Source: an uncultured Actinomycetes bacterium
GTDB taxonomy: Bacteria > Actinomycetota > UBA4738 > HRBIN12
Length of the DNA: 64,000 nucleotides
Direction: 5' to 3'
Assembly (NCBI GenBank): GCA_964640085.1
Contig: CAZXFA010000006.1
Coordinates: 51,866 to 115,865 of the forward strand
Made by a program: the position numbers and the translations under genes. Of this stretch, positions 1 through 64,000 are shown piece by piece. Below the pieces are notes generated by a model. It was not told the DNA's origin, did not search any database, and saw nothing but the letters and a program-made list of their open reading frames with translations. Positions within the stretch are counted from its first letter, which is position 1. Every line of letters starts with the position of its first letter.

Positions 1-741
1 ACAGAACCTGGTCCTGCTTGGCCTCCTCCTTCAGCTTCCAAAGGGTCTCCAGGGAGTCCCAGTTCCTGTCCGCTGCCGAGTTCTGCAGGCGCCCCAGGAG
101 CACCTCATCGACCTCGCCCCGGACCTCCTGCATCAGCGCCCGAAGGTTCAGCGTCGATGACAGCTGCGCGAAGTTGAGCATCCAGTGGATCTTCCAATGG
201 CGATCGTGGACGTCGATCGCGTCCTCCAGGATGGTCGCCCACTCCATGAGCGGGATCTCTTCCCACCGGTCGATCTTCGACTCGAGGTAGTCGAGGTTCC
301 GCCGCATCTCGGGGACCAGGCGGTTGTTCCACCAGTCGGCGAAGTTCAGCCCGTAGGTGGGCAGCACCGCGTTCAGATAATCGCCGATCTTGGACGCGTA
401 GTCCGGGTCGTCTTTCGGGACGCGCGGGGTGTAGAGGTTGCCATATTCCATGGCCTCCACCCGGAAGCTCGGATCAGCGGGGACCGCCGCCGTGTACAGG
501 TACCCGTTGACGTTCTTGGCGATCCAGTCCGACGCGAATGGCGTGCCGAACCTGCGGAACATATGGTCGCAGGTGAGCCACCATCCGCCGATGTCGAAGT
601 ACATCGGGGACAGCGGCTGGGGGCAGTGGAGGTCGTCATAGACCCAGAACAGGCTCTCCTCCGCCTCCGACTCCCACTGCACCGGGAACTCGTCGTCCCC
701 AAGGAACTGCTTGATGACGGTGTCCTCGGTCACGGGGTCCC
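1..741 (-). CDS. Conserved hypothetical protein; the start codon is inside the window and the 3' end runs off the window edge
   Basis: Reverse-strand frame begins GTG at 739-741, preceded by GGAGGGAGGG. Translation VTEDTVIKQFLGDDEFPVQWESEAEESLFWVYDDLHCPQPLSPMYFDIGGWW... is protein-like with no stop to position 1. The listed + ORF 185..871 is low-complexity antisense. Confidence 0.5.
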
Positions 742-961
742 TCCCTCCTCTCACCGGTCGGCCTCTCCCGCCGGCGGCCGGGGCGGCCGACCCATCCTCC
801 AGCCGGCCGACAGGTACCTTCCTCCCGGAGCGTGGCTCCTGGCGCCCGGTTGCGCGCCCCATCGTCGATAATCGATGATATGGAGTCGTGTGGGCTCCCG
901 TCAAGAAGCGACTCAAGGGAGCGACCATTCCGCCGGTCTGCGGGCCCAAGGGGATGACCGC

Positions 962-1993
962 GTGCGTCACGGAGAGGTGGACGAGGGTGGCGCGGAGCCC
1001 GGCGCCGCTCCGGTCATCGACGCCTCCACCCGGCTGGCCATGTACTCCGACATGTGGCGGGGCCGGGTCTTCGAGAAGCGCGCCTACGACCTGTTCCTCC
1101 GCGGCCTCGTGAAGGGCACGACGCACCTCGGTACCGGCCAGGAAGCGGTCGCGGCCGGGTTCGCGAACGCCATGCGACACGATGACATGACGTTCTGCAC
1201 CTACCGGGGGCACAACCATGCCCTCCTGCGCGGTGCCTCGATGGTGTCGCTGATGGGCGAGCTGTTGGGGCGGGCGGTCGGGTGCTGCGGCGGTAAGGGT
1301 GGCTCGATGCACCTCACCGACGTGGAGCACCACGCGATGGGCTCCTACGCGATCGTCGGCGCACACCTCCCGGTCGCGGCGGGGGCGGCCTGGGCCGCGC
1401 TCGCGCGAGGGACCGGCCAGGTCGTCGTTTGCTTCTTCGGCGAGGGGACCACCAACATCGGTGCCTTCCACGAGTCGCTCAACCTCGCAACCGTCTGGCA
1501 CCTGCCGGTCGTATACGTGTGCGAGAACAACCTTTACATGGAGTACACGCCGATCGCCGCTGTGACGGCGGTTGAGAACCCGGCCGCCGATCGAGCCGCC
1601 GCCTACGGCCTCGAGGGAGCCATCGTGGACGGCAACGACGCGGAGGCCGTGTACCTGGTCGCGCGGGAGGCGCTCGACCGGGCCCGGTCGGGCGCCGGGC
1701 CGTCGCTGATCGAAGCCAAGACCTACCGACACGGCGGCCATTCCCGTGCCGATCCGGGTACCTATCGGCCGGAGGGGGAGGTCAAGGCGTGGCTGGCGCG
1801 GGATCCGCTCCCCGCCTACCGGCGGCGGCTCGAGGAGCTGGGCTTCGAGCCCCCCGAGCTGGACGGCATCGAGGCCGCAGCCCGCGCCGAGATCGACGTC
1901 GCGACCGAGCAGGCCCAGGCATCGCCGCCCCCCGGCGAGGACTCCCTCCTGACCGACCTGTGGGCGGATGGAGGTTCCGCATGGAGGAACTGA
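962..1993 (+). CDS. pdhA: TPP-dependent 2-oxoacid (pyruvate/acetoin/branched-chain) dehydrogenase E1 component alpha subunit
   Basis: TPP-binding signature GEGTTNIGAFHESLNLA and the YRGHN motif are present. The ORF runs from 875; an in-frame GTG at 962 has AAGGGGA 7 nt upstream and is the likelier start. Confidence 0.8.
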   Translation: MRHGEVDEGGAEPGAAPVIDASTRLAMYSDMWRGRVFEKRAYDLFLRGLVKGTTHLGTGQEAVAAGFANAMRHDDMTFCTYRGHNHALLRGASMVSLMGELLGRAVGCCGGKGGSMHLTDVEHHAMGSYAIVGAHLPVAAGAAWAALARGTGQVVVCFFGEGTTNIGAFHESLNLATVWHLPVVYVCENNLYMEYTPIAAVTAVENPAADRAAAYGLEGAIVDGNDAEAVYLVAREALDRARSGAGPSLIEAKTYRHGGHSRADPGTYRPEGEVKAWLARDPLPAYRRRLEELGFEPPELDGIEAAARAEIDVATEQAQASPPPGEDSLLTDLWADGGSAWRN

Positions 1994-2127
1994 GCCACCG
2001 GGAAGGCGCCGCTCGAGGCCTCGCCCGGAGATTGGCCGCGACGACGTGGCGATCCCGTCGGTGGAGCGGACCGTCGGCGCCATCTCCAGCTCGATGGCGT
2101 AACGGCATGTACCCGACGGCGGACCAC

Positions 2128-2157
2128 TTGACTCGATCCGATGGGCCACCGTATCCT
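2128..2157 (+). promoter_or_regulatory. Putative sigma-70-like promoter upstream of the liv operon
   Basis: TTGACT (2128-2133), 17-18 nt spacer, GTATCCT/TATCCT. It sits in a locally lower-GC stretch about 240 nt upstream of livH. Confidence 0.3.
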
Positions 2158-2396
2158 CGGGAATCATCGACAATCGAGAATCGAAGACACCCGTTCCTCC
2201 GGACGAGTGACGTGGCTGGACCCGACGGCCGGATCCGCCGTCCCACGAGCGCCGCAGCGCCGGGTGAGGGGTCTGGTCCGATGGTGGATGATCGGGACGC
2301 GAGGGGGGGGTCACGTTTCCGGGGGCCCGGTGCACGTGACCGCGTGCGATCCCGGAGACGACCCGCGGTCGACGACCCGAGCGAGGCGGGACCCTG

Positions 2397-3269
2397 ATGG
2401 ACCTGTTCACCGACGCCCTCGTCATCGGGCTGACCGAGCACGCTCCGCTCGTCCTGGCGGCGATGGGCTTCGCGCTGCTCTACCGGTTGACCGGTCTGAT
2501 CAACGTGGCGTACTCGGAGACGGTCACGCTCGGCGCCTACCTGGGGATGTGGGTGAACACGACCTTCGGGTTGAACTTCTATCTCAGCCTGCTCCCCGCG
2601 GGCTTGCTCGCCGGCCTGATCAGCCTCGCCACGTACTTCGCCATCTTCCGCCCGGCCAGGCAGCGGAACGTCGGAGCCCTCGAGATGATCATCATGTCGT
2701 TCGGGCTCTCGATCCTCCTGCGGTACGGGCTCCAGTTCGTCTTCGGGTACGCGGTCCGCTTCTACGACGTACCGCCCCCCGACACCATCCGCGTGCTCGG
2801 CGTCGGCGTGGCCTCCTTTCGGCTCCTCGCCGTGGCGAGCGTCGCGATCCTCGCCCTCCTGATCTACTGGTTCGTCCAGCGATCCACGTACGGGCTGCAG
2901 ATCCGTGCGCTGGCCAGCGACGAGAACCTCGCGAAGGTGAGCGGGATCCGGCCGCTGGCGGTAACCTCGATGATCTGGTTCCTCGCCGGGGTCGCCGGGG
3001 GGTTGGCGGGCGCGTTCTACGGGGTCGGATCGTCCGTCCGGCCCTGGCTGGGATGGGAGGAGTTCCTCTTCATCCTGCTGGTGGTGCTGGTCGGCGGGAG
3101 GAGGAACATCCGGGGCGTCATCATCGCCGGGGTCGCGACCGGCGTCGCGCTGGCGGCCCTCACCCTCCAGTTCGGACAGGCGCTGTACTCGAGGTTGGCC
3201 CTGATCGTCGCCTTCATGGTCGTCCTGAAGGTGCGCGGGAACCGGTACGCGGAAGCGGGGAAGGTGTAG
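2397..3269 (+). CDS. livH: Branched-chain amino acid ABC transporter permease
   Basis: 290 aa multi-TM protein with typical LivH architecture. It is the first gene of a five-gene ABC cassette. Confidence 0.85.
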   Translation: MDLFTDALVIGLTEHAPLVLAAMGFALLYRLTGLINVAYSETVTLGAYLGMWVNTTFGLNFYLSLLPAGLLAGLISLATYFAIFRPARQRNVGALEMIIMSFGLSILLRYGLQFVFGYAVRFYDVPPPDTIRVLGVGVASFRLLAVASVAILALLIYWFVQRSTYGLQIRALASDENLAKVSGIRPLAVTSMIWFLAGVAGGLAGAFYGVGSSVRPWLGWEEFLFILLVVLVGGRRNIRGVIIAGVATGVALAALTLQFGQALYSRLALIVAFMVVLKVRGNRYAEAGKV

Positions 3270-3272
3270 GGC

Positions 3273-4223
3273 GTGATCCTCGACTGGCTCTCGGCGTTCC
3301 TGATCTTCGGGCTGTTCTTCGTGGTGATGATGATCGGCCTCGCGCTTCTCCTCCACCTCCAGATGGGCCTGGCCGGGATCGGGAACTTCGGCGTCGTGGG
3401 CTTCTGGGGGCTCGGGATGTACGCGTTCGGCGTGCTCTGGGTCCGGGTGGACTGGCCGTTCGCCGAGCCCTGGCCGTTCCTCATCTCGCTGGTCTTCGGC
3501 ACCGTCGTCGCCGGGCTGGCCGGCCTGCTGATCGGATGGTTGATCGCCGACCTGGACACCGACGGCGTCCTCGGCGGAACGCTGGGCTTCGCCACGATCG
3601 TCTTGATCCTCGCGACGACCGAGAAGGGGCTGACCGGCGGCGCGTACGGCATGGGCGGGCTCGAGTTCCCCTTCGACGTCGGGACCGTGAAGACCAACGA
3701 GTTGGTGTGGTTGGGCATCATCGTCGTGCTCGTCGGAGCGATCCTCTACTACGTCGCCCGGGTCCACCGATCGCCGTACGGGCGGTTGCTGATCGCCGTG
3801 GGGGCCAACGAGCCGCTGGCCGACAGCCTGGGCAAGCCGACCTTCGCCACCAAGCTGTGGCTGTTCGTCGTGGGCTCGGCGGGCATGGGGCTGCTCGGCG
3901 CCCTGTATGGCGTGATGGTGCACTTCCTCTCGCCCCTGAAGATCGGGATCGAGATCACCCTGGCGGCCATGGTCGGCCTGGTGCTGGGAGGCCGGGCCCG
4001 GGTCTGGGGGGCGGTGATCGGCGTGGCCCTCACTGTGGGCCTCTTCGACATCGTGGTCCAGCTCTACCTCCCGCTTCCCGAGCGATACAGCGCGCAGGCC
4101 CTACCCGTGCTCCGGGAGGTCCTGTTCGGGGCGACCCTGATGGCCGTGCTCCTGTTCCGACCGCTCGGCGTCCTCGGGCGGATGCGGCGGGACAAGCTCA
4201 TCCGGAGGCAGCACGGTGGGTGA
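3273..4223 (+). CDS. livM: Branched-chain amino acid ABC transporter permease
   Basis: 316 aa polytopic membrane protein lying 3 nt after livH. Confidence 0.85.
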   Translation: MILDWLSAFLIFGLFFVVMMIGLALLLHLQMGLAGIGNFGVVGFWGLGMYAFGVLWVRVDWPFAEPWPFLISLVFGTVVAGLAGLLIGWLIADLDTDGVLGGTLGFATIVLILATTEKGLTGGAYGMGGLEFPFDVGTVKTNELVWLGIIVVLVGAILYYVARVHRSPYGRLLIAVGANEPLADSLGKPTFATKLWLFVVGSAGMGLLGALYGVMVHFLSPLKIGIEITLAAMVGLVLGGRARVWGAVIGVALTVGLFDIVVQLYLPLPERYSAQALPVLREVLFGATLMAVLLFRPLGVLGRMRRDKLIRRQHGG

Positions 4224-5055
4224 CCGTCAGGCCACCGTGGCGCCGATGACCTCCCCCGGCGGGGAGACCGCGGGGAGCCGGCCGACGATCCGCATCGAGT
4301 CGGCGGTGAAAAGCTTCGGTGGACGGGTAGTGGTGGACGTCGACGACCTGACGCTCGGCCAGCATCCGATCGAGGGCTTGATCGGCCCCAACGGCGCGGG
4401 CAAGACGACGCTGCTTCGGATGATCATGCGCTCGGTCAAGCTCGACCGAGGGACGATCACATTGTTCGACCCGGACGTGCCCCGCGATGAGGGCACGGTC
4501 CTGTCGAGCCGGTCCCCCCACGCGATCGCGCGGCTCGGGGTGGTCAAGACGAACCAGGTGATCCAGGACTTCGAGGGGCTCACGGTGTGGGACTCGCTGC
4601 TGCTGTCGGTGGCGGAGCGGACCGACGAGCGCCCGTACCAGATCCACCGTGAGGACGGGCTCTACGAGGAGCACGCGCAGGAGATCCACCGGTACCTGGA
4701 GCGATTCCCGTTCGAGGACCCGTACGGGTTCGCCAACTCGGCGGGAGAGAAGAAGCTCCTGGACATCCTCCGATCCCTGCTCCTGCGGCCGAAGGTCCTC
4801 CTCCTGGATGAGCCCGCCGCCGGCCTGCCGAAGGAGGTCCGGAACCGCGTGATGGCGCTGGTCAGGGAGAAAGTGACCACGGAGAACATCTCGGTGGTGA
4901 TCGTGGAGCACGACCTGAACGTGATCTGGGACATGAGCGACTACGTGCACTTCATGGCCGAGGGTCAGGTGATCCTTCAGGGCGGGCCGGCGTGGATCCG
5001 GGAGCACGAGACGGTGGTGGACAAGTACCTGGGTAGTGGCCATGTTGGAGGCTAG
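4216..5055 (+). CDS. livG: Branched-chain amino acid ABC transporter ATP-binding protein
   Basis: Walker A GPNGAGKTT, ABC signature, Walker B LLLDEPAAG. The start overlaps the livM stop. Confidence 0.85.
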   Translation: MGDRQATVAPMTSPGGETAGSRPTIRIESAVKSFGGRVVVDVDDLTLGQHPIEGLIGPNGAGKTTLLRMIMRSVKLDRGTITLFDPDVPRDEGTVLSSRSPHAIARLGVVKTNQVIQDFEGLTVWDSLLLSVAERTDERPYQIHREDGLYEEHAQEIHRYLERFPFEDPYGFANSAGEKKLLDILRSLLLRPKVLLLDEPAAGLPKEVRNRVMALVREKVTTENISVVIVEHDLNVIWDMSDYVHFMAEGQVILQGGPAWIREHETVVDKYLGSGHVGG

Positions 5056-5734
5056 GCGCATCACCAGCGGCTACGACGGGGTCGCGGTCATCAAGGGACT
5101 CGACCTCAGCATCGAGCACGAGGTCTTCGCGGTCCTGGGGGCCAACGGCGCCGGGAAGACGACCCTGCTGGCCACGCTCGCCCGGTTGATCCCGCTGACC
5201 GGGGGGCGGCTGTGGTTCGAAGGGGAGGACGTCTCGCAACTTCCTCCCTGGGAGACGGCGGCCCGCGGCCTCGGGTACGTACCGCAGGAGCAGGGCATAT
5301 TCCCCGACCTGACCGTGCTCGAGAACCTCCACGTGGGCGCGATGATCGGGCGCCGCTCGCGGGACGAGCGGATCGAGGAAGTCTTCGCGCTGTTCCCCGA
5401 CATCGGGCAGCTGCGCCACCAGCTCGCGGGGACGCTGAGCGGCGGCGAGTCGCGGATGCTGGCGACAGGGCGGGCGCTGATGCAGGACCCGAAGCTGCTG
5501 CTGCTGGACGAGCCCACGGCGGGCCTGTCCCCCATGTATGTGGACCACCTCTTCGAGAGGATCAGGGACATCCGCGAGGAGAAGGGGGTGGCCATCGTCC
5601 TCGCGGAGCAGAACGCGACCAAGGCGCTCGAGGTCGCCGACCGGGTCATGGTGCTCACCCTCGGAGAGGCCTCCGGGATCCTCGACGCCTCGGCGGTGAC
5701 CACCGACTCGCTCAGGGAGGGCTATGGGATCTAG
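5036..5734 (+). CDS. livF: Branched-chain amino acid ABC transporter ATP-binding protein
   Basis: Walker A GANGAGKTT, LSGGE signature, LLLLDEPTAG. Confidence 0.85.
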   Translation: MAMLEARRITSGYDGVAVIKGLDLSIEHEVFAVLGANGAGKTTLLATLARLIPLTGGRLWFEGEDVSQLPPWETAARGLGYVPQEQGIFPDLTVLENLHVGAMIGRRSRDERIEEVFALFPDIGQLRHQLAGTLSGGESRMLATGRALMQDPKLLLLDEPTAGLSPMYVDHLFERIRDIREEKGVAIVLAEQNATKALEVADRVMVLTLGEASGILDASAVTTDSLREGYGI

Positions 5735-5781
5735 ACGCGGATGATGCTGGCGCGGCGTAGTAGGGAGGAGGGGGAAGGCAG

Positions 5782-7125
5782 ATGCGAACACACATCCGAT
5801 GGGTGGGGAAGGTGCCGGCGGTCCTGCTGGCGTTGACCCTGGTGGCGGCGGCGTGCGGGACCGAGGACGAGGGGCCCGGCGCCACCGGAGGAACGGCGCC
5901 CCCGGCGGAGGAGGGGCCGGTCAAGGTGGGCGAGCTCGCCTACTACACCGGCCCGTTCGCGCCCTACGGGCCGTCCCTCACGGCGGACGTCAAGTTCCCG
6001 GTCCTCGAGGTGATCAACGAGGACCCGCCGCTCGGGCGTCCCTGGGAGACGTACCACGAGGACATCGGGACGGTTGGTGAGGGGCAGGCGGCCCGGAAGC
6101 TCGTCGAGCAGATCGGCGTCGACATCCTGGTGAGCCCGGCTCACGAGTACCGCACCTACCGGGACTTCATCCTCGAGATCGTCTCCGAGCAGGACCGGCC
6201 GCTGATGCCGAGCGTCCACGGCGGGACGATCCCCAAGAACGTCGGCGGGACCCCCGAGGAGCCGATCTTCCGGGCCCAGGGTCTCGACGAGGGGTTGGGG
6301 ACGTTCGGCGTGCTGTACGCCGAGGAGATCGGGGTCCAGTCGATCGTCGTCTTCGCCACCCAGGTGGAGGGCTTCCAGCTCGCGGCGGACGCCGCGGAGG
6401 CGGCCGCCGATGCGGTCGGGATCGAGGTGCTGGATCGTCTCAACGCCCAGGCCGAGCAGGCCTCCTACCGGACCGAGGCCGAGAGGATCGCGGACCTCCA
6501 ACCGGATGCGGTCATCGTGCAGGCTGGGTCGGTCGAGTCGGCCACCCTGATCAGGCAGGCGTCGGAGGCCGGCCTGTCGCTCAACTGGATCGGCGAGACC
6601 GGGTGGATCCAGCCGGAGTTCATCGGCACGCTGACGGCAGAGCCGATCTCCGGCCAGAAGGGCATCGGCTACGCGGCGTTCTCGCCCCACACGGACACCC
6701 CGGCCTGGGAGTTCTACCAGCCGCTGTGGGACGACAACCCCGAGTACAACCAGTACGGACCGGCGACCGACCAATACCACTTCTCGACCTACGACATCCT
6801 GATCATCACCGCGCTGGCGGTCGAGGAGGGCGGCTCGTACAACGCGAGCGACTGGGCGCCGGCGATGTTCCGGGTCACCGACCCGCCCGGGACCGTCTGC
6901 TACACCTACCCCGACTGCCTCGAGCTGATCAGGGCAGGTGAGGACATCGACTACGAGGGCGTGACCGGCCCCGGCACGTTCACCTCGGGCGGGGTCAACG
7001 CCGTGACCCCGAGCGTGACGCTGTTCAACGACGACGGCTCGGTCGGCGAGACGATCCTCGTCGACGCCAACCGTGCGCTCGAGATCATCGAGCAGATCGC
7101 GGTCGAGGCGGGTCCCGATTGGTAA
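5782..7125 (+). CDS. ABC transporter substrate-binding lipoprotein, Leu/Ile/Val-binding family
   Basis: Signal peptide with lipobox LTLVAAAC. A 447 aa periplasmic-binding-protein-like sequence completes the cassette. Confidence 0.8.
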   Translation: MRTHIRWVGKVPAVLLALTLVAAACGTEDEGPGATGGTAPPAEEGPVKVGELAYYTGPFAPYGPSLTADVKFPVLEVINEDPPLGRPWETYHEDIGTVGEGQAARKLVEQIGVDILVSPAHEYRTYRDFILEIVSEQDRPLMPSVHGGTIPKNVGGTPEEPIFRAQGLDEGLGTFGVLYAEEIGVQSIVVFATQVEGFQLAADAAEAAADAVGIEVLDRLNAQAEQASYRTEAERIADLQPDAVIVQAGSVESATLIRQASEAGLSLNWIGETGWIQPEFIGTLTAEPISGQKGIGYAAFSPHTDTPAWEFYQPLWDDNPEYNQYGPATDQYHFSTYDILIITALAVEEGGSYNASDWAPAMFRVTDPPGTVCYTYPDCLELIRAGEDIDYEGVTGPGTFTSGGVNAVTPSVTLFNDDGSVGETILVDANRALEIIEQIAVEAGPDW

Positions 7126-7161
7126 GGGTCCCGCGCGGAACGCAACACGTCGACGGAACGA

Positions 7162-7195
7162 GGAGGCGGCGGCGGGGGGTCCCGCTGCCGCCTCC
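7162..7195 (+). terminator. Putative hairpin terminator after the liv operon (no U-tract)
   Basis: Perfect 9-bp inverted repeat GGAGGCGGC...GCCGCCTCC with a 15-nt loop, 37 nt after the stop. Confidence 0.25.
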
Positions 7196-7256
7196 CTGTC
7201 GGCAGACGGGCCCGAAGGCGCACGCGTCCAGTGCGCCGCGATGTGTGGAGTGAGCC

Positions 7257-8063
7257 ATGTTCCCCGGATCCACCGCCCGCTCCGGGAGCATCGTGCTGTC
7301 GGGCGCCCCCAACTTCCGGGATCTGGGCGGGTACCGCACGGAGGATGGCCGGGTCGTTCGCCGTGGCCGGGTCTTCCGATCGGGCCACTTCGCCGAGTTG
7401 ACCGACCCCGACGTGGCGACGCTGGAGGACCTCGGGATCCGCGCCGTGATCGACCTCCGCCTCGAGTTCGAGGTCGGGATTTTCGGGCGCGACCGCCTGC
7501 CGTCTGGGGCGAGCTACCTCTCCCTGCCGATCACCGCCGGCGAGATGGACGCGGCGGCTCACGAGGCTCTCAGGGAGGGCCACCTCACGGCGCTCCCGGA
7601 TCTCGTCGACGCCAACCGCAGCTTCATCCGCGAGAACACGCACGAGCTCGGCGTGCTGCTCGGGATGCTGGCCGATCCCGCCATGCTTCCGCTGGTCTTC
7701 CATTGCATCGGTGGCAAGGACCGCAGCGGGATCGTGGCCGCGGTCGTCCTGTCGGTGCTCGGTGTGCCCTGGGAGACGGTCCGGGAGGATTACCTGCTAA
7801 CCAACGATAGGTACCGCGATCGGATCGAGGAGCAGCTCGCCGCCCTGGCCAGGAACGCACGGGACACGGGCGGCCGGCGCCTGGATGCGGGGGAGCTCGC
7901 GGCGGCCCGCCGGTTCTTCCTCCTCCATCCGAACTACATCGATGCGGCCCGTGACGAGATGATCGCGGTGTCCGGCTCGATCGGGGGCTACGTCCGTGAC
8001 GCGTTGGGCATCCCGAACGAGATCACCGCACGGCTACGCGACTCGCTCCTCGAGGCCCCATAG
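7257..8063 (+). CDS. Protein tyrosine/serine phosphatase (Tyr_Pase_3-like)
   Basis: CX5R P-loop HCIGGKDRSG and the N-terminal NFRDLGG motif. Confidence 0.8.
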   Translation: MFPGSTARSGSIVLSGAPNFRDLGGYRTEDGRVVRRGRVFRSGHFAELTDPDVATLEDLGIRAVIDLRLEFEVGIFGRDRLPSGASYLSLPITAGEMDAAAHEALREGHLTALPDLVDANRSFIRENTHELGVLLGMLADPAMLPLVFHCIGGKDRSGIVAAVVLSVLGVPWETVREDYLLTNDRYRDRIEEQLAALARNARDTGGRRLDAGELAAARRFFLLHPNYIDAARDEMIAVSGSIGGYVRDALGIPNEITARLRDSLLEAP

Positions 8064-8065
8064 CC

Positions 8066-10204
8066 ATGACGCACGTCTTCGCATTCGATCACCCCCATGA
8101 CCTGAGCCTCGAGGAACTGGAGGCGCTGCTCGGGGGCAAGGGGGCGAACCTGGCGATCATGACCGGGCGGCTGGAGATGCCGGTCCCGCCCGGCTTCACG
8201 ATCTCGACCGCCACGTGCCGCGCCTACTTCGACGAGGGTTGGCCCTCCGACCTCGACGAGGAGATCCGCGAGCACCTCGCAAGGCTCGAGACATCCGTCG
8301 ACAGGCTCTTCGGCGATCCGGACGATCCGCTGCTACTGAGCGTGCGATCGGGCGCCCCCGTCTCGATGCCCGGGATGATGGATACGATCCTGAACCTCGG
8401 CCTCAACGACGACACCGCTCGGGGCCTCGCTCGCGTGACGGGGCACCCGCGGTTCGCCGAGGCGTGCCGGAAGCGCTTCGAGACCGCGTACCGCGACATC
8501 GTCGGGCTCGACCGGGTGCCCGAGGACCCCTGGCACCAGCTGCGCGGGGCGATCGAGGCGGTGTTCCGCTCCTGGATCGGGGAGCGCGCCCGCGCCTACA
8601 GGGCGCACGAGGGCATCCCCGACACCTTGGGGACGGGCGTCAACGTCCAGGCGATGGTGTTCGGCAACCGGGGCGCCGACTCGGCCACCGGGGTGGTGTT
8701 CACGCGCAACCCTGCGACGGGGGAAGCCGTCCTGTACGGAGACATCCTGTTCGACGCGCAGGGCGAGGACGTGGTGGCCGGCACGCACCCCACCGAGCCG
8801 ATCTCGGTACTCGACGGGCGCCTTCCCACGGTCGGCGAGGAGCTCCGACGGTACGCCCGCGAGCTGGAGCTCCACTACGCCGACATGTGCGACATCGAGT
8901 TCACGATCGAGCAGGGGCGGCTGTGGCTGCTCCAGGTGCGCGCCGGCAAGCGGAGCCCGCAGGCAGCCTTGCGGATCGCGATCGACATGGCCGAGGATCC
9001 CGGGTTCCCGCTCTCCCGGGGCGAGGCGGTGGCGCAGGTCGCCCGCTACCTCGTCGATCCGCCGCGCATCGCCGTGGGGCCTACGGCCGACCTCCCGGTG
9101 GCGGCGACCGGGGTGGCCGCCTCCCCGGGGATCGCCTCCGGGGAGATCGCCGTGACCTGCGACGACGCCGTCGATCGGGCGGCCGAGGGGAGGGACGTGA
9201 TCCTCGTGCGTCGCGAAACGAGCCCCGAAGACGTCCACGGCATGGCGAAGGCGAAGGGGATCCTCACCTCCGTCGGTGGTCCGGCGAGCCACGCCGCCGT
9301 CGTCGCCAGGGGATGGGGCATCCCCGCGGTCGTCGGCGCGACGGCCGTGCGGGTGGATGGCGATCACGTCGTGATCGGTAACCACCGCCTAGCCGTCGGC
9401 GACACGATCAGCATCGATGGGAGCAGTGGGAAGGTCCTCATCGGCGCCGCAGAGACGGAGACCGCGATCGCTCCGGAGGCCGCCATCCTGCTCGGGTGGG
9501 CCTCGGAGCTGGGCATCGATGTGGGCGCGGCGGCAGGGAGGGGAGGTGCGGTGACAGACAGGGGAGAAGGACCGGCCCGGGTTGCGATCACGACCGAGTC
9601 GCTCGTCCGGTCGCTGCTGATCAAGGGGTTCGCGACGCCGGCGGCGCTCGCCGAAGCCTTCGGGGTCTCCGAGGAGCAGATGGCGGCGGGGCTCGACCAG
9701 CTGGTCGCGGACGGCCTGGCGTCTGTGGCGGGGACCATGTTCCAGCTGACCCCGGATGGGAAGGCGATCGGCGCGGAGTTGATCTCGTCGGATCGCGAGC
9801 GTTGGGGCCCGGACGAAGCCGTCGCAGCTCTCGAGGCGTTCTCGGGACTGGATCTCCGCATGAAGCAGATCGTGACCGCGTGGCAGATGCGCGAGCGCGA
9901 CGGCGAGACGGTCCTCAACGATCACTCGGATCCGGCGTACGACGACGCGGTGCTTGCCGACCTCCGCGCGTTCGCCGAGGACGCTCACCGGTGGCTCGGC
10001 GTCCTGATCGAGGGGCTCTCCCGCCTCGCCGCCTATCGGGACCGTCTGGATCGAGCCGCCACCCTGGTGGCCAAAGGGGACCACCGGTACATCGCGTCAC
10101 CGCAGCTCGACAGCTACCACACGGCCTGGTTCGAGCTCCACGAGGACCTGATCCTCCTCGCCGGCAGGACCCGGGAGGACGAAGCCGCCGCCGGGCGCGC
10201 CTAG
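8066..10204 (+). CDS. Pyruvate-phosphate-dikinase-like protein: N-terminal ATP-grasp plus phosphohistidine swivel domain, no PEP/pyruvate TIM barrel, novel C-terminal region of about 240 aa
   Basis: LGGKGANLAIMT motif and GGPASHAAVVARGWGIPAVVG (PEP-utilizing-enzyme His motif). The C-terminus has no similarity to the PPDK catalytic barrel and contains a winged-helix-like segment. The start lies 2 nt after the phosphatase stop. Confidence 0.75.
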   Translation: MTHVFAFDHPHDLSLEELEALLGGKGANLAIMTGRLEMPVPPGFTISTATCRAYFDEGWPSDLDEEIREHLARLETSVDRLFGDPDDPLLLSVRSGAPVSMPGMMDTILNLGLNDDTARGLARVTGHPRFAEACRKRFETAYRDIVGLDRVPEDPWHQLRGAIEAVFRSWIGERARAYRAHEGIPDTLGTGVNVQAMVFGNRGADSATGVVFTRNPATGEAVLYGDILFDAQGEDVVAGTHPTEPISVLDGRLPTVGEELRRYARELELHYADMCDIEFTIEQGRLWLLQVRAGKRSPQAALRIAIDMAEDPGFPLSRGEAVAQVARYLVDPPRIAVGPTADLPVAATGVAASPGIASGEIAVTCDDAVDRAAEGRDVILVRRETSPEDVHGMAKAKGILTSVGGPASHAAVVARGWGIPAVVGATAVRVDGDHVVIGNHRLAVGDTISIDGSSGKVLIGAAETETAIAPEAAILLGWASELGIDVGAAAGRGGAVTDRGEGPARVAITTESLVRSLLIKGFATPAALAEAFGVSEEQMAAGLDQLVADGLASVAGTMFQLTPDGKAIGAELISSDRERWGPDEAVAALEAFSGLDLRMKQIVTAWQMRERDGETVLNDHSDPAYDDAVLADLRAFAEDAHRWLGVLIEGLSRLAAYRDRLDRAATLVAKGDHRYIASPQLDSYHTAWFELHEDLILLAGRTREDEAAAGRA

Positions 10205-10207
10205 CGC

Positions 10208-12769
10208 CTACCGGAGCAACCGGAGGCGGCTGCCGCGCGGGGACTTCTCGACCTCGATCCGCGTCGGGAGCCGGATCGCGAGCTCCTGGACGTGGGTGAT
10301 AACCCCGACCATACGGCCGTCGCCCCCGAGCTGCTCGATCGCCTCCACCACGACCTCGAGCGACTCGGGGTCCAGCGTGCCGAACCCCTCGTCCAGGAAC
10401 AGCGAGTCCAGGCGCGCCTTCTCCGTGACCGCGAGCGAGCGCACCTGCTCGGACAGCGCGAGAGCCAGCGCGAGCGATGCGAGGAACGTCTCGCCTCCAG
10501 AGAGCGTCCGCGCGCTGCGCCGCTCCTCGCCGTTCCAGGTGTCGACCACCGAGAACTCGTCCTCCTCGAACTCCAGCCGGTATCGACCCTGCGAGAGCGA
10601 GGCCAGACGGTCGGAGCCGGCCGCGGCGAGCAGCTGGAGCGCCTCGAGCTGGAGGAACGCGATCAGGCGGTCCTGGCGCAGCTCCTTGGCGAGCGCGTCG
10701 AGCACCCGGGCCCGCGCCCGCTGCTCGATGGCCTCCGCCGCGACCGCCTGGGCGTTCGCGAGCTGCTCGCGGGCGCGGACGACCCGGTCCTCCATGGTCG
10801 CGGCCTCGCGGGCGGCCTCGGTCCGGGCCGCCGTGACGTCCCGGACGACCTCGGCCATCGTCGCGGCTCGGACCGAGACGAGCCCCTGGAGGTGGGCGGC
10901 CGCTTCGCGGAGGAAGGCTTCCTCACCCTCGGCGCGCTCGGCCGCGGCCACGGCCAGCTCGTCCGCCACCTCGTCGAGCCTCGAGGCCAGGGTTCCCGCC
11001 GCCGAGGCGAGAGCTGCTGCGTCCTCCTTCCCCGCGGGTGGCGAGGGCGCCTCCCCTACCTCCGCGACCAGCGACCGGGCACGGGCGAGGAGCCCGCTGG
11101 CCGCGATCGACAGCAGGCGCGTCCGCTCCTCGGTCAGCCGGACGATCAGGGCGTCGCGCTCGCGCTCGGCCCCGACGAGCGCGTCGCGAGCGCCGGCGAG
11201 CGCCTCGTGCGCCTCGCGTTCGGTCTCCTCCAGGGCCTCGAGCTCCCGCCAACGCTCGTCGATCGTGCCCACCGGATCGTCGGGGACCGCCCCACCCAGC
11301 GCCCCGGCGAGCGCGGTCTCGATCCGTGTCGCGTCCCGCCGAGCCTTAGCCGCGGCCTTGTCGCATCGGGCGACCTCGTCGCGGCCGGCGGCGAGCGCGG
11401 CCACCGCGGAAGTCCCGAGGCGCTCGGCCTCGGCCAGGCCGACCCGGGCCTCCTCGGCCCCGGCGCGCGCCCGCTCGAGCACCGCCCGTGCCCGGTCCAG
11501 CGGGACGGCCGTGGCCCCTTCCGGGAGCTTGGCGATCTTCCTTCCGCAGACGGGACACGGATCCCCCGGGCGCACGCCGGTGCGGACCGCGACGACCAGG
11601 TCGGCGTGCCGCGCGTCCTCGAGCGCCGCCTCGGCGGCGCCGAGCGTCTCCACCGCCGCCTCGGCCCGGACGACCCAGCCGTCCACCGCCTCGCGGGCTG
11701 CCGCCTCAGCCTTCTCGAGCGCCGGGACCGCCTCGTTCGCCTCGTGGACCTCGGCCTCCGCCTCGGCGAGCGCGTCCCGCACGTCGAGGAACGCCTCCGC
11801 CTTCGCGCGGAGCCCGGCGAGCTCGACCGCCCTGCCCCACGACGTCTCGGCCCGCGCACGCGCGGCCTCGGCCTTCGTCACGCGTTTCTCGGCGGCCGCG
11901 ATCGCCTTCGTCCGCTCCTTCAGCTGGGTGCCCACCTCCGCCGCGCGCCCGGCGAGCTCACCGGCGGCCGCCGCGACGCCCCCCGCGATCGCGGCCGCCT
12001 CCCGGAGATCCCGCTCGCAGGTCCGCAGCTCGCCGATCGAACGTTCGGCTTCGGTCCAGCGGTCGGCCGCCTCCCGCACCTGCACCTCCGCCTTCGATAG
12101 CGCCGCCTCGCGCTCGGCGGCCGTCGCCGCGAGGGTCTCGGCCTCCCCGACGCCCTCGGGACTCACCCCCGCGTACTCGGTCTCCAGGAGCGCGCTCATG
12201 GCCTTGGCCTCGGCATCGGCCCCGCGCCTGAGGTCTCCGGCCCGACGTCCGAGCCGCTCGAACAGCTCCAGGCCAAGCAGATCGGTCAGGATCGCCCGGC
12301 GCTCCTTGGCGTCGCCCACCAGGAATTCCGCGAACCGGCCCTGCGGCAGCAGCACCGTCCGGGTGAACGCCTCGTAGTCCAGACCGATCGCGCCTTGGAT
12401 CATCGAGTTGGCCTCGCGAACGCGATCGGCCCCCTCGCCGGCCTGACGCCAGTCGCCGTCCCACCGCTCCACCAGCACGCTCGAGGAGCCCTTCGCGGGC
12501 GTCGCACGGCCGACCCGCCACCGCTCCCCTCCCACCGCGAACTCGAAGGAGACAGCCAGCCGCGGCTGTCCCTGGCTGATGAACTGGCTGGTCTGCTTCC
12601 CGACCCGCTCGATGTACCCGAACAGCGCGTAAGTGATCGCGTCCAGGATCGACGTCTTGCCCGAGCCGGTCGGACCCGAGATCGCGAACAGGTCGAGGCC
12701 CTCGAAGTCGATCTCCTGCCCGTCGCGGAACGCGGTGAAGCCCTTGACCTCGAGCCGCAGCGGCCTCAC
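10208..12769 (-). CDS. sbcC: DNA double-strand break repair ATPase SbcC (Rad50-like)
   Basis: N-terminal Walker A ISGPTGSGKTSILDAI, long coiled-coil, C-terminal LSGGETF signature and D-loop. The GTG at 12769 overlaps the sbcD stop (GTGA). The longer ORF to 13045 is an Arg/Gly-rich artefact. Confidence 0.85.
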   Translation of the reverse strand: MRPLRLEVKGFTAFRDGQEIDFEGLDLFAISGPTGSGKTSILDAITYALFGYIERVGKQTSQFISQGQPRLAVSFEFAVGGERWRVGRATPAKGSSSVLVERWDGDWRQAGEGADRVREANSMIQGAIGLDYEAFTRTVLLPQGRFAEFLVGDAKERRAILTDLLGLELFERLGRRAGDLRRGADAEAKAMSALLETEYAGVSPEGVGEAETLAATAAEREAALSKAEVQVREAADRWTEAERSIGELRTCERDLREAAAIAGGVAAAAGELAGRAAEVGTQLKERTKAIAAAEKRVTKAEAARARAETSWGRAVELAGLRAKAEAFLDVRDALAEAEAEVHEANEAVPALEKAEAAAREAVDGWVVRAEAAVETLGAAEAALEDARHADLVVAVRTGVRPGDPCPVCGRKIAKLPEGATAVPLDRARAVLERARAGAEEARVGLAEAERLGTSAVAALAAGRDEVARCDKAAAKARRDATRIETALAGALGGAVPDDPVGTIDERWRELEALEETEREAHEALAGARDALVGAERERDALIVRLTEERTRLLSIAASGLLARARSLVAEVGEAPSPPAGKEDAAALASAAGTLASRLDEVADELAVAAAERAEGEEAFLREAAAHLQGLVSVRAATMAEVVRDVTAARTEAAREAATMEDRVVRAREQLANAQAVAAEAIEQRARARVLDALAKELRQDRLIAFLQLEALQLLAAAGSDRLASLSQGRYRLEFEEDEFSVVDTWNGEERRSARTLSGGETFLASLALALALSEQVRSLAVTEKARLDSLFLDEGFGTLDPESLEVVVEAIEQLGGDGRMVGVITHVQELAIRLPTRIEVEKSPRGSRLRLLR

Positions 12770-13953
12770 CCGGGTGACACCTCGTCCGAGCCCACCGTCT
12801 CCAGCGCGAGCACCTCGTCGAAGGCGGCGAGCAGCTCCTCGGACGGCGGGACGCCGTGGCTGGTCCGGTGGTAGGCGATGAACTGCTCGCGCGGGTGCAG
12901 GGACGAGATCGGCTCGCCCCCAGCTCCGCCCCCCTCGGCGCGCTCGTAGACCAGGTGAACGTCGAGCGCGTTCGGCAGCTCCTCGCGGATCCGGTCGGCG
13001 ATGCCGGGCACCGGCCCCTCGGTCTCGACGAACACCCGCAGCCACGCGTCGCCGGTCTCGACACCCTGTGCCACGACGTCGTCCAGGGTCCCGCGGAGAT
13101 CGCGCAGCGGGCGCCCCGCCGAGAGGGCCACCTCGGTCACCTTCGCCGGCCGGCCCGGGTGCGCCTCGACGATCGTCACCGCCTTGCGCTGCCCCGCCTC
13201 CCCGAAATCAAGCTGGAGGAGCGAGCCTGCGTACCGCGCCGGGGCCGGCGAGCCCTTCACCGCCTGCGGCAGGTGCACGTGGCCGAGCGCCACGTAGGCC
13301 GCTCGTGCCGGCAGACGAGAGGGTGGCACCGCATACGCGATCCCGATCGTGAGCTCCCGTTCCCCACCGCCCGGCGCGACGAGGGCGCCGTCCGTGAACA
13401 GGTGCCCCATCACGATGGGGATCCGTCCTCGCGTGAACCCGGACGTCATCGCCCCGAGGAGCTCGCCCATCCCCTGGGCGTAGCTCTGGTACCAGGTCTC
13501 GCTCGCATCGAACAGCGCCGCCGCGTCGCCGAACCGGCGCTCGGGCACGAACGGGATCGCCGCGACCTCGGCCTCCTGGGCGCCGTCGCGGCTCGGGACC
13601 ACCAGCACGCCGCCGGCCTCGGGCCGGGCCACCTTCGGCACGACCTCGACGCCGAGCGGCCGCAGCAGCCTCCCGAACGCCTCCATCCGGATCGCGGAGT
13701 CGTGGTTGCCGGGGATCACGAGGACCCTGATCCCCTCCTCGTGCAGACGGAGGAACGCGTCGAAGACCAACGCATCGGCGTCGGGCTGCGGCGAGCGATG
13801 CTCGTACACGTCGCCGGCGAGCAGCACGGCGTCGACGCCCTCGTCGATCGCGATCGTCACGACCTGGTCGAGCGCCGCGGCGAACTCGTCGGTCCGCGAT
13901 CGGCCGCGGATCGCCCGTCCCACGTGCCAGTCGGCCGTGTGCAGGAACCGCAC
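12766..13953 (-). CDS. sbcD: Nuclease SbcD (Mre11-like phosphoesterase)
   Basis: DWHVG, GDVYEH and GNHD calcineurin-like phosphoesterase motifs. GTG start. Confidence 0.85.
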   Translation of the reverse strand: MRFLHTADWHVGRAIRGRSRTDEFAAALDQVVTIAIDEGVDAVLLAGDVYEHRSPQPDADALVFDAFLRLHEEGIRVLVIPGNHDSAIRMEAFGRLLRPLGVEVVPKVARPEAGGVLVVPSRDGAQEAEVAAIPFVPERRFGDAAALFDASETWYQSYAQGMGELLGAMTSGFTRGRIPIVMGHLFTDGALVAPGGGERELTIGIAYAVPPSRLPARAAYVALGHVHLPQAVKGSPAPARYAGSLLQLDFGEAGQRKAVTIVEAHPGRPAKVTEVALSAGRPLRDLRGTLDDVVAQGVETGDAWLRVFVETEGPVPGIADRIREELPNALDVHLVYERAEGGGAGGEPISSLHPREQFIAYHRTSHGVPPSEELLAAFDEVLALETVGSDEVSPG

Positions 13954-13956
13954 CCC

Positions 13957-15636
13957 TCAGTCCCCTTCGAACGCGGTGAACGGATCCCCGCCCGACGTGG
14001 CCTCGTCCGCGCGCGTGGCCCAGGACGGGAACGGGAACCGGATCTGGAGCGGCACCGGGATGTGCGGCTGCTGGAGGATCATCGAGCCGGGCTTGAGGAT
14101 CGACGCGCGGGCGCGGGTCACGGCCGGCAGGAACCCGTACTCGCTGCGCGCGGCCTCCGCCGTGTCGAGCCGCCCGACCACCCGGAACGCGCTGTTCGCG
14201 ATCACGCGCCGCTCCACCTCGGAGGCGGTCTGCTCGGCTCCCACCAGGATCATCCCCAGGGACCGGCCTCGCTCGGCGACGTCGAGCAGCACCTCCTTGA
14301 TCGGGCTCCACCCCTCGCGCGGCGCGTATCGGTTCAGCTCGTCGAGGACGAGGAAGGCGAGGGGCTCGCGGCGCCCCATCCGCTCCTTGTGCTCGAACAG
14401 GCGCTTGATCACCACGCCGGTCACGAACCGCTTGGCCCGATCGTGCAGGGCGTGGATGTCCACCACGGTTACCTGGTTCGCCTCGAAGTCGATCCGGTGA
14501 CGCTCGGGGTGCTCAGCCTCTCGCCCGACGATCAGGTGCCCCATCCGGAAGCGGGCCGCGTCGAGCCGGCGGACGAATGCCGCGACCGTCGCGTCCGACA
14601 GCCGGCCGCGCCACGGCGAGACGTCGTCCTCGACGTTCTGGCGGATCACCTCGCACAGCCCGTCGAAGTCGTGGACGGGATACCCGCCGAACACCACCGT
14701 CGCGTCGTTCTCCGGGTCCTCGTCGCACTCGCGGTCGAGCGCGGACTCGACACGCGCGACCAGGTCCGCGATCTGCGACCGCTCGTCCTCGGCCTCCGCG
14801 AACATGAATCGGAGGAGCTTCTCGCGCACGAACTCGCGCACCGTCCAGGAGTAGGCGACCACCCCCTCCGAGCGCCCCTCCACCTGCGGGATCTCGCGCC
14901 CGGCGGCGTCGGCCCGGATCGGCGCCCACAGGCCCACGCTCTCGAAGGCCCCGGAGGGCAGGCCGAGCCGCCGGTGGTCCTCGCGGTCCTCGTCCGTGAG
15001 CTTGGCGTTGGGCGTGTCGAGCCACATCAGGTCCTCGCCCTTCACGTTGAACACGATCGCCTTGGTGTTGGAGCCGTAGCTCCCCAGCACCTCGGAGTGG
15101 AACAGCGCATAGAGCAGGAAGAGGGCGTAGGTGGTCTTCGTCGCGACCCCCGACACGCCGCTGATGTTCACGTGGGCGCCACGCGTGCCGTCGAGGAAGT
15201 CCAGGTCCAGGAACACGGCTTCCCCGTCCCGGGTGAGTCCGGCCGGCAGACGCCGCTGCATCTGGTCGAAGTACAGGGCCTCGTCCCGGTCCCGGCCGCG
15301 AGCGCGGAAGGCGGGCAGCCCGGGCATCGGCGGGACGAACACCTCCGGCTCGAACCGGGTGGCCACGACCTGCGCCGCGACCGCGGTGTCGACCGGGAGG
15401 ACCCCCCGATCGACCAGGAACACATCGGTGTCGAACGTGGCCCCCTCGTGCCGCGCGCGGACGTCCTGGACGATGCCGGCGATCCGCACGCGGCCCCGCC
15501 CGGGGACCTCCGTGTCCACCACCACGGCGTCGTCGAGCTGCAGGTACGCCGTCTCGGCCACACCGACCCAGAACGTCAGCGGGGTGGCATCCTCGGTCCC
15601 CAGCACCATGCCGACCGGTTCCGAGCGCTCGTCCAC
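13957..15636 (-). CDS. herA: HerA-like (FtsK/HerA superfamily) ATPase
   Basis: P-loop-like SGVSGVATKTTY and Walker B FLVLDELNRYAP. 559 aa. The stop is 3 nt from the sbcD start. Confidence 0.6.
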   Translation of the reverse strand: MDERSEPVGMVLGTEDATPLTFWVGVAETAYLQLDDAVVVDTEVPGRGRVRIAGIVQDVRARHEGATFDTDVFLVDRGVLPVDTAVAAQVVATRFEPEVFVPPMPGLPAFRARGRDRDEALYFDQMQRRLPAGLTRDGEAVFLDLDFLDGTRGAHVNISGVSGVATKTTYALFLLYALFHSEVLGSYGSNTKAIVFNVKGEDLMWLDTPNAKLTDEDREDHRRLGLPSGAFESVGLWAPIRADAAGREIPQVEGRSEGVVAYSWTVREFVREKLLRFMFAEAEDERSQIADLVARVESALDRECDEDPENDATVVFGGYPVHDFDGLCEVIRQNVEDDVSPWRGRLSDATVAAFVRRLDAARFRMGHLIVGREAEHPERHRIDFEANQVTVVDIHALHDRAKRFVTGVVIKRLFEHKERMGRREPLAFLVLDELNRYAPREGWSPIKEVLLDVAERGRSLGMILVGAEQTASEVERRVIANSAFRVVGRLDTAEAARSEYGFLPAVTRARASILKPGSMILQQPHIPVPLQIRFPFPSWATRADEATSGGDPFTAFEGD

Positions 15637-15642
15637 CGCTCC

Positions 15643-16602
15643 CTATCCTCCCGCGGCCGACCGCGTCAGCCATGCCGTGAGTGACCGCCTGATCAGGCCC
15701 CGATGGCCGAGCCGGTGCCGGAGCCGTCCCTCCAACCCGCCGACCGGGACCAGGTTCTGCGGGTAGCGGGGGTCGCTCGGACGACCGGCGAAGGACGGGA
15801 GCATGGCGCTCACGCGATCGGCAAGCTCCCGCGCCTCGTCCCGGCCGATGCCGGCCCGGACCTCGCACCGGACCAGGCCGGCGTGATCGTGCCAGGCCGG
15901 TCGGCGGGAGGCCGGTCGCGCGTACCAGGCGTAGCGCGTCAGCGGCTGCCCCTCGTAGACCAGTCCGAACAGCGGGGTCCGCTCGCCCGGTCCCAGGCGG
16001 GCCAGGAGCGCATCGTGCTCGGGGTCGAGGTAGGCGCGCACGAACCGCTTCACCACGCCGACGACTGGGGCGGCCGTCGAGTCCAGGAAGCCGAGGCGCC
16101 CGTCGACGAGCACGATGCCCTCTCCCCGTCCCGCGATCCGGGCGGCGAGCTCCGCCTCCGCGTGCTGCATGCGCTTCTGGAGGCCGAACAGCGGCGCGTC
16201 CGGATCCGACCCGGGTTCGGACGCCGCCTCGTAGCAAAGCACCTGTTGCCCTGCCTCGACCTCGATCGTCTGGGTCCGGAGCCCACCGCCCATCACGATC
16301 GAGCGTCCGACCTCGTGCTCGGCGAACGCGGCCTGGCCGCCGCAACGCACGCCCCCCACCGCCCACGATCCGAACAGCCCCGGCGCCCGACGCCCGTCCT
16401 CCTCGCCGACCACGCGCAGCTCGACCCGCCGGACGCCGTCCACGAACCAAGCGATCCCGGGGGGAGCGGGTCCGGGTGAGATCGGCCGGGACCAGTCCGC
16501 GGTCTCGACCGATGGGTCCGCGCTGGCCGGGGTCTCATCGAACCGGACCTCGAACCCCATCCCGTGGTCCGGGGTCCAAGGATCGGCGCGCAGCGCAAGC
16601 AC
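15643..16602 (-). CDS. nurA: NurA-like nuclease
   Basis: NurA-type motifs WFVDGVRR and IVLVDGRLGF. Sits immediately upstream of the herA-like gene in the same operon. Confidence 0.45.
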   Translation of the reverse strand: MLALRADPWTPDHGMGFEVRFDETPASADPSVETADWSRPISPGPAPPGIAWFVDGVRRVELRVVGEEDGRRAPGLFGSWAVGGVRCGGQAAFAEHEVGRSIVMGGGLRTQTIEVEAGQQVLCYEAASEPGSDPDAPLFGLQKRMQHAEAELAARIAGRGEGIVLVDGRLGFLDSTAAPVVGVVKRFVRAYLDPEHDALLARLGPGERTPLFGLVYEGQPLTRYAWYARPASRRPAWHDHAGLVRCEVRAGIGRDEARELADRVSAMLPSFAGRPSDPRYPQNLVPVGGLEGRLRHRLGHRGLIRRSLTAWLTRSAAGG

Positions 16603-16753
16603 GTGCCGAAGCGTACCGGACGCATCCGACGCCTCGTGCCTGGCCGGGGCGGGTCATGTCCGCCCTAGGCATCCCGGGCCATTTCCCCCATCGGGGGGAC
16701 TACGCCGGGGCGGCACGGGCGTCGATAGGCCGGAGAGGACGCGGAAGGCACGG

Positions 16754-17992
16754 ATGTTCGGGATGTTCGGATCGCAGGCACGACCGCACCGACGGGGGCC
16801 CTGGGCCGAGGCCGACGAGCGTCGTCGGCGCGCCGAGGAACGGACCGCGCGCCTCGAGGGGGAGCTCGCCGGCGCGGGAGAGCGGGCCGGGGGGATCGAG
16901 ACCGAGCTCACCGAGGCCCGGGATCGGGCCGAAGAGGCGGAACGCCGGGTCCGGACGGCGGAGGAGCGGCTCGAGCTGGTCGCCACGCAGAACGCCGAGC
17001 TCCTCGAGCTCCTCGAGCGGACCCGGGGAGGTCGCGCCGACGGGGATCGGGAGACCCGCGAGCTCCGCGAGCGGTTGGAGGCCGAAGAGGCTCGGGCCCG
17101 GGAGCTCGAGCGACAGATCCAGGAGCCGGAGGCGCGCCCCGGGCGGCTCGACGAGCGCCCCCACCTGACCGTGGTCGTGAACGACGAGCGGGCCACCCTG
17201 AGGGAGGCGGTCGCCGCCGAGGTCCGGCGCCAGCTCACCTCGATCCTCGGCCTGACGCTTGCCCTCAGGCACGCCGACACCGAGCCGTCGGACAGCCAGG
17301 ACATGATCCGTCGGCTCGCGACCCACGCTCGGAAGCTGGATCGCCTGGTCGGTCAGATGCTCGACCTGGAGCGGATCGCGGACGGCACGTTCGAGCCCCG
17401 GCGCCGCCGCACCGACCTCGAGTCGCTGGTACGCCGGGTGGTCGAGGAGTCCCAGGACCTGATCGAGCGCGAGGTGCACCTCGAGGCCGACCACGTGGGG
17501 ATCTCGGTGGACCCGCAGCTCGCCGAGCAGATCGTCGACGCACTGCTCGCGAACGCGGGCAAGCGCACCTCGCCGGGCAACACCGTCTGGGTTCGGGTGA
17601 TCCGGCAGGAGCGCGGCGCGCTGCTGACCGTGGAGGACACGGGTCTCGAGGTCCAGGCCCGGTTCCGCGGCGCGATGCTCGCGCCCCTTAGGGACGGGGC
17701 CGGGGCCGACCGGCCGAGGGACGAGATCGGCCTGTCCGTGCTGGCCAAGCTGGCCGAGGTGCAGGGGGGTGAGGCCTGGGTCGAAGAGCGCTCGGGCGGC
17801 CGTGCGTCCTTCCGCGTCTACCTGCCCGACGCCACGGCCTCGAGGCCCGAGCGCCCTCTCGCGCTCGTGCCGGGCAAGGACGCCTCGGACCAGGCGAGCC
17901 CCGCCGAGCCGTCCCCGAACGGGAACAGCCCCACCGTCGACCCGGGCGAGCTCCCCGACGTCGAGGCGTTGCGGGAACTCCTGACGAGCTAG
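16754..17992 (+). CDS. Histidine-kinase-like protein: N-terminal coiled coil, degenerate HisKA, HATPase_c domain
   Basis: N-box LLANAGKRT, G-boxes DTGLE / GLSVLAKLAEVQGG. The H-box region AAEVRRQLTSILGL has Ala where the phospho-accepting His is expected. No TM segments. Confidence 0.55.
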   Translation: MFGMFGSQARPHRRGPWAEADERRRRAEERTARLEGELAGAGERAGGIETELTEARDRAEEAERRVRTAEERLELVATQNAELLELLERTRGGRADGDRETRELRERLEAEEARARELERQIQEPEARPGRLDERPHLTVVVNDERATLREAVAAEVRRQLTSILGLTLALRHADTEPSDSQDMIRRLATHARKLDRLVGQMLDLERIADGTFEPRRRRTDLESLVRRVVEESQDLIEREVHLEADHVGISVDPQLAEQIVDALLANAGKRTSPGNTVWVRVIRQERGALLTVEDTGLEVQARFRGAMLAPLRDGAGADRPRDEIGLSVLAKLAEVQGGEAWVEERSGGRASFRVYLPDATASRPERPLALVPGKDASDQASPAEPSPNGNSPTVDPGELPDVEALRELLTS

Positions 17993-18055
17993 GGAGGCTC
18001 GAGAGCCCCCCTGGTGGGCCCGGCGCCGCTTCGGCGGCGCCGGGCCCACGCCCGC

Positions 18056-19219
18056 TCAGACCGCGACCTCCTTCAGCAGCTCGCGGGCAATCACGACCCG
18101 CTGGATCTGGTTCGTGCCTTCGTAGATCTGCGTGATCTTCGCGTCCCGCATCAGGCGTTCCACCGGGTACTCGCGCACGTAGCCGTAACCCCCGAGCACC
18201 TGCACGGCGTCGGTCGTGATCCGCATCGCGGCGTCGGAGGCGAAGCACTTGGCCACGCTCGAGAAGTAGGTCATCCGCGGGTCCCCAGCGTCGCACAGGG
18301 CCAGCGCCCTGTACACGAGCAGGCGCGAGGCCTCGATCTGCATCGCCATGTCGGCCAGCATGAACGCCACGCCCTGGAACCCCGCCACCGGCCTGCCGAA
18401 CTGCTCCCGCTCGGCCGCGTACGCCGTGGCGGCGTCGAGCGCTCCCCGGGCGATCCCCAGCGCCTGCGCGCCGATCAGCGGTCGCGAGTGGTCGAGGGTC
18501 CGCAGGGCGATCGTGAAGCCCTCGCCCTCCCGACCGATCAGGCGGTCGGCCGGGATCCGGGCGTCGGCAAGGAGGACCTCGCGCGTCGGCGAGCCGCGGA
18601 TCCCCATCTTCTCCTCCTTGCGCCCGAACGCCACGCCGGGGTCGTCGCGCATCACGAGGAACGCGCTGATCCCCTTCGACCCCTCGGACCGGTCGCGCGT
18701 AGCGAAGACGACGTAGCCGTGGCTCACCCCCGCTCCGGTGATGAACCGTTTGGTCCCGTTCAGGACGAACGCGTCGCCGTCGCGTTCGTACCGCGTCGAC
18801 AGCGCGGCCGCGTCGGAACCCGCCCCCGGCTCGGTCAGAGCGTAGGACATCAGGACCTCGCCGCGGGCCATGCCGCCGATCATCGTCCGCCGTTGCTCCT
18901 CGCTCCCGGAAAGCAGGAGCGGCACGGCGCCGAGCTTGTTCACCGCGAAGGCGAGCGCGAGGCCCGCGGCCACCCGGGACAGCTCCTCGACCAGCACCCC
19001 GAGCGCCAGCGAGCCCCCGCCCGACCCGCCGTACTCCTCCGCGAAGCCCACGCCCGGCAGCTCGGCGTCGACCAGGACGCGCCACAGGTCCTCGGGCCAC
19101 TCGTCCGACCGGTCGATCTCGTCGGCGCGGGGGGCGATCTTCTCCTCGGCGATGCGACGGACGAGATCGCGGAACTCCTCGAGGTCCCCCGGCAGCTCGA
19201 ACCGCTCCAGCTCCGCCAT
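18056..19219 (-). CDS. Acyl-CoA dehydrogenase
   Basis: 387 aa with ACAD N/M/C domains. The C-terminal YEGTNQIQR segment is present. Confidence 0.9.
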   Translation of the reverse strand: MAELERFELPGDLEEFRDLVRRIAEEKIAPRADEIDRSDEWPEDLWRVLVDAELPGVGFAEEYGGSGGGSLALGVLVEELSRVAAGLALAFAVNKLGAVPLLLSGSEEQRRTMIGGMARGEVLMSYALTEPGAGSDAAALSTRYERDGDAFVLNGTKRFITGAGVSHGYVVFATRDRSEGSKGISAFLVMRDDPGVAFGRKEEKMGIRGSPTREVLLADARIPADRLIGREGEGFTIALRTLDHSRPLIGAQALGIARGALDAATAYAAEREQFGRPVAGFQGVAFMLADMAMQIEASRLLVYRALALCDAGDPRMTYFSSVAKCFASDAAMRITTDAVQVLGGYGYVREYPVERLMRDAKITQIYEGTNQIQRVVIARELLKEVAV

Positions 19220-19222
19220 CGA

Positions 19223-20407
19223 CTAGCCGAGGGCCCGGAGGAGGAGGGCGTCGCCCTGCCCGCCACCGCCGCAGATCGTCGCCCCGCCGAGCTCCACCCC
19301 GCGACGGCGCATCTGGTGCGCGAGGCTGAGGACGATCCGCGCCCCGCTGCAACCGATGGGATGGCCGAGCGCGACGGCGCCGCCGTTCGCGTTGACGAGC
19401 TCCTCGTCGAAGCCCAGGACCCTGGTCACGTTCAACGAGACGGCCGCGAAAGCCTCGTTCACTTCGAGCAGCCCCAGATCGTGGACGTCGAGGTCGGCCT
19501 TCTTCAGCGCGTGCTGGAGGGCGAGCGCGGGCACCGTGTGGAGGTACGGGTACCGCTCGGCGCTCATCCCATGGGCCACGATCTCGGCGATCGGACGAAG
19601 GCCCAGGCGGTCGGCCGCCGCTCGGCTCGTCACCACCACCGCCGCGGCCCCGTCGGAGATCTGGGACGCGTTGCCGGCCGTGATCGTCCCGCCCTCCCGG
19701 AACGCGGGCGCGAGCCTCGCGAGGATCTCCGCCGTGGTCTCGGGCCGGATCCCCTCGTCGCGCGAGACCACGACCGGCTCGCCCTTGCGTCCATGGACCT
19801 CGACCGGCACGACCTCTTCCGCCATCGCTCCCGAGGCCCACGCGGCGTCCGCGCGCCGGTGGCTCCGAGCGGCCCACGCGTCCTGGTCCTGGCGCGAGAT
19901 GCCGAGCTCGTCGTTCACCTCGTCGGAGGACTCCCCCATCACCTGCCGGGTGAAGGTCGACCACAAACCGTCGTAGACCATCGAGTCCACCAGCTCCGCG
20001 TGCCCGAGCCGGGCGCCCCGGCGGGCCTTAGGGAGCACGTACGGGGCGTTGGTCATCGACTCCATGCCGCCCGCCACCACCACCTCGAGCTCACGCGCTC
20101 GGATCATCTGATCCGCGAGCGCGATCGCGGTCATCCCGGACAGGCACACCTTGTCGACGTTGAGCGCCGGGACCTCCTTGGGGATCCCGGCCGCGACCGC
20201 CGCCTGGCGGGCGGTGATCTGGCCCGTTCCGCCCCGCAAGACCTGGCCCATCACCACGTACTCGACCCGATCGGGAGCCACGTCCGCCCGCGAGAGAGCC
20301 TCGCGGATCGCGACCCCGCCGAGGTCGGCCGCGGCGAGGTCGGCGAGCCCGCCCCGGAACCTGCCGATCGGCGTCCGGGCACCGGCCACGATGACCGAAG
20401 ACGTCAT
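19223..20407 (-). CDS. Acetyl-CoA C-acetyltransferase (thiolase II)
   Basis: Thiolase motifs: catalytic Cys in VDKVCLSGM, and NANGGAVALGHPIGCSGARI. Confidence 0.9.
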   Translation of the reverse strand: MTSSVIVAGARTPIGRFRGGLADLAAADLGGVAIREALSRADVAPDRVEYVVMGQVLRGGTGQITARQAAVAAGIPKEVPALNVDKVCLSGMTAIALADQMIRARELEVVVAGGMESMTNAPYVLPKARRGARLGHAELVDSMVYDGLWSTFTRQVMGESSDEVNDELGISRQDQDAWAARSHRRADAAWASGAMAEEVVPVEVHGRKGEPVVVSRDEGIRPETTAEILARLAPAFREGGTITAGNASQISDGAAAVVVTSRAAADRLGLRPIAEIVAHGMSAERYPYLHTVPALALQHALKKADLDVHDLGLLEVNEAFAAVSLNVTRVLGFDEELVNANGGAVALGHPIGCSGARIVLSLAHQMRRRGVELGGATICGGGGQGDALLLRALG

Positions 20408-20440
20408 CAGCTGCCCCCTCGGTACGGACGATGCATCAGT

Positions 20441-20968
20441 CTACGCCGGGGAACCCTTGGAAGGGCTCCGACGCCGCGCCGTGGCCCAGTACTCCCATCC
20501 GTCGAGCTCGGGGACCTCCTCGCCAAGGGCACCGAGCGTCGAGCAGATCTGCGTCCGATGGTCGTTGCCGTGGTGGATCGCCTGGAGCAGGAGCAGGCCC
20601 TCGGCGTCGTGCGTGTCGGGGTAACCGTTGCGGCTCCCCAGGACCTTCGCCGCGAGCTCGCCGCGCTCGAGCCGGTCCAGGGCCTCGTCCCATCGCGTGC
20701 GGTGCTCGGCCATCTCGGCTCGCAGCGAGGCAAGCGGTACCCCGACCCGGTCCTCGGCAGGCGGAGGCGAGGGGTCCTCCAGCCGTCGCAGGTAGCGGGT
20801 GTCCGCGTCGATCAGATGGGTGACCGTGTCGACCATCGATCCGTAGGTGCCCGGGATCGCTTCGTTCAAGCGGCCCGCGGGCAGGCTCGCGAGGTGGTCG
20901 ATCAGGGCCTCCGTCGCCCACAGGTGATGCTCGAACAGAGCGCGCAGCACGCCGTTCGGGGTGGTCAT
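20441..20968 (-). CDS. DinB/YfiT-like metal-dependent hydrolase superfamily protein
   Basis: 175 aa with DinB_2-like His residues (HHLWATEALIDH...HLIDADTRYL...HHGNDH). Confidence 0.55.
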   Translation of the reverse strand: MTTPNGVLRALFEHHLWATEALIDHLASLPAGRLNEAIPGTYGSMVDTVTHLIDADTRYLRRLEDPSPPPAEDRVGVPLASLRAEMAEHRTRWDEALDRLERGELAAKVLGSRNGYPDTHDAEGLLLLQAIHHGNDHRTQICSTLGALGEEVPELDGWEYWATARRRSPSKGSPA

Positions 20969-20998
20969 GGCGTCGAACGGTACCAGGCGGGGACGTCC

Positions 20999-22813
20999 TC
21001 AGCCGCGGGAGCCGACCGCGACCTCGATGACCTGGACGATCTCCTCGCCCACCAGCTCGTCGCGCGCGATGAGGGCGTCGCGCAGGGCGACCACCACGTC
21101 GCGGTGCTCCTCCAGGAGGGCCAGGACGAGCTCTCGTTGGGCGGTGAGGATCTCCTCCACCCGCTCACGCCCGTTCCGGTCGCCGAGGACCTTGCCCACG
21201 AGGTTCTTGCTGCCGATCGGGCCCTCGGCGATCGCGTCGTAGCTGATCAACGATCCCGCCATGCCGAACGACCCGACCATCTGGGCGGCGAGCGACGTGG
21301 CGACCTGGAGGTCGGAGGCGGGGCCGGTCCCCGTCTCCCCGAAGAAGATCTGCTCGGCCGCCAGGCCACCCAGCGCGATCGCGATCCCCGCCTCGAGCTC
21401 GGTCCGCGTGCGCGTGAACCGCTCCTCCTCGTCGCCGTGCGCCAGCAGGCCCAGGGCCTGCCGTCGCTTGATGATCGAGAGCACCTCGAGCCGCCGTCCC
21501 TTGCCGGCGAAGTACGCCACGGTCGCGTGTCCCGCCTCGTGGGTGGCGACCGCGACGCGATCGGTCTCGGTGTAGACGACGGGCTGGCGGAACCCGAGCT
21601 CCTCCGTGAGCTTGGCCTCGTGCACGTCGTTCAGGTTCATCTCCCGACGCGAGTTCCGCAGCGCCACCAGGAGCGACTCGTCGAACAGGTGCTCGAGCAT
21701 CACCGGCGTATAGCCGAACGTGTCGTGCGCGAGCCGCTCGCGGACCTCGTCGTCGTCGAGTTGTTCGTGGTGGACCCGACGTTCCAGGAAGAAGTCGATC
21801 AGCTCGCGACGCTCGTTCTTCGTCGGCAGGTCGAAGTACAGCCGCCGATCGAACCGACCCGGGCGCAGGAGCGCGGGGTCCAGGTGCTCCGCTCGGTTCG
21901 TTGCCGCGATCACCAGGATGTTGTTGTAGGTGGGCTTGCCCGTGGACAGGCGACGCTCGCTCGGCAGGTACCCGTTGATCATCTCCACGATCGCAGAGCG
22001 GATCCGGGTCCTCCACGGGGGCTGGTCGAATGACTGGAGCTGGATCAGGAGCTCGTTCACCATCCCCGACCCGCCCGGACCGACGAACGCCGACGTCACG
22101 CGTCCCAGGCCGGTCCCGTCCGGGCTGGCGTTCATCCCGCCGCGATCCGAGCCGATCGCGTCGATCTCCTCGATGAACCCGATCGCCCCGCCCTCCTTGC
22201 GCGCGAGCTTCTTCAGCCTCTTGAAGAAGGAGCGGATCCGAGCGCCCGTCATCCCCATCCACATCGACTGGAAGGCCGGCGCGGACGTGAACAGGAACGG
22301 CACCCCCGCCTGCTTGGCCATCGCCTTACCGAGGTAGGTCTTGCCCGTGCCCGGCGGACCCTCGAACAGGATCCCGCGCCGGGGGTTCCCGCCGAGCTCG
22401 TCGCGGAAGGTTGCGTACCCGAGGAACACGTCGAGGGTTCGGGAGACCTCGTCGACCTGCGTGTCCAATCCACGGACCCGGTCCAGGCCGACCTCGATCT
22501 GCTCCGGCCGGACGACGATGTGGGGCGAGCGCCCGCTGAACAGCGGAAGCATCATCATCAGGATGACGGCCACGATCAGCAGCATGATCGGCAGCCAGAT
22601 CACCCATTCCGGGCCCAAGGAAGGCAGCTGGAAGGGGTTGTGCGTCAGGTACCGGTACCAGAGATAGGCGTCGAAGGCCCCGAGGAGCAGGATCGTGCGC
22701 CGGAGGCGTCGCCGCCGGGTACGCTCCCGGATCCGGAAGACGTCGGCCCGACCCTTGGTGAACACGTCCGAGCCGAACAGCACCGCGGCGGTCGAGCGGT
22801 TGGAATCCTTCAC
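20999..22813 (-). CDS. FtsH-family ATP-dependent zinc metalloprotease with minimal periplasmic domain
   Basis: AAA Walker A GPPGTGKTYL, second region of homology, and the HEAGHAT zinc motif. Confidence 0.8.
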   Translation of the reverse strand: MKDSNRSTAAVLFGSDVFTKGRADVFRIRERTRRRRLRRTILLLGAFDAYLWYRYLTHNPFQLPSLGPEWVIWLPIMLLIVAVILMMMLPLFSGRSPHIVVRPEQIEVGLDRVRGLDTQVDEVSRTLDVFLGYATFRDELGGNPRRGILFEGPPGTGKTYLGKAMAKQAGVPFLFTSAPAFQSMWMGMTGARIRSFFKRLKKLARKEGGAIGFIEEIDAIGSDRGGMNASPDGTGLGRVTSAFVGPGGSGMVNELLIQLQSFDQPPWRTRIRSAIVEMINGYLPSERRLSTGKPTYNNILVIAATNRAEHLDPALLRPGRFDRRLYFDLPTKNERRELIDFFLERRVHHEQLDDDEVRERLAHDTFGYTPVMLEHLFDESLLVALRNSRREMNLNDVHEAKLTEELGFRQPVVYTETDRVAVATHEAGHATVAYFAGKGRRLEVLSIIKRRQALGLLAHGDEEERFTRTRTELEAGIAIALGGLAAEQIFFGETGTGPASDLQVATSLAAQMVGSFGMAGSLISYDAIAEGPIGSKNLVGKVLGDRNGRERVEEILTAQRELVLALLEEHRDVVVALRDALIARDELVGEEIVQVIEVAVGSRG

Positions 22814-22954
22814 GGGGCCCCCCTCGTGGGCCGTTCGGCCGACACCATGGAATGTACGTTAACGGCCGGGCTCCCGCATCGGGCCTTCGGCCTATGCGTC
22901 TGCGGGGATCCGTGGCCGTGCCGCGCCTCGGTCCAGCGGCTATCGTGCGGGCAC

Positions 22955-23338
22955 GTGGCCAGGAAGAAGCTCCCCCCCGTCGCGCACGAGGACCGCCGGA
23001 CGGTGGGCGCCCTGCTGCGCGGCCTGCGCCGATCGGCGGGATACCGCGCCGTGCAGGATGCGGCCGCGGCGTCGGGGTTCCCCGCCGCGCGGCAGACGAT
23101 CTACGCCTACGAACGGGGTGGCCTGACCCCCTCCCTCCAGCAGTTCCTGGAGCTGGTCGAGTTCTACGCGTTCCACCCCCGGGAGGGTGCCAAGCGCGAG
23201 GAGGACCTCCGGGCGCAGGCCATCGCCGCCGTGACGCGGGCCCTGTCGCTGCCCGCCTACCACGTCGAGCGAGCGTACGAACTGATCGACCGGCTCCAGC
23301 CACCGCTCGCCGAGGGCCGTCGCGGCAAGACGCGGTGA
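22955..23338 (+). CDS. XRE-family helix-turn-helix transcriptional regulator
   Basis: HTH-like LRRSAGYRAVQDAAAASGFPAARQTIYAYERG. GTG at 22955 is preferred; the longer ORF from 22520 overlaps the ftsH-like gene. The stop overlaps the next start (TGATG). Confidence 0.55.
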   Translation: MARKKLPPVAHEDRRTVGALLRGLRRSAGYRAVQDAAAASGFPAARQTIYAYERGGLTPSLQQFLELVEFYAFHPREGAKREEDLRAQAIAAVTRALSLPAYHVERAYELIDRLQPPLAEGRRGKTR

Positions 23339-23739
23339 TGTTCACGCGGGTGGACCACATCGGTGTCGCGGTGGCCAACCTGGACGAGGCGGTCGATCGG
23401 TACCGGCGCACCCTCGGCATCGAGCCCGTGCACCGCGAGGTCGTGGCGTCGCAGGGCGTCGAGGAGGTGCTGTTCCCGCTGGGCGATTCGTACCTCCAGC
23501 TCCTGGGGGCGCTCGGTCCCGACACCTCCGTCGGCCGGTTCCTCGAACGCCGAGGCCCAGGCTTGCACCACATCGGCTATCGCGTGGAGGACGTCGCGTC
23601 CGCCCTCGCGACGCTGGCCGACCTGGGCGTGCGCCTGATCGACGAGGAGCCTCGCCCCGGCTCACGGGGCACGACGATCGCCTTCGTCCATCCCTCCGCG
23701 ATGGACGGGGTCCTCGTCGAGCTGGTTCAGCTTCCTTAG
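23338..23739 (+). CDS. mce: Methylmalonyl-CoA / ethylmalonyl-CoA epimerase (VOC family)
   Basis: MFTRVDHIGVAVANLDEA..., a 133 aa glyoxalase-fold epimerase signature. Confidence 0.8.
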   Translation: MFTRVDHIGVAVANLDEAVDRYRRTLGIEPVHREVVASQGVEEVLFPLGDSYLQLLGALGPDTSVGRFLERRGPGLHHIGYRVEDVASALATLADLGVRLIDEEPRPGSRGTTIAFVHPSAMDGVLVELVQLP

Positions 23740-24977
23740 GGGAGGTCCGTCAGGCCGCGTTCGGGGGCGTTGACCAGTACCGCGACGTTGCCCTCGGGGA
23801 GCTTCCCCTCGGCCATCAGCTGATGGACCCGCCCCGTCTCCGCGTAGTCGTAGGTGTGTCCGAGGGTCGTCCGAACCTTGCCCTCGCGCACCAGGTCGTT
23901 GAACGCCCGCGCCTGGTCGTCGTTGAACAGATGCGAGCCCTGGTAGCGCTTCTGCATGTACCAGAGGTAGCGCACGTCCACCATCGTGTCGTAGCCGCTG
24001 GTGCCGGCGCAGATCACGACCATCCCGCCCCGCTCGCAGACGAAGATCGAGGTGGGGATCGTGTCCTGCCCGGGATGGTCGAACACGATGTTCGGGTTCC
24101 GGCGCTCGCCCAGGACGTCCCAGATGGCCTTGCCGAACGCCTTCGCACCCTCGAACCACGTCTTCCACTCCGGCGAGTCCCAGGCGGGCGGCACGCCCCA
24201 ATGCGTGAAGTCCTTCCGGTCGATGTAGCCAACCGCGCCCAGCGAGGTCGCGTACTCGCCCTTCTCCTCGCTGGAGACCACCGCCACCGCCCTGGCGCCG
24301 GCGAGCGTGACGAGCTGCACCGCGAGGGACCCCAACCCGCCGGAGGCGCCCCACACCAGGACCACGTCGTCCTCCGTGACGGTGTTCGGCGGCCACCCGT
24401 GGAGCATCCGGTACGCCGTCGCGCCGGTGAGGGTGGGGGCCGCGGCCTCCTCCCACGTAAGTCGCTCGGCTTTCGGGAGGCACTGGTGCGCCTGCACCTT
24501 GCAGAACTGGGAGAACGAACCCCAGCACGAGTCGTACCCCCACACGCGGAAGCTCGCCGCCAGGCCGGGGTCGCCACCACCCCCCACCCACGGGTCGTCT
24601 GGGTCCCACTGGCCCGCGTGGACGACGACCCGGTCGCCCACCCCCACGTTCGTGACCTCGGAGCCCACCGCGTACACGATGCCGGAAGCATCCGAACCCA
24701 CGATGTGGAAGTCGGTCGGCTCCCCCCACCTGGCCTGGGTCTTCGTGACGTCGATCGGGACCCCACGCGCCGCCCAGACGTTGTTGAAGTTCACGCCGGC
24801 GGCCATGACCATCACGAGCGCCTCGTGGGGGCCGATCTCCGGGACGTCGATCACCTCGTCCACGATCGCGTCCTCCGGCTCGCCGTAGCGTTCCGGCCGG
24901 ACGAGCTGCGCGTGCATCTGCTTGGGGACCTCACCGACCGGGGGGATCTGACCGATCTCGTACACGTTGTCCGTCAC
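23736..24977 (-). CDS. ccr: Crotonyl-CoA carboxylase/reductase
   Basis: MDR-family enzyme with Ccr-specific N-terminus and GASGGLGSLAVQL NADPH site. GTG at 24977 is preceded by GGAGGTG. The ORF extension to 25835 is an artefact. Confidence 0.85.
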   Translation of the reverse strand: MTDNVYEIGQIPPVGEVPKQMHAQLVRPERYGEPEDAIVDEVIDVPEIGPHEALVMVMAAGVNFNNVWAARGVPIDVTKTQARWGEPTDFHIVGSDASGIVYAVGSEVTNVGVGDRVVVHAGQWDPDDPWVGGGGDPGLAASFRVWGYDSCWGSFSQFCKVQAHQCLPKAERLTWEEAAAPTLTGATAYRMLHGWPPNTVTEDDVVLVWGASGGLGSLAVQLVTLAGARAVAVVSSEEKGEYATSLGAVGYIDRKDFTHWGVPPAWDSPEWKTWFEGAKAFGKAIWDVLGERRNPNIVFDHPGQDTIPTSIFVCERGGMVVICAGTSGYDTMVDVRYLWYMQKRYQGSHLFNDDQARAFNDLVREGKVRTTLGHTYDYAETGRVHQLMAEGKLPEGNVAVLVNAPERGLTDLP

Positions 24978-25045
24978 CTCGCACCTCCGGGAAGTTGGGA
25001 TCCGGGCGGACGCTAGCCCGCGTCGCCGGGGACGACAACCCGGCG

Positions 25046-25966
25046 TCAGTCGTCGAGCCGAACGCGCTCGAGCCCGAGTCCGCGGGCCTGGCGCTCGGGA
25101 GCCAGAGCGCCGACGTAGACGGCGACGGCCACGAGCGCGGCGCCGACGAGGACCCCGGTCGTGATCGGCGTGCCCTCGAGCCACGCCGAGAGGAGGATCG
25201 CCACCACGGGGAACAGGACGAAGCAGTACGAGACCGCCGACGCGGTCCACCGCTGCAGGATGACCAGGACGAGGAAGAACAGCACCACGCCTCCGAAGAC
25301 GATCAGCGTGGCGATGGCCGCCCACGTCGACGCCCGGGCGGGTAGCGTCCACCGCTCGCCAGAGGCGAGCGAGGCGACGACGAGCATGGCGGTGCCCGCC
25401 GCCATGCCGATCGCGTTCGCGACGAAGGGATCGGAGCGCGGGAAGAGCTTGACCACCACCGCCCCCTCGGCGGCGCACACGGCTGCGCCGAGGAGCGCGA
25501 TGAAGGACGCGACCGGGATGGCGAGCGCGGACGCGTCCACGAGCACCATCGCGCCGATCCCGACGGCGGCGATCGCGGCCCCGGCGAGCCCACGCAACCG
25601 GACCACCTCGAGCCGATGGCTCGCGGCGAGCAGGAGCGTCAGGAGCGGGACCGGGGCGAACAGCACCGCGGCGACCCCCGCCGGGGCGCGCTGCAGCCCC
25701 CAGTAGGCCAGGGCGTAGAAGGCCCCGAAGTACAGGAGCCCGTAGATCGTGACGCCGACGAGGGCGCGGCCGCGCGGCAGGCGCGTCCGTCGGATCGCGA
25801 CGATGCCGAAGGACAGCAGGCTCGCGACACCCCACCGCAGAGCCGCTCCCCAGAAGGGCTCGAGCTCCCGGTTGCTGAACCGGACCAGGACGAAGTTCGC
25901 GCCGCCGATCAGGACCAGCAGGCCGAACGCCGCGAGGGTGGCTCGATCGGGGCGGGTGTCATCCAC
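25046..25966 (-). CDS. EamA/DMT-family transporter
   Basis: 306 aa with 10 predicted TM segments. Confidence 0.75.
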   Translation of the reverse strand: MDDTRPDRATLAAFGLLVLIGGANFVLVRFSNRELEPFWGAALRWGVASLLSFGIVAIRRTRLPRGRALVGVTIYGLLYFGAFYALAYWGLQRAPAGVAAVLFAPVPLLTLLLAASHRLEVVRLRGLAGAAIAAVGIGAMVLVDASALAIPVASFIALLGAAVCAAEGAVVVKLFPRSDPFVANAIGMAAGTAMLVVASLASGERWTLPARASTWAAIATLIVFGGVVLFFLVLVILQRWTASAVSYCFVLFPVVAILLSAWLEGTPITTGVLVGAALVAVAVYVGALAPERQARGLGLERVRLDD

Positions 25967-26007
25967 GAGGGGCCGACCCTAGCACCTCGTGACCGAGGGA
26001 GAGGTTC

Positions 26008-26976
26008 TCAGGCCGGGGATGGGCCCGCGGCGGCGCTCTGGGGGCAGGTCGGCGAGCGCGGGCACCAGGTGCAGTACGGGCCCGGCCGGAGCGCGGGGGC
26101 CCGGCCCGCATCGGATGCCGCGGCCGAGCGGATCGCCTCGATCACGCGGTCGACCGCCCGCTCGAGGACCCGTCGGTCCACGTCCTCGGCCACCCACTCG
26201 CCCGAGTCCAGGTACAGCGTGGCTACCCGGTAGGGGGGCACGCCGAACCGCAGGGCCAACACCAGGGCGTAGAAACGCATGTCCTCCGCGTGCTCGGGCC
26301 AGGCCCGGCCCGTTTTCAGGTCGATCGCCAGACGGGTCGCCCGGCCGGGCTCGAGAGGCGACCCGGTGCCGAGCACCAGGTCCAGGGCCCCCGAGAGCAC
26401 CACCGCGCCGCCCAGGAGCTCGGCCCGGACGTGCCACTCGGTGGACGGCGCGAGCTCCCGCCGCATCCTCCGGAGCGGCGGCAGGGTGGAGCGGAACAGC
26501 TCCAGCGTCTTGGCCGCCTGCATCAGCGTCTCGTCGCGGCGGAGGCCGTCCAGCCCGTCCCAGAACCCTCGGAACGCGTCGTCCTCGACCAGGCGTTCCG
26601 CCGCCTCCTGGACCAGTCCGTGCGGGTCCCGGTCCTCGCGGCCGGCGACCTCGAGCTCGACCGCCTTGTGGGCCAGCCTGCCCGCCGCGGTCCGCGCCGA
26701 GAACGCGAACGGTCCGCGCTCCCCCGCCCGCACGGCGTCGAACAGACCCGGGCAGCGCGCCAGGTCGTTCAGGCTGGACTTGCCGAGCCAGAGCGGCTCG
26801 GCGAGCTCGAGCCTCCGCGCGGCCTCCTCGATCCGGTCGCGCAGCCGCGCGACGACGTCGGGCGGGAACACGGGCCGCTCACCGGTACCGATGAGCCCGT
26901 CCATGGTCCGCCGCTGCACGGGAGAGAGCTCGAGGGTCGCGTCCACCGGGGGGATGGTAGGAGCAGCCACCGACAA
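26008..26976 (-). CDS. PD-(D/E)XK nuclease superfamily protein (RecB/Cas4-like) with C-terminal Cys cluster
   Basis: LAIDLKTG...EDMRFYALVLAL core and C-terminal CTWCPRSPTC, typical of Cas4/AddB-type Fe-S nuclease domains. Confidence 0.55.
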   Translation of the reverse strand: MSVAAPTIPPVDATLELSPVQRRTMDGLIGTGERPVFPPDVVARLRDRIEEAARRLELAEPLWLGKSSLNDLARCPGLFDAVRAGERGPFAFSARTAAGRLAHKAVELEVAGREDRDPHGLVQEAAERLVEDDAFRGFWDGLDGLRRDETLMQAAKTLELFRSTLPPLRRMRRELAPSTEWHVRAELLGGAVVLSGALDLVLGTGSPLEPGRATRLAIDLKTGRAWPEHAEDMRFYALVLALRFGVPPYRVATLYLDSGEWVAEDVDRRVLERAVDRVIEAIRSAAASDAGRAPALRPGPYCTWCPRSPTCPQSAAAGPSPA

Positions 26977-27014
26977 GGCCGAGACGCCCGACCGCCCACA
27001 CCGGGTGCCCGTAG

Positions 27015-27494
27015 GTGCAACGGGGGAACTCGGACCGCCTGCTAGGGTCGGTTCCCGTGCGTGGCCCCGTCCGCGTCCTCCTGTCGATCGGCCTCGTGCT
27101 ATCCGTCGCCGCGCCCGCCGGGCCGGCAGCGGCGGACCATCGGCCCGGACCGTGCGGTCTCGACCGCGCCGAGGACGAGGGCGTCCGCCGCTGGGTGAGG
27201 CGGCTGATCCGCTGCGCAGCCGACGAGTGGCCCGTGCCAGGCGGTGCCCGCAGGGCGATCTGTATCGCGAAAGCCGAGAGCCACCTGAACCCGAAAGCGA
27301 CCTCCGCCGACGGGGCCTACGTCGGGCTGTTCCAGCACGCTGCCGACGCCTGGCCCGACCGCTATACGACGTGGACGAAGCGCCGGTGGAAGCTCGACGA
27401 CCGACCCGGCAACGGTCGCACGAACACGATCGTGACCATCCGGATGGTGAACGCGAACGGCTGGGGCCCCTGGCGGGGCGTCGGCGACTGCTGA
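27015..27494 (+). CDS. Secreted transglycosylase-like domain protein
   Basis: Signal peptide VRVLLSIGLVLSVAAPAGPAAA, then CIAKAESHLNP...GAYVGLFQ. The start may be an internal GTG near 27060. Confidence 0.5.
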   Translation: MQRGNSDRLLGSVPVRGPVRVLLSIGLVLSVAAPAGPAAADHRPGPCGLDRAEDEGVRRWVRRLIRCAADEWPVPGGARRAICIAKAESHLNPKATSADGAYVGLFQHAADAWPDRYTTWTKRRWKLDDRPGNGRTNTIVTIRMVNANGWGPWRGVGDC

Positions 27495-27616
27495 CCTGCC
27501 TCTCCCAGGCCAGGCGACCCCACCTGGATACCGCCGAACGGCCCTATCGCCTCGTTCCCCGGCCTGTGACGTTCGGGTGACCTAGACGGGCCCACGCGTC
27601 CAGGCGTTCATGGGGC

Positions 27617-28171
27617 GTGGTCGGAACCGAAGTCTCGGGATCGGTGGTCGTTCGGGAGGGACGGCCGATGGTCCAGGCCACCAGCGCTGCGATCGGCTCT
27701 GTGGCCTTCGAGGACTTCTTCGAGGCCGAGCGGCACCGGCTGTTCGGCGCCGTCTACCTCCTCACCGGGAGCGTCGAGGAAGCCGAGGAGATCGTCCAGG
27801 ACGCGTTCCTGGCGCTGTGGGAACGGTGGGACCGCGTCTGCGCGCTCGAGAACCCCTCCGGATACCTCTACCGGACGGCGATGAACGGCTACCGCAGCCG
27901 CCGGCGGCGGATGGCACGGGCGGCCCGGCGGCTGCTGCCCCTGCCCGGGTTCGAGGACCCGTTCGAGGCGGTCGACCTGCACGACGAGGTCGTCCGCGCC
28001 CTCCGCAGCCTCGCTCCGCGGCAACGCGCGGCGATCGTCCTGACGGAGCTCCTGGACTACGGCTCCGCCGAGGCGGCCGAGCTGCTCGGCGTGAGGCCGG
28101 CCACCGTGCGGAACCTGGCGATGCAGGCCAGGGCCGCCTTACGTCGAGCGATGGAGCGGGAGCATGTCTGA
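27617..28171 (+). CDS. ECF (sigma-70 family) RNA polymerase sigma factor
   Basis: Region 2 EEIVQDAFLALWERWDRV and region 4 ERQRAAIVLTELLDYGSAEAAELLGV. Confidence 0.85.
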   Translation: MVGTEVSGSVVVREGRPMVQATSAAIGSVAFEDFFEAERHRLFGAVYLLTGSVEEAEEIVQDAFLALWERWDRVCALENPSGYLYRTAMNGYRSRRRRMARAARRLLPLPGFEDPFEAVDLHDEVVRALRSLAPRQRAAIVLTELLDYGSAEAAELLGVRPATVRNLAMQARAALRRAMEREHV

Positions 28172-29162
28172 GTACGGGACGGTCCTCGGGCGGGTCGAGC
28201 GCCGGGTGCTGATGCCCGAACCGGCGATGGACCGGCTGCTCCGCCGGCGGGACCGGCGCCTGCGGAACCAGCGCATCGCGGCGGGCGCGGTCGGGCTCGT
28301 CGTTGCCCTCGCCGGGATCGGCTTCGGCGTCCTCGCGCTCCGCGGCGGTCGGGTGGGTCGTCCGGCGTCGGGGGAGCTGCCGAGCCCCTCGCCCGGTGGC
28401 GAGGGGGTGGTGGGGATCGTTCTGCCGACCGTCGCGATCTGGATCGCGCTCGCGGTCCTGGGGCTCACCGGCCTCGCGATCGTCCGCCTGCGCAGGCGAC
28501 CCGTGGAAGCTTCCATGGGCGGTTCGACGAGGCGTGAACGCTCGAGGCCGGGCCATGGACCTGCGACCGAGACACGCACGCCCCGAGGGAAGGGAGGGAA
28601 CGAGATGGACAGCAGGCAGAAGACAGGCGCCGGGGTCTCGCGGACCGATATGCCGGAGATCCGGTTCGACGACGGCAAGCTCCATCGCACGAACCTGTGG
28701 CTGATCGGGGCTGTGGTGGTGCTCGCGGTAGCGCTCGTCGCCGTCGGCACGTGGGCGATCGTCGACCGCTCGGGCGGCGAACAGCAGGCGGCGCCGCCAC
28801 CGATGCCATCGATGCAGATCGAGGTCGCGGATCCAGCGATCCTGGAGCTGATCGATGACCTGGATGCCGCGCTCGGCGTGAGCGGGGAGCGCTTCGCCTC
28901 CTTCTTCACGGAGGACGCTGTCTTCGAAGAACGCACGGAGGCGGACCAGGTAACCGTGGGTCGTGCGAACATCGCGAGGCAGGTCCAGTACTACATCGGC
29001 CTCGGCTGGCACGGCCATCGGGTGGGTGAGGTGGCCCAGTGGGGCAACTTCGCCGCCTACGCGAATGTAGGCCCGGAAGGGTTCAGCGGGATGACGATCC
29101 TGGAGCTCACTCCCGAAGGACGGATCAGCCACAGTTGGAACTTCGGCGACTACCGGCGCTGA
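28164..29162 (+). CDS. Membrane-spanning anti-sigma-factor-like protein with C-terminal SnoaL/NTF2-like domain
   Basis: 8-nt overlap with the sigma gene (ATGTCTGA). Three TM helices. Confidence 0.6.
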   Translation: MSEYGTVLGRVERRVLMPEPAMDRLLRRRDRRLRNQRIAAGAVGLVVALAGIGFGVLALRGGRVGRPASGELPSPSPGGEGVVGIVLPTVAIWIALAVLGLTGLAIVRLRRRPVEASMGGSTRRERSRPGHGPATETRTPRGKGGNEMDSRQKTGAGVSRTDMPEIRFDDGKLHRTNLWLIGAVVVLAVALVAVGTWAIVDRSGGEQQAAPPPMPSMQIEVADPAILELIDDLDAALGVSGERFASFFTEDAVFEERTEADQVTVGRANIARQVQYYIGLGWHGHRVGEVAQWGNFAAYANVGPEGFSGMTILELTPEGRISHSWNFGDYRR

Positions 29163-29264
29163 ATGCCTGGAGCCCCGGGGCGGTTCGCCGCTCCGGGGCT
29201 CCGCAGCAACGTTCGGCGGTCGGTCGCTCGTCAGGCGAGGTTCCCCGTGACCCTGGGGGTTCGG

Positions 29265-30689
29265 ATGCTGCGCTCGATCACCTTCGTGGCTGTGTCTGCC
29301 CTCCTCGTGGCAGGATGCCAGGGCACCCCCGGGGACGACCGACCTGCCGGAGCACCGTCGACTTCGACGGCCCTTCCGCCATCCGGCTCGCCACCGCCGG
29401 AGACAGCGGCTCTCCAGCAGGGCAACGATCGACGGACGACCAAGATCCGGGTCAGAGATCTCACCGAGCTCACGGGCAACCGGATCGGTGACATGCTCCA
29501 GCTCGAGCATCACCCGCTCCCGTGTCCGTCCGCACGGAAGGACTGGCAGTACACCCACGTCGCCGACCTGGGCTTCACGTGGGTCCGGCTGATGCTCGAT
29601 CCCGGCGAATGGGAACGGCTCTCAAGGCCGGGACAGTTCTCCAAGCGCGCCCGCATCGATCCGTGCCAGGACCGGATCATCACCGCCCTCGCCGAGAGCG
29701 GCGTCACGATCGTGCTCCTGATCGTCTACTGGGACGAGGACCTGCATGCCGATCGCCCTCCGGACTACGGGAGGGAGCCGGAGGTCCGCCGGTACCTGGA
29801 CCACGTCCGGATGATCGTGCGGCACTTCAAGGATCGCGTCCGGTACTACGAGGTCCTGAACGAGGCGATCGCCTTCGTGGAACTGCGCGACTACCTGAAC
29901 CTGCTCCGGCGGGTGATCCCGGTCATCCACGAGGAGTATCCACGAGCCCGGGTGGTCGCGAACCCGACCTCGGACATCCTGGCCCCGTTCGATCGCAGCT
30001 ACCTGTTCGGGCTCCTGCGCTCGGACGTTGTGCGATCGCTCGGGGCGATCGCCACGGCCCCCATGTTCGGAACCTCTCCCGCCTACGAGGAGTCCCGGGC
30101 GCTCTACGAGACCTACCCGAGCCTGGCCCGAAGGATCAAGAAGGTGGCCAGGGCTCACGGCTTCACCCGGCGGTTCCTGTCCGAAGGCATGATTTGGAGG
30201 ACGGAGAAGAACCGGCTCAAGAGCGAGCCCCTGACCTACACGGAGCTCGAGGCGACCAAGTACTTCTTGCGCGCCATCGTCCTTCACCGGGGGATGGGGT
30301 TCTGGGCCGGCATCGGCGGACGGATGTACGACACGATCCCGTCCTTCGTGGAAGCCGCCCCACGGCTCAGCGCGGTGATGGATGGCGCCCGGCCGGAGCG
30401 CCTGGCCGTCCGGATCGAGAGCGAGGCGGAGGACGTCGCGACCTACGGCTTCAGGCTGCCGGACGGCGGCCGGATGCTCGCGCTCTGGACCGACGGAGCG
30501 GCGGTCGACGAGGACCCCGGCGTGCCCGCCACGCTCACCTTCCCGGGCTTCCCGGCGACGGACGCGATGGGCGTCGACGTGCTCGAGGGCTTCCAACAGG
30601 AGCTCGTCGCGGCGCAGGAAGGCGGAAGCCTGATCTTCAGGGACCTGCTCGTGAAGGACTACCCGATCTTCGTCCGCCTGGGCGGGTAG
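29265..30689 (+). CDS. Secreted glycoside hydrolase family 5-like lipoprotein
   Basis: Signal peptide and lipobox MLRSITFVAVSALLVAGC. GH5-type YYEVLNEA catalytic-acid motif. The ORF opens at 29163. Confidence 0.6.
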   Translation: MLRSITFVAVSALLVAGCQGTPGDDRPAGAPSTSTALPPSGSPPPETAALQQGNDRRTTKIRVRDLTELTGNRIGDMLQLEHHPLPCPSARKDWQYTHVADLGFTWVRLMLDPGEWERLSRPGQFSKRARIDPCQDRIITALAESGVTIVLLIVYWDEDLHADRPPDYGREPEVRRYLDHVRMIVRHFKDRVRYYEVLNEAIAFVELRDYLNLLRRVIPVIHEEYPRARVVANPTSDILAPFDRSYLFGLLRSDVVRSLGAIATAPMFGTSPAYEESRALYETYPSLARRIKKVARAHGFTRRFLSEGMIWRTEKNRLKSEPLTYTELEATKYFLRAIVLHRGMGFWAGIGGRMYDTIPSFVEAAPRLSAVMDGARPERLAVRIESEAEDVATYGFRLPDGGRMLALWTDGAAVDEDPGVPATLTFPGFPATDAMGVDVLEGFQQELVAAQEGGSLIFRDLLVKDYPIFVRLGG

Positions 30690-30845
30690 ACCTTCGCGAC
30701 CGGTCCAGGCACGGCGTCCCTCACGTCAGGCGGTCGACCGGGGCCCGTCCGGCAGGCCACCCGGACCTTCCACGCCCACGCCTCCCGGCGCAGGATCCGG
30801 GAGAGTGGCGGTGGACAGTTCGCCACGCCCGGGGGTTCATGGGGC

Positions 30846-31403
30846 GTGAACGGAAAGGCATCTTCAGGCACGATGACCACCAGGACGGCTCGGCCGATCA
30901 CCGAAGGATCGTTCCCTCGGGCCGTCTCCGCGGCGGTGGCCTTCGAGGACTTCTTCGAGGCCGAACGTATGCGCCTGTTCCGCGCGCTCTGCCTGATGAC
31001 CCGCGACCGCGGCGAGGCCGAGGAGCTCACGCAGGATGCGTTCCTCCGCGTGTGGGAGCGATGGGATCGCGTCCGGCAGATGGAACGACCGTCGGGCTAC
31101 CTGTACCGCTGCGCGATGAACGGTTTCCGGAGCCGACGGCGGCGCCTGCTGCGGACGGCCCGGCTGTCGGTCCCACCGATGCGATCGACCGATCCGTACG
31201 AGGAGGCCGACGAGCGGGACGCCGTCCTCCGGGCCCTCGGCAGGCTCGGACGGCGCCAGCGCGCGGCGGTGGTGCTCACCGATCTCCTCGGCTACCGATC
31301 CGGCGAAGCGGCCCGGCTGCTCGGTATCGAGGCAACGACCGTCCGATCCCTGGCGTCCGAAGCGCGGGCCGTGATGCGAAACGAGCTCGGAGAACAGCGA
31401 TGA
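30846..31403 (+). CDS. ECF sigma factor, paralog of 27617..28171
   Basis: Same region 2/4 architecture as the first sigma factor (AELTQDAFLRVWERWDRV; RRQRAAVVLTDLLGYRSGEAARLLGI). Confidence 0.85.
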   Translation: MNGKASSGTMTTRTARPITEGSFPRAVSAAVAFEDFFEAERMRLFRALCLMTRDRGEAEELTQDAFLRVWERWDRVRQMERPSGYLYRCAMNGFRSRRRRLLRTARLSVPPMRSTDPYEEADERDAVLRALGRLGRRQRAAVVLTDLLGYRSGEAARLLGIEATTVRSLASEARAVMRNELGEQR

Positions 31404-32437
31404 ACCAGACGGGGAAGATGCTCGAGCGGGCCGGACTGCGGTTCGAGATGAGCGAACCCGCGATGGAGCGGCTGCTCCGGCGGCGGGAGCGCCGAGCGCG
31501 GAACCAGCGCATCGCGGCCGGGGTGGTGGGCATCGTGATCGCCATCGCGGGCGTGGGGTTCGCGATCCTCGCGCTGCGAGGCGGCGGCGCGACCCGCCCG
31601 GCATCGGGGCCGAGCCCGAGCCCCTCGACCGGCGACGGCGTGGTGGGGATCGTCCTGCCGACCGTCGCCATCTGGGCGGCCCTGGGCGCGCTCGGGCTCA
31701 CCGGGCTCGCCATCGTCGGCCTCCGCCGCCGGCCGAGGCGACAGGCACATCACCGAACACCGGGTGCGCCACCGGCACCGGGCCATGGACCGGCGGCCGA
31801 GGAGCGCACCGTCCTCACGGAAGGAGTGAGAACGATGGACAGCAGGGAGAAGATGGGCATCCGGATCCCGCAGGTCGAGGTGCCCAGGGTCAGGGTCGAT
31901 GACGATCGCGTCTCGCGCCTCAACCGGTGGCTGATCGGTGCGATCGTGCTGCTGGCGGTCGCAGTGGTGGCGCTGGGCGTGGCGCTGATCGCATCATCGG
32001 GCGATGGGGTTCCGGCGAGCTTCAGCGAGCCCGACCCGGCCGTCGTCCAAGCCTTCGACGGATGGTCCGAGACGTTCTCGAGCGGGGACTACGAGGCGGC
32101 GTTGGGGTTCTGGAGCGAGGTGGGCTACCTCGAGCTCGCTGACGGCAGATCCTTCCAGGGGCACGAGAAGCTCAGTGATTGGTACGAGACTGTGTCTCCC
32201 TACGATCTCCAGTGGGAGCGGGTCAGCGACGTCATCGGCAAGGGGCGCGTGGGGGCAGCGCTGTACCACTTCTGGTCGGGCCCCGAAGCGACGGCGTTCC
32301 TAGGGCCCGATGAGTTCATGATCCGGACGATCGTTCTCGACGTCGACGGCAAGATCGCCTACGAACGTGAAGTGGTGCCGCCGCCAGCAGACGGTCTCGG
32401 CAGTGCCTTGCATCTCGGCGATCCCTTCGAAGGCTAG
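31400..32437 (+). CDS. Membrane anti-sigma-factor-like protein, paralog of 28164..29162
   Basis: Start ATG overlaps the sigma stop (ATGA). Collinear with the first anti-sigma protein, e.g. AMERLLRRRERRARNQRIAAG, GVVGIVLPTVAIW, MDSREK. Confidence 0.6.
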   Translation: MNQTGKMLERAGLRFEMSEPAMERLLRRRERRARNQRIAAGVVGIVIAIAGVGFAILALRGGGATRPASGPSPSPSTGDGVVGIVLPTVAIWAALGALGLTGLAIVGLRRRPRRQAHHRTPGAPPAPGHGPAAEERTVLTEGVRTMDSREKMGIRIPQVEVPRVRVDDDRVSRLNRWLIGAIVLLAVAVVALGVALIASSGDGVPASFSEPDPAVVQAFDGWSETFSSGDYEAALGFWSEVGYLELADGRSFQGHEKLSDWYETVSPYDLQWERVSDVIGKGRVGAALYHFWSGPEATAFLGPDEFMIRTIVLDVDGKIAYEREVVPPPADGLGSALHLGDPFEG

Positions 32438-32613
32438 GCGGCTCGAAGCTCGATGCCAAGATCGCCTGCGAGCACGAGTCGTCCTCGCCTCCTGAGCTCA
32501 GGTCCCTCCTTGACTGAGGCGTTGACTGAGGAAGCCACGGCTGTGGTCACGAGCCAAGGCCCGGGAGCCCCCGGATGACCCGCCGGGGGCTCCGGCCGTA
32601 GACTCGGCGGGTC

Positions 32614-34200
32614 ATGGCGACGACCGAGGACCTTCCCCAACAGCCGCTCGTCACGGTCGAGGAGCGGATCGAGGAGCTCCGGGCGCGCAAGCAGGCGCTG
32701 TCGGACGGGACCCGCAAGGACGCCGTCCGCAAGCAGCACGAGAAGGGCAAGCTCACGGCCCGCGAGCGGGTCGAGCTCCTCATGGACCGCGGGTCGTTCC
32801 AGGAGATCGACCCGCTCGTGGTCCACCGCTCCCACGACCTCGGGCTGGATCGCTCGCACCCGCCCGGGGACGGTGTGGTGACCGGGTACGGGAGCATCGA
32901 CGGACGGCGGGCGTTCGTGGCCTCGCAGGACTTCACCGTCTTCGGCGGGTCGCTCGGCGAGATCCACGCCCAGAAGATCTGCAAGGTCCTCGACCTCGCG
33001 ATGTCCACCGGCGCCGCCTTCATCCAGATCAACGACTCGGGAGGAGCCAGGATCCAGGAGGGCGCCGCCTCGCTCGCCGGCTACGGGCACGTGTTCGAGC
33101 GCAACGTGCGCGCCTCGGGCGTGATCCCGCAGATCAGCGTGATCATGGGGCCGTGCGCCGGCGGCGCCGTCTACTCGCCCGCGATCACCGACTTCACGTT
33201 CATGGTCCGGGAGACCTCGCACATGTTCATCACCGGGCCGGACGTGATCAAGGCGGTGACCGGCGAGGAGGTCACGTTCGAGGAGCTCGGCGGGGCGATG
33301 ACCCATGCGAGCAGGTCGGGCGTGGCCTCGATCGTGAGCCAGGACGAGGAGGAGTGCCTGGCGATGGTCCGACATCTCCTCTCCTACGTCCCGTCGAACA
33401 ACCTGGAAGACCCGCCGTCCTACGCCCCGGTCGACGACTCCGAGCGACGCGACGAAGGGCTCACGCATCTCGTGCCTGACTCCGCCAAGGAGGCCTACGA
33501 CGTGCACGAGGTGATCCGGCGCGTGGTGGACGACGGGGACTTCTTCGAGGTGTTCCCCTACTGGGCGATGAACATCGTCACGGGGTTCGCGCGCCTGGAC
33601 GGCCGGAGCGTGGGCGTCGTGGCCAACCAGCCGAAGGTCCTGGCCGGGACGCTCGACATCGACGCGGCCGAGAAGGGCGCGCGGTTCGTGCGGTTCTGCG
33701 ACGGCTTCAACATCCCGATCGTGACGTTCGTGGACGTACCCGGGTTCCTGCCGGGGACGGCGCAGGAGTACGGGGGGATCATCCGCCACGGGGCGAAGCT
33801 GCTGTACGCGTTCGCCGAAGCGACGGTCCCGCGCACCACCGTGATCACTCGCAAGGCTTACGGCGGCGCCTACCTCGTCATGAACTCGAAGCACCTGCGC
33901 GCGGACGTCTCCTTCGCCTGGCCGACGGCCGAGATCGCGGTGATGGGCCCGGATGCCGCCGTCAACGTGGTGTTCCGCAAGCAGATCGAGAAGGCCGAGG
34001 AGCCCGAGGCGATGCGCGCCCGGCTGATCGCCGAGTACCAGCAGAAGTTCGCCACGCCCTACGTCGCCGCCGAGCGAGGGTTCATCGACGACGTGATCGA
34101 ACCGGCCGACACGCGGCCGCGGCTGATCAAGGCGCTCCGGATGCTCGCGACCAAGCGCGAGGCGATCCCGGCCCGCAAGCACGGGAACATCCCCCTGTGA
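32614..34200 (+). CDS. pccB: Acyl-CoA carboxylase carboxyltransferase beta subunit (propionyl-CoA carboxylase beta)
   Basis: 528 aa carboxyltransferase signature region with two carboxyltransferase lobes. Confidence 0.9.
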
Positions 34201-34457
34201 GCGAGGAGCGCCGCTTCGAGCTGCCCGAGGGCCTGTCCCCGGACGAGGAGCGAGCGGCGATCCGCGCGCTCGAGCGGTACTTCGCGGCCGAGAGCCCTCA
34301 CCCGGACCCCTGGGTGCTGGCCGGACGGATCCAGGCCGCCGGCTGGGGGGCGCTCCAGGCCCGTCACTACACGGACGACCCGCGCGGCCTGACCTCCTCC
34401 GCCCCGTTCGCCCGGCGCGGGGTGCCGCCCTCGAACGGCCGCGACGACTCGAGGTAG
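34197..34457 (+). CDS. Acyl-CoA carboxylase epsilon subunit
   Basis: 86 aa, overlaps the pccB stop. Actinobacterial AccE/PccE-like small subunit. Confidence 0.6.
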
Positions 34458-34462
34458 GCCCC

Positions 34463-34759
34463 ATGGGCGCCAGCAGGACCGCCCGCGCGGTCGACGGGCG
34501 CGAGGGCGCCCTGGCGGCTTTCCGGTCCGAGGGATGCTCGGAGCCCCGCCCGTGGGGCAACGGCCCCGGAGACACCTACGGCTGGCACGCGCACGGCTAC
34601 CACAAGGTCCTGTTCTGCCTGGCGGGCTCGATCACGTTCCACACGCGCGACGGGGATCTGGATCTCGGCGCGGGCGATCGGTTGGATCTCGAGCCGGAGA
34701 CCGAGCATGCGGCCACCGTGGGGCCCGGGGGATGCTCGTGCGTGGAGGCATCGCGCTGA
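34463..34759 (+). CDS. Cupin domain protein
   Basis: 98 aa with cupin motifs GWHAHGYHKVLFCLAG and the second His cluster. Confidence 0.6.
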   Translation: MGASRTARAVDGREGALAAFRSEGCSEPRPWGNGPGDTYGWHAHGYHKVLFCLAGSITFHTRDGDLDLGAGDRLDLEPETEHAATVGPGGCSCVEASR

Positions 34760-35883
34760 TGCGCGTGGCGATCCACGCCGACCAACCGTTCTTCCGGGCC
34801 CCCGGGGGCATCGCCACCTACCTGCGGCATCTCGTCCCGGCGATGGCCGCCCGCGAGCCTGCGCTGAAGATCGCCCTCTTCCACGCACGGTTCCCGGCGT
34901 CCGAGGCTCCCGAGCGATGGATGCGGGACCGCTGGGTCGAGGAGCTCCCGTGGCCGATCCGGACCCTGTACCCGAGGTGGAACCTCCTGGGCCGGCCGGC
35001 GCTGCCCGCCTCGCTCCGGGACGCGGACCTGGTCCACGCGACGAACCCCGCCGCGATCCCGCCGGTCGCCGAGGGCCAGCGGCTCGTCGTCACGGTGCAC
35101 GATCTCGCGTTCCTGCGGTTCCCGAGGATGTTCCCCCCCGCCTGGCGACTCCTGTATCGGCTCGGCCTCCGGGCGGCCGTCCGTCGGGCCCACGCGATCC
35201 TCACCCCCTCGCGGAACACGGCCGAGGATCTGCTGGGCCGGACGCCGGTCGACCCGCAGCGGCTGCACGTGACCCCGCTGGCCGCCGCGCTGCCTGCCGG
35301 GAGCCTCGACCCCGAACCGGTCCTGTCCCGCCTGGAGATCCCCTCGCCGTACGTCCTCTTCGTCGGGACGCTCGAGCCGCGGAAGAACCTCGTCCGCCTG
35401 GTCCGCGCCTACCGACGGGTCGCCGGGGCCGGGCATCCCCACGCCCTCGTGCTCGCGGGCCCGATGGGTTGGCACACCGAGGCGCTCCGGCGCGAGCTCG
35501 CGCTCGAGGGTCCGGGGCAGGTCATCCTGACCGGATCGCTGGGGCCAGACGACCTCGACGCGACCTACCGCGGGGCGGATGCGTTCGTGTACCCGTCGCT
35601 GTACGAGGGCTTCGGGCTGCCGGTCCTGGAGGCGATGGCGCGGGGCGTCCCCGCCGTCGTCTCGGCCACCTCCGCCGTCCCCGAGGTGGCTGGGGACGCG
35701 GCGATCGGCGTCGACCCGGGCTCGGTGGACGATCTCGCCCGGGCGATCACCACGATCCTCTCCGAACCCGACGTCGCGAGTGACCTGTCCGTCCGCGGAC
35801 GGGCCCGCAGCGAGCGCTTCTCGTGGGACGAAACGGCGCGCCTCACGCTCGAGGTGTTCGGACGCGTCACGGGGGCGAAGTGA
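34759..35883 (+). CDS. Glycosyltransferase family 4 (GT1 clan)
   Basis: EX7E-type motif YEGFGLPVLEAMARGVPAV. Start ATG overlaps the cupin stop (TGATG). Confidence 0.8.
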   Translation: MRVAIHADQPFFRAPGGIATYLRHLVPAMAAREPALKIALFHARFPASEAPERWMRDRWVEELPWPIRTLYPRWNLLGRPALPASLRDADLVHATNPAAIPPVAEGQRLVVTVHDLAFLRFPRMFPPAWRLLYRLGLRAAVRRAHAILTPSRNTAEDLLGRTPVDPQRLHVTPLAAALPAGSLDPEPVLSRLEIPSPYVLFVGTLEPRKNLVRLVRAYRRVAGAGHPHALVLAGPMGWHTEALRRELALEGPGQVILTGSLGPDDLDATYRGADAFVYPSLYEGFGLPVLEAMARGVPAVVSATSAVPEVAGDAAIGVDPGSVDDLARAITTILSEPDVASDLSVRGRARSERFSWDETARLTLEVFGRVTGAK

Positions 35884-36806
35884 GGGTCTCGCTGGTCACC
35901 ACGGTGAAGGACGCGGCCGCGGCGATCGGCCCGTTCCTGGAGAGCCTCGCGGCGCAGACCCGAACGCCGGATGAGGTGGTGGTGGTCGACGGCGGCTCGA
36001 CCGACGGGACGGCCGAGGCCCTCCGAGCCGCCGAGGGGCTCACGCTGATCGAGGAGCCGGGGGCGAACATCGCCCGCGGCAGGAACCTCGCGATCGCCAC
36101 GGCCACGCACGACGTCATCGCGGTCACGGATGCGGACTGCGTGCTCGAACCCGGGTGGCTCGAGCACCTGCTCGTCCCGGTGGAGGACGGCGCCGACGTC
36201 TCGATGGGCTCCTTCCGCCCGATCGTCGAAGGGTTCCTCCCGGCGTGCATGGCGGCCGTGAACCTCCCCGACCCCGGAGAGATGATCCACCCGGCCCGGT
36301 TCCTGCCGTCGGCGCGCTCCGTTGCCTTCCGGCGGGCGGCGATCGAGGCGGCGGGCGGCTATCCCGAATGGCTCGACATCGGCGAGGACATGTACGTGAA
36401 CCACCGGTGGCGGGCGCTCGGCCTCGACCTACGGCTGGCGCCGGAGGCGGTCGTGCGGTGGCGCCTGCGGTCGACGCTCCGCGAGACGTGGACCCAGTAC
36501 TTCCGGTACGCGCGCGGGGACGCGATCGCGGGGATGTTCCCCGAGCGTCACGCGCTCCGCTTCGCCGTGTACGGGGCCGCGCTCTCCGCGTGGGGTTCGC
36601 GCTCCAGGCTGGCCAGGCTGGCCACCGTGGTCGGCGGCCTCGCGTACGGGGCCCGGCCGTTGCTTCGGGCCTGGCGCCGACTCGAGGACCCCGCGGAGCG
36701 GGCGGCGGCGATGCTCGGCGTCCCCGCGCTCATGGCGTTCGTCGACCTGGCGAAGATGGCCGGGTACCTGACCGGCCTGCGGGCCGAACGCGGCCCCGAG
36801 GCGTAG
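35880..36806 (+). CDS. Glycosyltransferase family 2
   Basis: VVVDGGSTDGT and DADC motifs. GTG start overlaps the GT4 stop (GTGA). Confidence 0.75.
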   Translation: MRVSLVTTVKDAAAAIGPFLESLAAQTRTPDEVVVVDGGSTDGTAEALRAAEGLTLIEEPGANIARGRNLAIATATHDVIAVTDADCVLEPGWLEHLLVPVEDGADVSMGSFRPIVEGFLPACMAAVNLPDPGEMIHPARFLPSARSVAFRRAAIEAAGGYPEWLDIGEDMYVNHRWRALGLDLRLAPEAVVRWRLRSTLRETWTQYFRYARGDAIAGMFPERHALRFAVYGAALSAWGSRSRLARLATVVGGLAYGARPLLRAWRRLEDPAERAAAMLGVPALMAFVDLAKMAGYLTGLRAERGPEA

Positions 36807-36852
36807 ACTCCCGCGGGACCGGGGAGGGGCGGAGCCGAGCAGGAGGGATCGC

Positions 36853-37377
36853 ATGCTGCGGAAGACGGTGGTCGTGCTGGTGTTGGGGGCGATCCTCTTG
36901 GCCGCCTGCGGTGGGGACGACGGTGGCGCCACGGGAGAGACGAGCGCCGACGGCGGTGCACCGGCCGCGGAGACCGGAGCCGCCGGCGGGGAGACGGGCG
37001 GAACCGATGGCGGTGAGATCGGCACGATCGACGCCGCGCGGTGCGCCGAGCTCGCGCAGGCGATGGCCGCCGCCGCGGTCGCGGCCGTCCCACAGGCCGC
37101 CGGTGGCGAGGACCTCAGCGCATCGGTCGAGCAGCTGGAGGCGTTCGCAGCCGCCGCGCCCGAGGAGATCCGTTCCGACATGCAGACCGTGGTGGAGGGT
37201 TACGCTGCGATCGTGCGGGCGCTCGAGGAGGCTGGGTACGACCCGACGAGCGGACAGCCGCCGACCGCCGAGCAGCTCGCGGCGCTCGCGGGCGCATCCG
37301 AGCAGATCGACGACCCGGAGTTCCAGGCGGCGGCCGAGCGGGTGGACACCTACTTCGAGGCGGGCTGCCAGGGCTGA
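36853..37377 (+). CDS. Hypothetical secreted lipoprotein
   Basis: Lipobox LAACGG. Gly/Ala/Glu-rich mature part. Confidence 0.55.
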   Translation: MLRKTVVVLVLGAILLAACGGDDGGATGETSADGGAPAAETGAAGGETGGTDGGEIGTIDAARCAELAQAMAAAAVAAVPQAAGGEDLSASVEQLEAFAAAAPEEIRSDMQTVVEGYAAIVRALEEAGYDPTSGQPPTAEQLAALAGASEQIDDPEFQAAAERVDTYFEAGCQG

Positions 37378-37383
37378 GCCGGC

Positions 37384-38283
37384 CTACTCGTACTCGTAGA
37401 AGCCCTTGCCGGACTTGCGGCCCAGGTGGCCGGCCACCACCATCCGCCGGAGCAGGGGCGGCGGCGCGTACAGCGGCTCCTTGAACTCCTCGTAGAGGAC
37501 GTTGCCGATCGCCATCGTCGTGTCGACCCCGATCAGGTCGATCAGCGCGAGCGGTCCCATCGGGTGGTTGAGCCCGAGGTGGATCGCCGTGTCGATGTCC
37601 TCACGCGTGGCGAACCCCTCCTCGAGCATCCGCACCGCCCCGTTCAGGTACGGGATCAGGAGCATGTTCACGATGAACCCGGCACGGTCGCGCGACTCGA
37701 CGGTGGTCTTGCCCAGCCGGACCCCCCACGCCCGGCCGAACTCGATCGTCTCGTCCGAGGTCGCCAGGGCCTTCACCAGCTCGATCAGTCCCATCGCGGG
37801 CACGGGGTTGAAGAAGTGCATCCCCATGACCCTGTCCGGGCGCTTGGTCGCCGCGCCGAGCTCCCCGATCGGGATCGACGAGGTGTTCGAGGCCAGGATC
37901 ACCTCCGGGCGGGTGATCTCGTCCAACCGTCGGAACAGCTCGACCTTCGTGTCCCTGTCCTCCGTCGCGGCCTCGATCACGAGGTCCACGCCGGAGACGT
38001 CCGCGAGATCGGTCGTCCCGGTGATCCGCGAGAGCTCGGTGTCGCGCTGCGCCGGCGCGAGCTTGTCGCGTTCGACCGCCCGGAGCGTCGAGGTCTCGAT
38101 CCGGTGTAGGCCGTGCGCCACGAGCTCCTCGGTCGGCTCGACGAAGAGCACCGAGGCGCCGGCCCGAGCGCAGACCTCGACGATGCCCGAGCCCATCAGC
38201 CCGCACCCCACCACGCCGACGGCCCGGACGTCCTCGGCCCTCATGGCCGCCAAGCCTACCGCCGGAACCCGCAGGCCGGACAC
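37384..38283 (-). CDS. hbd: 3-hydroxybutyryl-CoA dehydrogenase
   Basis: NAD Rossmann VGVVGCGLMGSGI, 3HCDH N- and C-domains. Confidence 0.85.
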   Translation of the reverse strand: MSGLRVPAVGLAAMRAEDVRAVGVVGCGLMGSGIVEVCARAGASVLFVEPTEELVAHGLHRIETSTLRAVERDKLAPAQRDTELSRITGTTDLADVSGVDLVIEAATEDRDTKVELFRRLDEITRPEVILASNTSSIPIGELGAATKRPDRVMGMHFFNPVPAMGLIELVKALATSDETIEFGRAWGVRLGKTTVESRDRAGFIVNMLLIPYLNGAVRMLEEGFATREDIDTAIHLGLNHPMGPLALIDLIGVDTTMAIGNVLYEEFKEPLYAPPPLLRRMVVAGHLGRKSGKGFYEYE

Positions 38284-38507
38284 CGGCCGACCTTGCCCGT
38301 CGGCTCAGCGTCGCAGTAGGCGCAACGGGTCGACGGCCGACGCGTCCGGTCCGGACGGCGGCCGGGTGAGCCCCGCGCGATGCCATCGGAGAACGCCAGC
38401 GCCTACGCCAGCACGTGCGACAGCAGCGCACCGCCCGCGGCGATACCGCTCAGCGACCATGGGCGGCTCCCGGACGCGGTGATGCGCCGGGGTAGCGGAG
38501 CCGGGGC

Positions 38508-39665
38508 TCAGCAGACCTGGGAGAGCAGCGGCCAGGGGTTCACGGCCGAGCCGATCACGCGGTGGCCGTACGGGCTCGCCGGCCATTCGTTCGGGATCGT
38601 GTACGGGTGCCACTCGAAGTGGTTGTGCGGGGTGCCGGCGTTCCCGCTGGTCCCGACGTAACCGACGATGTCCCCCGCATTCACCGAGCCCGTCACGCCG
38701 GGCTGCATCAGGTGCGCGTTGTACGTGTACCCGTACTCGCCGTACACGTAAACGGCGTACCCGCCGAGTCCGTTCGTCGACGTCCGCGCCGTCCCATCGA
38801 ACGTCGCCCGGATCGGCGTACCCGTCGGCGCGATGATGTCGTTGCCCGCGTGCGGGTGGTAGCCGCCCCCGTACCGGGGCGCTCCGAAGCCGTCGAACAC
38901 GGCGCGGGGGGGGTCCACCGGGCAGACCTTGAACACGCCGTTCGCGTAGAAGCGAACGCCGGTGAGCGCGGCCAGCTCCTTCTTGTACTGCTTCTTCAGG
39001 TCCTTCACGAGCTCCTCGGCCCGCGCCTTCTTGGCCTCCAGGTCATCCAGGACCTGCTGTTGCTCGGCGAACTTCACGTCCAGCGCCGCCTTCTGCGCCT
39101 CGACCTTCGAGAGCGCCTCGGCGGCGGCCGCCTGCAGGTCCGCCTGGTCCGCCTTCTCCGCCGACAGCTCGTTCTTCAGGTTCTGGACCTGCGTCGCGAG
39201 GTCGGCGTCGGTCTCGGAGAGCGCGTTCATGTACTCCACACGGACCGTGAGGTCGGCGAGCGACGTCGCGCCGAGCAGGAACTCCAGCTCGTTGCCCGGA
39301 CCGGTGATGTAGGCCTCGCGCGCCCGCGCCTCGAGCTGGGCGCGGAGCCCACGGAACTCGTCCTGCGCCGCACGGAGCTGCAGCGTCGTGTTGCGCAGCT
39401 CCTCGGTGATCTGCTCGTAGCGGCTCTCGGCCCGCTGGAACTCCTCTGCGACCTCCGCGGTCTCGAGCATGATCCGCTCCAGCACATCCTGCTGGCCCTC
39501 GATCTGGTCGAGCACCCGCTCGAACTCGGCCTCCGCGGCCTCCAGCTTCTCCTTGGTGGACGGCTCGGCGCCGGCCACCGGTGAGAGCAGGCCGACCACG
39601 ATGAAGATGACCGCGCCGAGGCGCAGTCGCCGGAGGAAGCGGGCTCGTGTTCGATTCTCGGCCAT
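38508..39665 (-). CDS. M23-family metallopeptidase with N-terminal signal peptide and long coiled-coil
   Basis: HPHAGNDI and PHNHFEWH M23 motifs. The ATG at 39665 has AGGAAGAGGGG upstream. The ORF extension to 40703 is an artefact. Confidence 0.75.
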   Translation of the reverse strand: MAENRTRARFLRRLRLGAVIFIVVGLLSPVAGAEPSTKEKLEAAEAEFERVLDQIEGQQDVLERIMLETAEVAEEFQRAESRYEQITEELRNTTLQLRAAQDEFRGLRAQLEARAREAYITGPGNELEFLLGATSLADLTVRVEYMNALSETDADLATQVQNLKNELSAEKADQADLQAAAAEALSKVEAQKAALDVKFAEQQQVLDDLEAKKARAEELVKDLKKQYKKELAALTGVRFYANGVFKVCPVDPPRAVFDGFGAPRYGGGYHPHAGNDIIAPTGTPIRATFDGTARTSTNGLGGYAVYVYGEYGYTYNAHLMQPGVTGSVNAGDIVGYVGTSGNAGTPHNHFEWHPYTIPNEWPASPYGHRVIGSAVNPWPLLSQVC

Positions 39666-39757
39666 GGGGAGGCCCCTCTTCCTACCGAACGGCAGGAGGG
39701 GCGTCAACCGCCTGGATGAGACTGCACCCTCCGAGCCTGCGGTGCAAGCACCTCGCG

Positions 39758-40915
39758 TCACAGATCGGTGCCCGGCAGGCCCAGCCCGCGGGCGATCAGC
39801 AGCCGAAGGATCTCGCTGGTCCCCTCGCCGATCTCCAGGATCTTCGCGTCCCGGTAGAAGCGGGCGACCGGGTACTCCTCGATGAAGCCGTAGCCGCCGT
39901 GCACCTGGACGGCCTCGCGCGCGCAGGTGACGGCGATCTCGCTGGCGAACAGCTTGGCGATTGCTGCCTCGGTCTTGTACGGCTCTCCCCGGTCGCGCAG
40001 CGACGCGGCCCGCAGGTAGCCGAGCCGGGCGAGCTCGACCGCCACGTGCATGTCCGCGATCTTGAACTGGAGCGCCTCGAACGCGCCGATCGGTCTCCCG
40101 AACGCCTCGCGCTCGGCCGCGTAGCGGACGCTCTCCTCGAGGCATCCGCGGGCCAGACCCACCGCGACGGCGGCGATCGCGATCCTCCCGTCGTCCAGGC
40201 TCTCCAGCAGCTGCGCGTATCCTCGCCCCCGTTCGCCGAGGAGGTTCGCGGCCGGCACCCGGCAGTCCTCGAAGACCAGCTCGCGCGTGTCGCTCGCCCG
40301 CCATCCGACCTTTCGGTAGCCGGACCCCACGGTGAACCCGCGGGTTCCGGTCGGGACGAGGATCGTCGTGATCTCCCCGTGCTCCGCATCGGGGTCCCGC
40401 GCCGCGACGATCGCCACCGCCGAGAGCGGGGTGCCCGGGTTGGTGATGAAGGACTTGGTGCCGGCGATCACCCACTCGTCGCCATCCAGGCGGGCGGTCG
40501 TGCGGATCGCCCGGGCGTCCGAGCCCCCGCCCGGCTCGGTGAGCGCGAACGCCCCGATGGTCTCGCCGCGGGCCATCGAGACGAGCCACCGCTGCTTCTG
40601 CTCCTCCGTCCCGTGCCGGAAGATCGGGCCGGCCGCCAGACCCACGGCCGCCTCCAGGGTGACCGCCACCGAGGAGTCCCAGCGGGCGAGCTCCTCCAGG
40701 CACAGGCAGAACGTGAGCAGGTCGCCGCCGATCCCCCCGTACGCCTCGGGGAACGGGATCCCGAACAGCCCCAGCTCGCCCATCCGTCGGACGATCTCGA
40801 GCGGGAACTCCTCTCGCTCGTCGTGGTCCGCGGCGGCCGGCGCCACGACTTCCTCGGCGAACGACCGGACCACCGCTCGGAGCTCCCGTTGCTCCTCGGT
40901 CAGCTCGAAGTCCAC
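39758..40915 (-). CDS. Acyl-CoA dehydrogenase
   Basis: 385 aa with ACAD three-domain pattern and the C-terminal YGGYGFIEEYPVARFYRDAKILEIGEGTSE segment. Confidence 0.9.
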   Translation of the reverse strand: MDFELTEEQRELRAVVRSFAEEVVAPAAADHDEREEFPLEIVRRMGELGLFGIPFPEAYGGIGGDLLTFCLCLEELARWDSSVAVTLEAAVGLAAGPIFRHGTEEQKQRWLVSMARGETIGAFALTEPGGGSDARAIRTTARLDGDEWVIAGTKSFITNPGTPLSAVAIVAARDPDAEHGEITTILVPTGTRGFTVGSGYRKVGWRASDTRELVFEDCRVPAANLLGERGRGYAQLLESLDDGRIAIAAVAVGLARGCLEESVRYAAEREAFGRPIGAFEALQFKIADMHVAVELARLGYLRAASLRDRGEPYKTEAAIAKLFASEIAVTCAREAVQVHGGYGFIEEYPVARFYRDAKILEIGEGTSEILRLLIARGLGLPGTDL

Positions 40916-40943
40916 GACCTGCTCCTATCCTTGGAGCGAGGGC

Positions 40944-43900
40944 TCAGCGCGCCTCGGCTCGTCGGACGGCGAGCTCGGCGTCCAGGAGCGCCTGCTGGGA
41001 GTGCAGGCCCTCCAGGAGCTTCCGGGCGCGCTCCACCTCCTCGTGCCCGTCCGTCGCCTCCGGGCCGAACACCCGTCCGATCCACGCGACGCGCTCGGCG
41101 ACGGCCTTGGGCCACCCGTCCTCCCGCTCGTGGTCCAGGAGCGCCCGCGCCTTCGCCAGCGCGCCCTCGCGATCGCCCTCCACCAGCAGGATCTCGACCT
41201 CGGCGGCGAACAGCCATTCGGCGGGCGCCGGCCCGTCCTCGGTGGCCAGCGGCGCGGCCTCGGCGAGCACCTGCCGTGCCTTCGACGGCTCCCCGGCGTC
41301 GGAGAGCGCCTTGGCCAGCGTGCTCGCCGTCCAGGTCACGATGCTGCGCTCGTTCAGGTCGCGGCACAGGCGGAAGGCCTCGCGGAGGTCCGCGATCGCA
41401 TCGCCGGTCCGGGCGCTCAGGCGATGGACGATCCCGCGTCCGGTCAACGCGCTCGCCAGCTCCCACCGGGCCCCGAGCTCCCGGAACGCCTCGACCGCCC
41501 CGTCGGCGTGCGACAGGGCCTCGTCCAGCCGGCCCATCCGGCGGAGCTGGGCGGCCACGTTCTCCCGCGCGACTGCGACCGAGAACCGGTCGCCCTGCGC
41601 CTCGGCGATCGCCAGGCTCTCCGACGCCAGCGACAGGCCCTCCTGCTCGTCCCCCACCTCGGCGACCATCGAGGCCAGCGTCGCGAGCGCCCGCGCCTCC
41701 GCCCAGGGATCGCCCTCCGGGCTCGAGCGCGCCACCTCGAGCGCCTCCTGGAACATCGCGCCGGCGGCCTCGAGATCACCGCCCCAGTACGGACCCCAGC
41801 CGGCCACGAGCAGGGTGCGTGCGAGCGTCCGCGGATCGGCGAGTTCGCGCGCGGCGGACAGGGCCTGGTCGAAGAGCTCGGTCGCCCGATCGCGGTCGGC
41901 GCGGACAGAGAGCTCGATGTCGCCGAGGAACCGCGAGGCCTGCGCCCGGACGGCGTCATCGTCCGGCGCGAGCTCCAACGCCCTGCGCAAGGGACGGATC
42001 GCAGGATCGAACTCGCCGAGCCAGTACCGGGCCTCCCCGAGGTGGGCCAGGATCGCGGCCTCGCGCCGTCCCCAGGATCGTTCCGGGCCGGCCAGCGCCA
42101 TCGCCCGCGCGTACAGGTCGGCCGCCGCCCGCGCATCCGAGCCGGACATCGCCAGGTCGCCCGCGCGGGTCAGGGCTCGCACGGCGCGCTCGGCCAGGCC
42201 ACGGTCGGCGGCATCCAGATCCAGCGACGCCCGAGCCGCCTGCTCCAGGTGATAGGCGATCGAGCGCGGGTACCGGGCCGCCGTCCCCGGATCGTCGGAC
42301 AGCGCGTCGGCCAGCAGCAGATGCAGGCGTCGACGCTCGCGCTTGGGCAGGCTCTCGTAGGCGACGTCCTGGACCAGGCCATGGCGGAACCGCCACTGGG
42401 CGGGACGCTCGGGATCGCGCAGGAGCAGCTCCTCGTCCTCGAGGAGCTCGAGCACCGCCGGGTCGACCTCGGCGATCAGCTCGAGCTCGGAGACCTCGAA
42501 GGTGGACCGTGCGAAGACCGAGGCCTTGCGCACGAGATCCTTCGCCGCCTGCGGGAGGTGATCGATCCTGGCGGCGATCACCGCCTGGACGGTGGGCGGG
42601 AGCAGGGCGTTGGGGAGCGGGCCCGTATCCAGGAGCCCGTGGCCCCCCACGTGGCGAAGCATCCCGGTGGTCTCCACGATGAAGAAAGGGTTGCCGCCGG
42701 CGTGGCGGGCCACCCGCTCGGCGGCCGCATCGTCGAGCCCCTCCCCCGCCTCGCGCGCGAGCTGCATGGCGTCCTCGAACGGCATCGAATCCAGGTACAG
42801 GTTCAGCGAGTCTCCCCGGCCCCCACCCCAACCCGGTCGTTCGTCGAGCAGCTCGTATCGGGCGACGCAGAGGAACAGGACCGGGAGCCGCTTGGCCTCA
42901 TGGACCGAGTGCTCGATCAGCTCGAGCATCGGTGGCTGCGCCAGGTGCAGGTCTTCGAAGACCAGCACCACCGGGCCGAGTCGCGCCATGCCCTCCAGGA
43001 GCGTGAGGAGCCCCGCGCGGATCTCCGCCAGCCGGTAGCGCCCTTTCTCGTCCGTCGGCGGCGCTTCTCCCAGCCCGAGCGCGAGGCCGAGGCGGGCGGC
43101 AACCTGCGCGGAGGCGTCCGCCGGGCAGCACCGGCCGGCCAGCTCCTCCAGGCTGGCCACCAGGTCCTCCGACGGGGCTCCGGGGCGCTCGCCGAGCTCG
43201 TGGAGCAGCATCTGGGCGAGCGGAGCGAAGGTCACGTCCTCCTCGAACACGCTCGCCCGCCCGGCCATCACGTGCGCGTCCTCCGGCAAGGCAGCCAGGA
43301 ACTCCTCGGCGACCCGGCTCTTGCCGATGCCCGGCTCGCCGAGGAGCGTCACCAGGTGCGCGCGACCGACCTCCCGCATGCCCTCGAACGCATCGTGCAG
43401 CAGGCGGAGCTCGCGCTTGCGGTCGACGAAGGGGATCGTGCGTCGAGCCGTACCCGGCGCGAGCGCGAGCGCCGGCCACGCCCGAGCGACCTCCTCGAAC
43501 CCCTTGGCCCGGACCTCGTGCGGCTCCCCGTACTCGACCTGAGCGTTGGTGAGCATCCAGCTCGTCTCGGCCACGAGCACGGTGCCTGGCGCGGCGGCCT
43601 GCTGGAGCCGGGCGGCCAGGTTGACGTTCGCCCCGAACAGGAGACCCCGCTCGGAACCCTCCGAGCCGATCGCGACAGGCCCGGTGTTGATCCCCACCCG
43701 GACCCGGAGCGGGACCGGCAGCCCGAGCTCCTCGCGCAGCCGCTCGACCCGCTCGACGAGCGCGAGCCCGGCACGCACCGCCCGGAGGGCGTCGTCGTCG
43801 TGGGCGTGCGGCAGGCCGAACACCCCGACCACGGCGTCGCCGGCGAAGTTGTAGGCGCGACCGCGCAGGGACTCCAGCTCGTCGGCCACGGTCCGGTAGT

Positions 43901-44099
43901 AGCCCGCGACCACCTCCCGATAGGCCTCCGGATCGATCCGCGCCGAGAGGTTCGTCGACCCCACGAGGTCGACGAAGACGACCGTGACGACCTTCCGCTC
44001 CTCGGTGGGTGGCGTCGCGATCAGGTACCCGCAGCTCGGGCAGAAGCGCGCCCCCTCCGGGAGGGGCTCACCGCACCGCCCGCAGACCGTCTCGGCCAC
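40944..44099 (-). CDS. Multidomain signalling protein: zinc-ribbon, class III adenylate/guanylate cyclase, AAA/STAND ATPase, TPR repeats
   Basis: CGRCG...CPSCG zinc ribbon; cyclase core VVTVVFVDLVGST...FAGDAVVGVFG; P-loop LLGEPGIGKSRV; C-terminal TPR-like repeats. GTG start. Confidence 0.75.
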   Translation of the reverse strand: MAETVCGRCGEPLPEGARFCPSCGYLIATPPTEERKVVTVVFVDLVGSTNLSARIDPEAYREVVAGYYRTVADELESLRGRAYNFAGDAVVGVFGLPHAHDDDALRAVRAGLALVERVERLREELGLPVPLRVRVGINTGPVAIGSEGSERGLLFGANVNLAARLQQAAAPGTVLVAETSWMLTNAQVEYGEPHEVRAKGFEEVARAWPALALAPGTARRTIPFVDRKRELRLLHDAFEGMREVGRAHLVTLLGEPGIGKSRVAEEFLAALPEDAHVMAGRASVFEEDVTFAPLAQMLLHELGERPGAPSEDLVASLEELAGRCCPADASAQVAARLGLALGLGEAPPTDEKGRYRLAEIRAGLLTLLEGMARLGPVVLVFEDLHLAQPPMLELIEHSVHEAKRLPVLFLCVARYELLDERPGWGGGRGDSLNLYLDSMPFEDAMQLAREAGEGLDDAAAERVARHAGGNPFFIVETTGMLRHVGGHGLLDTGPLPNALLPPTVQAVIAARIDHLPQAAKDLVRKASVFARSTFEVSELELIAEVDPAVLELLEDEELLLRDPERPAQWRFRHGLVQDVAYESLPKRERRRLHLLLADALSDDPGTAARYPRSIAYHLEQAARASLDLDAADRGLAERAVRALTRAGDLAMSGSDARAAADLYARAMALAGPERSWGRREAAILAHLGEARYWLGEFDPAIRPLRRALELAPDDDAVRAQASRFLGDIELSVRADRDRATELFDQALSAARELADPRTLARTLLVAGWGPYWGGDLEAAGAMFQEALEVARSSPEGDPWAEARALATLASMVAEVGDEQEGLSLASESLAIAEAQGDRFSVAVARENVAAQLRRMGRLDEALSHADGAVEAFRELGARWELASALTGRGIVHRLSARTGDAIADLREAFRLCRDLNERSIVTWTASTLAKALSDAGEPSKARQVLAEAAPLATEDGPAPAEWLFAAEVEILLVEGDREGALAKARALLDHEREDGWPKAVAERVAWIGRVFGPEATDGHEEVERARKLLEGLHSQQALLDAELAVRRAEAR

Positions 44100-44138
44100 G
44101 GCCCCAGGATAGAGGCAGCCGGTGATACCGGATCCGGA

Positions 44139-44612
44139 TCAGGCCTCCGCGAGCCGGAAGCCCTGCAGGTCCCCGATCGAGCCGGTGCGCTCGCCGTCGG
44201 GACGGAGGACGGCCTCCACCCGCTCGCCGATCTCCAGCGGCTCCTCGCCCGGGTCCAACACCCGGTGCAGGACCACCGCATCGGCGCCGTCGAGCCGGAC
44301 CAGGCCGAACGTGACGGGCTCGTCGAGGGGACCGCCCTCGACGTCCACGAACGCGATCGTGAACGAGACCAGGATGCCCCCGGGTCCGACCTCGACGTCG
44401 GCCGCGAGCTCGGCGAAGCACCGCTCGCAGAACGCCCGGGCCGGAACGTACGTGTACGAGCAGGCCTGGCACCGTGAGCCGAGCAGCACCCCGTGGTCCC
44501 GCAACGCCGTGAAGAACGCCTCCCCGGCGATGCCCGGCGTGTAGCGATGGCCGACCGGGATCTCCCCCTCCCACCGCCGGACCTCGTCGAGACCCGCGAT
44601 CTTCTCCAGCAC
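44139..44612 (-). CDS. DUF35 OB-fold / rubredoxin-like zinc-ribbon protein (thiolase-partner scaffold)
   Basis: CQAC...CERC zinc ribbon followed by an OB-fold segment, 157 aa. Confidence 0.65.
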   Translation of the reverse strand: MLEKIAGLDEVRRWEGEIPVGHRYTPGIAGEAFFTALRDHGVLLGSRCQACSYTYVPARAFCERCFAELAADVEVGPGGILVSFTIAFVDVEGGPLDEPVTFGLVRLDGADAVVLHRVLDPGEEPLEIGERVEAVLRPDGERTGSIGDLQGFRLAEA

Positions 44613-46343
44613 CTAGCCCTCCTCCGATCGGGGGCGGAAGTGGGCGATGTCCAGGATCGAGCCCGAGCGTTCCTCGACGGGCCTCCACACGGCCTCGACC
44701 GCCATCCCGATCCGGACGTCGTCCGGCTCCACCTCGCCGAGGAGATGCAACAGGCCGCCGTCCGAGCCGTCGATCCGGATCACCACGGGGATCTGGGACC
44801 GCTCGAGCCGCTCCATGTCCCACCGGACGTGGCAGATCGAGAAGGTCTCGACGACGCCGGTGTCGGGGACGGGCACCCACGCGTCGGTCGGGCGGAAGCA
44901 CCGCTCGCAGAACATCCGCGGCGGGACCAGCACGCGTTCGCACCGCCGGCACTCGCGCCCGAGGAGCCGCCCCTCCTGGAGCCCGCCGAGGAACCGCCCG
45001 ATCGCCACCCCCGCATCCCATGCGTACCGGGCGTCGACGGCGTGCTCGACCGCGCCGGTGACGCTCCGGAACCCGGCCTCCGAGAGCGGATGCCCACCCG
45101 CCGTGTACGGGGGTGTCTCGACGACGGGGAGCGTCCCGGCGCCGGTCTCGGCAGAGGAGGAGGGGCCACGGGCCGCCCCCTCGGTCCCCATCACCACGAC
45201 CGTCCCGACCTGCATCAGGTCGCCCCAGGCCTGCGCGACGCCGCGCTCTGGCGTGCCGGGCACCTGCCGCGTGCCCGCCTCGCCGCGCAGCTGCCAGAAG
45301 AGCTCGGCGATCTTCATCAGCCCGGCGGCGGCGATCGGGTTCCCCACCCCCAGCAGGCCGCCGGAGGGACAGCTCGGAAGGTCACCGTCGCGCTCCAGGA
45401 CCCCGTCGCGCGCAGCCTCCGGCGCCTTCCCCCGGTCGAACAGCAGGAGCCCCTCGAGGTGATGCAGCTCCTTGTAGTCGAACGGGTCGTAGGGCTCGGC
45501 CAGGTGGATCTGCTTGCGCGGCTCGCTCACCCCGGCCATGTCGTAGGCCATCCGTGCGGCGTTCGCGACGTACTCGGGGAAGACAAGATCGCGGTTGGTC
45601 CAGTAGGCGGAATCGAGGTTCCACCCCACTCCCTGGATCCACACCGGCTCATCGGTGATCCTCCGGGCGGCCTCCTCGGAGGCCACGACCACTGCCACCG
45701 CCCCGTCACTGATCGGCGAGACGTCCAGCCGCTGCACGGGCCAGGCGAGCGTCTCGGACGCGAGCACGTCTTCCACGGTGATGTCCGCCTGCCCGAGCAA
45801 CGCCGCAGGGTGGTCCGCGGCGTTGCGCTTGTTCTTCACCGCCACCGTCGCGATATCGCGCTTGTCCAACCCGTGCACGGTCATGTACCGGTTCATCTCC
45901 AGCGCGAAGATCCACAACAGGTTGGGACCGAGCGGCCGCTCCAGGATGTTGTCGAAGATCGTCAGGAAGGCGCCCTGGGGGTGCGGCTGCGCCGAAGACA
46001 TCTTCTCCTCGGCTACCGCCAGCACCACGTCGGCCATCCCGCTCGCGACCGTGTACCAGGCCTGGATCGCGGTGAAGACCCCGCTGCCACCTCCGACGTA
46101 CGTGCGGATGAACGGCTTGCCGAACGCGCCGGCGCCCTCGGACAGGTACTCGCCCTTACGGTGCACGCCGTCGAAGGCGTCGGGGGCGCTGGTGAGGCAC
46201 ACGGCGTCCACGTCCGCGAGCGACAGCTCGCAGGAGTCCAGCGCCGCTCGCGAGGCCTCCCACGCGAGCTCCTTTCCGGTCTCGAGCGCACGGCGCATGA
46301 ACCGGGTCATCCCGGCGCCCACGACGGCGACGCGGCTGGCCAC
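44613..46343 (-). CDS. SCP-x-type thiolase-like protein fused to a C-terminal DUF35 domain
   Basis: N-terminal about 400 aa thiolase-like (VAVVGAGMTRF...). C-terminal CRRCERVLVPPRMFCERC zinc ribbon plus OB-fold. Confidence 0.7.
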   Translation of the reverse strand: MASRVAVVGAGMTRFMRRALETGKELAWEASRAALDSCELSLADVDAVCLTSAPDAFDGVHRKGEYLSEGAGAFGKPFIRTYVGGGSGVFTAIQAWYTVASGMADVVLAVAEEKMSSAQPHPQGAFLTIFDNILERPLGPNLLWIFALEMNRYMTVHGLDKRDIATVAVKNKRNAADHPAALLGQADITVEDVLASETLAWPVQRLDVSPISDGAVAVVVASEEAARRITDEPVWIQGVGWNLDSAYWTNRDLVFPEYVANAARMAYDMAGVSEPRKQIHLAEPYDPFDYKELHHLEGLLLFDRGKAPEAARDGVLERDGDLPSCPSGGLLGVGNPIAAAGLMKIAELFWQLRGEAGTRQVPGTPERGVAQAWGDLMQVGTVVVMGTEGAARGPSSSAETGAGTLPVVETPPYTAGGHPLSEAGFRSVTGAVEHAVDARYAWDAGVAIGRFLGGLQEGRLLGRECRRCERVLVPPRMFCERCFRPTDAWVPVPDTGVVETFSICHVRWDMERLERSQIPVVIRIDGSDGGLLHLLGEVEPDDVRIGMAVEAVWRPVEERSGSILDIAHFRPRSEEG

Positions 46344-46344
46344 C

Positions 46345-46698
46345 TCAGCTCTCCAGGTACTCGATCAGCTGCAGCCGGTTGCCGTCCGGGTCGACGAAGG
46401 AGGCGAAGCGCGCCCGCCCCTCGACCTCCCCGACGTGGGCGTGGAACCGGACCCCTCGCCCCTCCAGCGCCGCCCGCGCCAGATCCAGGTCGTCCACGCG
46501 GAGCACGACCGTGCCGCCCTCGGGGAGATCGCGCCGCTCCCCGGCTCCGTGCAGTCCGAGCCGGGTGTCGCCGGCCGCGAGCTCGGCCCATTCCTGACCG
46601 TCGCGGCGCAGCAGCGACAGGCCCACGGCGTCGCGGTAGAAGGCGACCGCTCGATCCAGGTCGGAGACCCAGAACCAGACGTGGTCCAGGGTCGTCAT
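46345..46698 (-). CDS. VOC (glyoxalase/bleomycin-resistance) family protein
   Basis: 117 aa with the glyoxalase fold. The start overlaps the upstream gene by 4 nt. Confidence 0.6.
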   Translation of the reverse strand: MTTLDHVWFWVSDLDRAVAFYRDAVGLSLLRRDGQEWAELAAGDTRLGLHGAGERRDLPEGGTVVLRVDDLDLARAALEGRGVRFHAHVGEVEGRARFASFVDPDGNRLQLIEYLES

Positions 46699-47864
46699 CC
46701 GCCCACCCCCTGATCATTCGCGAGGACCACGACGGCGGCCGAGTTCGAGGTGACGCCGCGCCAGGACTGGGCCACGGCCAGGTACGCCTCGTCCACCTGC
46801 CGTTCCCCCGCCTCGCCCCGGAGCTGCTCCACGCACTCGAGCGCCCGGGCGAGCCCCACGGCCTCGAACAGATCGCCCTGGCCGAGCGACCCCCCGGACG
46901 GGTTGACCGGCAGGTCACCGTCCGGGTCGAGCTCGCCGTCCTCGAGCATCCCGGCGAGATCGGTCGCCTCTCCCAACCCCAGCGCCTCCAGGTGCTGGAG
47001 CTCCTTGAACGCGTACGCGTCGTCCACCTCGACGAGGTCGATCTCCTCCCCCGGATCGGCGACCTCCGCCCGCCGGTACGCGTCGGCCGCTGCTCGCGTC
47101 ACCGCATCGGCCTCCCCCCACGCGCGGCTCTCCAACGACGGGCTCCCGGAGGACCATCCCGCGCCGAGGATCCACACCGGAGCCTCGGAGAGCTCGCGGA
47201 CGCGATCCTCGGCGGCGAGCACCATCACCACGCACCCGTCGGCCGGCCGGGCCACCTCGAGCTCCCGCAGGGGCCAGGACACGGGGGTCGAGTCGTCCAC
47301 GTCCTCGGTGGTGAGTCGGGCGGGGTACGCGGCGCGCGGATTGTCGAGCGCGTTGGTGCGGTTCTTCGCCGCGACCATCGCGCAGTGCTCCTCGGAGAGC
47401 CCGGTCCGTTCCAGGAAGGCGTTCATCTCGAGCCCGGCGAGGACGTACGTCGGAATGCCCAGCGGTCGGACGGAGATCGGATCGAGCGCGAAGGCCTCGA
47501 TCGACCCGAGCGAGCGGACGTCCGACACCTTGCTGTGCGCCTCGACGGCGACCACGGACGCGATCCCGGAGCGGATCAGCATCAGCCCGGTCGCCAGGCC
47601 GAACAGACCGTCGGCGGCCACCGTGTGCACCGGCCGCTGCACCGCGCCGAGCTGATCGGGCACGTACTCGTCGAAGATCGAGGTCCCCTCCGTGAAGTCC
47701 TCGGAGCAGCAGACGAACGAGTCCACATCGGAACGGGGATCCACGCCGGCGTCGTCGTACGCGCGCTGGGCCGCCTCGAACATCAGCTCCTTGTAGGAGA
47801 GGCCCGCGGTGATGGGAGCGAACCCCGCGTGCCCGACGCCGATGACCGCCACCCTGGGCTGCAC
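46695..47864 (-). CDS. SCP-x-type thiolase-like protein
   Basis: VAVIGVGHAGF... thiolase-like. GTG at 47864 is preferred; the upstream ORF extension to 49445 is an artefact. Confidence 0.7.
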   Translation of the reverse strand: MQPRVAVIGVGHAGFAPITAGLSYKELMFEAAQRAYDDAGVDPRSDVDSFVCCSEDFTEGTSIFDEYVPDQLGAVQRPVHTVAADGLFGLATGLMLIRSGIASVVAVEAHSKVSDVRSLGSIEAFALDPISVRPLGIPTYVLAGLEMNAFLERTGLSEEHCAMVAAKNRTNALDNPRAAYPARLTTEDVDDSTPVSWPLRELEVARPADGCVVMVLAAEDRVRELSEAPVWILGAGWSSGSPSLESRAWGEADAVTRAAADAYRRAEVADPGEEIDLVEVDDAYAFKELQHLEALGLGEATDLAGMLEDGELDPDGDLPVNPSGGSLGQGDLFEAVGLARALECVEQLRGEAGERQVDEAYLAVAQSWRGVTSNSAAVVVLANDQGVGG

Positions 47865-47927
47865 GCCGCGATTGTCCCACCCACGACCTCCGACGGGCGA
47901 CCCGACCCTTGCTACGCTCCGCCCACG

Positions 47928-48920
47928 ATGGCGACCACCCATGAGCACGACCTCTGGCGTCGACTGCGCTGGGTGGCGCTCACGCTGGTGGCGGCGCTCG
48001 CCTATGGGGTCGTCGGCTACATGCTCCTCGAGGGCTGGGGGTTCCTCGACGCGCTCTACATGACCGTGACGACCTTCACCACGGTCGGCTTCCGCGAGGT
48101 GCGAACGCTGGACGACGGTGGCCGCGTCTTCACCCTGACGGTCATCGCCGTCGGCGTCGGGACCGCCCTCGTCGCGATCGCGCTGACCGCCCAATGGATC
48201 CTGGAGGCGCACTGGGGCGAGAAGAGCAGGAGGGATCGGATGCGGCGTCGGATCGACGGACTGTCGGATCACTACATCGTCTGCGCGTACGGTCGGGTCG
48301 GCCGCTCCGCCGCCCGGGAGCTCGAGTCCGAGGGGGTCCCGTTCGTGGTGATCGACCCGAAGGAGGATCTGGAGGAGCGGATGCGGGAGGACGGGGTCGC
48401 CTACCTGATCGACGATCCCTCCGAGGAGTCGGTGCTCACGGCGGCCGGCGTGCATCGAGCTCGTGGGTTGGTCTGCGCGGTGGACTCCGACGCGACCAAC
48501 GTCTACATCACGCTCGTCGCGCGCTCGCTGACCCCGAGCCTGTTCATCGTCGCCCGGGCCTCCGAACCGGGGTCGGACCGACGGCTCCTGAAGGCCGGCG
48601 CCGATCGGGTCGTGTCCCCCTTCGTCAGCAGCGGCCGGCACATGGCGCTCGTCGCGCTCCGGCCCCGGGCCGCCGACGTCGTGGAGGTGGAGGAGGCGGG
48701 CAGCCGCTCCCTGCGGCTGGAGGAGGTCAGGGTGGACGCCGACTCCCCGCTGGTGGGCCGTCCACTCGCGGACGCGTTGGGGCCGGCCCCGGTCCTGGCG
48801 ATCCGCCACGCGGGCGGGCAGATCACCGCCAACCCCTCGTCCGACGTCGCGCTCCGGGCCGGCGACCTCGTACTCATGATCGGCGAGCAGGATCTGCCGC
48901 TCGTGCGGCGAGGTCGGTAG
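47928..48920 (+). CDS. RCK/TrkA-N-gated two-TM ion channel with non-canonical pore signature
   Basis: Two TM helices and a pore helix with TTVGFRE in place of TVGYGD, then Rossmann-like RCK IVCAYGRVGRS plus a TrkA-C-like domain. Confidence 0.65.
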   Translation: MATTHEHDLWRRLRWVALTLVAALAYGVVGYMLLEGWGFLDALYMTVTTFTTVGFREVRTLDDGGRVFTLTVIAVGVGTALVAIALTAQWILEAHWGEKSRRDRMRRRIDGLSDHYIVCAYGRVGRSAARELESEGVPFVVIDPKEDLEERMREDGVAYLIDDPSEESVLTAAGVHRARGLVCAVDSDATNVYITLVARSLTPSLFIVARASEPGSDRRLLKAGADRVVSPFVSSGRHMALVALRPRAADVVEVEEAGSRSLRLEEVRVDADSPLVGRPLADALGPAPVLAIRHAGGQITANPSSDVALRAGDLVLMIGEQDLPLVRRGR

Positions 48921-48928
48921 GGCGCGGG

Positions 48929-49558
48929 CTACCCGCCGAGGATCTTGCGCTTCTGCGTCTGGAACTCGTCCTCGGTGAGCACGCCTCGGTCCCTGAGCTC
49001 GGCCAGCCTGGTGAGCTCGGTGGTGATCGACGGCGCACCGGGGCCGGCGCCGCCCTGATACATCCGCGTCTTGTTCCGCTCGCCCTGCTGGTAGATCGTC
49101 CGCTGGACGTGCTCGGGGTTCCGGATGTTGGCGAACACGTTGCGCCCGTACTCGCTCGCGGACTGGATGATCAGATCCCCGGCACCCGCGATCCGCTCCA
49201 GGATCGACTGCTGGAACCGGACGTCGTTGATCGCCTCGAGCGGGATCTCCATCGTCCGCTTCGCGATGAACCCCTCCCGGTGGATCACGCGATCGCTCGT
49301 CACGGCGAAGTTCGCGGTGGCCCAGGCAACGAACGCTCGCACCGGGTACCACAGCAGGATCAGCGCTCCAACCGCGAGGCTGCCCCAGATCAGGGCGCTC
49401 CTCCCCACCCCATCGTCGGGCGCGTAGACGAGCGCGAGGATCCAACCGGCCACCACCGCGAGGGTCACGACGGCGGGCGCCACGAGGGCGATCCAGTGCG
49501 GGCGCAGATCGAGGACCAGCTCCTCGCCCTCGATCAGCAGACGCCTGGGGAACACCAT
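48929..49558 (-). CDS. Membrane protein with bacterial PH (bPH_2) domain and C-terminal SHOCT domain
   Basis: Two TM helices then a PH-like segment. C-terminal LTRLAELRDRGVLTEDEFQTQKRKIL is a SHOCT motif. The internal ATG at 49558 avoids overlap with birA. Confidence 0.5.
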   Translation of the reverse strand: MVFPRRLLIEGEELVLDLRPHWIALVAPAVVTLAVVAGWILALVYAPDDGVGRSALIWGSLAVGALILLWYPVRAFVAWATANFAVTSDRVIHREGFIAKRTMEIPLEAINDVRFQQSILERIAGAGDLIIQSASEYGRNVFANIRNPEHVQRTIYQQGERNKTRMYQGGAGPGAPSITTELTRLAELRDRGVLTEDEFQTQKRKILGG

Positions 49559-49568
49559 CGAGCGAAGC

Positions 49569-50321
49569 TTACTCCAGGCGCTCGACCTCCCCGAACCGGA
49601 CGGTCGTCGTCCCGGATCCCGCCGCGACGACGAGCGCGCCGGTCCCATCGACGTCCACCGCCTCGCCCTCCACGACCGCTCCCGTCGAGGTCCGCGCCCG
49701 CACCCGGGTCCCGATCGTGGCGCAGACCCCCCGGTAGGCGGCCATCACCGCCCGGGGGAACATCTCATCGGTCGGTCGGTAGCTCGCCACGAAGGCCCGC
49801 AGGAACCCGGCCAGTAGCGCCTCGTCGTCGGCCGGCAGGGCGCCGGCCTGCGGCAGGTCGGCTGGCGGCGACCACAGGTTCACCCCCACGCCGAGCACCA
49901 CGTGTTCGAACCGATCGCGGGACAACCGCGACTCGGCCAGGATCCCGCCCGCCTTGCGCCCCTCGACCAACAGGTCGTTCGGCCATCGGCAGGTGACGAG
50001 GCCGGCCCCGACTTCGGCGCACGCCCGGACCAGCGCCACCCCGGCCAGCAGCGTGAGCAGGCCGCCGAGGTCCGGCGCGAGATCGGGGCGGAGCACGAGG
50101 GAGAACATCAGCGCACGCCCGGGCTCGTCGTGCCAGACACGCCCGAGCCGTCCCCGACCGTGGGTCTGGTGGCCGGCAGCGACGAGCGTCCACTCCGGCG
50201 CGCCTCCCTCGGCCATCCGCCGCGCCGTCTCCTGCGTCGACGGGGTAACCTCGTCGAACCGAACGGGGGCCTGCACCCCCGCGCGTTCGAGCGCGCGGGA
50301 CAGTGCCTGATCATCGAGCAT
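49569..50321 (-). CDS. birA: Biotin--[acetyl-CoA-carboxylase] ligase (class I, no HTH domain)
   Basis: BPL catalytic GRGRLGR and NDLLVEGRK motifs. 250 aa, no N-terminal DNA-binding domain. Confidence 0.8.
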   Translation of the reverse strand: MLDDQALSRALERAGVQAPVRFDEVTPSTQETARRMAEGGAPEWTLVAAGHQTHGRGRLGRVWHDEPGRALMFSLVLRPDLAPDLGGLLTLLAGVALVRACAEVGAGLVTCRWPNDLLVEGRKAGGILAESRLSRDRFEHVVLGVGVNLWSPPADLPQAGALPADDEALLAGFLRAFVASYRPTDEMFPRAVMAAYRGVCATIGTRVRARTSTGAVVEGEAVDVDGTGALVVAAGSGTTTVRFGEVERLE

Positions 50322-50329
50322 CGCGAGGT

Positions 50330-50358
50330 TTGACTCCCTTAGGGACGTACCGGATTAT
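50330..50358 (+). promoter_or_regulatory. Putative sigma-70 promoter for accA (divergent from birA)
   Basis: TTGACT (50330-50335), 17 nt spacer, GATTAT (50353-50358). GTG start of accA is about 20 nt downstream. Confidence 0.4.
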
Positions 50359-50378
50359 CGGCTGCCGGAGCACGCGAC

Positions 50379-52109
50379 GTGGCGAAACCCAAGATCCTGA
50401 TCGCGAACCGCGGCGAGATCGCCGTGCGCATCATCCGGACCGTCCGCGAGCTCGGCTTCACGTCGGTCGCGGTCTACAGCGATGCGGATCGCGAGGCCCT
50501 CCACGTGGAGATGGCCGACCAGGCCCACCGGATCGGGCCGGCGCTGCCCGCGGACTCCTACCTCTCGATCGGCGCGATCCTCGATGCCGCCCGGAAGTCC
50601 AAGGCCACCATGGTCCATCCCGGATACGGGTTCCTCTCCGAGCGGGCCCACTTCGCCCAGGCGGTGCACGAGGCCGGGCTGACCTTCATCGGACCGGCCC
50701 CCCACGCGATCGACATGATGGGCGACAAGGCGGCCGCCCGGCGGGCCGCCGACAGGGTCGGCGTGCCGATCGTCCCCGGCACCCCTGAGCCGGTGTCGCT
50801 GGAGGAGGCGCCGCGGGAGGCCAAGCGGATCGGGTTCCCGGTGCTCGTGAAGGCGGCGTTCGGCGGCGGCGGCCGCGGGATGATCGTGGTCCGCAAGCCC
50901 GAGGAGCTGGAGGCCGCGCTGGCCCGCGCGGCCCGCGAGGCGCAGGCGTACTTCGGCAGACCGGAGGTGTTCCTCGAGAGGTACCTGGACCGCGCACACC
51001 ACGTCGAAGCTCAGGTGCTGGCCGACGTTCACGGCGACGTGTTCTTCCTGGGTGAACGCGACTGCTCGGTCCAGCGTCGCCACCAGAAGCTGATCGAGGA
51101 GACCCCATCGCCGGTGGTGGACGCCGACCTGCGCCAGCGGATCGGGGAAGCCGCCCTGGCGCTGGCGAAGGAAGCCGGCTACGTCAACGCGGGGACGGTG
51201 GAGTGCATCGTCGACGAGGACGGGTCGTTCTACTTCCTCGAGATGAACACCCGCCTGCAGGTTGAGCACACGGTCACCGAGATGGTGACCGGCCTGGACC
51301 TGGTCGCGCTCCAGATCCGCGTGGCCCTCGGGGAGCGCCTCGACCTCTCCGACGTGCGGGCGCACGGCCACGCGATCCAATGCCGCATCAACGCGGAGGA
51401 TCCGAGCCGGAACTTCCTCCCGGGGCCCGGGCGGATCGTCGCCTACCGGGAGCCGTCGGGGCCGTTCGTCCGCGTCGACTCAGCCGTCGAGGCCGGCCGC
51501 GAGGTGCCCCCCGACTACGACTCGATGTTCGCCAAGGTGATCGTCTCGGCTGAGACGAGGGATCGCGCGATACGGCGGATGGACCGCTCGCTCGCCGAGT
51601 TCGCGGTTGAGGGAGTCCCGACCACGATCCCACTCCACCGCTGGATCCTGGGCTCGCGGGCGTTCGGCAAGGCCACCCACAGCACGACGTGGCTCGAGAA
51701 GGCCCTGCGCGACGTCCAGCTCGAGCAGCCACCCGTCGACACGTCACAGGCCCCGGCGGAGGCGAAGGCGCCGGTGCCGGCCGAGCTCCTCCTGGAGGTC
51801 GACGGGCGCCGCGTGCCGGTCCGGATCTTCGACCACCGCCGCGACACCGCGCCGAGGCCCCCTTCGCCCCACACGGCCCATCACGGGGAGGCCGTCCACA
51901 GCGTGATCTCCGCGCCCATGCAGGGGATCATCCTGCGGGTCCTGGTGGAGCAGGGCCAGGAGATCCGGGCGGGTGACGTCGTCTGCGTCCTCGAGGCGAT
52001 GAAGATGGAGAACGCGATCCCCGCTCCGCGCGAGGGCGTGATCACCGAGCTGCCGATCCGAGCGGGACAGGTCGTGCAGGCCGGTCAGACCCTGGCCGTG
52101 ATCGACTGA
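50379..52109 (+). CDS. accA: Acetyl/propionyl-CoA carboxylase alpha subunit (biotin carboxylase + BCCP)
   Basis: Biotin carboxylase ATP-grasp motifs (Gly-rich loop GGGGRGM, ...EMNTRLQVEHTVTE), C-terminal biotinyl domain EAMKMEN. GTG start. Confidence 0.9.
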   Translation: MAKPKILIANRGEIAVRIIRTVRELGFTSVAVYSDADREALHVEMADQAHRIGPALPADSYLSIGAILDAARKSKATMVHPGYGFLSERAHFAQAVHEAGLTFIGPAPHAIDMMGDKAAARRAADRVGVPIVPGTPEPVSLEEAPREAKRIGFPVLVKAAFGGGGRGMIVVRKPEELEAALARAAREAQAYFGRPEVFLERYLDRAHHVEAQVLADVHGDVFFLGERDCSVQRRHQKLIEETPSPVVDADLRQRIGEAALALAKEAGYVNAGTVECIVDEDGSFYFLEMNTRLQVEHTVTEMVTGLDLVALQIRVALGERLDLSDVRAHGHAIQCRINAEDPSRNFLPGPGRIVAYREPSGPFVRVDSAVEAGREVPPDYDSMFAKVIVSAETRDRAIRRMDRSLAEFAVEGVPTTIPLHRWILGSRAFGKATHSTTWLEKALRDVQLEQPPVDTSQAPAEAKAPVPAELLLEVDGRRVPVRIFDHRRDTAPRPPSPHTAHHGEAVHSVISAPMQGIILRVLVEQGQEIRAGDVVCVLEAMKMENAIPAPREGVITELPIRAGQVVQAGQTLAVID

Positions 52110-52127
52110 CGCCGGCTCGAGCCGTCG

Positions 52128-52817
52128 CTACGCGCCGGGCCGACCCCAGGCGTCTCGCCCGGTAACCCGGAAGCCAGCGTCGTGGATCTTGTAGGCACGG
52201 TTCACCGAGATGAGCAGGGCGGTGAGGGTCTCGACGATCCGCGCCTGGGTGAGGTCGCCGGCGTCGACCCATCGGAGGTTCGGGATCGCGTCGATCAGCT
52301 CCCCGACGACCGCCTTGGCCTCCCGGTCGGTGCCGCACACGAAGACGTCGCTTTCCATCGGCCGCTCGAGGTCCTGGAGCTGCTCCCCGCTCACGGTGTG
52401 GAACGCGGCGACCATCCGCACGCCCGGATCCAGGATCGCCTTGGCCTGTTCGGCCGCCGAGCCGTGCCAGGGCCGCAGGACGTGCCAGGCCCGACCACCG
52501 ACCGCGGTCGCCAGCGGGCTCGTGCAGTCCACGACGATCTTGCCCGCCTCGACGTGGAGCCTGATCGCCCGGTAGATGTCCGCCTGTCCCCCGTACGGCA
52601 CCGTCACGAAGATCACCTCCCCCCGCTCGGAGGCCTGCTCGTTCGTCGTGCCGTCGACCGCCGCATCGACACCCGCGATCTCGCGGGCCTTGGCCGCCGA
52701 CGCGGCACCCTTCTCCTCCGAGCGCGAGCCGATGATCACGTGCTGGCCCGCCCGCGCGAGGCGAAGGGTGAGGCCGAAGCCCTCCTCCCCCGTACCGCCG
52801 ATCACCGAGATGTCCAT
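52128..52817 (-). CDS. npdG: NADPH-dependent F420 reductase
   Basis: MDISVIGGTGEEGFGLTLRLARAGQHV Rossmann motif. ATG at 52817. The ORF extension to 52970 is an artefact. Confidence 0.7.
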   Translation of the reverse strand: MDISVIGGTGEEGFGLTLRLARAGQHVIIGSRSEEKGAASAAKAREIAGVDAAVDGTTNEQASERGEVIFVTVPYGGQADIYRAIRLHVEAGKIVVDCTSPLATAVGGRAWHVLRPWHGSAAEQAKAILDPGVRMVAAFHTVSGEQLQDLERPMESDVFVCGTDREAKAVVGELIDAIPNLRWVDAGDLTQARIVETLTALLISVNRAYKIHDAGFRVTGRDAWGRPGA

Positions 52818-52899
52818 GCGGCGAAGCGTATCCGAGACGGGGGGCGGCGCCGGGCCCGAAGGGCCCGGCGCCGCCGGGTCGACCGGTGGTCCGTGGGGG

Positions 52900-53571
52900 C
52901 TACCGCCGGACGCCGATCTCCCACGACTGGACCATGAAGCCGAAGCCGCTGGTCGCGTCGCCCCACGCATAGACCGCGTAGGCCATCCCCTTCCGGAGCT
53001 GGAGCACCGACGGCCCGATGACCGGGGTGTAATCCCCGGGAGCGGCGACCCAGGCCGCGTAGATCCCCCTGGGAACCACGAGGGTGGCCTGCTGGCCGTT
53101 GGCGAAGCCCTCCAGCAGTCGGGCGCCGTTCGCGAACACGTCCACCTCTCCGGCGGCCGCCGTGTGGCGGACCGTCACACGGGACGCACCTTTGGCCACG
53201 GGCCGGGTCCTGTTCCGGAACGCCGACAGGGTCGGGTCGCCGGCGGCATCCAGATGCGCCACCCACGAGACGTTGGAGCCCGCGACGAGCGGGATCGTCG
53301 CCGACAGGGTCGGGGCCGAGCTGGACGCGGCACCCGCGACCCGCAGGTCGACGACGTAGTCGCCGGCCGGCAGCTCGATCGGGTCGGTCATCGTGCCGGG
53401 CGCGAACCCCGGCAGGGCCAGCCCGTCGTTCAGGTACACGTCGACCGTGAGACCGGGCACGGCATGTACGACCGTCACCGTGCCGTCGCCCGTGGCCGGG
53501 CTCGCGGAAGCGGGGCCGGCGACCGCCAGGGCGGCAACCGCGGCGAGTGCCGCGGTGAGCAGCTTGCGCAT
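52900..53571 (-). CDS. Secreted DUF4397-domain protein
   Basis: Signal peptide MRKLLTAALAAVAALAVAGPASA. Strong RBS GAAGGAGGAACCG before the ATG at 53571. Confidence 0.55.
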   Translation of the reverse strand: MRKLLTAALAAVAALAVAGPASASPATGDGTVTVVHAVPGLTVDVYLNDGLALPGFAPGTMTDPIELPAGDYVVDLRVAGAASSSAPTLSATIPLVAGSNVSWVAHLDAAGDPTLSAFRNRTRPVAKGASRVTVRHTAAAGEVDVFANGARLLEGFANGQQATLVVPRGIYAAWVAAPGDYTPVIGPSVLQLRKGMAYAVYAWGDATSGFGFMVQSWEIGVRR

Positions 53572-53701
53572 CGGTTCCTCCTTCTCGTCCAGGCGGGCCG
53601 TTCCCGCCGTCGGAGCGCACGGTAGGCGAGTCGGTGCAATGCTGACGAGCTTCAGCGGGTATATGCATGGTTTCGTGCCTGGTGCAGAACGGGAGTGAGG
53701 C

Positions 53702-55279
53702 CTACCGTGGACGGTACTCGCCGAAGACCCGTCGCAACGCGTCCGAGACCTCGCCGACCGTCGCGCGGGCGCGGAGCGCCTCCCGCATCGCCGAGAGCAG
53801 GTTGTCGGAGCCGCGGGCCACGCGGTCGATCTCCGCGAGCCGACGCTCCACCTCGTCCCCGTCGCGCGCCGCGCGCAGGGCTCGCACCCGCTCCACCTGT
53901 CGCGCCACCTGCTCCTCGGAGATCCGCTGGATCTCAACGGGACGCTCCTCGGGAGCCTCGAACCGGTTCACGCCGACGACGATGCGCTCACCGGACTCGA
54001 CGCCCTTCTGGATCCGGAAGGCCGCCTCGTGGATCTCGTCCTGGTAGAAGCCGGCCTCGATCGCGGCAACCGCGCCGCCCAACCGGTCGATCCGCTCCAC
54101 GTACGCCGTCGCCTCCTCTTCGATCCGATCCGTCAGGGCCTCCACGAAGTACGACCCGCCGAGCGGATCGACGGTCCCGGTGATGCCGGTCTCGAACGCG
54201 ATGACCTGTTGCGTGCGGAGGGCGATCTTCGCCGCTCGCTCGGTGGGCAGCGCGAGGGCCTCGTCGAAGGAGTTGGTGTGCAGCGACTGCGTCCCGCCGA
54301 GCACCGCGGCCAGCGCCTCGAGCGCCGTCCGCACGATGTTGTTCTGGGGCTGCTGCGCGGTGAGCGTGGCGCCCCCCGTCTGCGTGTGGAACCGCAGCAT
54401 GAGGCTCCTCGGGTCCCCCGCCCCGAACCGCTCGGCCATGATCCTCGCCCACATCCGCCGGGCGGCTCGGAACTTCGCGACCTCCTCGAAGAAGTGCAGG
54501 TGACAGGCGAAGAAGAACGACAGCCGGGGTGCGAACGCGTCCACGGCGAGCCCGGCGTCGAGCGCGGCCTGCACGTAGGCGATCCCGTTCGCCAGCGTGA
54601 ACGCGGCCTCCTGGACCGCGGTCGCTCCGGCCTCCCGCATGTGGTACCCGCTGATCGAGATCGTGTTCCACCGGGGGATCCGCTCCCCGCAGTAGGCGAA
54701 CAGGTCCGTGATCAGCCGCATCGACGGCCCGGGCGGGTAGATGTACGTGCCCCGGGCGGCGTACTCCTTGAGCAGGTCGTTCTGGACGGTCCCCGACAGG
54801 CCGGCGGGATCCACGCCCTGGTCCTCGGCGACCAGCTCGTACAGGAGCAGGATGACCGGCGCCGTCGCGTTGATCGTCATCGAGGTCGAGACGCGATCGA
54901 GCGGGATCCCATCGAACAGCCGCGCCATGTCCTCCACCGAGTCGATCGCGACGCCGGTCTTGCCGACCTCGCCCTCGGAGCGCGGGTGGTCCGAATCCAG
55001 CCCCATCTGCGTGGGGAGGTCGAAGGCAACAGACAGGCCCGTCTGTCCATGCTCCAGCAGGTACCGGAAGCGGCGGTTGGTCTCCTCGGCCGTGCCCATC
55101 CCCGCGTACTGGCGCATCGTCCACGGACGTCCCCGGTACATCGTGGGGTACACGCCGCGCGTGAACGGCGGCTCGCCCGGCCGGCCGAGGCTGCGCTCGG
55201 GATCCGAACCCGCCCGGTCGTCCGGACCATAGACCGGCCGGAGCTCGATGCCCGAGTCCGTGGCGCGGCGCTCCTCCAT
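53702..55279 (-). CDS. Methylmalonyl-CoA mutase family, catalytic (large N-terminal) subunit without B12-binding domain
   Basis: 525 aa covering the MM_CoA_mutase TIM-barrel substrate-binding domain ([11 protein letters not shown]...). Confidence 0.85.
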
Positions 55280-55352
55280 GCGCTCAGCGTAGACCGGGAT
55301 CTGCCCCGGCGGACGCGAGACACGCTCGGGTCACGTCCCATATGGTGCGTCC

Positions 55353-55985
55353 GTGGACATCGTCGACCCGAGGATCGAGGACTACCTTCGGGCCAGGCTC
55401 GCCCGCTACGACGAGCCGGTCCTGCTCGAGATGGAGGCCGAGGGCCGCGAACGCGGGTTCCCGATCGTTGGCCGGCCGGTGGGCGTGACCCTGGAGCTGC
55501 TGGCTCGTTCGGTGGGCGCCCGGCGGGTGTTCGAGCTGGGGTCGGGGTTCGGCTACTCGGCGTACTGGTTCGCGCGGGCCGTGGGACCCGAGGGCGAGGT
55601 GCACTGCACGGACGGCGACCCCGCGAACGAGGACAAGGCGCGGGAGCGCCTGACGCGCGCGGGGCTGTGGGACCCGATCCGGTGGCACGCGGGGGATGCG
55701 CTGGCATCGTTCGCGCAGGTCTCGGGCCGATTCGACATCGTCTTCGTGGACATCGACAAGCACGAGTACCCCGACGCGTGGCAGGCTGCGAGGGATCGCA
55801 TCCGGCCCGGCGGCCTCTACGTGGCGGACAACACCCTCAGCGCGGGCGGCACGACCGTGCTGGACGAAGGCCGGAACCCGCAAGCGGTCCGTGAGCACAA
55901 CCGGCTGATCGCAGGAGACGACCGTTACGTGAGCACGCTCATGCCGATGCGCAGCGGGGTGCTGGCCGCGCTCAGGATCGCCTGA
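55353..55985 (+). CDS. Class I SAM-dependent O-methyltransferase (family 3, caffeoyl-CoA OMT-like)
   Basis: VFELGSGFGYSAYWFA SAM motif, DIVFVDIDKHEY. GTG start. Confidence 0.75.
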   Translation: MDIVDPRIEDYLRARLARYDEPVLLEMEAEGRERGFPIVGRPVGVTLELLARSVGARRVFELGSGFGYSAYWFARAVGPEGEVHCTDGDPANEDKARERLTRAGLWDPIRWHAGDALASFAQVSGRFDIVFVDIDKHEYPDAWQAARDRIRPGGLYVADNTLSAGGTTVLDEGRNPQAVREHNRLIAGDDRYVSTLMPMRSGVLAALRIA

Positions 55986-55991
55986 GGACCG

Positions 55992-56447
55992 ATGCTCGCC
56001 CGGCTCCGGTTCCTGTTCTGGAGCATCGTCTCCGGGGCGCTGGTGCTGGTGGTGGTGGGGATCCTCGTGCCCGGTGGGAGCGGCTCGTACCGATGGTTCC
56101 CGGCCGCCGTGGCCGTCTTCGGGGCGGGCGCCATGGGCGCGAGCCGATGGTCGAGCGCCCGCGCGCTCGACGCGAGCGATCCACAGAGGCTCGCCGCGTC
56201 GTTCGTACGCGCCACGATCGTGGGCGCGGCGCTCGCCGAATCCCCAGCGGTGATCGGCTCGGTGGGCTCGATGGCGACCGGCGACCCGTGGCCGGCGATC
56301 GTGGGCGGAGCGTGGGCCCTCCTCGCCTTCTCGTTCGTGGCCCCCAGCGAGACGAACCTCGATCGTCGGGAGACCCAGCTCCGCTCACAGGGCTCCTGGT
56401 ACTCGCTCCGGGAGGCGCTGGGGGTCGGAGAGGCTCCGAGCGCCTGA
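55992..56447 (+). CDS. Hypothetical membrane protein
   Basis: 151 aa with 4 predicted TM helices. Confidence 0.45.
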   Translation: MLARLRFLFWSIVSGALVLVVVGILVPGGSGSYRWFPAAVAVFGAGAMGASRWSSARALDASDPQRLAASFVRATIVGAALAESPAVIGSVGSMATGDPWPAIVGGAWALLAFSFVAPSETNLDRRETQLRSQGSWYSLREALGVGEAPSA

Positions 56448-56563
56448 GGGTCCGGGCCCCCGGGTCCCCTTCCGCCGGAACGGAGTAGACTCCGCGCCGT
56501 CGGGCGAGGCTCCGAACCGTTCGGCCCGGCATACCCGCGCTAGGCTGTTGGCCGAGGGACGAC

Positions 56564-56959
56564 GTGGCGAAGCGGAAGTCCGACATCGGGACGCTCTACA
56601 AGGGCAGTCCGGGCCAGTGGTCCTGGCTGGCCCACCGGATCACCGGGATCGCCGTCATCCTGTTCCTGTTCGCCCATGTGGTGGACACGGCGGTCGTGGG
56701 GTGGGGCCCGGACGCCTACAACCGCGTGACCGGCGTCTACCACAACTGGGTGGTGAAGCTGCTCGAGCTGGGACTGGTCGCGGCGGTGCTGTACCACGCG
56801 ATCAACGGCCTGAAGATCATGCTGTTCGACTTCTGGCCGTCGACCACCCGCTACATGAAGCCGCTTTCCCTGGCGTCGACGAGCGTGTTCCTGCTGGGGA
56901 TGGTGCCCATCACCTGGATCATGGGGCAGAGCATCCTCGAGTCGGCGGGGGTCCTGTGA
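56564..56959 (+). CDS. sdhC: Succinate dehydrogenase cytochrome b subunit
   Basis: SdhC signature HRITGIAV...H with 3 TM helices. Operon position. Confidence 0.8.
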   Translation: MAKRKSDIGTLYKGSPGQWSWLAHRITGIAVILFLFAHVVDTAVVGWGPDAYNRVTGVYHNWVVKLLELGLVAAVLYHAINGLKIMLFDFWPSTTRYMKPLSLASTSVFLLGMVPITWIMGQSILESAGVL

Positions 56960-57411
56960 TGGCGGTCAAGGCGCCCGAGCATCCATCCGCGCCCACCCCG
57001 CCCCGCCCGGGCGGCGTCCTCGGCTACCGGGGGCGCGAACGCCCAGCCGGCGGCTTCGAGCTGTGGTCGTGGCTGTTCATGCGGGTGAGCGGCGTGCTGC
57101 TGCTGGTGCTCGCCGTCGGCCACGTCCTGATCATGCACGTGGTCGACGAGGGCGTGGACCGGGTCGACTTCGGCTTCGTCGCCACCCGGTGGGGCAGCCC
57201 GTTCTGGCGGACGTGGGACTGGGCCCTGCTCGTGCTGGCGCTGATCCACGGGATCAACGGCCTGCGGGTGGTGGTCCAGGACTACGTTCGGTGGCCCGGA
57301 GCCCGTCTGGCCGTGAACATGCTCTTCTACTCGATCGGGTTCGTCCTGTTCGTGCTGGGGACGGTGATCGTGTTCACGTTCGACCCGAGCCGCTGGCCGG
57401 GGACCCTCTGA
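56959..57411 (+). CDS. sdhD: Succinate dehydrogenase hydrophobic membrane anchor subunit
   Basis: 150 aa with 3 TM helices. ATG overlaps the sdhC stop (TGATG). The ORF extension from 56548 is an artefact. Confidence 0.7.
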
Positions 57412-57415
57412 GCCG

Positions 57416-59152
57416 ATGACGACCGTCCACACCTACGACGCGGTGATCGTCGGCGCCGGCGGTGCCGGGCTGCGGGCCGCGATCGAGGCCTCCTCCCACG
57501 TTCGGACCGCCGTGATCTCCAAGCTGTACCCCACGCGCTCGCACACCGGGACCGCGCAGGGCGGGGTCTGCGCGGCGTTGGCCAACGTGGAGGAGGACTA
57601 CCCCGAGTGGCATGCGTTCGACACCGTGAAGGGTGGCGACTACCTGGTGGACCAACCCGCCGCCCAGCTGATGTGCGAGGAAGCGATCGACGCGATCTAC
57701 GAGCTCGAGCACTGGGGCCTGCCGTTCAACCGGACCCCCGACGGCAAGATCGACCAGCGGCGGTTCGGCGGACACACGCGCAACCATGGCGAGGCGCCGG
57801 TCAGGCGGGCGTGTTACGCGGCCGACCGGACCGGCCACATGATCCTGCAGACGCTCTACCAACAATGCGTCAAGCGCAACGTTCGGTTCTTCAACGAGTT
57901 CTACGTCCTGGACCAGCTCATGACCGACGGGCGGTGCTCGGGCGTGGTCGCGTACGAGCTGACCACCGGCGAGCTGCACGTGTTCCGCGCCAAGGCCGTC
58001 CTGTACGCGACCGGCGGTTCCGGCCGGATGTACCGGGTCTCCTCGAACGCCCACACGCTCACCGGTGACGGGCCGGCGGTCCTGTTCCGCCGCGGCATCC
58101 CGCTCGAGGACATGGAGTTCTTCCAGTTCCATCCCACGGGCGTCTACAAGATGGGGATCCTGCTCTCGGAGGCGGTGCGCGGCGAGGGCGGGATCCTCCT
58201 CAACGCCGACGAAGAGCGCTTCATGGAGCGCTACGCGCCGACCGTGAAGGACCTCGCACCGCGCGACATGGTCTCCCGCGCGATCTTCCAGGAGATCAGG
58301 GAGGGCCGCGGCGCCGGACCGAACCGCGATGCGGTGTGGCTGGACGTCCGACACCTGCCGCGGGAGGTTATCGAGGAGAAGCTCCCCGACGTGACCGAGT
58401 TCGCGCGCGTGTACCTGGGCGTGGAGCCGACGACCGAGCTGGTCCCGATCCAACCGACGGCCCACTACGCGATGGGCGGGATCCCGACCGACGTGGACGG
58501 GCGGGTGGTCGTCGACGAGGAGGAGACCACGGTGCCCGGCCTGTACGCGGCCGGGGAGTGCGCGTGCGTGAGCGTGCATGGAGCGAACCGGCTGGGGACG
58601 AACTCGCTGCTCGACATCGTGGTGTTCGGCCGTCGGGGAGGGAAGCACCTGGCCGGGTACGCGGGCGAGGCCGATCTCCGCGAGCTCCCCGAGCGCCCGG
58701 AGGGCATGGTCGAGGACCTGGTGGAGGGCCTCCGAGGCCGCGCGGAAGGGGCGAACGCCGCGGACATCCGCGCCGAGCTCCAGGAGCAGATGCAGGATCT
58801 GGCGTTCGTCGTCCGGAGCGAGGAGAGCCTGCGGAAGATGGGGGAGATCCTGGACGCGCTGCGCGAGCGTTACGAGCGCGTGTACGTCCAGGACACCGGA
58901 CGGATGTTCAACACGGAGCTGATGGAGGCGGTGGAGCTCGGGTTCCTACTGGACTGCGCCGACGCGACCGTGGCGGCCGCCCTCGCGCGCGACGAGAGCC
59001 GGGGCGCGCACTACCGCGAGGACCACCCGCTGCGCGACGACGAGCACTGGTTGAAGCACTCGCTGGCGTACCGGGAGGACGACGGCCGGATCCGCCTCGC
59101 GTCCAAGCCCGTGAAGCTGGGCCCGTACGTCCCCATGGAGCGGAAGTACTGA
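57416..59152 (+). CDS. sdhA: Succinate dehydrogenase flavoprotein subunit
   Basis: FAD-binding [26 protein letters not shown] (covalent FAD His), C-terminal HYAMGGI. Confidence 0.95.
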
Positions 59153-59925
59153 TGGCGGACACCGACGACCTGGGCGAGGTGCTGGAGACCTCGGATCGAC
59201 GGGAGGCAGGAGCCGCGCGCAGGGTCTCCCTCACGCTGAAGGTCCGTCGGTTCAACCCCGAGCTTCGAGGCGAGGAGTCGTGGTGGGACGAGTTCAGGAT
59301 CCAGGCCGATCCCGACGACCGGCTCCTGGACGCGTTGCACCAGGTGAAGTGGTACCACGACGGCACCCTCGCCCTGAGACGCTCGTGCGCGCACGGGATC
59401 TGCGGCTCGGACGCGATGATGGTCAACGGCCAGAACCGGTTGGCGTGCAAGATCATCGTCCGCGACGTCATCCCGAGGGTGACGGTCGAACCGATCCGCG
59501 GACTGCCGGTGCTCAAGGACCTGATCGTCGACATGGAGCCGTTCTTCGCCGGGTACCGCTCCGTGCTGCCCTACCTGATCAACGACTCGGGCGAGCCCGT
59601 CCAGGAGCGCGTCCAGTCTCCGGAGGAGCGGCACCGGTTCGACGACACCACCAAGTGCATCCTCTGCGCGGCCTGCACGACCTCGTGCCCGATCTTCTGG
59701 GGGGACGAGGAGTACGTCGGCCCGGCGGCGATCGTGAACGCCCATCGGTTCATCTACGACTCGCGCGACGAGGCCGCGGACGAGCGTCTCCGGATCCTGG
59801 CCGACAAGACGGGCGTGTTCCGCTGTCGGACCACGTTCAACTGCACGGAGGCGTGCCCCAGGGGGATCGAGGTCACCAAGGCGATCCAGGAGGTCAAGCG
59901 CTCGATCCTGTTCGAGCGCTTCTAG
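59152..59925 (+). CDS. sdhB: Succinate dehydrogenase iron-sulfur subunit
   Basis: 2Fe-2S CAHGICGSD, 4Fe-4S CILCAACTTSCP, 3Fe-4S CRTTFNCTEACP. ATG overlaps the sdhA stop. Confidence 0.9.
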   Translation: MADTDDLGEVLETSDRREAGAARRVSLTLKVRRFNPELRGEESWWDEFRIQADPDDRLLDALHQVKWYHDGTLALRRSCAHGICGSDAMMVNGQNRLACKIIVRDVIPRVTVEPIRGLPVLKDLIVDMEPFFAGYRSVLPYLINDSGEPVQERVQSPEERHRFDDTTKCILCAACTTSCPIFWGDEEYVGPAAIVNAHRFIYDSRDEAADERLRILADKTGVFRCRTTFNCTEACPRGIEVTKAIQEVKRSILFERF

Positions 59926-59950
59926 CCTCCGGCCCTGGAGGTCTTCGGGC

Positions 59951-61018
59951 GTGTCCCACCTCGTGACGCTGATCCCCGGGGACGGCATCGGCTCGGAGGT
60001 GGCCGAGGCAACGCGCCGGGTGCTCGGGGCCACCGGCCTGGGCTTCGAGTGGGTCGTCGAGGAGGCGGGCGCCCACGTCCTGGAGCGCGAGGGCTCGGTC
60101 CTGCCGGACCGGGTCCTGGAGCGGATCCGGGCCTCCCGGGTCGCGATCAAGGGCCCGATCACGACGCCCGTCGGCTCGGGCTTCCGGAGCGCGAACGTCG
60201 CCCTGCGACAGGAGCTCGACCTGTTCGCGGCGGTCCGCCCGTCGCGCTCCCTCCCCGGCGTGCCCACGCCTCACCCCGATGTCGACTTGGTCGTGATCCG
60301 GGAGAACACCGAGGACCTGTACCGGGGGATCGAGTTCCGACGCGGCTCCCCCGAGTCGGCCGCGCTCCGTGCCGAGCTCCGGCGGCTGAGCGGGCGCGAG
60401 GTCCGCGAGGACTCGGGTTTCACGCTGAAGCCGATCAGCGTGGCGGGCACCCGCCGGATCGTGCGGTTCGCGTTCGAGTACACGAGGGCCAACGGGCGCC
60501 GGAGGATCACTCTCGGGCACAAGGCGAACATCATGCGGTTCTCGGACGGGTTGTTCCGCCGGATCGGGATCGAGGAGGCGGAGACCCACCCCGACGTGGC
60601 GTTCGAAGAGATGCAGATCGACCAGCTCTCGATGCGCCTGCCGCGCGAGCCCGGGATGTTCGACGTGCTGCTGCTCCCGAACCTGTACGGGGACATCCTG
60701 TCCGACCTGTGCGCCGGGCTCGTCGGCGGCCTGGGTCTCGCGGCCGGCGCGAACCTCGGCTGGGAGTACGCGGTGTTCGAGCCGGTCCACGGGAGCGCGC
60801 CGGACATCGCCGGCCGGGGGATCGCGAACCCGATCGCGATGATCCTGTCCGGCGCGATGCTGCTTCGGCACCTGGGGGAGGCCGAGGCGGCCCTGGCGGT
60901 GGAACGGGCGGTCGATCGGGTGCTCGGGGAGGGCTGGGAGCGCACGCCCGATCTCGGCGGGACCTCGACCACCGATGCGGTGGCGGGGGCGATCGTGCGG
61001 GCCCTCGGCGAGGCCTGA
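59951..61018 (+). CDS. icd: NAD-dependent isocitrate dehydrogenase (isocitrate/isopropylmalate dehydrogenase family)
   Basis: 355 aa. IRENTEDLYRGIEF and NLYGDILSDL family motifs. Sits inside the TCA gene block. Confidence 0.75.
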   Translation: MSHLVTLIPGDGIGSEVAEATRRVLGATGLGFEWVVEEAGAHVLEREGSVLPDRVLERIRASRVAIKGPITTPVGSGFRSANVALRQELDLFAAVRPSRSLPGVPTPHPDVDLVVIRENTEDLYRGIEFRRGSPESAALRAELRRLSGREVREDSGFTLKPISVAGTRRIVRFAFEYTRANGRRRITLGHKANIMRFSDGLFRRIGIEEAETHPDVAFEEMQIDQLSMRLPREPGMFDVLLLPNLYGDILSDLCAGLVGGLGLAAGANLGWEYAVFEPVHGSAPDIAGRGIANPIAMILSGAMLLRHLGEAEAALAVERAVDRVLGEGWERTPDLGGTSTTDAVAGAIVRALGEA

Positions 61019-61114
61019 AGCCCCGACGCCCCCGGGACCGGCGGGCTGGCCCGCCCCGGCCAGGTGCGGTAGAAAGGTGGGGAAGGAACCGAACGCGAGG
61101 CCAGGAGGTCCGAG

Positions 61115-61318
61115 ATGCAAGGCAAGGTCGGTGACCGGATCGTCGTGGAGTCCGAGACCGTCGGCCAGCCCACCCGCGAGGGCGAGATCCTCGAGGTGAT
61201 CGAGGGCGAGGTGGGCCTCCGCTACCGCGTCCGTTGGGACGACGGTCACGAGTCGATCTTCACGCCAAGCGGAGGCTCGGCCCGCGTGATCCGCAGGCGG
61301 GGGAAGAAGGCCAGCTGA
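61115..61318 (+). CDS. DUF1918 domain protein
   Basis: 67 aa with AGGAGG RBS. Conserved small actinobacterial protein pattern. Confidence 0.5.
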   Translation: MQGKVGDRIVVESETVGQPTREGEILEVIEGEVGLRYRVRWDDGHESIFTPSGGSARVIRRRGKKAS

Positions 61319-61339
61319 CGATCAGTGACGGTGTCCCTC

Positions 61340-61358
61340 GGGGCCCGCACCGGGCCCC
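61340..61358. terminator. GC hairpin between convergent genes (possible bidirectional terminator)
   Basis: GGGGCCC-GCACC-GGGCCCC perfect 7-bp stem with 5-nt loop, 22 nt after the DUF1918 stop. No U-tract. Confidence 0.3.
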
Positions 61359-61542
61359 CGGGGGAGCTGTCAGCACCCCGGTTCGCCCAGGTGCCCGCAG
61401 CACTGTCGCCTAGAGAAGGTCGCGCGAGCACGGTTGCGCAGCGCCAAGCCCACCTTCGTCCAGATCGGCGCCTCGAACTCGCGCCAGTTCGTGGAGAACG
61501 CCCGCGCGTGCTCGGCGAGGAGTTCGAAGAACCGCCGAACGG

Positions 61543-62184
61543 TCACTTCCCTCCGCCGTCGGAAAGGTGGTAGCTCTCGACCGGGATCCGCAGGTCGTCG
61601 GGCAGGAAGTCGTTCCTCCGCCAGGGTTGGATGGTTTCGGCGTAGAAGTCCCGACCCTCGCAGTCGTTGACCACCCAGACCGGGAAGTCCTCGACCTCCA
61701 TCGCCCGCACCGCCTCCGTCCCCAGCTCGGGGAAGGCGATCACCTGCTGCGAGCGGACCTGGAGCGCGGCCAGCGCTCCCCCGCCGCCGAGCGCCGCCAT
61801 GTAGACGGCGGTGTGCTCCTTCAGCTGCTCCCGGACCGCCGGACCGCGGCCGCCCTTGCCGATGATGCCCTTCAGGCCGATCTCGAGCAGGCGGGGGGTG
61901 TACGTGTCCATCCGGTTGGCGGTGGTGGGGCCGGCCGCGCCGATCGCGTTCCCGGGGCGCTCGGGCGTGGGGCCGACGTAGTAGACGATCTGCCCCGCCG
62001 GGTCGAACGGCAGGGGCTCCCCCCGATCGAGCATCTCGATCAGGACCTTGTGGGCGGCATCACGCGCCGAGTAGACCGTGCCGTTGACCAGCACCACGTC
62101 GCCCGCGTGGAGCTGCCGCACGTCCTCCTCGGAGAGCGGCGCGCGGATCCGCTTCCGCCCGTCCTCCAGGACCTCGACCGCCAT
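61543..62184 (-). CDS. fumB: Class I fumarate hydratase beta subunit (Fe-S hydro-lyase, tartrate/fumarate subfamily)
   Basis: MAVEVL... 213 aa C-terminal catalytic-domain subunit. ATG at 62184 lies 2 nt from the alpha-subunit stop. Confidence 0.75.
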   Translation of the reverse strand: MAVEVLEDGRKRIRAPLSEEDVRQLHAGDVVLVNGTVYSARDAAHKVLIEMLDRGEPLPFDPAGQIVYYVGPTPERPGNAIGAAGPTTANRMDTYTPRLLEIGLKGIIGKGGRGPAVREQLKEHTAVYMAALGGGGALAALQVRSQQVIAFPELGTEAVRAMEVEDFPVWVVNDCEGRDFYAETIQPWRRNDFLPDDLRIPVESYHLSDGGGK

Positions 62185-62186
62185 CG

Positions 62187-63041
62187 TCAGATCACCCTCG
62201 TCCCGGTCCGATGGGCGTGGCACTCGATGTTCACGGCCACCGGGAGCGACGCGATGTGCGTCGCCATCGTCTCGACGTGCACGGCCAGAACCGTCTGCGT
62301 CCCGCCGAGCGCCTCGGGACCGAGCCCCAGCGCGTTGCACTTCTCGTAGAGCTCGGCCTCGAGCTCGGCGATCTGGGGGTCATCGCTCGGCCGGCCGACC
62401 TTGCGCATCAGCGCCTTCTTGGCGAGCACCGCCGACAGCTCGAAGTCCCCGCCGACCCCGACCCCGATGATCCCCGGCGGGCAGGCGTTCGGACCGGACT
62501 CGGCCACCGCCTTGAGGACGAAGTGCTTCACGCCCTCGATCCCGTCCGCGGGCTTCAGCATGGCGTGCTTGGCCATGTTCTCCGATCCGGCGCCCTTGGC
62601 GTCGATCTGGATCCGGATCTGGTCGCCGGGCACGACCCGCGTGTGGACGAAGGCGGGCGTGTTGTCCCCGGTGTTCTTCCGCTCGAAGAGCGGGTCGCGG
62701 ACGATCGAGCCGCGGAGGTACCCGTCCGTGTACCCCTGCCGGACGCCCTCGTCGATCGCGGCGTACAGGTCGCCGTCCGTCACGTGCACGTCTTGCCCGA
62801 GGTCGAGGAACACCACCGTGTACCCCGTGTCCTGGCAGTAGGGGTACTCACCCTCGGCCGCGAGGTCCTGGTTGCGGATCAGCAGGTCGAGCACCTGGCG
62901 TCCGAGCGGCGACTCCTCCTTCTCCCGGGCGCGCTGCATCAGCTCCACCATCTCGGGGGGGACCGTGTAGCAGATCTCCATGCATAGATCGCGCACCACG
63001 CGCGTGATCTCGGCGGCGTCGACCTCCCGGGCGGGGCCCAT
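62187..63041 (-). CDS. fumA: Class I fumarate hydratase alpha subunit (Fe-S hydro-lyase)
   Basis: 284 aa with Cys ligands (CYTVP..., CQDTG, C-terminal CH). Fumarate_lyase class I N-terminal domain. Confidence 0.75.
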   Translation of the reverse strand: MGPAREVDAAEITRVVRDLCMEICYTVPPEMVELMQRAREKEESPLGRQVLDLLIRNQDLAAEGEYPYCQDTGYTVVFLDLGQDVHVTDGDLYAAIDEGVRQGYTDGYLRGSIVRDPLFERKNTGDNTPAFVHTRVVPGDQIRIQIDAKGAGSENMAKHAMLKPADGIEGVKHFVLKAVAESGPNACPPGIIGVGVGGDFELSAVLAKKALMRKVGRPSDDPQIAELEAELYEKCNALGLGPEALGGTQTVLAVHVETMATHIASLPVAVNIECHAHRTGTRVI

Positions 63042-63094
63042 GACCCTCCCATGCTATCGCCCGCCGCTTCGCCCCGTCGGGGACGGGTGAGAGG

Positions 63095-63694
63095 ATGACC
63101 CCCCCGATGCGCGAGATCCTGTCCACGGCGCGGCCGAAGCCACTGCGCCTGGCCGGGTTCCTGGCCCTGTCGGCCGGCGCGGTCGCCGCCGGCGCCGGAG
63201 CGACCCGCGACTGGGTCGTGGTCGGCTTCCCGGGCGACGTCGCCGGCGCGGCCGACGCGTCGGTCCGCGGGATCGACGTGTGGGAGGGGAAGGCGGCGCT
63301 CCTGCTCGCGGTCGGGACGCTCGTCGCGATGCTCGCGCTCCGTCTGGCGCGGTCCTCCTCGGTCCGGACGGTGATCGCGGTCCTGCTGATCGCGTTCGGC
63401 GCGGCCGACACCGTCCTCCCGCCGATGGTCGTCGCCTGTGCACGGGGGCGGTTCGTCGAGGCGGAGGGGCTCGACCGGATCGCCCGCGCCCTTGCGCCCG
63501 AGCTCGACCTGCCGCAGGACGTCGTCCGGGAGCAGCTTGAGCGGCAGTTCGGCGCCCTGCTGCGGGTGGACGTGGCGTCGGGCCCGTGGATCTCGGCCGC
63601 GGGCGGGGTGCTGATCCTGCTCGGCGCCGGTCTCAGTCTGGCCTGGGCGCGCCGCCCCCGTCCGCGGAAGGAACACTCGGTCCCTGACGCCTAG
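63095..63694 (+). CDS. Hypothetical membrane protein
   Basis: 199 aa with 4 TM segments. Confidence 0.45.
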   Translation: MTPPMREILSTARPKPLRLAGFLALSAGAVAAGAGATRDWVVVGFPGDVAGAADASVRGIDVWEGKAALLLAVGTLVAMLALRLARSSSVRTVIAVLLIAFGAADTVLPPMVVACARGRFVEAEGLDRIARALAPELDLPQDVVREQLERQFGALLRVDVASGPWISAAGGVLILLGAGLSLAWARRPRPRKEHSVPDA

Positions 63695-64000
63695 AGCTTG
63701 GCCAGGTCGGCGCACTTCGCGCGGATCTGCTCGGCCGCCGCTCGCAGAGTCCGCAGCTCATCGGCGTCCAGCTCGAGCTCCACGATCTCCGCCACCCCGG
63801 CGCGCGAGAGCCGGACGGGAACGCCGACGTACACCTCGTGGATCCCGTACTGCCCGGTGCACCAGGCGCAGACCGGCAGGAGCTCCTCCGTGTTGTGGAC
63901 GATCGACTCGACCATCTTCGTCACCGCGGCCGACGGCGCGTAGTACGCGCTCCCCTTCTTCAGGAGCCCTACGATCTCGGCGCCCGCGTCCCGCGTCCGC
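63691..64000 (-). CDS. mdh: Malate dehydrogenase (LDH-like family), C-terminal part; the gene continues past the window edge
   Basis: Reverse-frame translation ...GAEIVGLLKKGSAYYAPSAAVTKMVESIVHNTEELLPVCAWCTGQYGIHEVYVGVPVRL... matches the MDH/LDH C-terminal domain. Confidence 0.8.
   Translation of the reverse strand, partial: RTRDAGAEIVGLLKKGSAYYAPSAAVTKMVESIVHNTEELLPVCAWCTGQYGIHEVYVGVPVRLSRAGVAEIVELELDADELRTLRAAAEQIRAKCADLAKL

Follow-up and report, generated by a model that had tools for sequence, protein, structure and literature searches.

The question that this locus raises is what a protein of the pyruvate, phosphate dikinase (PPDK) type may phosphorylate, and with which partners, when it has no PEP/pyruvate TIM barrel and is encoded directly behind a phosphatase. 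In the window, that is, the whole 64-kb stretch of DNA that was analyzed, the genes and domains concerned are these:

2..724, minus strand: HpeH/PpsA-like gene, 5' part; the remainder lies beyond the left edge of the window
2397..7125, plus strand: Liv-type ABC transporter with two permeases, two ATPases and a Peripla_BP_6 binding protein (Pfam)
7257..8063, plus strand: MptpB-like Y_phosphatase3 Cys phosphatase, 268 aa (PF13350 match)
8066..10204, plus strand: VadK-type truncated PPDK fused to a winged-helix (wHTH)/helical-bundle partner module, 712 aa
8066..9085, plus strand: ATP-grasp nucleotide-binding domain of the 712-aa protein, residues ~1-340 (PF01326)
9086..9469, plus strand: its phosphohistidine swivel domain, residues ~341-468 (PF00391)
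9470..9592, plus strand: its linker, predicted by AF2 as a helix (470-482), then disordered (488-505)
9593..9748, plus strand: its winged-helix subdomain, residues ~510-561, acidic
9749..10201, plus strand: its helical-bundle subdomain, residues ~562-712, with a conserved polar cluster

Both reading frames of the gene pair are as the sequence-only reading had described them, with the dikinase-like gene starting 2 nt past the stop of the CX5R phosphatase gene: the stop TAG (8061-8063) is followed by 'CC' and then by the ATG at 8066. A GGAG lies 6 nt upstream of the phosphatase ATG, and a GAGG (8052-8055) stands ahead of the ATG of the 712-aa gene. The window neighbours of the pair are the ABC transporter, an E1 alpha subunit and SbcCD.

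The 712-aa protein matches PPDK_N (PF01326, E 8.6e-49) and PEP-utilizers (PF00391, E 6e-23) in Pfam and gives no Pfam match to PEP-utilizers_C, the PEP/pyruvate TIM barrel. Its alignment with C. symbiosum PPDK, to which it is 42% identical over the first two domains, stops at about PPDK residue 528. These results bear out the earlier domain reading of an ATP-grasp domain and a phosphohistidine swivel domain without a barrel. The protein contains the motifs LGGKGANLAIMT and GGPASHAAVVARGWG (His409); the codon of the catalytic His409, in the motif GGPASHAAV, is at 9290-9292 within GGPASHAAVVARG. This residue is invariant among 41 homologues; Arg94, in the SVRSGA of the ATP-grasp domain, is invariant too. 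No barrel is encoded in the whole window (best tblastn E 0.68) or in 82 related genome loci. Since more than 120 proteins (707-743 aa, 61-75% identity), mostly from Acidimicrobiia and Chloroflexota MAGs, match over 100% of its length, the architecture is not a chance open reading frame.

A protein of this kind is VadK, the 'virulence-associated dikinase' of M. tuberculosis (Rv1127c), which has the operonic partner Rv1126c (EMBO Rep 2026, PMC13400623). We aligned the window protein with VadK, the M. parmense and Nocardia proteins and the PPDKs of C. symbiosum and maize. A helical insert of ~46 residues in canonical PPDK is missing from the window ATP-grasp domain, and this 46-residue deletion is common to VadK, M. 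parmense and Nocardia and is not found in canonical PPDK. With both the barrel and the insert missing, the window protein would therefore be unable to make or use PEP. VadK His422 and the ATP-binding Arg106 correspond to window His409 and Arg94. The NCBIfam model NF004531 is passed marginally (481.8 bits, cut-off 456), with M. parmense scoring 721 and Nocardia 691, and the PPDK equivalog model TIGR01828 is failed (522.4 bits vs a cut-off of 843.45). Judged by these sequence features, the core is a VadK-type truncated PPDK, predicted to act as a barrel-less phosphohistidine enzyme. The architecture that had seemed new is thus the VadK type of 2025-26 (PMC13400623), named by NF004531, while the general analogy to RPH-type dikinases is supported.

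Another question regards the last ~200 residues, to which no Pfam or NCBIfam model matches above threshold. Structure prediction gave a winged helix and a helical bundle at high confidence (pLDDT 93). In the full-length AF2 model the position of this module is not fixed (pTM 0.64) and the linker is disordered; the block that contains residues 491-500 has a pLDDT of 24. Fold searches returned only generic wHTH and four-helix-bundle matches and no enzyme-like fold, which agrees with the earlier description of a winged-helix-like region with no known catalytic match. Because these matches are generic, it is conservation alone that suggests a catalytic role for the module. About 18 polar residues of the bundle (His, Asp, Glu, Arg) are invariant or nearly so across phyla, up to the C-terminus; the cluster comprises WQ 606-607, NDHSD 618-622, R653, Y657, R660, DSYHxxWFELHED 682-694 and the C-terminal AAGRA.

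The sequence-only reading had called this domain novel and a substrate domain swapped in, and neither description holds. The module belongs to a large conserved family (1400 cluster representatives at E<=1e-3), many members of which are ~205 aa long and are encoded by a separate gene. These stand-alone members align over their full length with the module (32-41% identity over ~200 residues) and have the WQ, NDHxD and DSYHxxWFELHE motifs in common with it. Their genes are found beside a VadK-type gene, or at most two genes off, in M. parmense, N. farcinica, Nocardioides, Porticoccaceae, M. elephantis, Gordonia, Haloechinothrix and M. pinniadriaticum; plasmids of Rhodococcus, M. avium, M. branderi and Diaphorobacter show the same arrangement. 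Among the stand-alone loci a VadK-type gene is adjacent or near in 12, and none is present in 7, mostly short contigs. As the family is usually encoded by a separate neighbour gene, the window protein is a fusion of two known neighbours. In M. tuberculosis, Rv1126c co-purifies with VadK and its removal needs 2 M NaCl (PMC13400623). Based on its size, its position and the mycobacterial homologues, Rv1126c probably belongs to the same family; if so, the fusion in the window identifies this partner as a third module that is part of the enzyme itself.

The 268-aa protein matches Y_phosphatase3 (PF13350, E 3.5e-59, 201 bits), with the P-loop HCIGGKDRSG at residues 149-158 (Cys150 codon 7704-7706), and its sequence relatives in the PDB are M. 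tuberculosis PtpB (1ywf) and 8dhi. It resembles MptpB (PtpB, 1ywf) in family and in the P-loop pattern HC(x)2GKDR(S/T)G; the two differ in that their identity is low and that MptpB is not known to be genomically coupled to a dikinase. A phosphatase gene is present in 18/18 Nocardia loci and in 5/40 non-Nocardia loci. It is absent from the two closest relatives (74-75% identical), in which synteny is otherwise the same, and none of 80 relatives of the window phosphatase lies near a dikinase-type gene, so the phosphatase is not an obligate partner. Its linkage is lineage-specific and it is an optional accessory. Tyrosine phosphatase (PTP) genes stand beside such clusters in the window, in the related locus L003, in all the Nocardia loci and in Haloechinothrix; a His_Phos_1 gene does so in N. 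farcinica and a SurE gene on the Rhodococcus plasmid pA. That a kinase and a phosphatase work on a small molecule, as suggested earlier, gains comparative support from the three unrelated phosphatase families that adjoin related clusters. This also matches the phosphorylate-transform-dephosphorylate logic of the Hpe pathway, a precedent in which the phosphate put on the substrate is taken off again after a carboxylation (PMC12167813).

A further component, overlooked by the earlier note, is the HpeH-like protein. The window gene at 2-724(-) is 85% identical to the 617-aa and 671-aa proteins of L003 and L169, which carry Rph_4th and PEP-utilizers (swivel) domains. It lies 6.5 kb from the 712-aa gene on the opposite strand, with the ABC transporter between it and the phosphatase/fused genes, in a region that is syntenic in the closest relatives, L169 and the P0002 contig (73-88% identity). 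An HpeH-like gene is found in 19/40 non-Nocardia loci with full flanks vs 0/80 control loci, and this protein is a more widely recurring third component than the phosphatase. Its gene belongs to closely packed operons in Gordonia (L056), Diaphorobacter (L172, 4-nt overlaps) and Porticoccaceae (L167), and L063 and L071 encode 1342-aa proteins in which the HpeH-like part is fused N-terminally to the VadK-plus-partner unit. HpeH, CreH and PpsA depend on a second protein for the ATP-grasp domain (PMC12167813). The VadK-type gene is the sole PPDK_N gene called in L169, the P0002 contig, L165, L166 and L167.

On balance we lean towards the reading that the 712-aa protein is the ATP module of a multi-component (three-part) small-molecule dikinase. 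From the observed domain content, conservation, fusions and synteny we infer the catalytic steps, the direction of transfer and the kind of substrates as follows. The ATP-grasp domain would bind ATP and (pyro)phosphorylate His409 on the swivel domain; M. tuberculosis VadK autophosphorylates the equivalent His with ATP/Mg (PMC13400623). The C-terminal module may occupy the place of the PPDK barrel and serve the swivel domain as a docking or catalytic partner. Next, the phosphoryl group would be passed to, or used together with, the HpeH/PpsA-like protein (Rph_4th substrate binding and a swivel His of its own), which would phosphorylate a small molecule, possibly the solute that the ABC transporter encoded in between takes up. 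The co-transcribed MptpB-like phosphatase would most likely take the phosphate off at a later step or return a phospho-protein to its unphosphorylated state. The catabolic gene neighbourhoods of the related loci, listed below, and the several phosphatase families beside such clusters are in favour of this reading. Against this multi-component reading, no HpeH-like gene lies within 6 kb at about half of the fused loci and the closest relatives have no phosphatase; the published VadK model is also one of regulatory protein-protein action (methylcitrate synthase/dehydratase) and not of small-molecule phosphorylation (PMC13400623). The 7 stand-alone loci that show no VadK-type gene, the distance and opposite strand of the HpeH-like gene in the window and the unfixed position of the C-terminal module in the AF2 model also count against it. 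The role of the second swivel domain is left without explanation, because the characterised two-component dikinases use an ATP-grasp-only subunit.

A bolder proposal, which we put forward tentatively and as a doubtful one, is that VadK-type proteins supply the ATP module to a three-component phosphorelay dikinase that is widespread, and are not lone histidine kinases confined to pathogenic mycobacteria. Phosphate would move from the ATP-grasp domain to the first swivel His, then by way of the wHTH/bundle docking or catalytic subunit to the second swivel His, that of the HpeH-like protein, and finally to the small molecule. A 'Rosetta stone' for the assembly would be provided by the window protein together with the 1342-aa triple fusions. 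M. tuberculosis VadK-Rv1126c would be its pathogen version, possibly joined by an Rph_4th/swivel protein from another part of the genome, and dedicated phosphatases from several families would complete the cycle. If Rv1126c is in the C-terminal family, the HpeH/PpsA-like linkage and the fusion offer a testable candidate destination of the VadK phosphate.

One other explanation, in line with the earlier note, is that the gene pair is self-contained: with the C-terminal module as its acceptor-binding catalytic domain, the 712-aa protein would phosphorylate a small molecule or protein by itself, and the CX5R phosphatase would reverse the reaction. The near-invariant polar residues of the bundle would suit such a role, as would the third domain that binds the acceptor in every other family member (PMC12167813, PMC4844700), the fused loci with no HpeH-like gene nearby and the close spacing of the two genes (2 nt here, 4-nt overlaps or 5-nt gaps in Nocardia). 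We consider it unlikely, given how rarely the phosphatase accompanies such genes outside Nocardia, the generic fold of the module and the HpeH-like fusions and operons, which indicate a further component. Slightly less probable still is a VadK-like regulatory histidine kinase that tunes metabolic enzymes, as proposed for VadK and methylcitrate synthase, and whose state is reset by the phosphatase. Only the VadK type has experiments behind it (autophosphorylation, MCS/MCD co-IP, flux phenotypes), and kinase/phosphatase pairing is typical of regulatory switches. Yet no prpDC (methylcitrate) genes were found in the window or the related loci examined, whose neighbourhoods are variable and catabolic (Rieske dioxygenases, P450/ADH/ALDH, acyl-CoA synthetases, SDRs, GntR-FCD regulators). 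The identity to M. tuberculosis VadK is only 42%, the same as to true PPDK, and the HpeH-like protein that recurs as a partner is a component of small-molecule kinases.

The name 'MarR family transcriptional regulator', which some stand-alone members carry in databases, would suit a one-component transcription factor whose winged helix binds DNA under the control of ATP-dependent His phosphorylation. This is very improbable. A MarR Pfam match above threshold is absent and only the generic fold is common; the wHTH is acidic or neutral (mean net charge -0.6; helix-3/wing segment -0.9), with no basic residue in the window segment EEQMAAGLDQLVADGLA; conservation in the family sits in the bundle and not in the recognition helix; and the clusters encode separate GntR, MarR or TetR regulators. 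The winged-helix subdomain is thus probably not DNA-binding. The idea that we give hardly any weight is a disrupted or decaying ppdK, with its barrel lost by frameshift or encoded elsewhere. It would account for the database names 'pyruvate, phosphate dikinase' and for the similarity to the first two domains of C. symbiosum PPDK, but the TIGR01828 score is far below its cut-off and the C-terminal module is strongly conserved and predicted to fold confidently. The many full-length homologues and the lack of a barrel remnant in the window or the 82 loci led us to reject it.

How does the multi-component reading compare with known systems? With VadK the window protein shares the ATP-grasp domain and swivel His without a barrel, the 46-residue deletion and the NF004531 assignment, and the small partner protein encoded alongside VadK is here fused into one polypeptide. 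It differs in its modest identity, in the absence of the methylcitrate-cycle genes prpDC and prpR nearby and in its host, an environmental high-GC bacterium with Acidimicrobiia MAGs as the source of the nearest named homologues. The likeness to the two-component dikinases HpeHI, CreHI and PpsAB(C) and to the single-chain rifampin phosphotransferase RPH lies in the split between an ATP-grasp component and a substrate-binding/swivel His component (PMC12167813, PMC4844700) and in the HpeH-like gene of the window neighbourhood, the aromatic or catabolic contexts and the later dephosphorylation step of the pathway. Unlike HpeI, CreI and PpsB, the ATP component in the window is of the PPDK type and contains a swivel His domain as well as the fused wHTH/bundle module, and so departs from the ATP-grasp-only (~40 kDa) subunit of two-component dikinases. 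Phenylphosphate synthase also has a third accessory subunit of ~24 kDa. PpsC is a CBS protein, not related to the wHTH/bundle module.

The first two domains are homologous to those of canonical PPDK (TIGR01828; PDB 1dik, 1kbl) at E 1e-119, with the same His/Arg motifs, and the differences are the TIM barrel and the helical insert of the nucleotide-binding domain. Plant glucan water dikinase is likewise PPDK-derived, with the barrel replaced by another substrate module, and its phosphate is removed by the CX5R dual-specificity phosphatases SEX4/LSF2; its substrate modules are CBMs and not a wHTH/bundle, it is eukaryotic and the genes are unlinked. The N-terminal domain of PTS Enzyme I joins a swivel His to an all-helical subdomain onto which the next phosphocarrier docks, a possible functional analogy to the bundle, although PEP and not ATP is the donor and there is no detectable sequence or fold-specific similarity.

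For M. tuberculosis, VadK was recently proposed to be a virulence kinase and a target for drugs (PMC13400623). The assembly suggested here would form a third architectural class of small-molecule dikinases, beside RPH (one chain) and HpeHI/CreHI/PpsAB (two chains), and the names 'pyruvate, phosphate dikinase' and 'MarR family regulator' are probably wrong for hundreds of database entries. The VadK-type family is broadly environmental and not a pathogen specialisation: it ranges over Acidimicrobiia, Chloroflexota, Dormibacterota, Myxococcota, beta- and gamma-proteobacteria and the catabolic plasmids of Rhodococcus and Mycobacterium.

The sequence-only reading had described a tyrosine phosphatase gene lying 2 nt upstream of a gene for a protein resembling pyruvate phosphate dikinase (PPDK), and the two reading frames have the sizes and the spacing that it gave:

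7257-8063, plus strand, phosphatase gene, 268 amino acids
8066-10204, plus strand, fused gene, 712 amino acids

The TAG stop codon of the phosphatase gene (8061-8063) is followed by CC and then by the ATG of the fused gene at 8066, with a GAGG located 10 nt 5' of this ATG. Scanning of 6900-10500 for promoters and terminators gave nothing meaningful. The 268 amino acid product matches Pfam Y_phosphatase3 (E 3.5e-59) and contains the P-loop HCIGGKDRSG with Cys150, which bears out its description as a CX5R tyrosine phosphatase; among proteins of known structure, it is related to PtpB of M. tuberculosis (1ywf) and to 8dhi.

Pfam analysis of the 712 amino acid protein shows a PPDK_N domain and a PEP-utilizers swivel domain but no PEP-utilizers_C domain. 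His409 lies within GGPASHAAVVARG, and Arg94 within SVRSGA. Its alignment with C. symbiosum PPDK (E 1e-119) stops at about PPDK residue 528, and it fails the PPDK equivalog model TIGR01828 (522 bits vs a cut-off of 843). A PEP/pyruvate barrel, including a frameshifted or elsewhere-encoded one that the earlier reading had named as the finding that would speak against it, was looked for in the window and in 82 related loci and was not found, so that the barrel is indeed missing, as had been claimed. The protein passes NCBIfam NF004531 (481.8 bits, cut-off 456), a model of 534 positions named 'pyruvate, phosphate dikinase'. In a comparison using the sequence of M. tuberculosis VadK (Rv1127c) from the alignment file of PMC13400623, the window protein had the same identity, 42%, to VadK and to C. 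symbiosum PPDK; mutual identity is 52–53% among VadK, the Nocardia protein and the homologues from M. parmense and M. pinniadriaticum. The window protein and all of these VadK-type proteins lack a helical insert of ~46 residues that PPDK has in its nucleotide-binding domain, and this common derived loss groups the window protein with VadK. Judged by sequence, its N-terminal two thirds are thus of the VadK type. VadK is a truncated PPDK that autophosphorylates His422 with ATP/Mg; M. tuberculosis needs it for virulence and to grow on propionate and cholesterol (PMC13400623).

Four other explanations were weighed for the fused gene, two of them being a pseudogene and a transcription factor. A dikinase gene that lacks its barrel can be taken for a broken ppdK, yet this is ruled out by the absence of a barrel in the window and related loci together with the existence of a full-length homologue family: more than 120 proteins of 707–743 amino acids, mainly from Acidimicrobiia, 'Actinobacteria' and Limnocylindria metagenome-assembled genomes (MAGs) and named 'pyruvate, phosphate dikinase' in the databases, match 100% of the window protein at 61–75% identity. 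In an alignment of 41 sequences conservation of the last 200 residues matches that of the catalytic domains, with W606, Q607, N618, D619, H620, R653, Y657, R660, S678, P679, D682-H685, W688-E690, H692-L695, R703, E706 and G710-A712 invariant, i.e., up to the C-terminus. The transcription factor reading would draw on the winged helix (wHTH), which had been suspected from the sequence and is present in the AF2 model of the C-terminal module (pLDDT 93, built on an alignment of 46 C-terminal fragments), and on the 'MarR family' label that some members of the family carry in databases. In this model a linker helix and a disordered stretch are followed by the winged helix and a long-helix bundle with a β-hairpin. 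DNA binding is made unlikely by the charge of the module, which is acidic or neutral in the wHTH and strongly acidic in the bundle, and by the concentration of sequence conservation in the bundle. The full-length AF2 model (pLDDT 86, pTM 0.64) has a flexible tether at 488-505 and gives no confident inter-domain arrangement.

An exhaustive HMMER search with the C-terminal module returned 1400 cluster representatives at E<=1e-3, of which 820 reach E<=1e-10; stand-alone proteins of ~200–210 amino acids are numerous among them and the remainder are fused behind swivel domains. In 12 of 19 stand-alone loci examined, a VadK-type gene adjoins the wHTH/bundle gene or is close to it:

M. parmense: 549-aa VadK-type gene, then 204-aa stand-alone gene
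Porticoccaceae MAG: partner and VadK-type gene, 4-nt overlap
M. avium plasmid: partner and VadK-type gene, 8-nt overlap
N. farcinica, Nocardioides, M. elephantis: partner beside or near VadK-type gene
Gordonia, Haloechinothrix, M. pinniadriaticum: the same
Plasmids of Rhodococcus pyridinivorans, M. branderi, Diaphorobacter: the same

No VadK-type gene was seen in the available flanks of the other seven, mostly short contigs. The Nocardia proteins, like the window protein, carry both parts in one chain. From its position, its size and its mycobacterial homologues, Rv1126c, the 201 amino acid operonic partner of VadK, is very probably a member of the same family. The apparent stand-alone C-terminal fragments of two Mb-size contigs (L001 and L002) were rejected as frameshift artefacts, the adjoining genes being split too: in these long-read MAG assemblies the dikinase gene is cut up into several ORFs, as are the MoCo-dehydrogenase genes beside it, and such errors place false 'stand-alone' domain proteins in protein databases. 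A further match, on a Rhodococcus sp. LW-XY12 plasmid (NZ_CP079228.1, 85292-85783; H3), lies under a gene annotated 'AMP-binding protein' and could be another fusion (acyl-CoA synthetase plus module) or an annotation merge.

Many loci also encode an HpeH-like protein of 540–670 amino acids. It combines an Rph_4th-type domain with a swivel His domain at its C-terminus and is similar to the last two thirds of RPH, PigC/RedH and PRK08296 proteins. Of the 40 non-Nocardia loci whose 6-kb flanks are complete, 19 have its gene, compared with none of 80 control loci, and in a Pfam census of the fused-locus neighbourhoods it was the sole conserved operon partner found; SDR, MoCo hydroxylase and metallo-β-lactamase genes are merely frequent there. 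Genes that join it to the system, and its window copy, are:

2-724, minus strand, partial HpeH-like gene (the window starts inside it), 85% identical to the L003 and L169 proteins
2590-6618 of L063, 1342-aa fusion, Deltaproteobacteria/Myxococcota MAG
2596-6624 of L071, 1342-aa fusion, Deltaproteobacteria/Myxococcota MAG

The N-terminal part encoded by 2-724 is not recognized by itself by Pfam or NCBIfam. In both fusions the HpeH-like unit is N-terminal to the VadK-plus-partner unit; these chains hold two swivel His domains, a complete VadK-type unit and the wHTH/bundle module. Two other large proteins (P0279 and P0292) each have PPDK_N, two swivel stretches and the C-terminal module. Partner, VadK-type and HpeH-like genes are joined by 4-nt overlaps in Gordonia (L056) and are consecutive in Porticoccaceae (L167); in Diaphorobacter (L172) a 4-nt overlap links the first two, and just upstream of them lies the HpeH-like gene. 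The nearest relatives of the 712 amino acid protein have a GntR-FCD regulator gene and the HpeH-like gene divergent from five Liv-type ABC transporter genes and the fused gene. In the window, 5782-7125 codes for the Peripla_BP_6 binding protein of this transporter. The VadK-type gene is the sole PPDK_N gene called in L169, the P0002 contig, L165, L166 and L167. GntR-FCD genes recur beside VadK-type, partner or HpeH-like genes (L003, L058, L073, L166, L168 and L169), and the plasmid clusters L170-L172 repeatedly contain APH-like 'phosphotransferase family' genes.

HpeH, CreH and PpsA phosphorylate phenolic substrates and are strictly dependent on a separate ATP-grasp protein (HpeI, CreI or PpsB), and in the Hpe pathway the phosphate is later taken off again (PMC12167813). 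Composition, conservation, fusion and synteny are what the data show, and the model that they support best is a small-molecule dikinase made of three parts, all the chemistry of which we infer. The VadK-type ATP-grasp/swivel unit would be the ATP module and the HpeH-like protein would bind the acceptor. The wHTH/bundle unit, fused in the window protein and occupying the place of the PPDK barrel, would be an obligate subunit that docks a swivel domain or possibly aids that domain's catalysis. Three points stand against this model: it does not account for a second swivel domain, in half of the fused loci no HpeH-like gene is seen close by, and the published model of VadK is regulatory, a methylcitrate-cycle regulator acting via protein contacts (PMC13400623), which would favor the third alternative, a regulatory kinase.

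The last alternative is a self-contained kinase/phosphatase pair, as the sequence-only reading suggested. The 2-nt coupling supports it, and so does Nocardia, where a Y_phosphatase3 gene (P-loop HCAAGKDRTG) lies directly downstream in 18 of 18 loci, with a 5-nt gap or overlap. However, in the two closest relatives, which are 74–75% identical and share the synteny, the fused gene is preceded by a gap of ~200 nt that holds no phosphatase, and none of 80 metagenome loci around phosphatase relatives has VadK, C-terminal-family or HpeH-like genes, so that the phosphatase family overall is not dedicated to the dikinase system. The Y_phosphatase3 gene is directly upstream in the window and in Acidimicrobiaceae L003, divergent and adjacent in Haloechinothrix, and at 1–4 kb in two further loci. 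With at least three different arrangements and only 35–38% identity between the window and Nocardia phosphatases, independent recruitment is likely. In our reading the phosphatase serves these clusters as an exchangeable accessory and is not the defining partner of the dikinase.

Other phosphatase genes were also seen. A His_Phos_1 gene (L165, N. farcinica, 6308-6886, minus strand) and a SurE 5'/3'-nucleotidase gene (L170, Rhodococcus pyridinivorans pA, 7749-8537, minus strand) each lie directly beside a stand-alone wHTH/bundle gene; the pA cluster adds P450, alcohol dehydrogenase and aldehyde dehydrogenase genes and is reminiscent of the cresol (Cre) pathway. Three Nocardia loci (L078, L061 and L076) have a second Y_phosphatase3 paralogue close to the dikinase cluster. 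In L078 (8032-12490, minus strand) it directly follows a 1156 amino acid epimerase, Rph_4th and swivel protein, whose best models are NF008972 and NF004520 ('sugar epimerase family protein'), the latter of which probably corresponds to M. tuberculosis Rv2047c; in L061 and L076 a further swivel-domain match lies just past it.

Truncated PPDK (VadK) and two-component dikinases are already known. In the literature searched we found no description of the fused 712 amino acid form, of the wHTH/bundle family as a third subunit, of its linkage to HpeH-like proteins or of its wide environmental distribution. Given this distribution, the published statement that VadK arose in pathogenic mycobacteria and related genera needs qualifying (PMC13400623).

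Around the window locus, an SbcC-like gene (10208-13045, minus strand) is convergent with the fused gene at a 3-nt gap and is preceded by an SbcD gene (12766-13953, minus strand); SbcC is downstream in L003 too, so that this placement looks like ordinary housekeeping synteny. Beyond it are:

13957-15636, minus strand, ORF of 559 aa, no Pfam or NCBIfam match
15643-16602, minus strand, ORF of 319 aa, no Pfam or NCBIfam match
16754-17992, histidine-kinase gene, HisKA and HATPase_c
18014-22033, plus strand, ORF of 1339 aa, no Pfam match

The unusual codon-position GC of the last ORF (GC1 0.93, GC3 0.73) suggests a low-complexity protein or a wrong frame. On the other side, 875-1993 (plus strand) is a lone pyruvate/2-oxoacid dehydrogenase-type E1 alpha gene that stays under the TIGR03182 cut-off and has no adjoining E1 beta gene. 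The syntenic L169 lacks it, and the P0002 contig retains an 81 amino acid remnant of it. Near the N. farcinica cluster (L165) there is also a pair of E1 alpha and beta genes.

Follow-up and report, generated by a model that had tools for sequence, protein, structure and literature searches.

A bacterial-type nurA-herA-sbcD-sbcC operon behind a putative DNA-damage promoter in an uncultured actinomycete

The window, a 64-kb stretch of DNA from an uncultured Actinomycetes bacterium, carries nurA, herA, sbcD and sbcC as a single co-oriented, tightly packed unit. This unit is a bacterial-type, not an archaeal-type, end-resection operon; it is real, under-annotated and not unique, a known arrangement that had previously been noted once. 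It probably serves as a chromosomal, DNA-damage-inducible operon of bacterial-type components for processing double-strand breaks. New here is the putative PafBC/RecA-NDp-type promoter that heads nurA-herA-sbcD-sbcC and is conserved in close relatives. The features, in reading order, are:

16610..16630, minus strand: putative PafBC/RecA-NDp-type DNA-damage promoter (match to published consensus)
15643..16602, minus strand: nurA, bacterial-type NurA nuclease, 319 aa, GTG start (phmmer, family profile, AlphaFold fold, motifs)
13957..15636, minus strand: herA, putative bacterial-type HerA hexameric dsDNA translocase ATPase, 559 aa (phmmer, profile, motifs)
12766..13953, minus strand: sbcD, Mre11-family nuclease subunit, 395 aa (TIGR00619, Pfam, motifs)
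10208..12769, minus strand: sbcC, Rad50-family ATPase subunit, 853 aa (Pfam, TIGR00618, motifs)

Layout of the locus and identity of its products

The original prediction placed four genes on the minus strand at these coordinates, and the window ORFs and their translations agree. It also gave gaps or overlaps of 3-4 nt, which is correct for herA/sbcD (stop TGA 13959..13957, a 3-nt gap GGG, then the sbcD GTG at 13953) and for sbcD/sbcC (GTGA, in which the sbcD TGA 12768..12766 overlaps the sbcC GTG 12769..12767); the nurA/herA gap is 6 nt, between the stop TAG 15645..15643 and the herA GTG at 15636, which is preceded by GGAGG inside the nurA 3' end. Neither a sigma-70-like promoter nor a terminator was found inside the operon. 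The start/stop overlaps point to co-transcription and perhaps to translational coupling; the stoichiometric machine that coupling had been taken to imply does not follow, and the drHerA:drNurA ratio is 6:2 (PMC9960219).

The first product, predicted to be NurA-like, matches Deinococcus radiodurans drNurA by sequence (7f6d_H, phmmer E=7e-14, full length), by family profile (E=8e-35, with TM1739 (1zup) at E=1e-7) and by fold, its AlphaFold model (pLDDT 87.7) showing the RNase-H-like NurA fold. In the sequence search, the family profile did not reach archaeal NurA. Pfam NurA (PF09376) scores 17.9 bits, under its cutoff of 21, and matches 14 of 25 close homologues at E<=0.01. The DGxR/DGRL motifs expected of NurA are located in FVDGVRR (D55) and LVDGRLGF (D167). 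Of the key residues W9, catalytic D55, D167, K185 and R279, four (W9, D55, K185 and R279) align with drNurA W8, D53, K201 and R309, and D55, K185 and R279 are invariant across 25 homologues. The bacterial-type N-terminal Trp, strand and pin region is present, and the conserved N-terminal LRADPW favours translation beginning at the GTG at 16602. Functionally, bacterial-type NurA (drNurA/TM1739) is defined by Mn2+-dependent 5'-3' exo/endonuclease activity that is stimulated by HerA.

The second product was called HerA-like on the strength of a Walker B LVLDELNRY; this motif spans residues 429-437 of a protein that matches drHerA (7f6d_B) over residues 3-551 (phmmer E=1.2e-140). A HerA family profile finds drHerA at 2e-211, compared with 1e-5 for archaeal 4D2I. 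Walker A is GVSGVATKT (160-168), the catalytic KGED lies within NVKGED (197-202), and the pore arginines lie in YAPREG (437-442) and AEAARS (493-498). The drHerA residues K175/T176, E219/D220, D487/E488, R495 and R552 are aligned and conserved, K167, T168, D432 and E433 are invariant in a 25-sequence alignment, and identity is 82-91% among close Actinomycetota relatives. The window HerA has no Pfam match, including to HAS-barrel (PF09378) and DUF87 (PF01935). These two models miss the whole bacterial HerA clade, matching two and one, respectively, of 25 members; the solved orthologue drHerA does contain HAS-barrel and DUF87 domains (PMC9960219). At their cutoffs, standard Pfam models miss both NurA and HerA of the window, so the system is invisible in routine annotation, where its proteins appear as "hypothetical protein" and "ATP-binding protein".

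The assignments of the last two genes as Mre11-like SbcD and Rad50-like SbcC are borne out by models and motifs. SbcD has all five phosphoesterase motifs (DWH 8-10, GD 47-48, GNHD 82-85, GH 183-184 and GHVH 224-227), passes the Pfam cutoffs for Metallophos and SbcD_C, and scores 173 bits on the bacterial TIGR00619 sbcd model (cutoff 77.65) versus no more than 63 bits for any Mre11 model. SbcC combines an ABC-type head (Walker A GPTGSGKTS 32-40, signature LSGGE 756-760, Walker B FLDEGFG 791-797, H-loop ITHV 824-827) with a coiled coil and a CxxC zinc hook (CPVCG, 405-409). Its Pfam matches over cutoff are AAA_23 (E=9e-20), SbcC_Walker_B (E=1e-12) and SMC_N; on TIGR00618 sbcc it reaches E=2.7e-87 and 294 bits, under the full-length cutoff of 478, which fits a shorter protein of 853 aa. 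The longest sbcC ORF extends to 13045, but in relatives SbcC begins immediately where sbcD stops, which makes 12769 the true start. Archaeal-type proteins are ruled out by the SbcD scores (173 versus at most 63 bits), by the HerA scores (2e-211 versus 1e-5) and by the lack of an archaeal match for NurA.

A predicted damage-type promoter ahead of nurA

The PafBC consensus is tGTCgg(N10)tA(N3)T (PMC8635444). The site upstream of nurA, GTCGG-ATGCGTCCGG-TACGCT at 16630..16610, fits it as tGTCgg-N10-tAnnnT at promoter distance: a -26 element GTCGG (16630..16626), which is without the leading T of the consensus, is followed by a 10-nt spacer and a -10 hexamer TACGCT (16615..16610), and there is no -35 element. 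A sigma-70 -35/-10 pair for the operon was not found. The hexamer is separated from the nurA GTG by 7 nt, a distance that suggests a leaderless or near-leaderless mRNA.

Just two matches to the motif occur in the window, the second lying ahead of a gene for a PD-(D/E)XK nuclease, likewise in a leaderless geometry. The motif is kept in 10/10 close relatives, ending 6-8 nt upstream of the start codon, and the invariant non-coding columns of 11 aligned upstream regions comprise GTC, TAnnnT and one upstream C, with no others. This conservation argues for a leaderless, damage-induced transcript; both the transcription start site and the damage induction of nurA-herA-sbcD-sbcC are predictions from sequence. 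The NurA-HerA-SbcCD operon was not found among PafBC targets in the literature searched.

Conservation of the cluster and its genomic setting

The survey covered the 80 closest HerA loci from genomes of other species, of which 71 were informative in having at least 1.5 kb after herA. sbcD lies downstream of herA in 65 of the 71 informative loci; all four genes are present and co-oriented in 57 of the 80, spread over about nine phyla, and herA adjoins nurA or shares its cluster in 62/80 (57 complete and 5 partial). Cluster junctions are mostly -1/-4 nt overlaps or gaps under 20 nt: 45 of 71 herA-sbcD junctions measure at most 20 nt, the genes often overlapping by 4 nt or standing less than 10 nt apart, and 58 of 65 sbcD-sbcC junctions are overlaps or measure at most 5 nt. 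Two gene orders occur, nurA-herA-sbcD-sbcC and herA-sbcD-sbcC-nurA, each matching one of two HerA clades; the window has nurA first, and the archaeal-like order is confined to the other bacterial clade. The cluster is kept despite this relocation of nurA from the front to the end, as it is on plasmids and in Nonomuraea gerenzanensis. The four-gene linkage is thus more than chance, given sbcD after herA in 65/71 loci and the tight junctions.

These loci contradict the premise of the original prediction that bacterial SbcCD normally stands alone with NurA/HerA separate or defence-linked; within this HerA family, being linked to sbcDC is the rule. Such a cluster had already been described in Oceanithermus profundus (PMC5448004), and Bacillus subtilis has the analogous addB-addA-sbcD-sbcC (PMC1533848). 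Two outcomes had been named beforehand as telling against the unit, failure of NurA or HerA identification and absence of the two genes from relatives; both proteins were identified, and nurA and herA are present in the sbcCD neighbourhoods of relatives as a conserved unit, which does not support a chance insertion.

It is unlikely that NurA-HerA and SbcCD are two independent repair modules, co-regulated by one damage promoter without cooperating. Independence of this kind has a parallel in B. subtilis, where SbcC is non-epistatic with AddAB despite a putative operon shared with addBA (PMC1533848), so co-operonic genes need not share one linear pathway; nurA-herA also lies apart from sbcCD in Deinococcus and Thermus (PMC5448004, PMC4663267), some loci carry herA-sbcD inserts of 1-4.4 kb (e.g., L006, L009, L023 and L043), and two (L018 and L042) have nurA-herA with no sbcCD inside 10 kb. 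However, the linkage persists over about nine phyla and across the changed gene order, with overlapping or nearly abutting herA-sbcD junctions frequent, and archaeal Mre11 is reported to bind HerA (PMC2288612).

The operon is flanked by housekeeping genes, with an upstream synteny of FtsH, thiolase, acyl-CoA dehydrogenase and histidine kinase common to relatives; such neighbours in conserved synteny argue against a defence island. The cluster contains no membrane or division genes, which, together with the linkage to the end-processing nuclease SbcCD and the damage promoter, makes it most improbable that the locus works in chromosome segregation or clearance by using HerA as an FtsK-like pump. 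FtsK is generally present in bacteria. D. radiodurans is stated to have both HerA and FtsK (PMC12977600). The segregation role was once proposed for archaeal HerA-NurA (Iyer et al. 2004, as cited in PMC4663267 and PMC2588523), and HerA is indeed a member of the FtsK-HerA superfamily.

The original prediction also allowed for a DNA-targeting defence module, in which HerA-NurA and SbcCD would destroy linear phage or plasmid DNA instead of repairing the chromosome. HerA-family ATPase and nuclease pairs are established defence systems, and the PDB matches of the HerA profile include the defence HerAs 8yho, 8xau and 9c1m; a Streptomyces plasmid copy adjoins Wadjet-like TIGR02678/TIGR02680/DUF2397 genes and ImmA/IrrE. 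According to a 2026 study, archaeal HerA-NurA cuts both strands; its authors doubted that the complex acts in resection and suggested an antiviral function (PMC12977600). In D. radiodurans, deletion of nurA-herA raises UV and mitomycin C resistance about ten-fold (PMC9960219), hence the bacterial complex is not a simple pro-survival repair factor. Defence is nevertheless quite unlikely here: the promoter is of the actinobacterial DNA-damage type, the housekeeping flanks are syntenic, HerA at 82-91% identity across the clade is unlike fast-turnover defence genes, and a homologue occurs on 6 of 72,556 plasmid records and in two phage records (27-29% identity). PADLOC returned partial matches to HerA and mad8 models (E 1e-5 to 1e-8) that cover the ATPase core only, and no match for NurA. 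The known HerA anti-phage systems (SIR2-HerA, DUF4297-HerA and mads) were rejected as assignments, with no full-length match and no defence-island or mobile context.

Proposed mechanism and comparison with known systems

For a damage-inducible double-strand-break processing operon, the drNurA-HerA mechanism (PMC9960219) provides the model. After damage, a PafBC-like activator would redirect housekeeping RNA polymerase to GTCGG-N10-TACGCT, yielding a leaderless nurA-herA-sbcD-sbcC transcript. SbcCD would recognise and clean DNA ends, blocked and hairpin ones among them, upon which a HerA hexamer may load at the end and pump duplex through its pore into the NurA dimer. There, the strand/pin region at the N-terminus, which contains the conserved Trp9, would split the strands, and the Asp55 site would degrade mainly the 5' strand during translocation, leaving a 3' tail for RecA. 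NurA-HerA would thereby cooperate, physically or functionally, with SbcCD, and would fill the slot held by AddAB in B. subtilis addBA-sbcDC and by HerA-NurA in the archaeal mre11 operon.

A broader reading, offered as a tentative possibility, sees in NurA-HerA-SbcCD an end-resection machine of four components that is ancient and widespread in bacteria, with two fixed gene orders and a spread over about nine phyla. It would be the main RecA-loading resection pathway, replacing RecBCD, AddAB or AdnAB, in numerous lineages that are mostly uncultured (Acidimicrobiia and other Actinomycetota, Chloroflexota, Acidobacteriota and Gemmatimonadota), and a PafBC regulon member in Actinomycetota. If so, the four-gene "archaeal" solution would not be specific to archaea, and bacterial NurA-HerA would be no Deinococcus-Thermus oddity of archaeal origin; as late as 2026 the bacterial operon was still being presented as acquired from archaea by Deinococcus-Thermus (PMC12977600). 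Work on bacterial NurA-HerA has so far concerned Deinococcus and Thermus, two genera whose nurA-herA pair is not linked to sbcCD. In the operon and its relatives, most carriers encode both machines as one unit, which lends comparative-genomic support to a functional connection, and the Actinomycetota unit bears a putative PafBC damage-response signature. Cooperation between NurA-HerA and SbcCD is directly testable in cultured carriers, e.g., N. gerenzanensis.

The predicted promoter resembles those of the mycobacterial PafBC (RecA-NDp) regulon in its GTC-containing -26 element, 10-nt spacer, TAnnnT -10 and absence of a -35 element (PMC8635444, PMC6789036). Among Acidimicrobiia relatives the -26 element varies, reading GTCAC, GTCGC or GTCCC. 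A gene for the regulator was not located within the 64 kb of the window.

The description "archaeal-style" holds for the packed four-gene unit, which parallels the archaeal operon, but not for its proteins or gene order. The archaeal order, credited to Constantinesco in 2004, is reportedly herA-mre11-rad50-nurA; the window has nurA first. The gene listing in PMC4351679 is consistent with that order. The operons of Sulfolobus and Pyrococcus (PMC2288612, PMC4351679) similarly consist of four contiguous, co-oriented genes. By contrast, the window SbcD and SbcC are far better matched by SbcD/SbcC than by Mre11/Rad50 models, its HerA profile reaches 4D2I at just E=1e-5, and its NurA, with the bacterial pin at its N-terminus, shows no sequence similarity to archaeal NurA.

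Among bacteria, the D. radiodurans NurA-HerA pair (PDB 7F6D; PMC9960219) is not next to sbcCD, whereas in the window, as in most relatives, sbcD-sbcC come directly after it, and here a putative PafBC-type promoter precedes the operon; any SbcCD connection was left open by the authors (PMC4663267). O. profundus nurA-hepA(herA)-sbcD-sbcC consists of the same four genes, sbcD and sbcC lying after herA; Blesa et al. (2017, PMC5448004) saw in it an architecture for double-strand-break repair like that of archaea. That report was a single-genus aside that invoked local SbcCD recruitment, while the present survey finds about nine phyla and two clade-specific orders. The putative addB-addA-sbcD-sbcC operon of B. 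subtilis (PMC1533848) likewise places a long-range helicase-nuclease resection machine directly upstream of sbcD-sbcC, but its motor-nuclease is AddAB, an SF1 helicase with RecB-type nucleases, in place of the HerA ring translocase and RNase-H-like NurA dimer encoded here.

The nurA-herA-sbcD-sbcC cluster and its products

Four consecutive ORFs, evident from the ORF listing and translations, occupy the minus strand of the window, whose G+C content is approximately 70-75%. They confirm the predicted NurA-HerA-SbcD-SbcC unit.

Genes of the cluster, in the order of transcription
16602..15643, minus strand, nurA, 319 aa
15636..13957, minus strand, herA, 559 aa
13953..12766, minus strand, sbcD, 395 aa
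12769..10208, minus strand, sbcC, 853 aa

Read from the sequence, 6 nt lie between the nurA TAG and the herA GTG, with GGAGG just 5'; the herA TGA and the sbcD GTG are separated by GGG only, and GTGA contains both the sbcC GTG and the overlapping sbcD TGA. The coordinates and junctions originally described thus stand, apart from the nurA/herA gap, which is 6 nt, and the motifs quoted then are present in the translated products; deducing stoichiometry from this packing, as the original prediction did, is wrong. For sbcC, the start of the longest ORF (13045) was dropped in favor of 12769. A scan of 9800..17000 for intrinsic terminators and sigma-70 promoters detected none, including inside the cluster. 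A gene for a PEP-utilizing enzyme converges on sbcC, the two stop codons lying 3 nt apart (TAG cgc CTA, 10202..10210); neither strand has space there for a terminator, and a search of this junction for terminator-like hairpins came up empty.

The last two genes were correctly named. SbcD scores 173 bits against TIGR00619 (cutoff 77.65) and also matches the Pfam Metallophos and SbcD_C models; SbcC matches AAA_23, SbcC_Walker_B and SMC_N, as well as TIGR00618 (E=2.7e-87). With their catalytic motifs complete, including the SbcC zinc hook CPVCG, both proteins are unambiguous.

Curated models recognize the first two genes poorly, NurA reaching 17.9 bits against PF09376 (cutoff 21) and HerA having no Pfam match; comparison with solved structures settles their naming. 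HerA residues 3-551 align with Deinococcus radiodurans HerA (drHerA; PDB 7F6D chain B) at E=1.2e-140 and NurA residues 3-312 with drNurA (chain H) at E=7e-14; family profiles match drHerA at 2e-211 vs. archaeal HerA 4D2I at 1e-5, and drNurA at 8e-35 as well as Thermotoga TM1739 at 1e-7. The drHerA residues K175/T176, D487/E488, R495 and R552 and the drNurA residues W8, D53, K201 and R309, all shown by mutagenesis to be important (PMC9960219), are conserved, the latter aligning with W9, D55, K185 and R279 of the window NurA. Sub-threshold or empty Pfam and NCBIfam results, taken as a sign of absence, are overruled by these strong PDB sequence, profile and fold matches. The operon is archaeal-style, as originally described, in its analogous four-gene organization only, because model and profile scores mark all four proteins as bacterial-type.

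The public gene model of NurA (P0001, 305 aa, 100% identical) begins at Met15 and loses 16561..16602 of the minus strand, and with it LRADPW, which corresponds to the dimerization strand, Trp8 and pin region of drNurA. Since this N-terminal segment is conserved, the GTG at 16602 is a better nurA start than Met15. Annotation of the family is incomplete elsewhere too: only 2 of 25 members of the bacterial HerA clade match the HAS-barrel model and 1 of 25 matches DUF87, many NurA family members fall below the Pfam threshold, and depositors of three extra records labeled NurA a "hypothetical protein" and HerA an "ATP-binding protein" or "hypothetical protein". Consequently, the NurA-HerA system is invisible to routine annotation.

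Linkage and gene order among relatives

Searching 1.84 billion representative proteins gave 471 HerA relatives at E<=1e-30, and scanning one genome for each GTDB species with a HerA alignment yielded at least 597 loci, of which the 80 closest were kept and compared with the four window proteins by tblastn. Among these 80, all four genes are present on one strand in 57, most of the remainder being cut by contig ends, and sbcD follows herA in 65 of the 71 loci that have at least 1.5 kb there. The junctions are mostly overlaps of 1 or 4 nt or gaps shorter than 20 nt. The four-gene linkage is thus the norm for this HerA family and not an oddity of the window genome, contradicting the premise that the arrangement is rare.

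Two gene orders recur, and a neighbor-joining tree of HerA separates two clades that match them. Order A, nurA-herA-sbcD-sbcC, is that of the window and is found in close Actinomycetota MAGs, Chloroflexota, Dormibacterota and Solirubrobacterales, as well as in some Acidobacteriota, one Gemmatimonadota MAG and one Proteobacteria MAG. Order B, herA-sbcD-sbcC-nurA, is found in Acidimicrobiia, Nitriliruptoria, Gammaproteobacteria, Gemmatimonadota, Bacteroidota and Acidobacteriota. The unit is intact on a cyanobacterial conjugative plasmid, a Streptomyces linear plasmid and the Nonomuraea gerenzanensis chromosome.

Several loci depart from this pattern. Inserts of 1-4.4 kb separate herA from sbcD in L006 (7957..9213), L009 (11669..14490), L023 (1707..4034), L043 (11663..16107), L075 and L077; their ORFs are heterogeneous and unrelated-looking, some on the opposite strand. 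Other inserts lie between sbcD and sbcC (L035) or between sbcC and nurA (L020). Two Acidobacteriota loci, L018 and L042, carry nurA-herA pairs whose flanks lack both sbcD and sbcC for 10 kb in each direction, an unlinked state that resembles Deinococcus and Thermus.

A putative PafBC-type promoter upstream of nurA

At 16630..16610 of the minus strand, GTCGG-ATGCGTCCGG-TACGCT is followed by 7 nt and the nurA GTG. This site fits the consensus of PafBC, the activator of the actinobacterial RecA-NDp damage regulon, tGTCgg(N10)tA(N3)T, with a strictly conserved GTC triplet and TAnnnT as the SigA -10 element (PMC8635444; PMC6789036). Ten close relatives have an intact upstream sequence, and in every one of them the nurA start lies 6-8 nt past the end of the motif; some of these loci (L006, L010) have perfect TGTCGGTG-N8-TATCnT sites. 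The only invariant non-coding columns of the upstream alignment are GTC, TA...T and one upstream C. In order-B Acidimicrobiia, GTC(A/G/C)C-N10-TACnnT stands just 5' of herA in about 14 loci. In L028, L029, L032, L034, L052, L058, L061, L065, L067, L069, L073 and L074, this motif, with GTCAC, GTCGC or GTCCC as the variant -26 element, lies 6-8 nt before the herA ATG, which points to a form of the PafBC-type promoter specific to that lineage.

GTCRG-N10-TANNNT occurs twice in the 64-kb window. The second site (26974..26954, minus strand) is a perfect TTGTCGGTG-gctgctcc-TACCAT, separated by 7 nt from a GTG at 26946, the same geometry as at nurA. This GTG opens a 312-aa PD-(D/E)XK nuclease ORF (PF12705, E=3e-14; 26008..26974 of the minus strand together with the motif) with no NCBIfam match and no PDB sequence match, probably another leaderless damage-inducible nuclease gene. 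The LexA SOS box CGAAC-N4-GTTCG is not found upstream of nurA, mismatched sites occurring inside coding sequence only. A direct repeat, two copies of CCGAACATCC upstream of nurA, was rejected as an operator: it codes for MFGMFG, the N-terminus of the divergent histidine kinase, whose gene begins with a tandem 9-10 nt repeat (ATGTTCGG GATGTTCGG) at 16754..16772 of the plus strand. We infer that the four genes would be expressed as a leaderless, damage-induced transcript.

Proposed end processing, its alternatives and known systems

By orthology with the Deinococcus complex (PMC9960219), the HerA hexamer would drive duplex DNA into the NurA dimer, whose N-terminal pin may separate the strands; the 5' strand would be cut during translocation, leaving a 3' tail, and SbcCD, the bacterial Mre11-Rad50, could clean or open the ends. 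We favor, with good though incomplete confidence, the operon being a damage-induced end-processing unit. Against it, knocking out nurA-herA makes Deinococcus more resistant to UV and mitomycin C (PMC9960219), and SbcC and AddAB of B. subtilis are non-epistatic (PMC1533848). That NurA-HerA and SbcCD are independent modules, sharing only their regulation, is unlikely.

A defense role, the other function proposed originally, is disfavored. A 2026 archaeal study doubts a role in resection and suggests an antiviral one (PMC12977600), also counting against end processing, as does one plasmid copy: on a Streptomyces sp. BB1-1-1 linear plasmid (L081, 1..7331), herA-sbcD-sbcC-nurA adjoins Wadjet-like TIGR02680, TIGR02678 and DUF2397 genes and an ImmA/IrrE metallopeptidase gene, the sole defense-like context seen. 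The window operon is flanked by housekeeping genes, the PEP-utilizing enzyme past sbcC and the divergent histidine kinase beside nurA, followed by acyl-CoA dehydrogenase (ACAD), thiolase and FtsH; related MAGs share the order FtsH - thiolase - ACAD - kinase - nurA. PADLOC returned partial ATPase-core matches only and called no defense system; among 72,556 plasmid records, 6 contain HerA homologs, and one of these is really a chromosome, while phage matches to HerA are limited to two, both distant. The neighborhood looks unlike a mobile or defense island; we regard defense as quite improbable, and segregation as very improbable indeed. The original interpretation is partly supported overall.

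The biochemistry and structure of bacterial NurA-HerA are known (PMC9960219), reviews mention homologs in Actinobacteria and other phyla (PMC8708640), and a 2026 paper describes the bacterial herA-nurA operon as confined to Deinococcus-Thermus (PMC12977600). Within the literature searched, and allowing that older papers may describe part of them, three features appear under-appreciated: how broadly and regularly the genes are linked, the division of the two gene orders between clades, and the PafBC-type promoter. A nurA-herA-sbcD-sbcC cluster had already been reported from Oceanithermus profundus in 2017 (PMC5448004), and B. subtilis has a putative addB-addA-sbcD-sbcC operon (PMC1533848) in which AddAB occupies the place that NurA-HerA has in the window.
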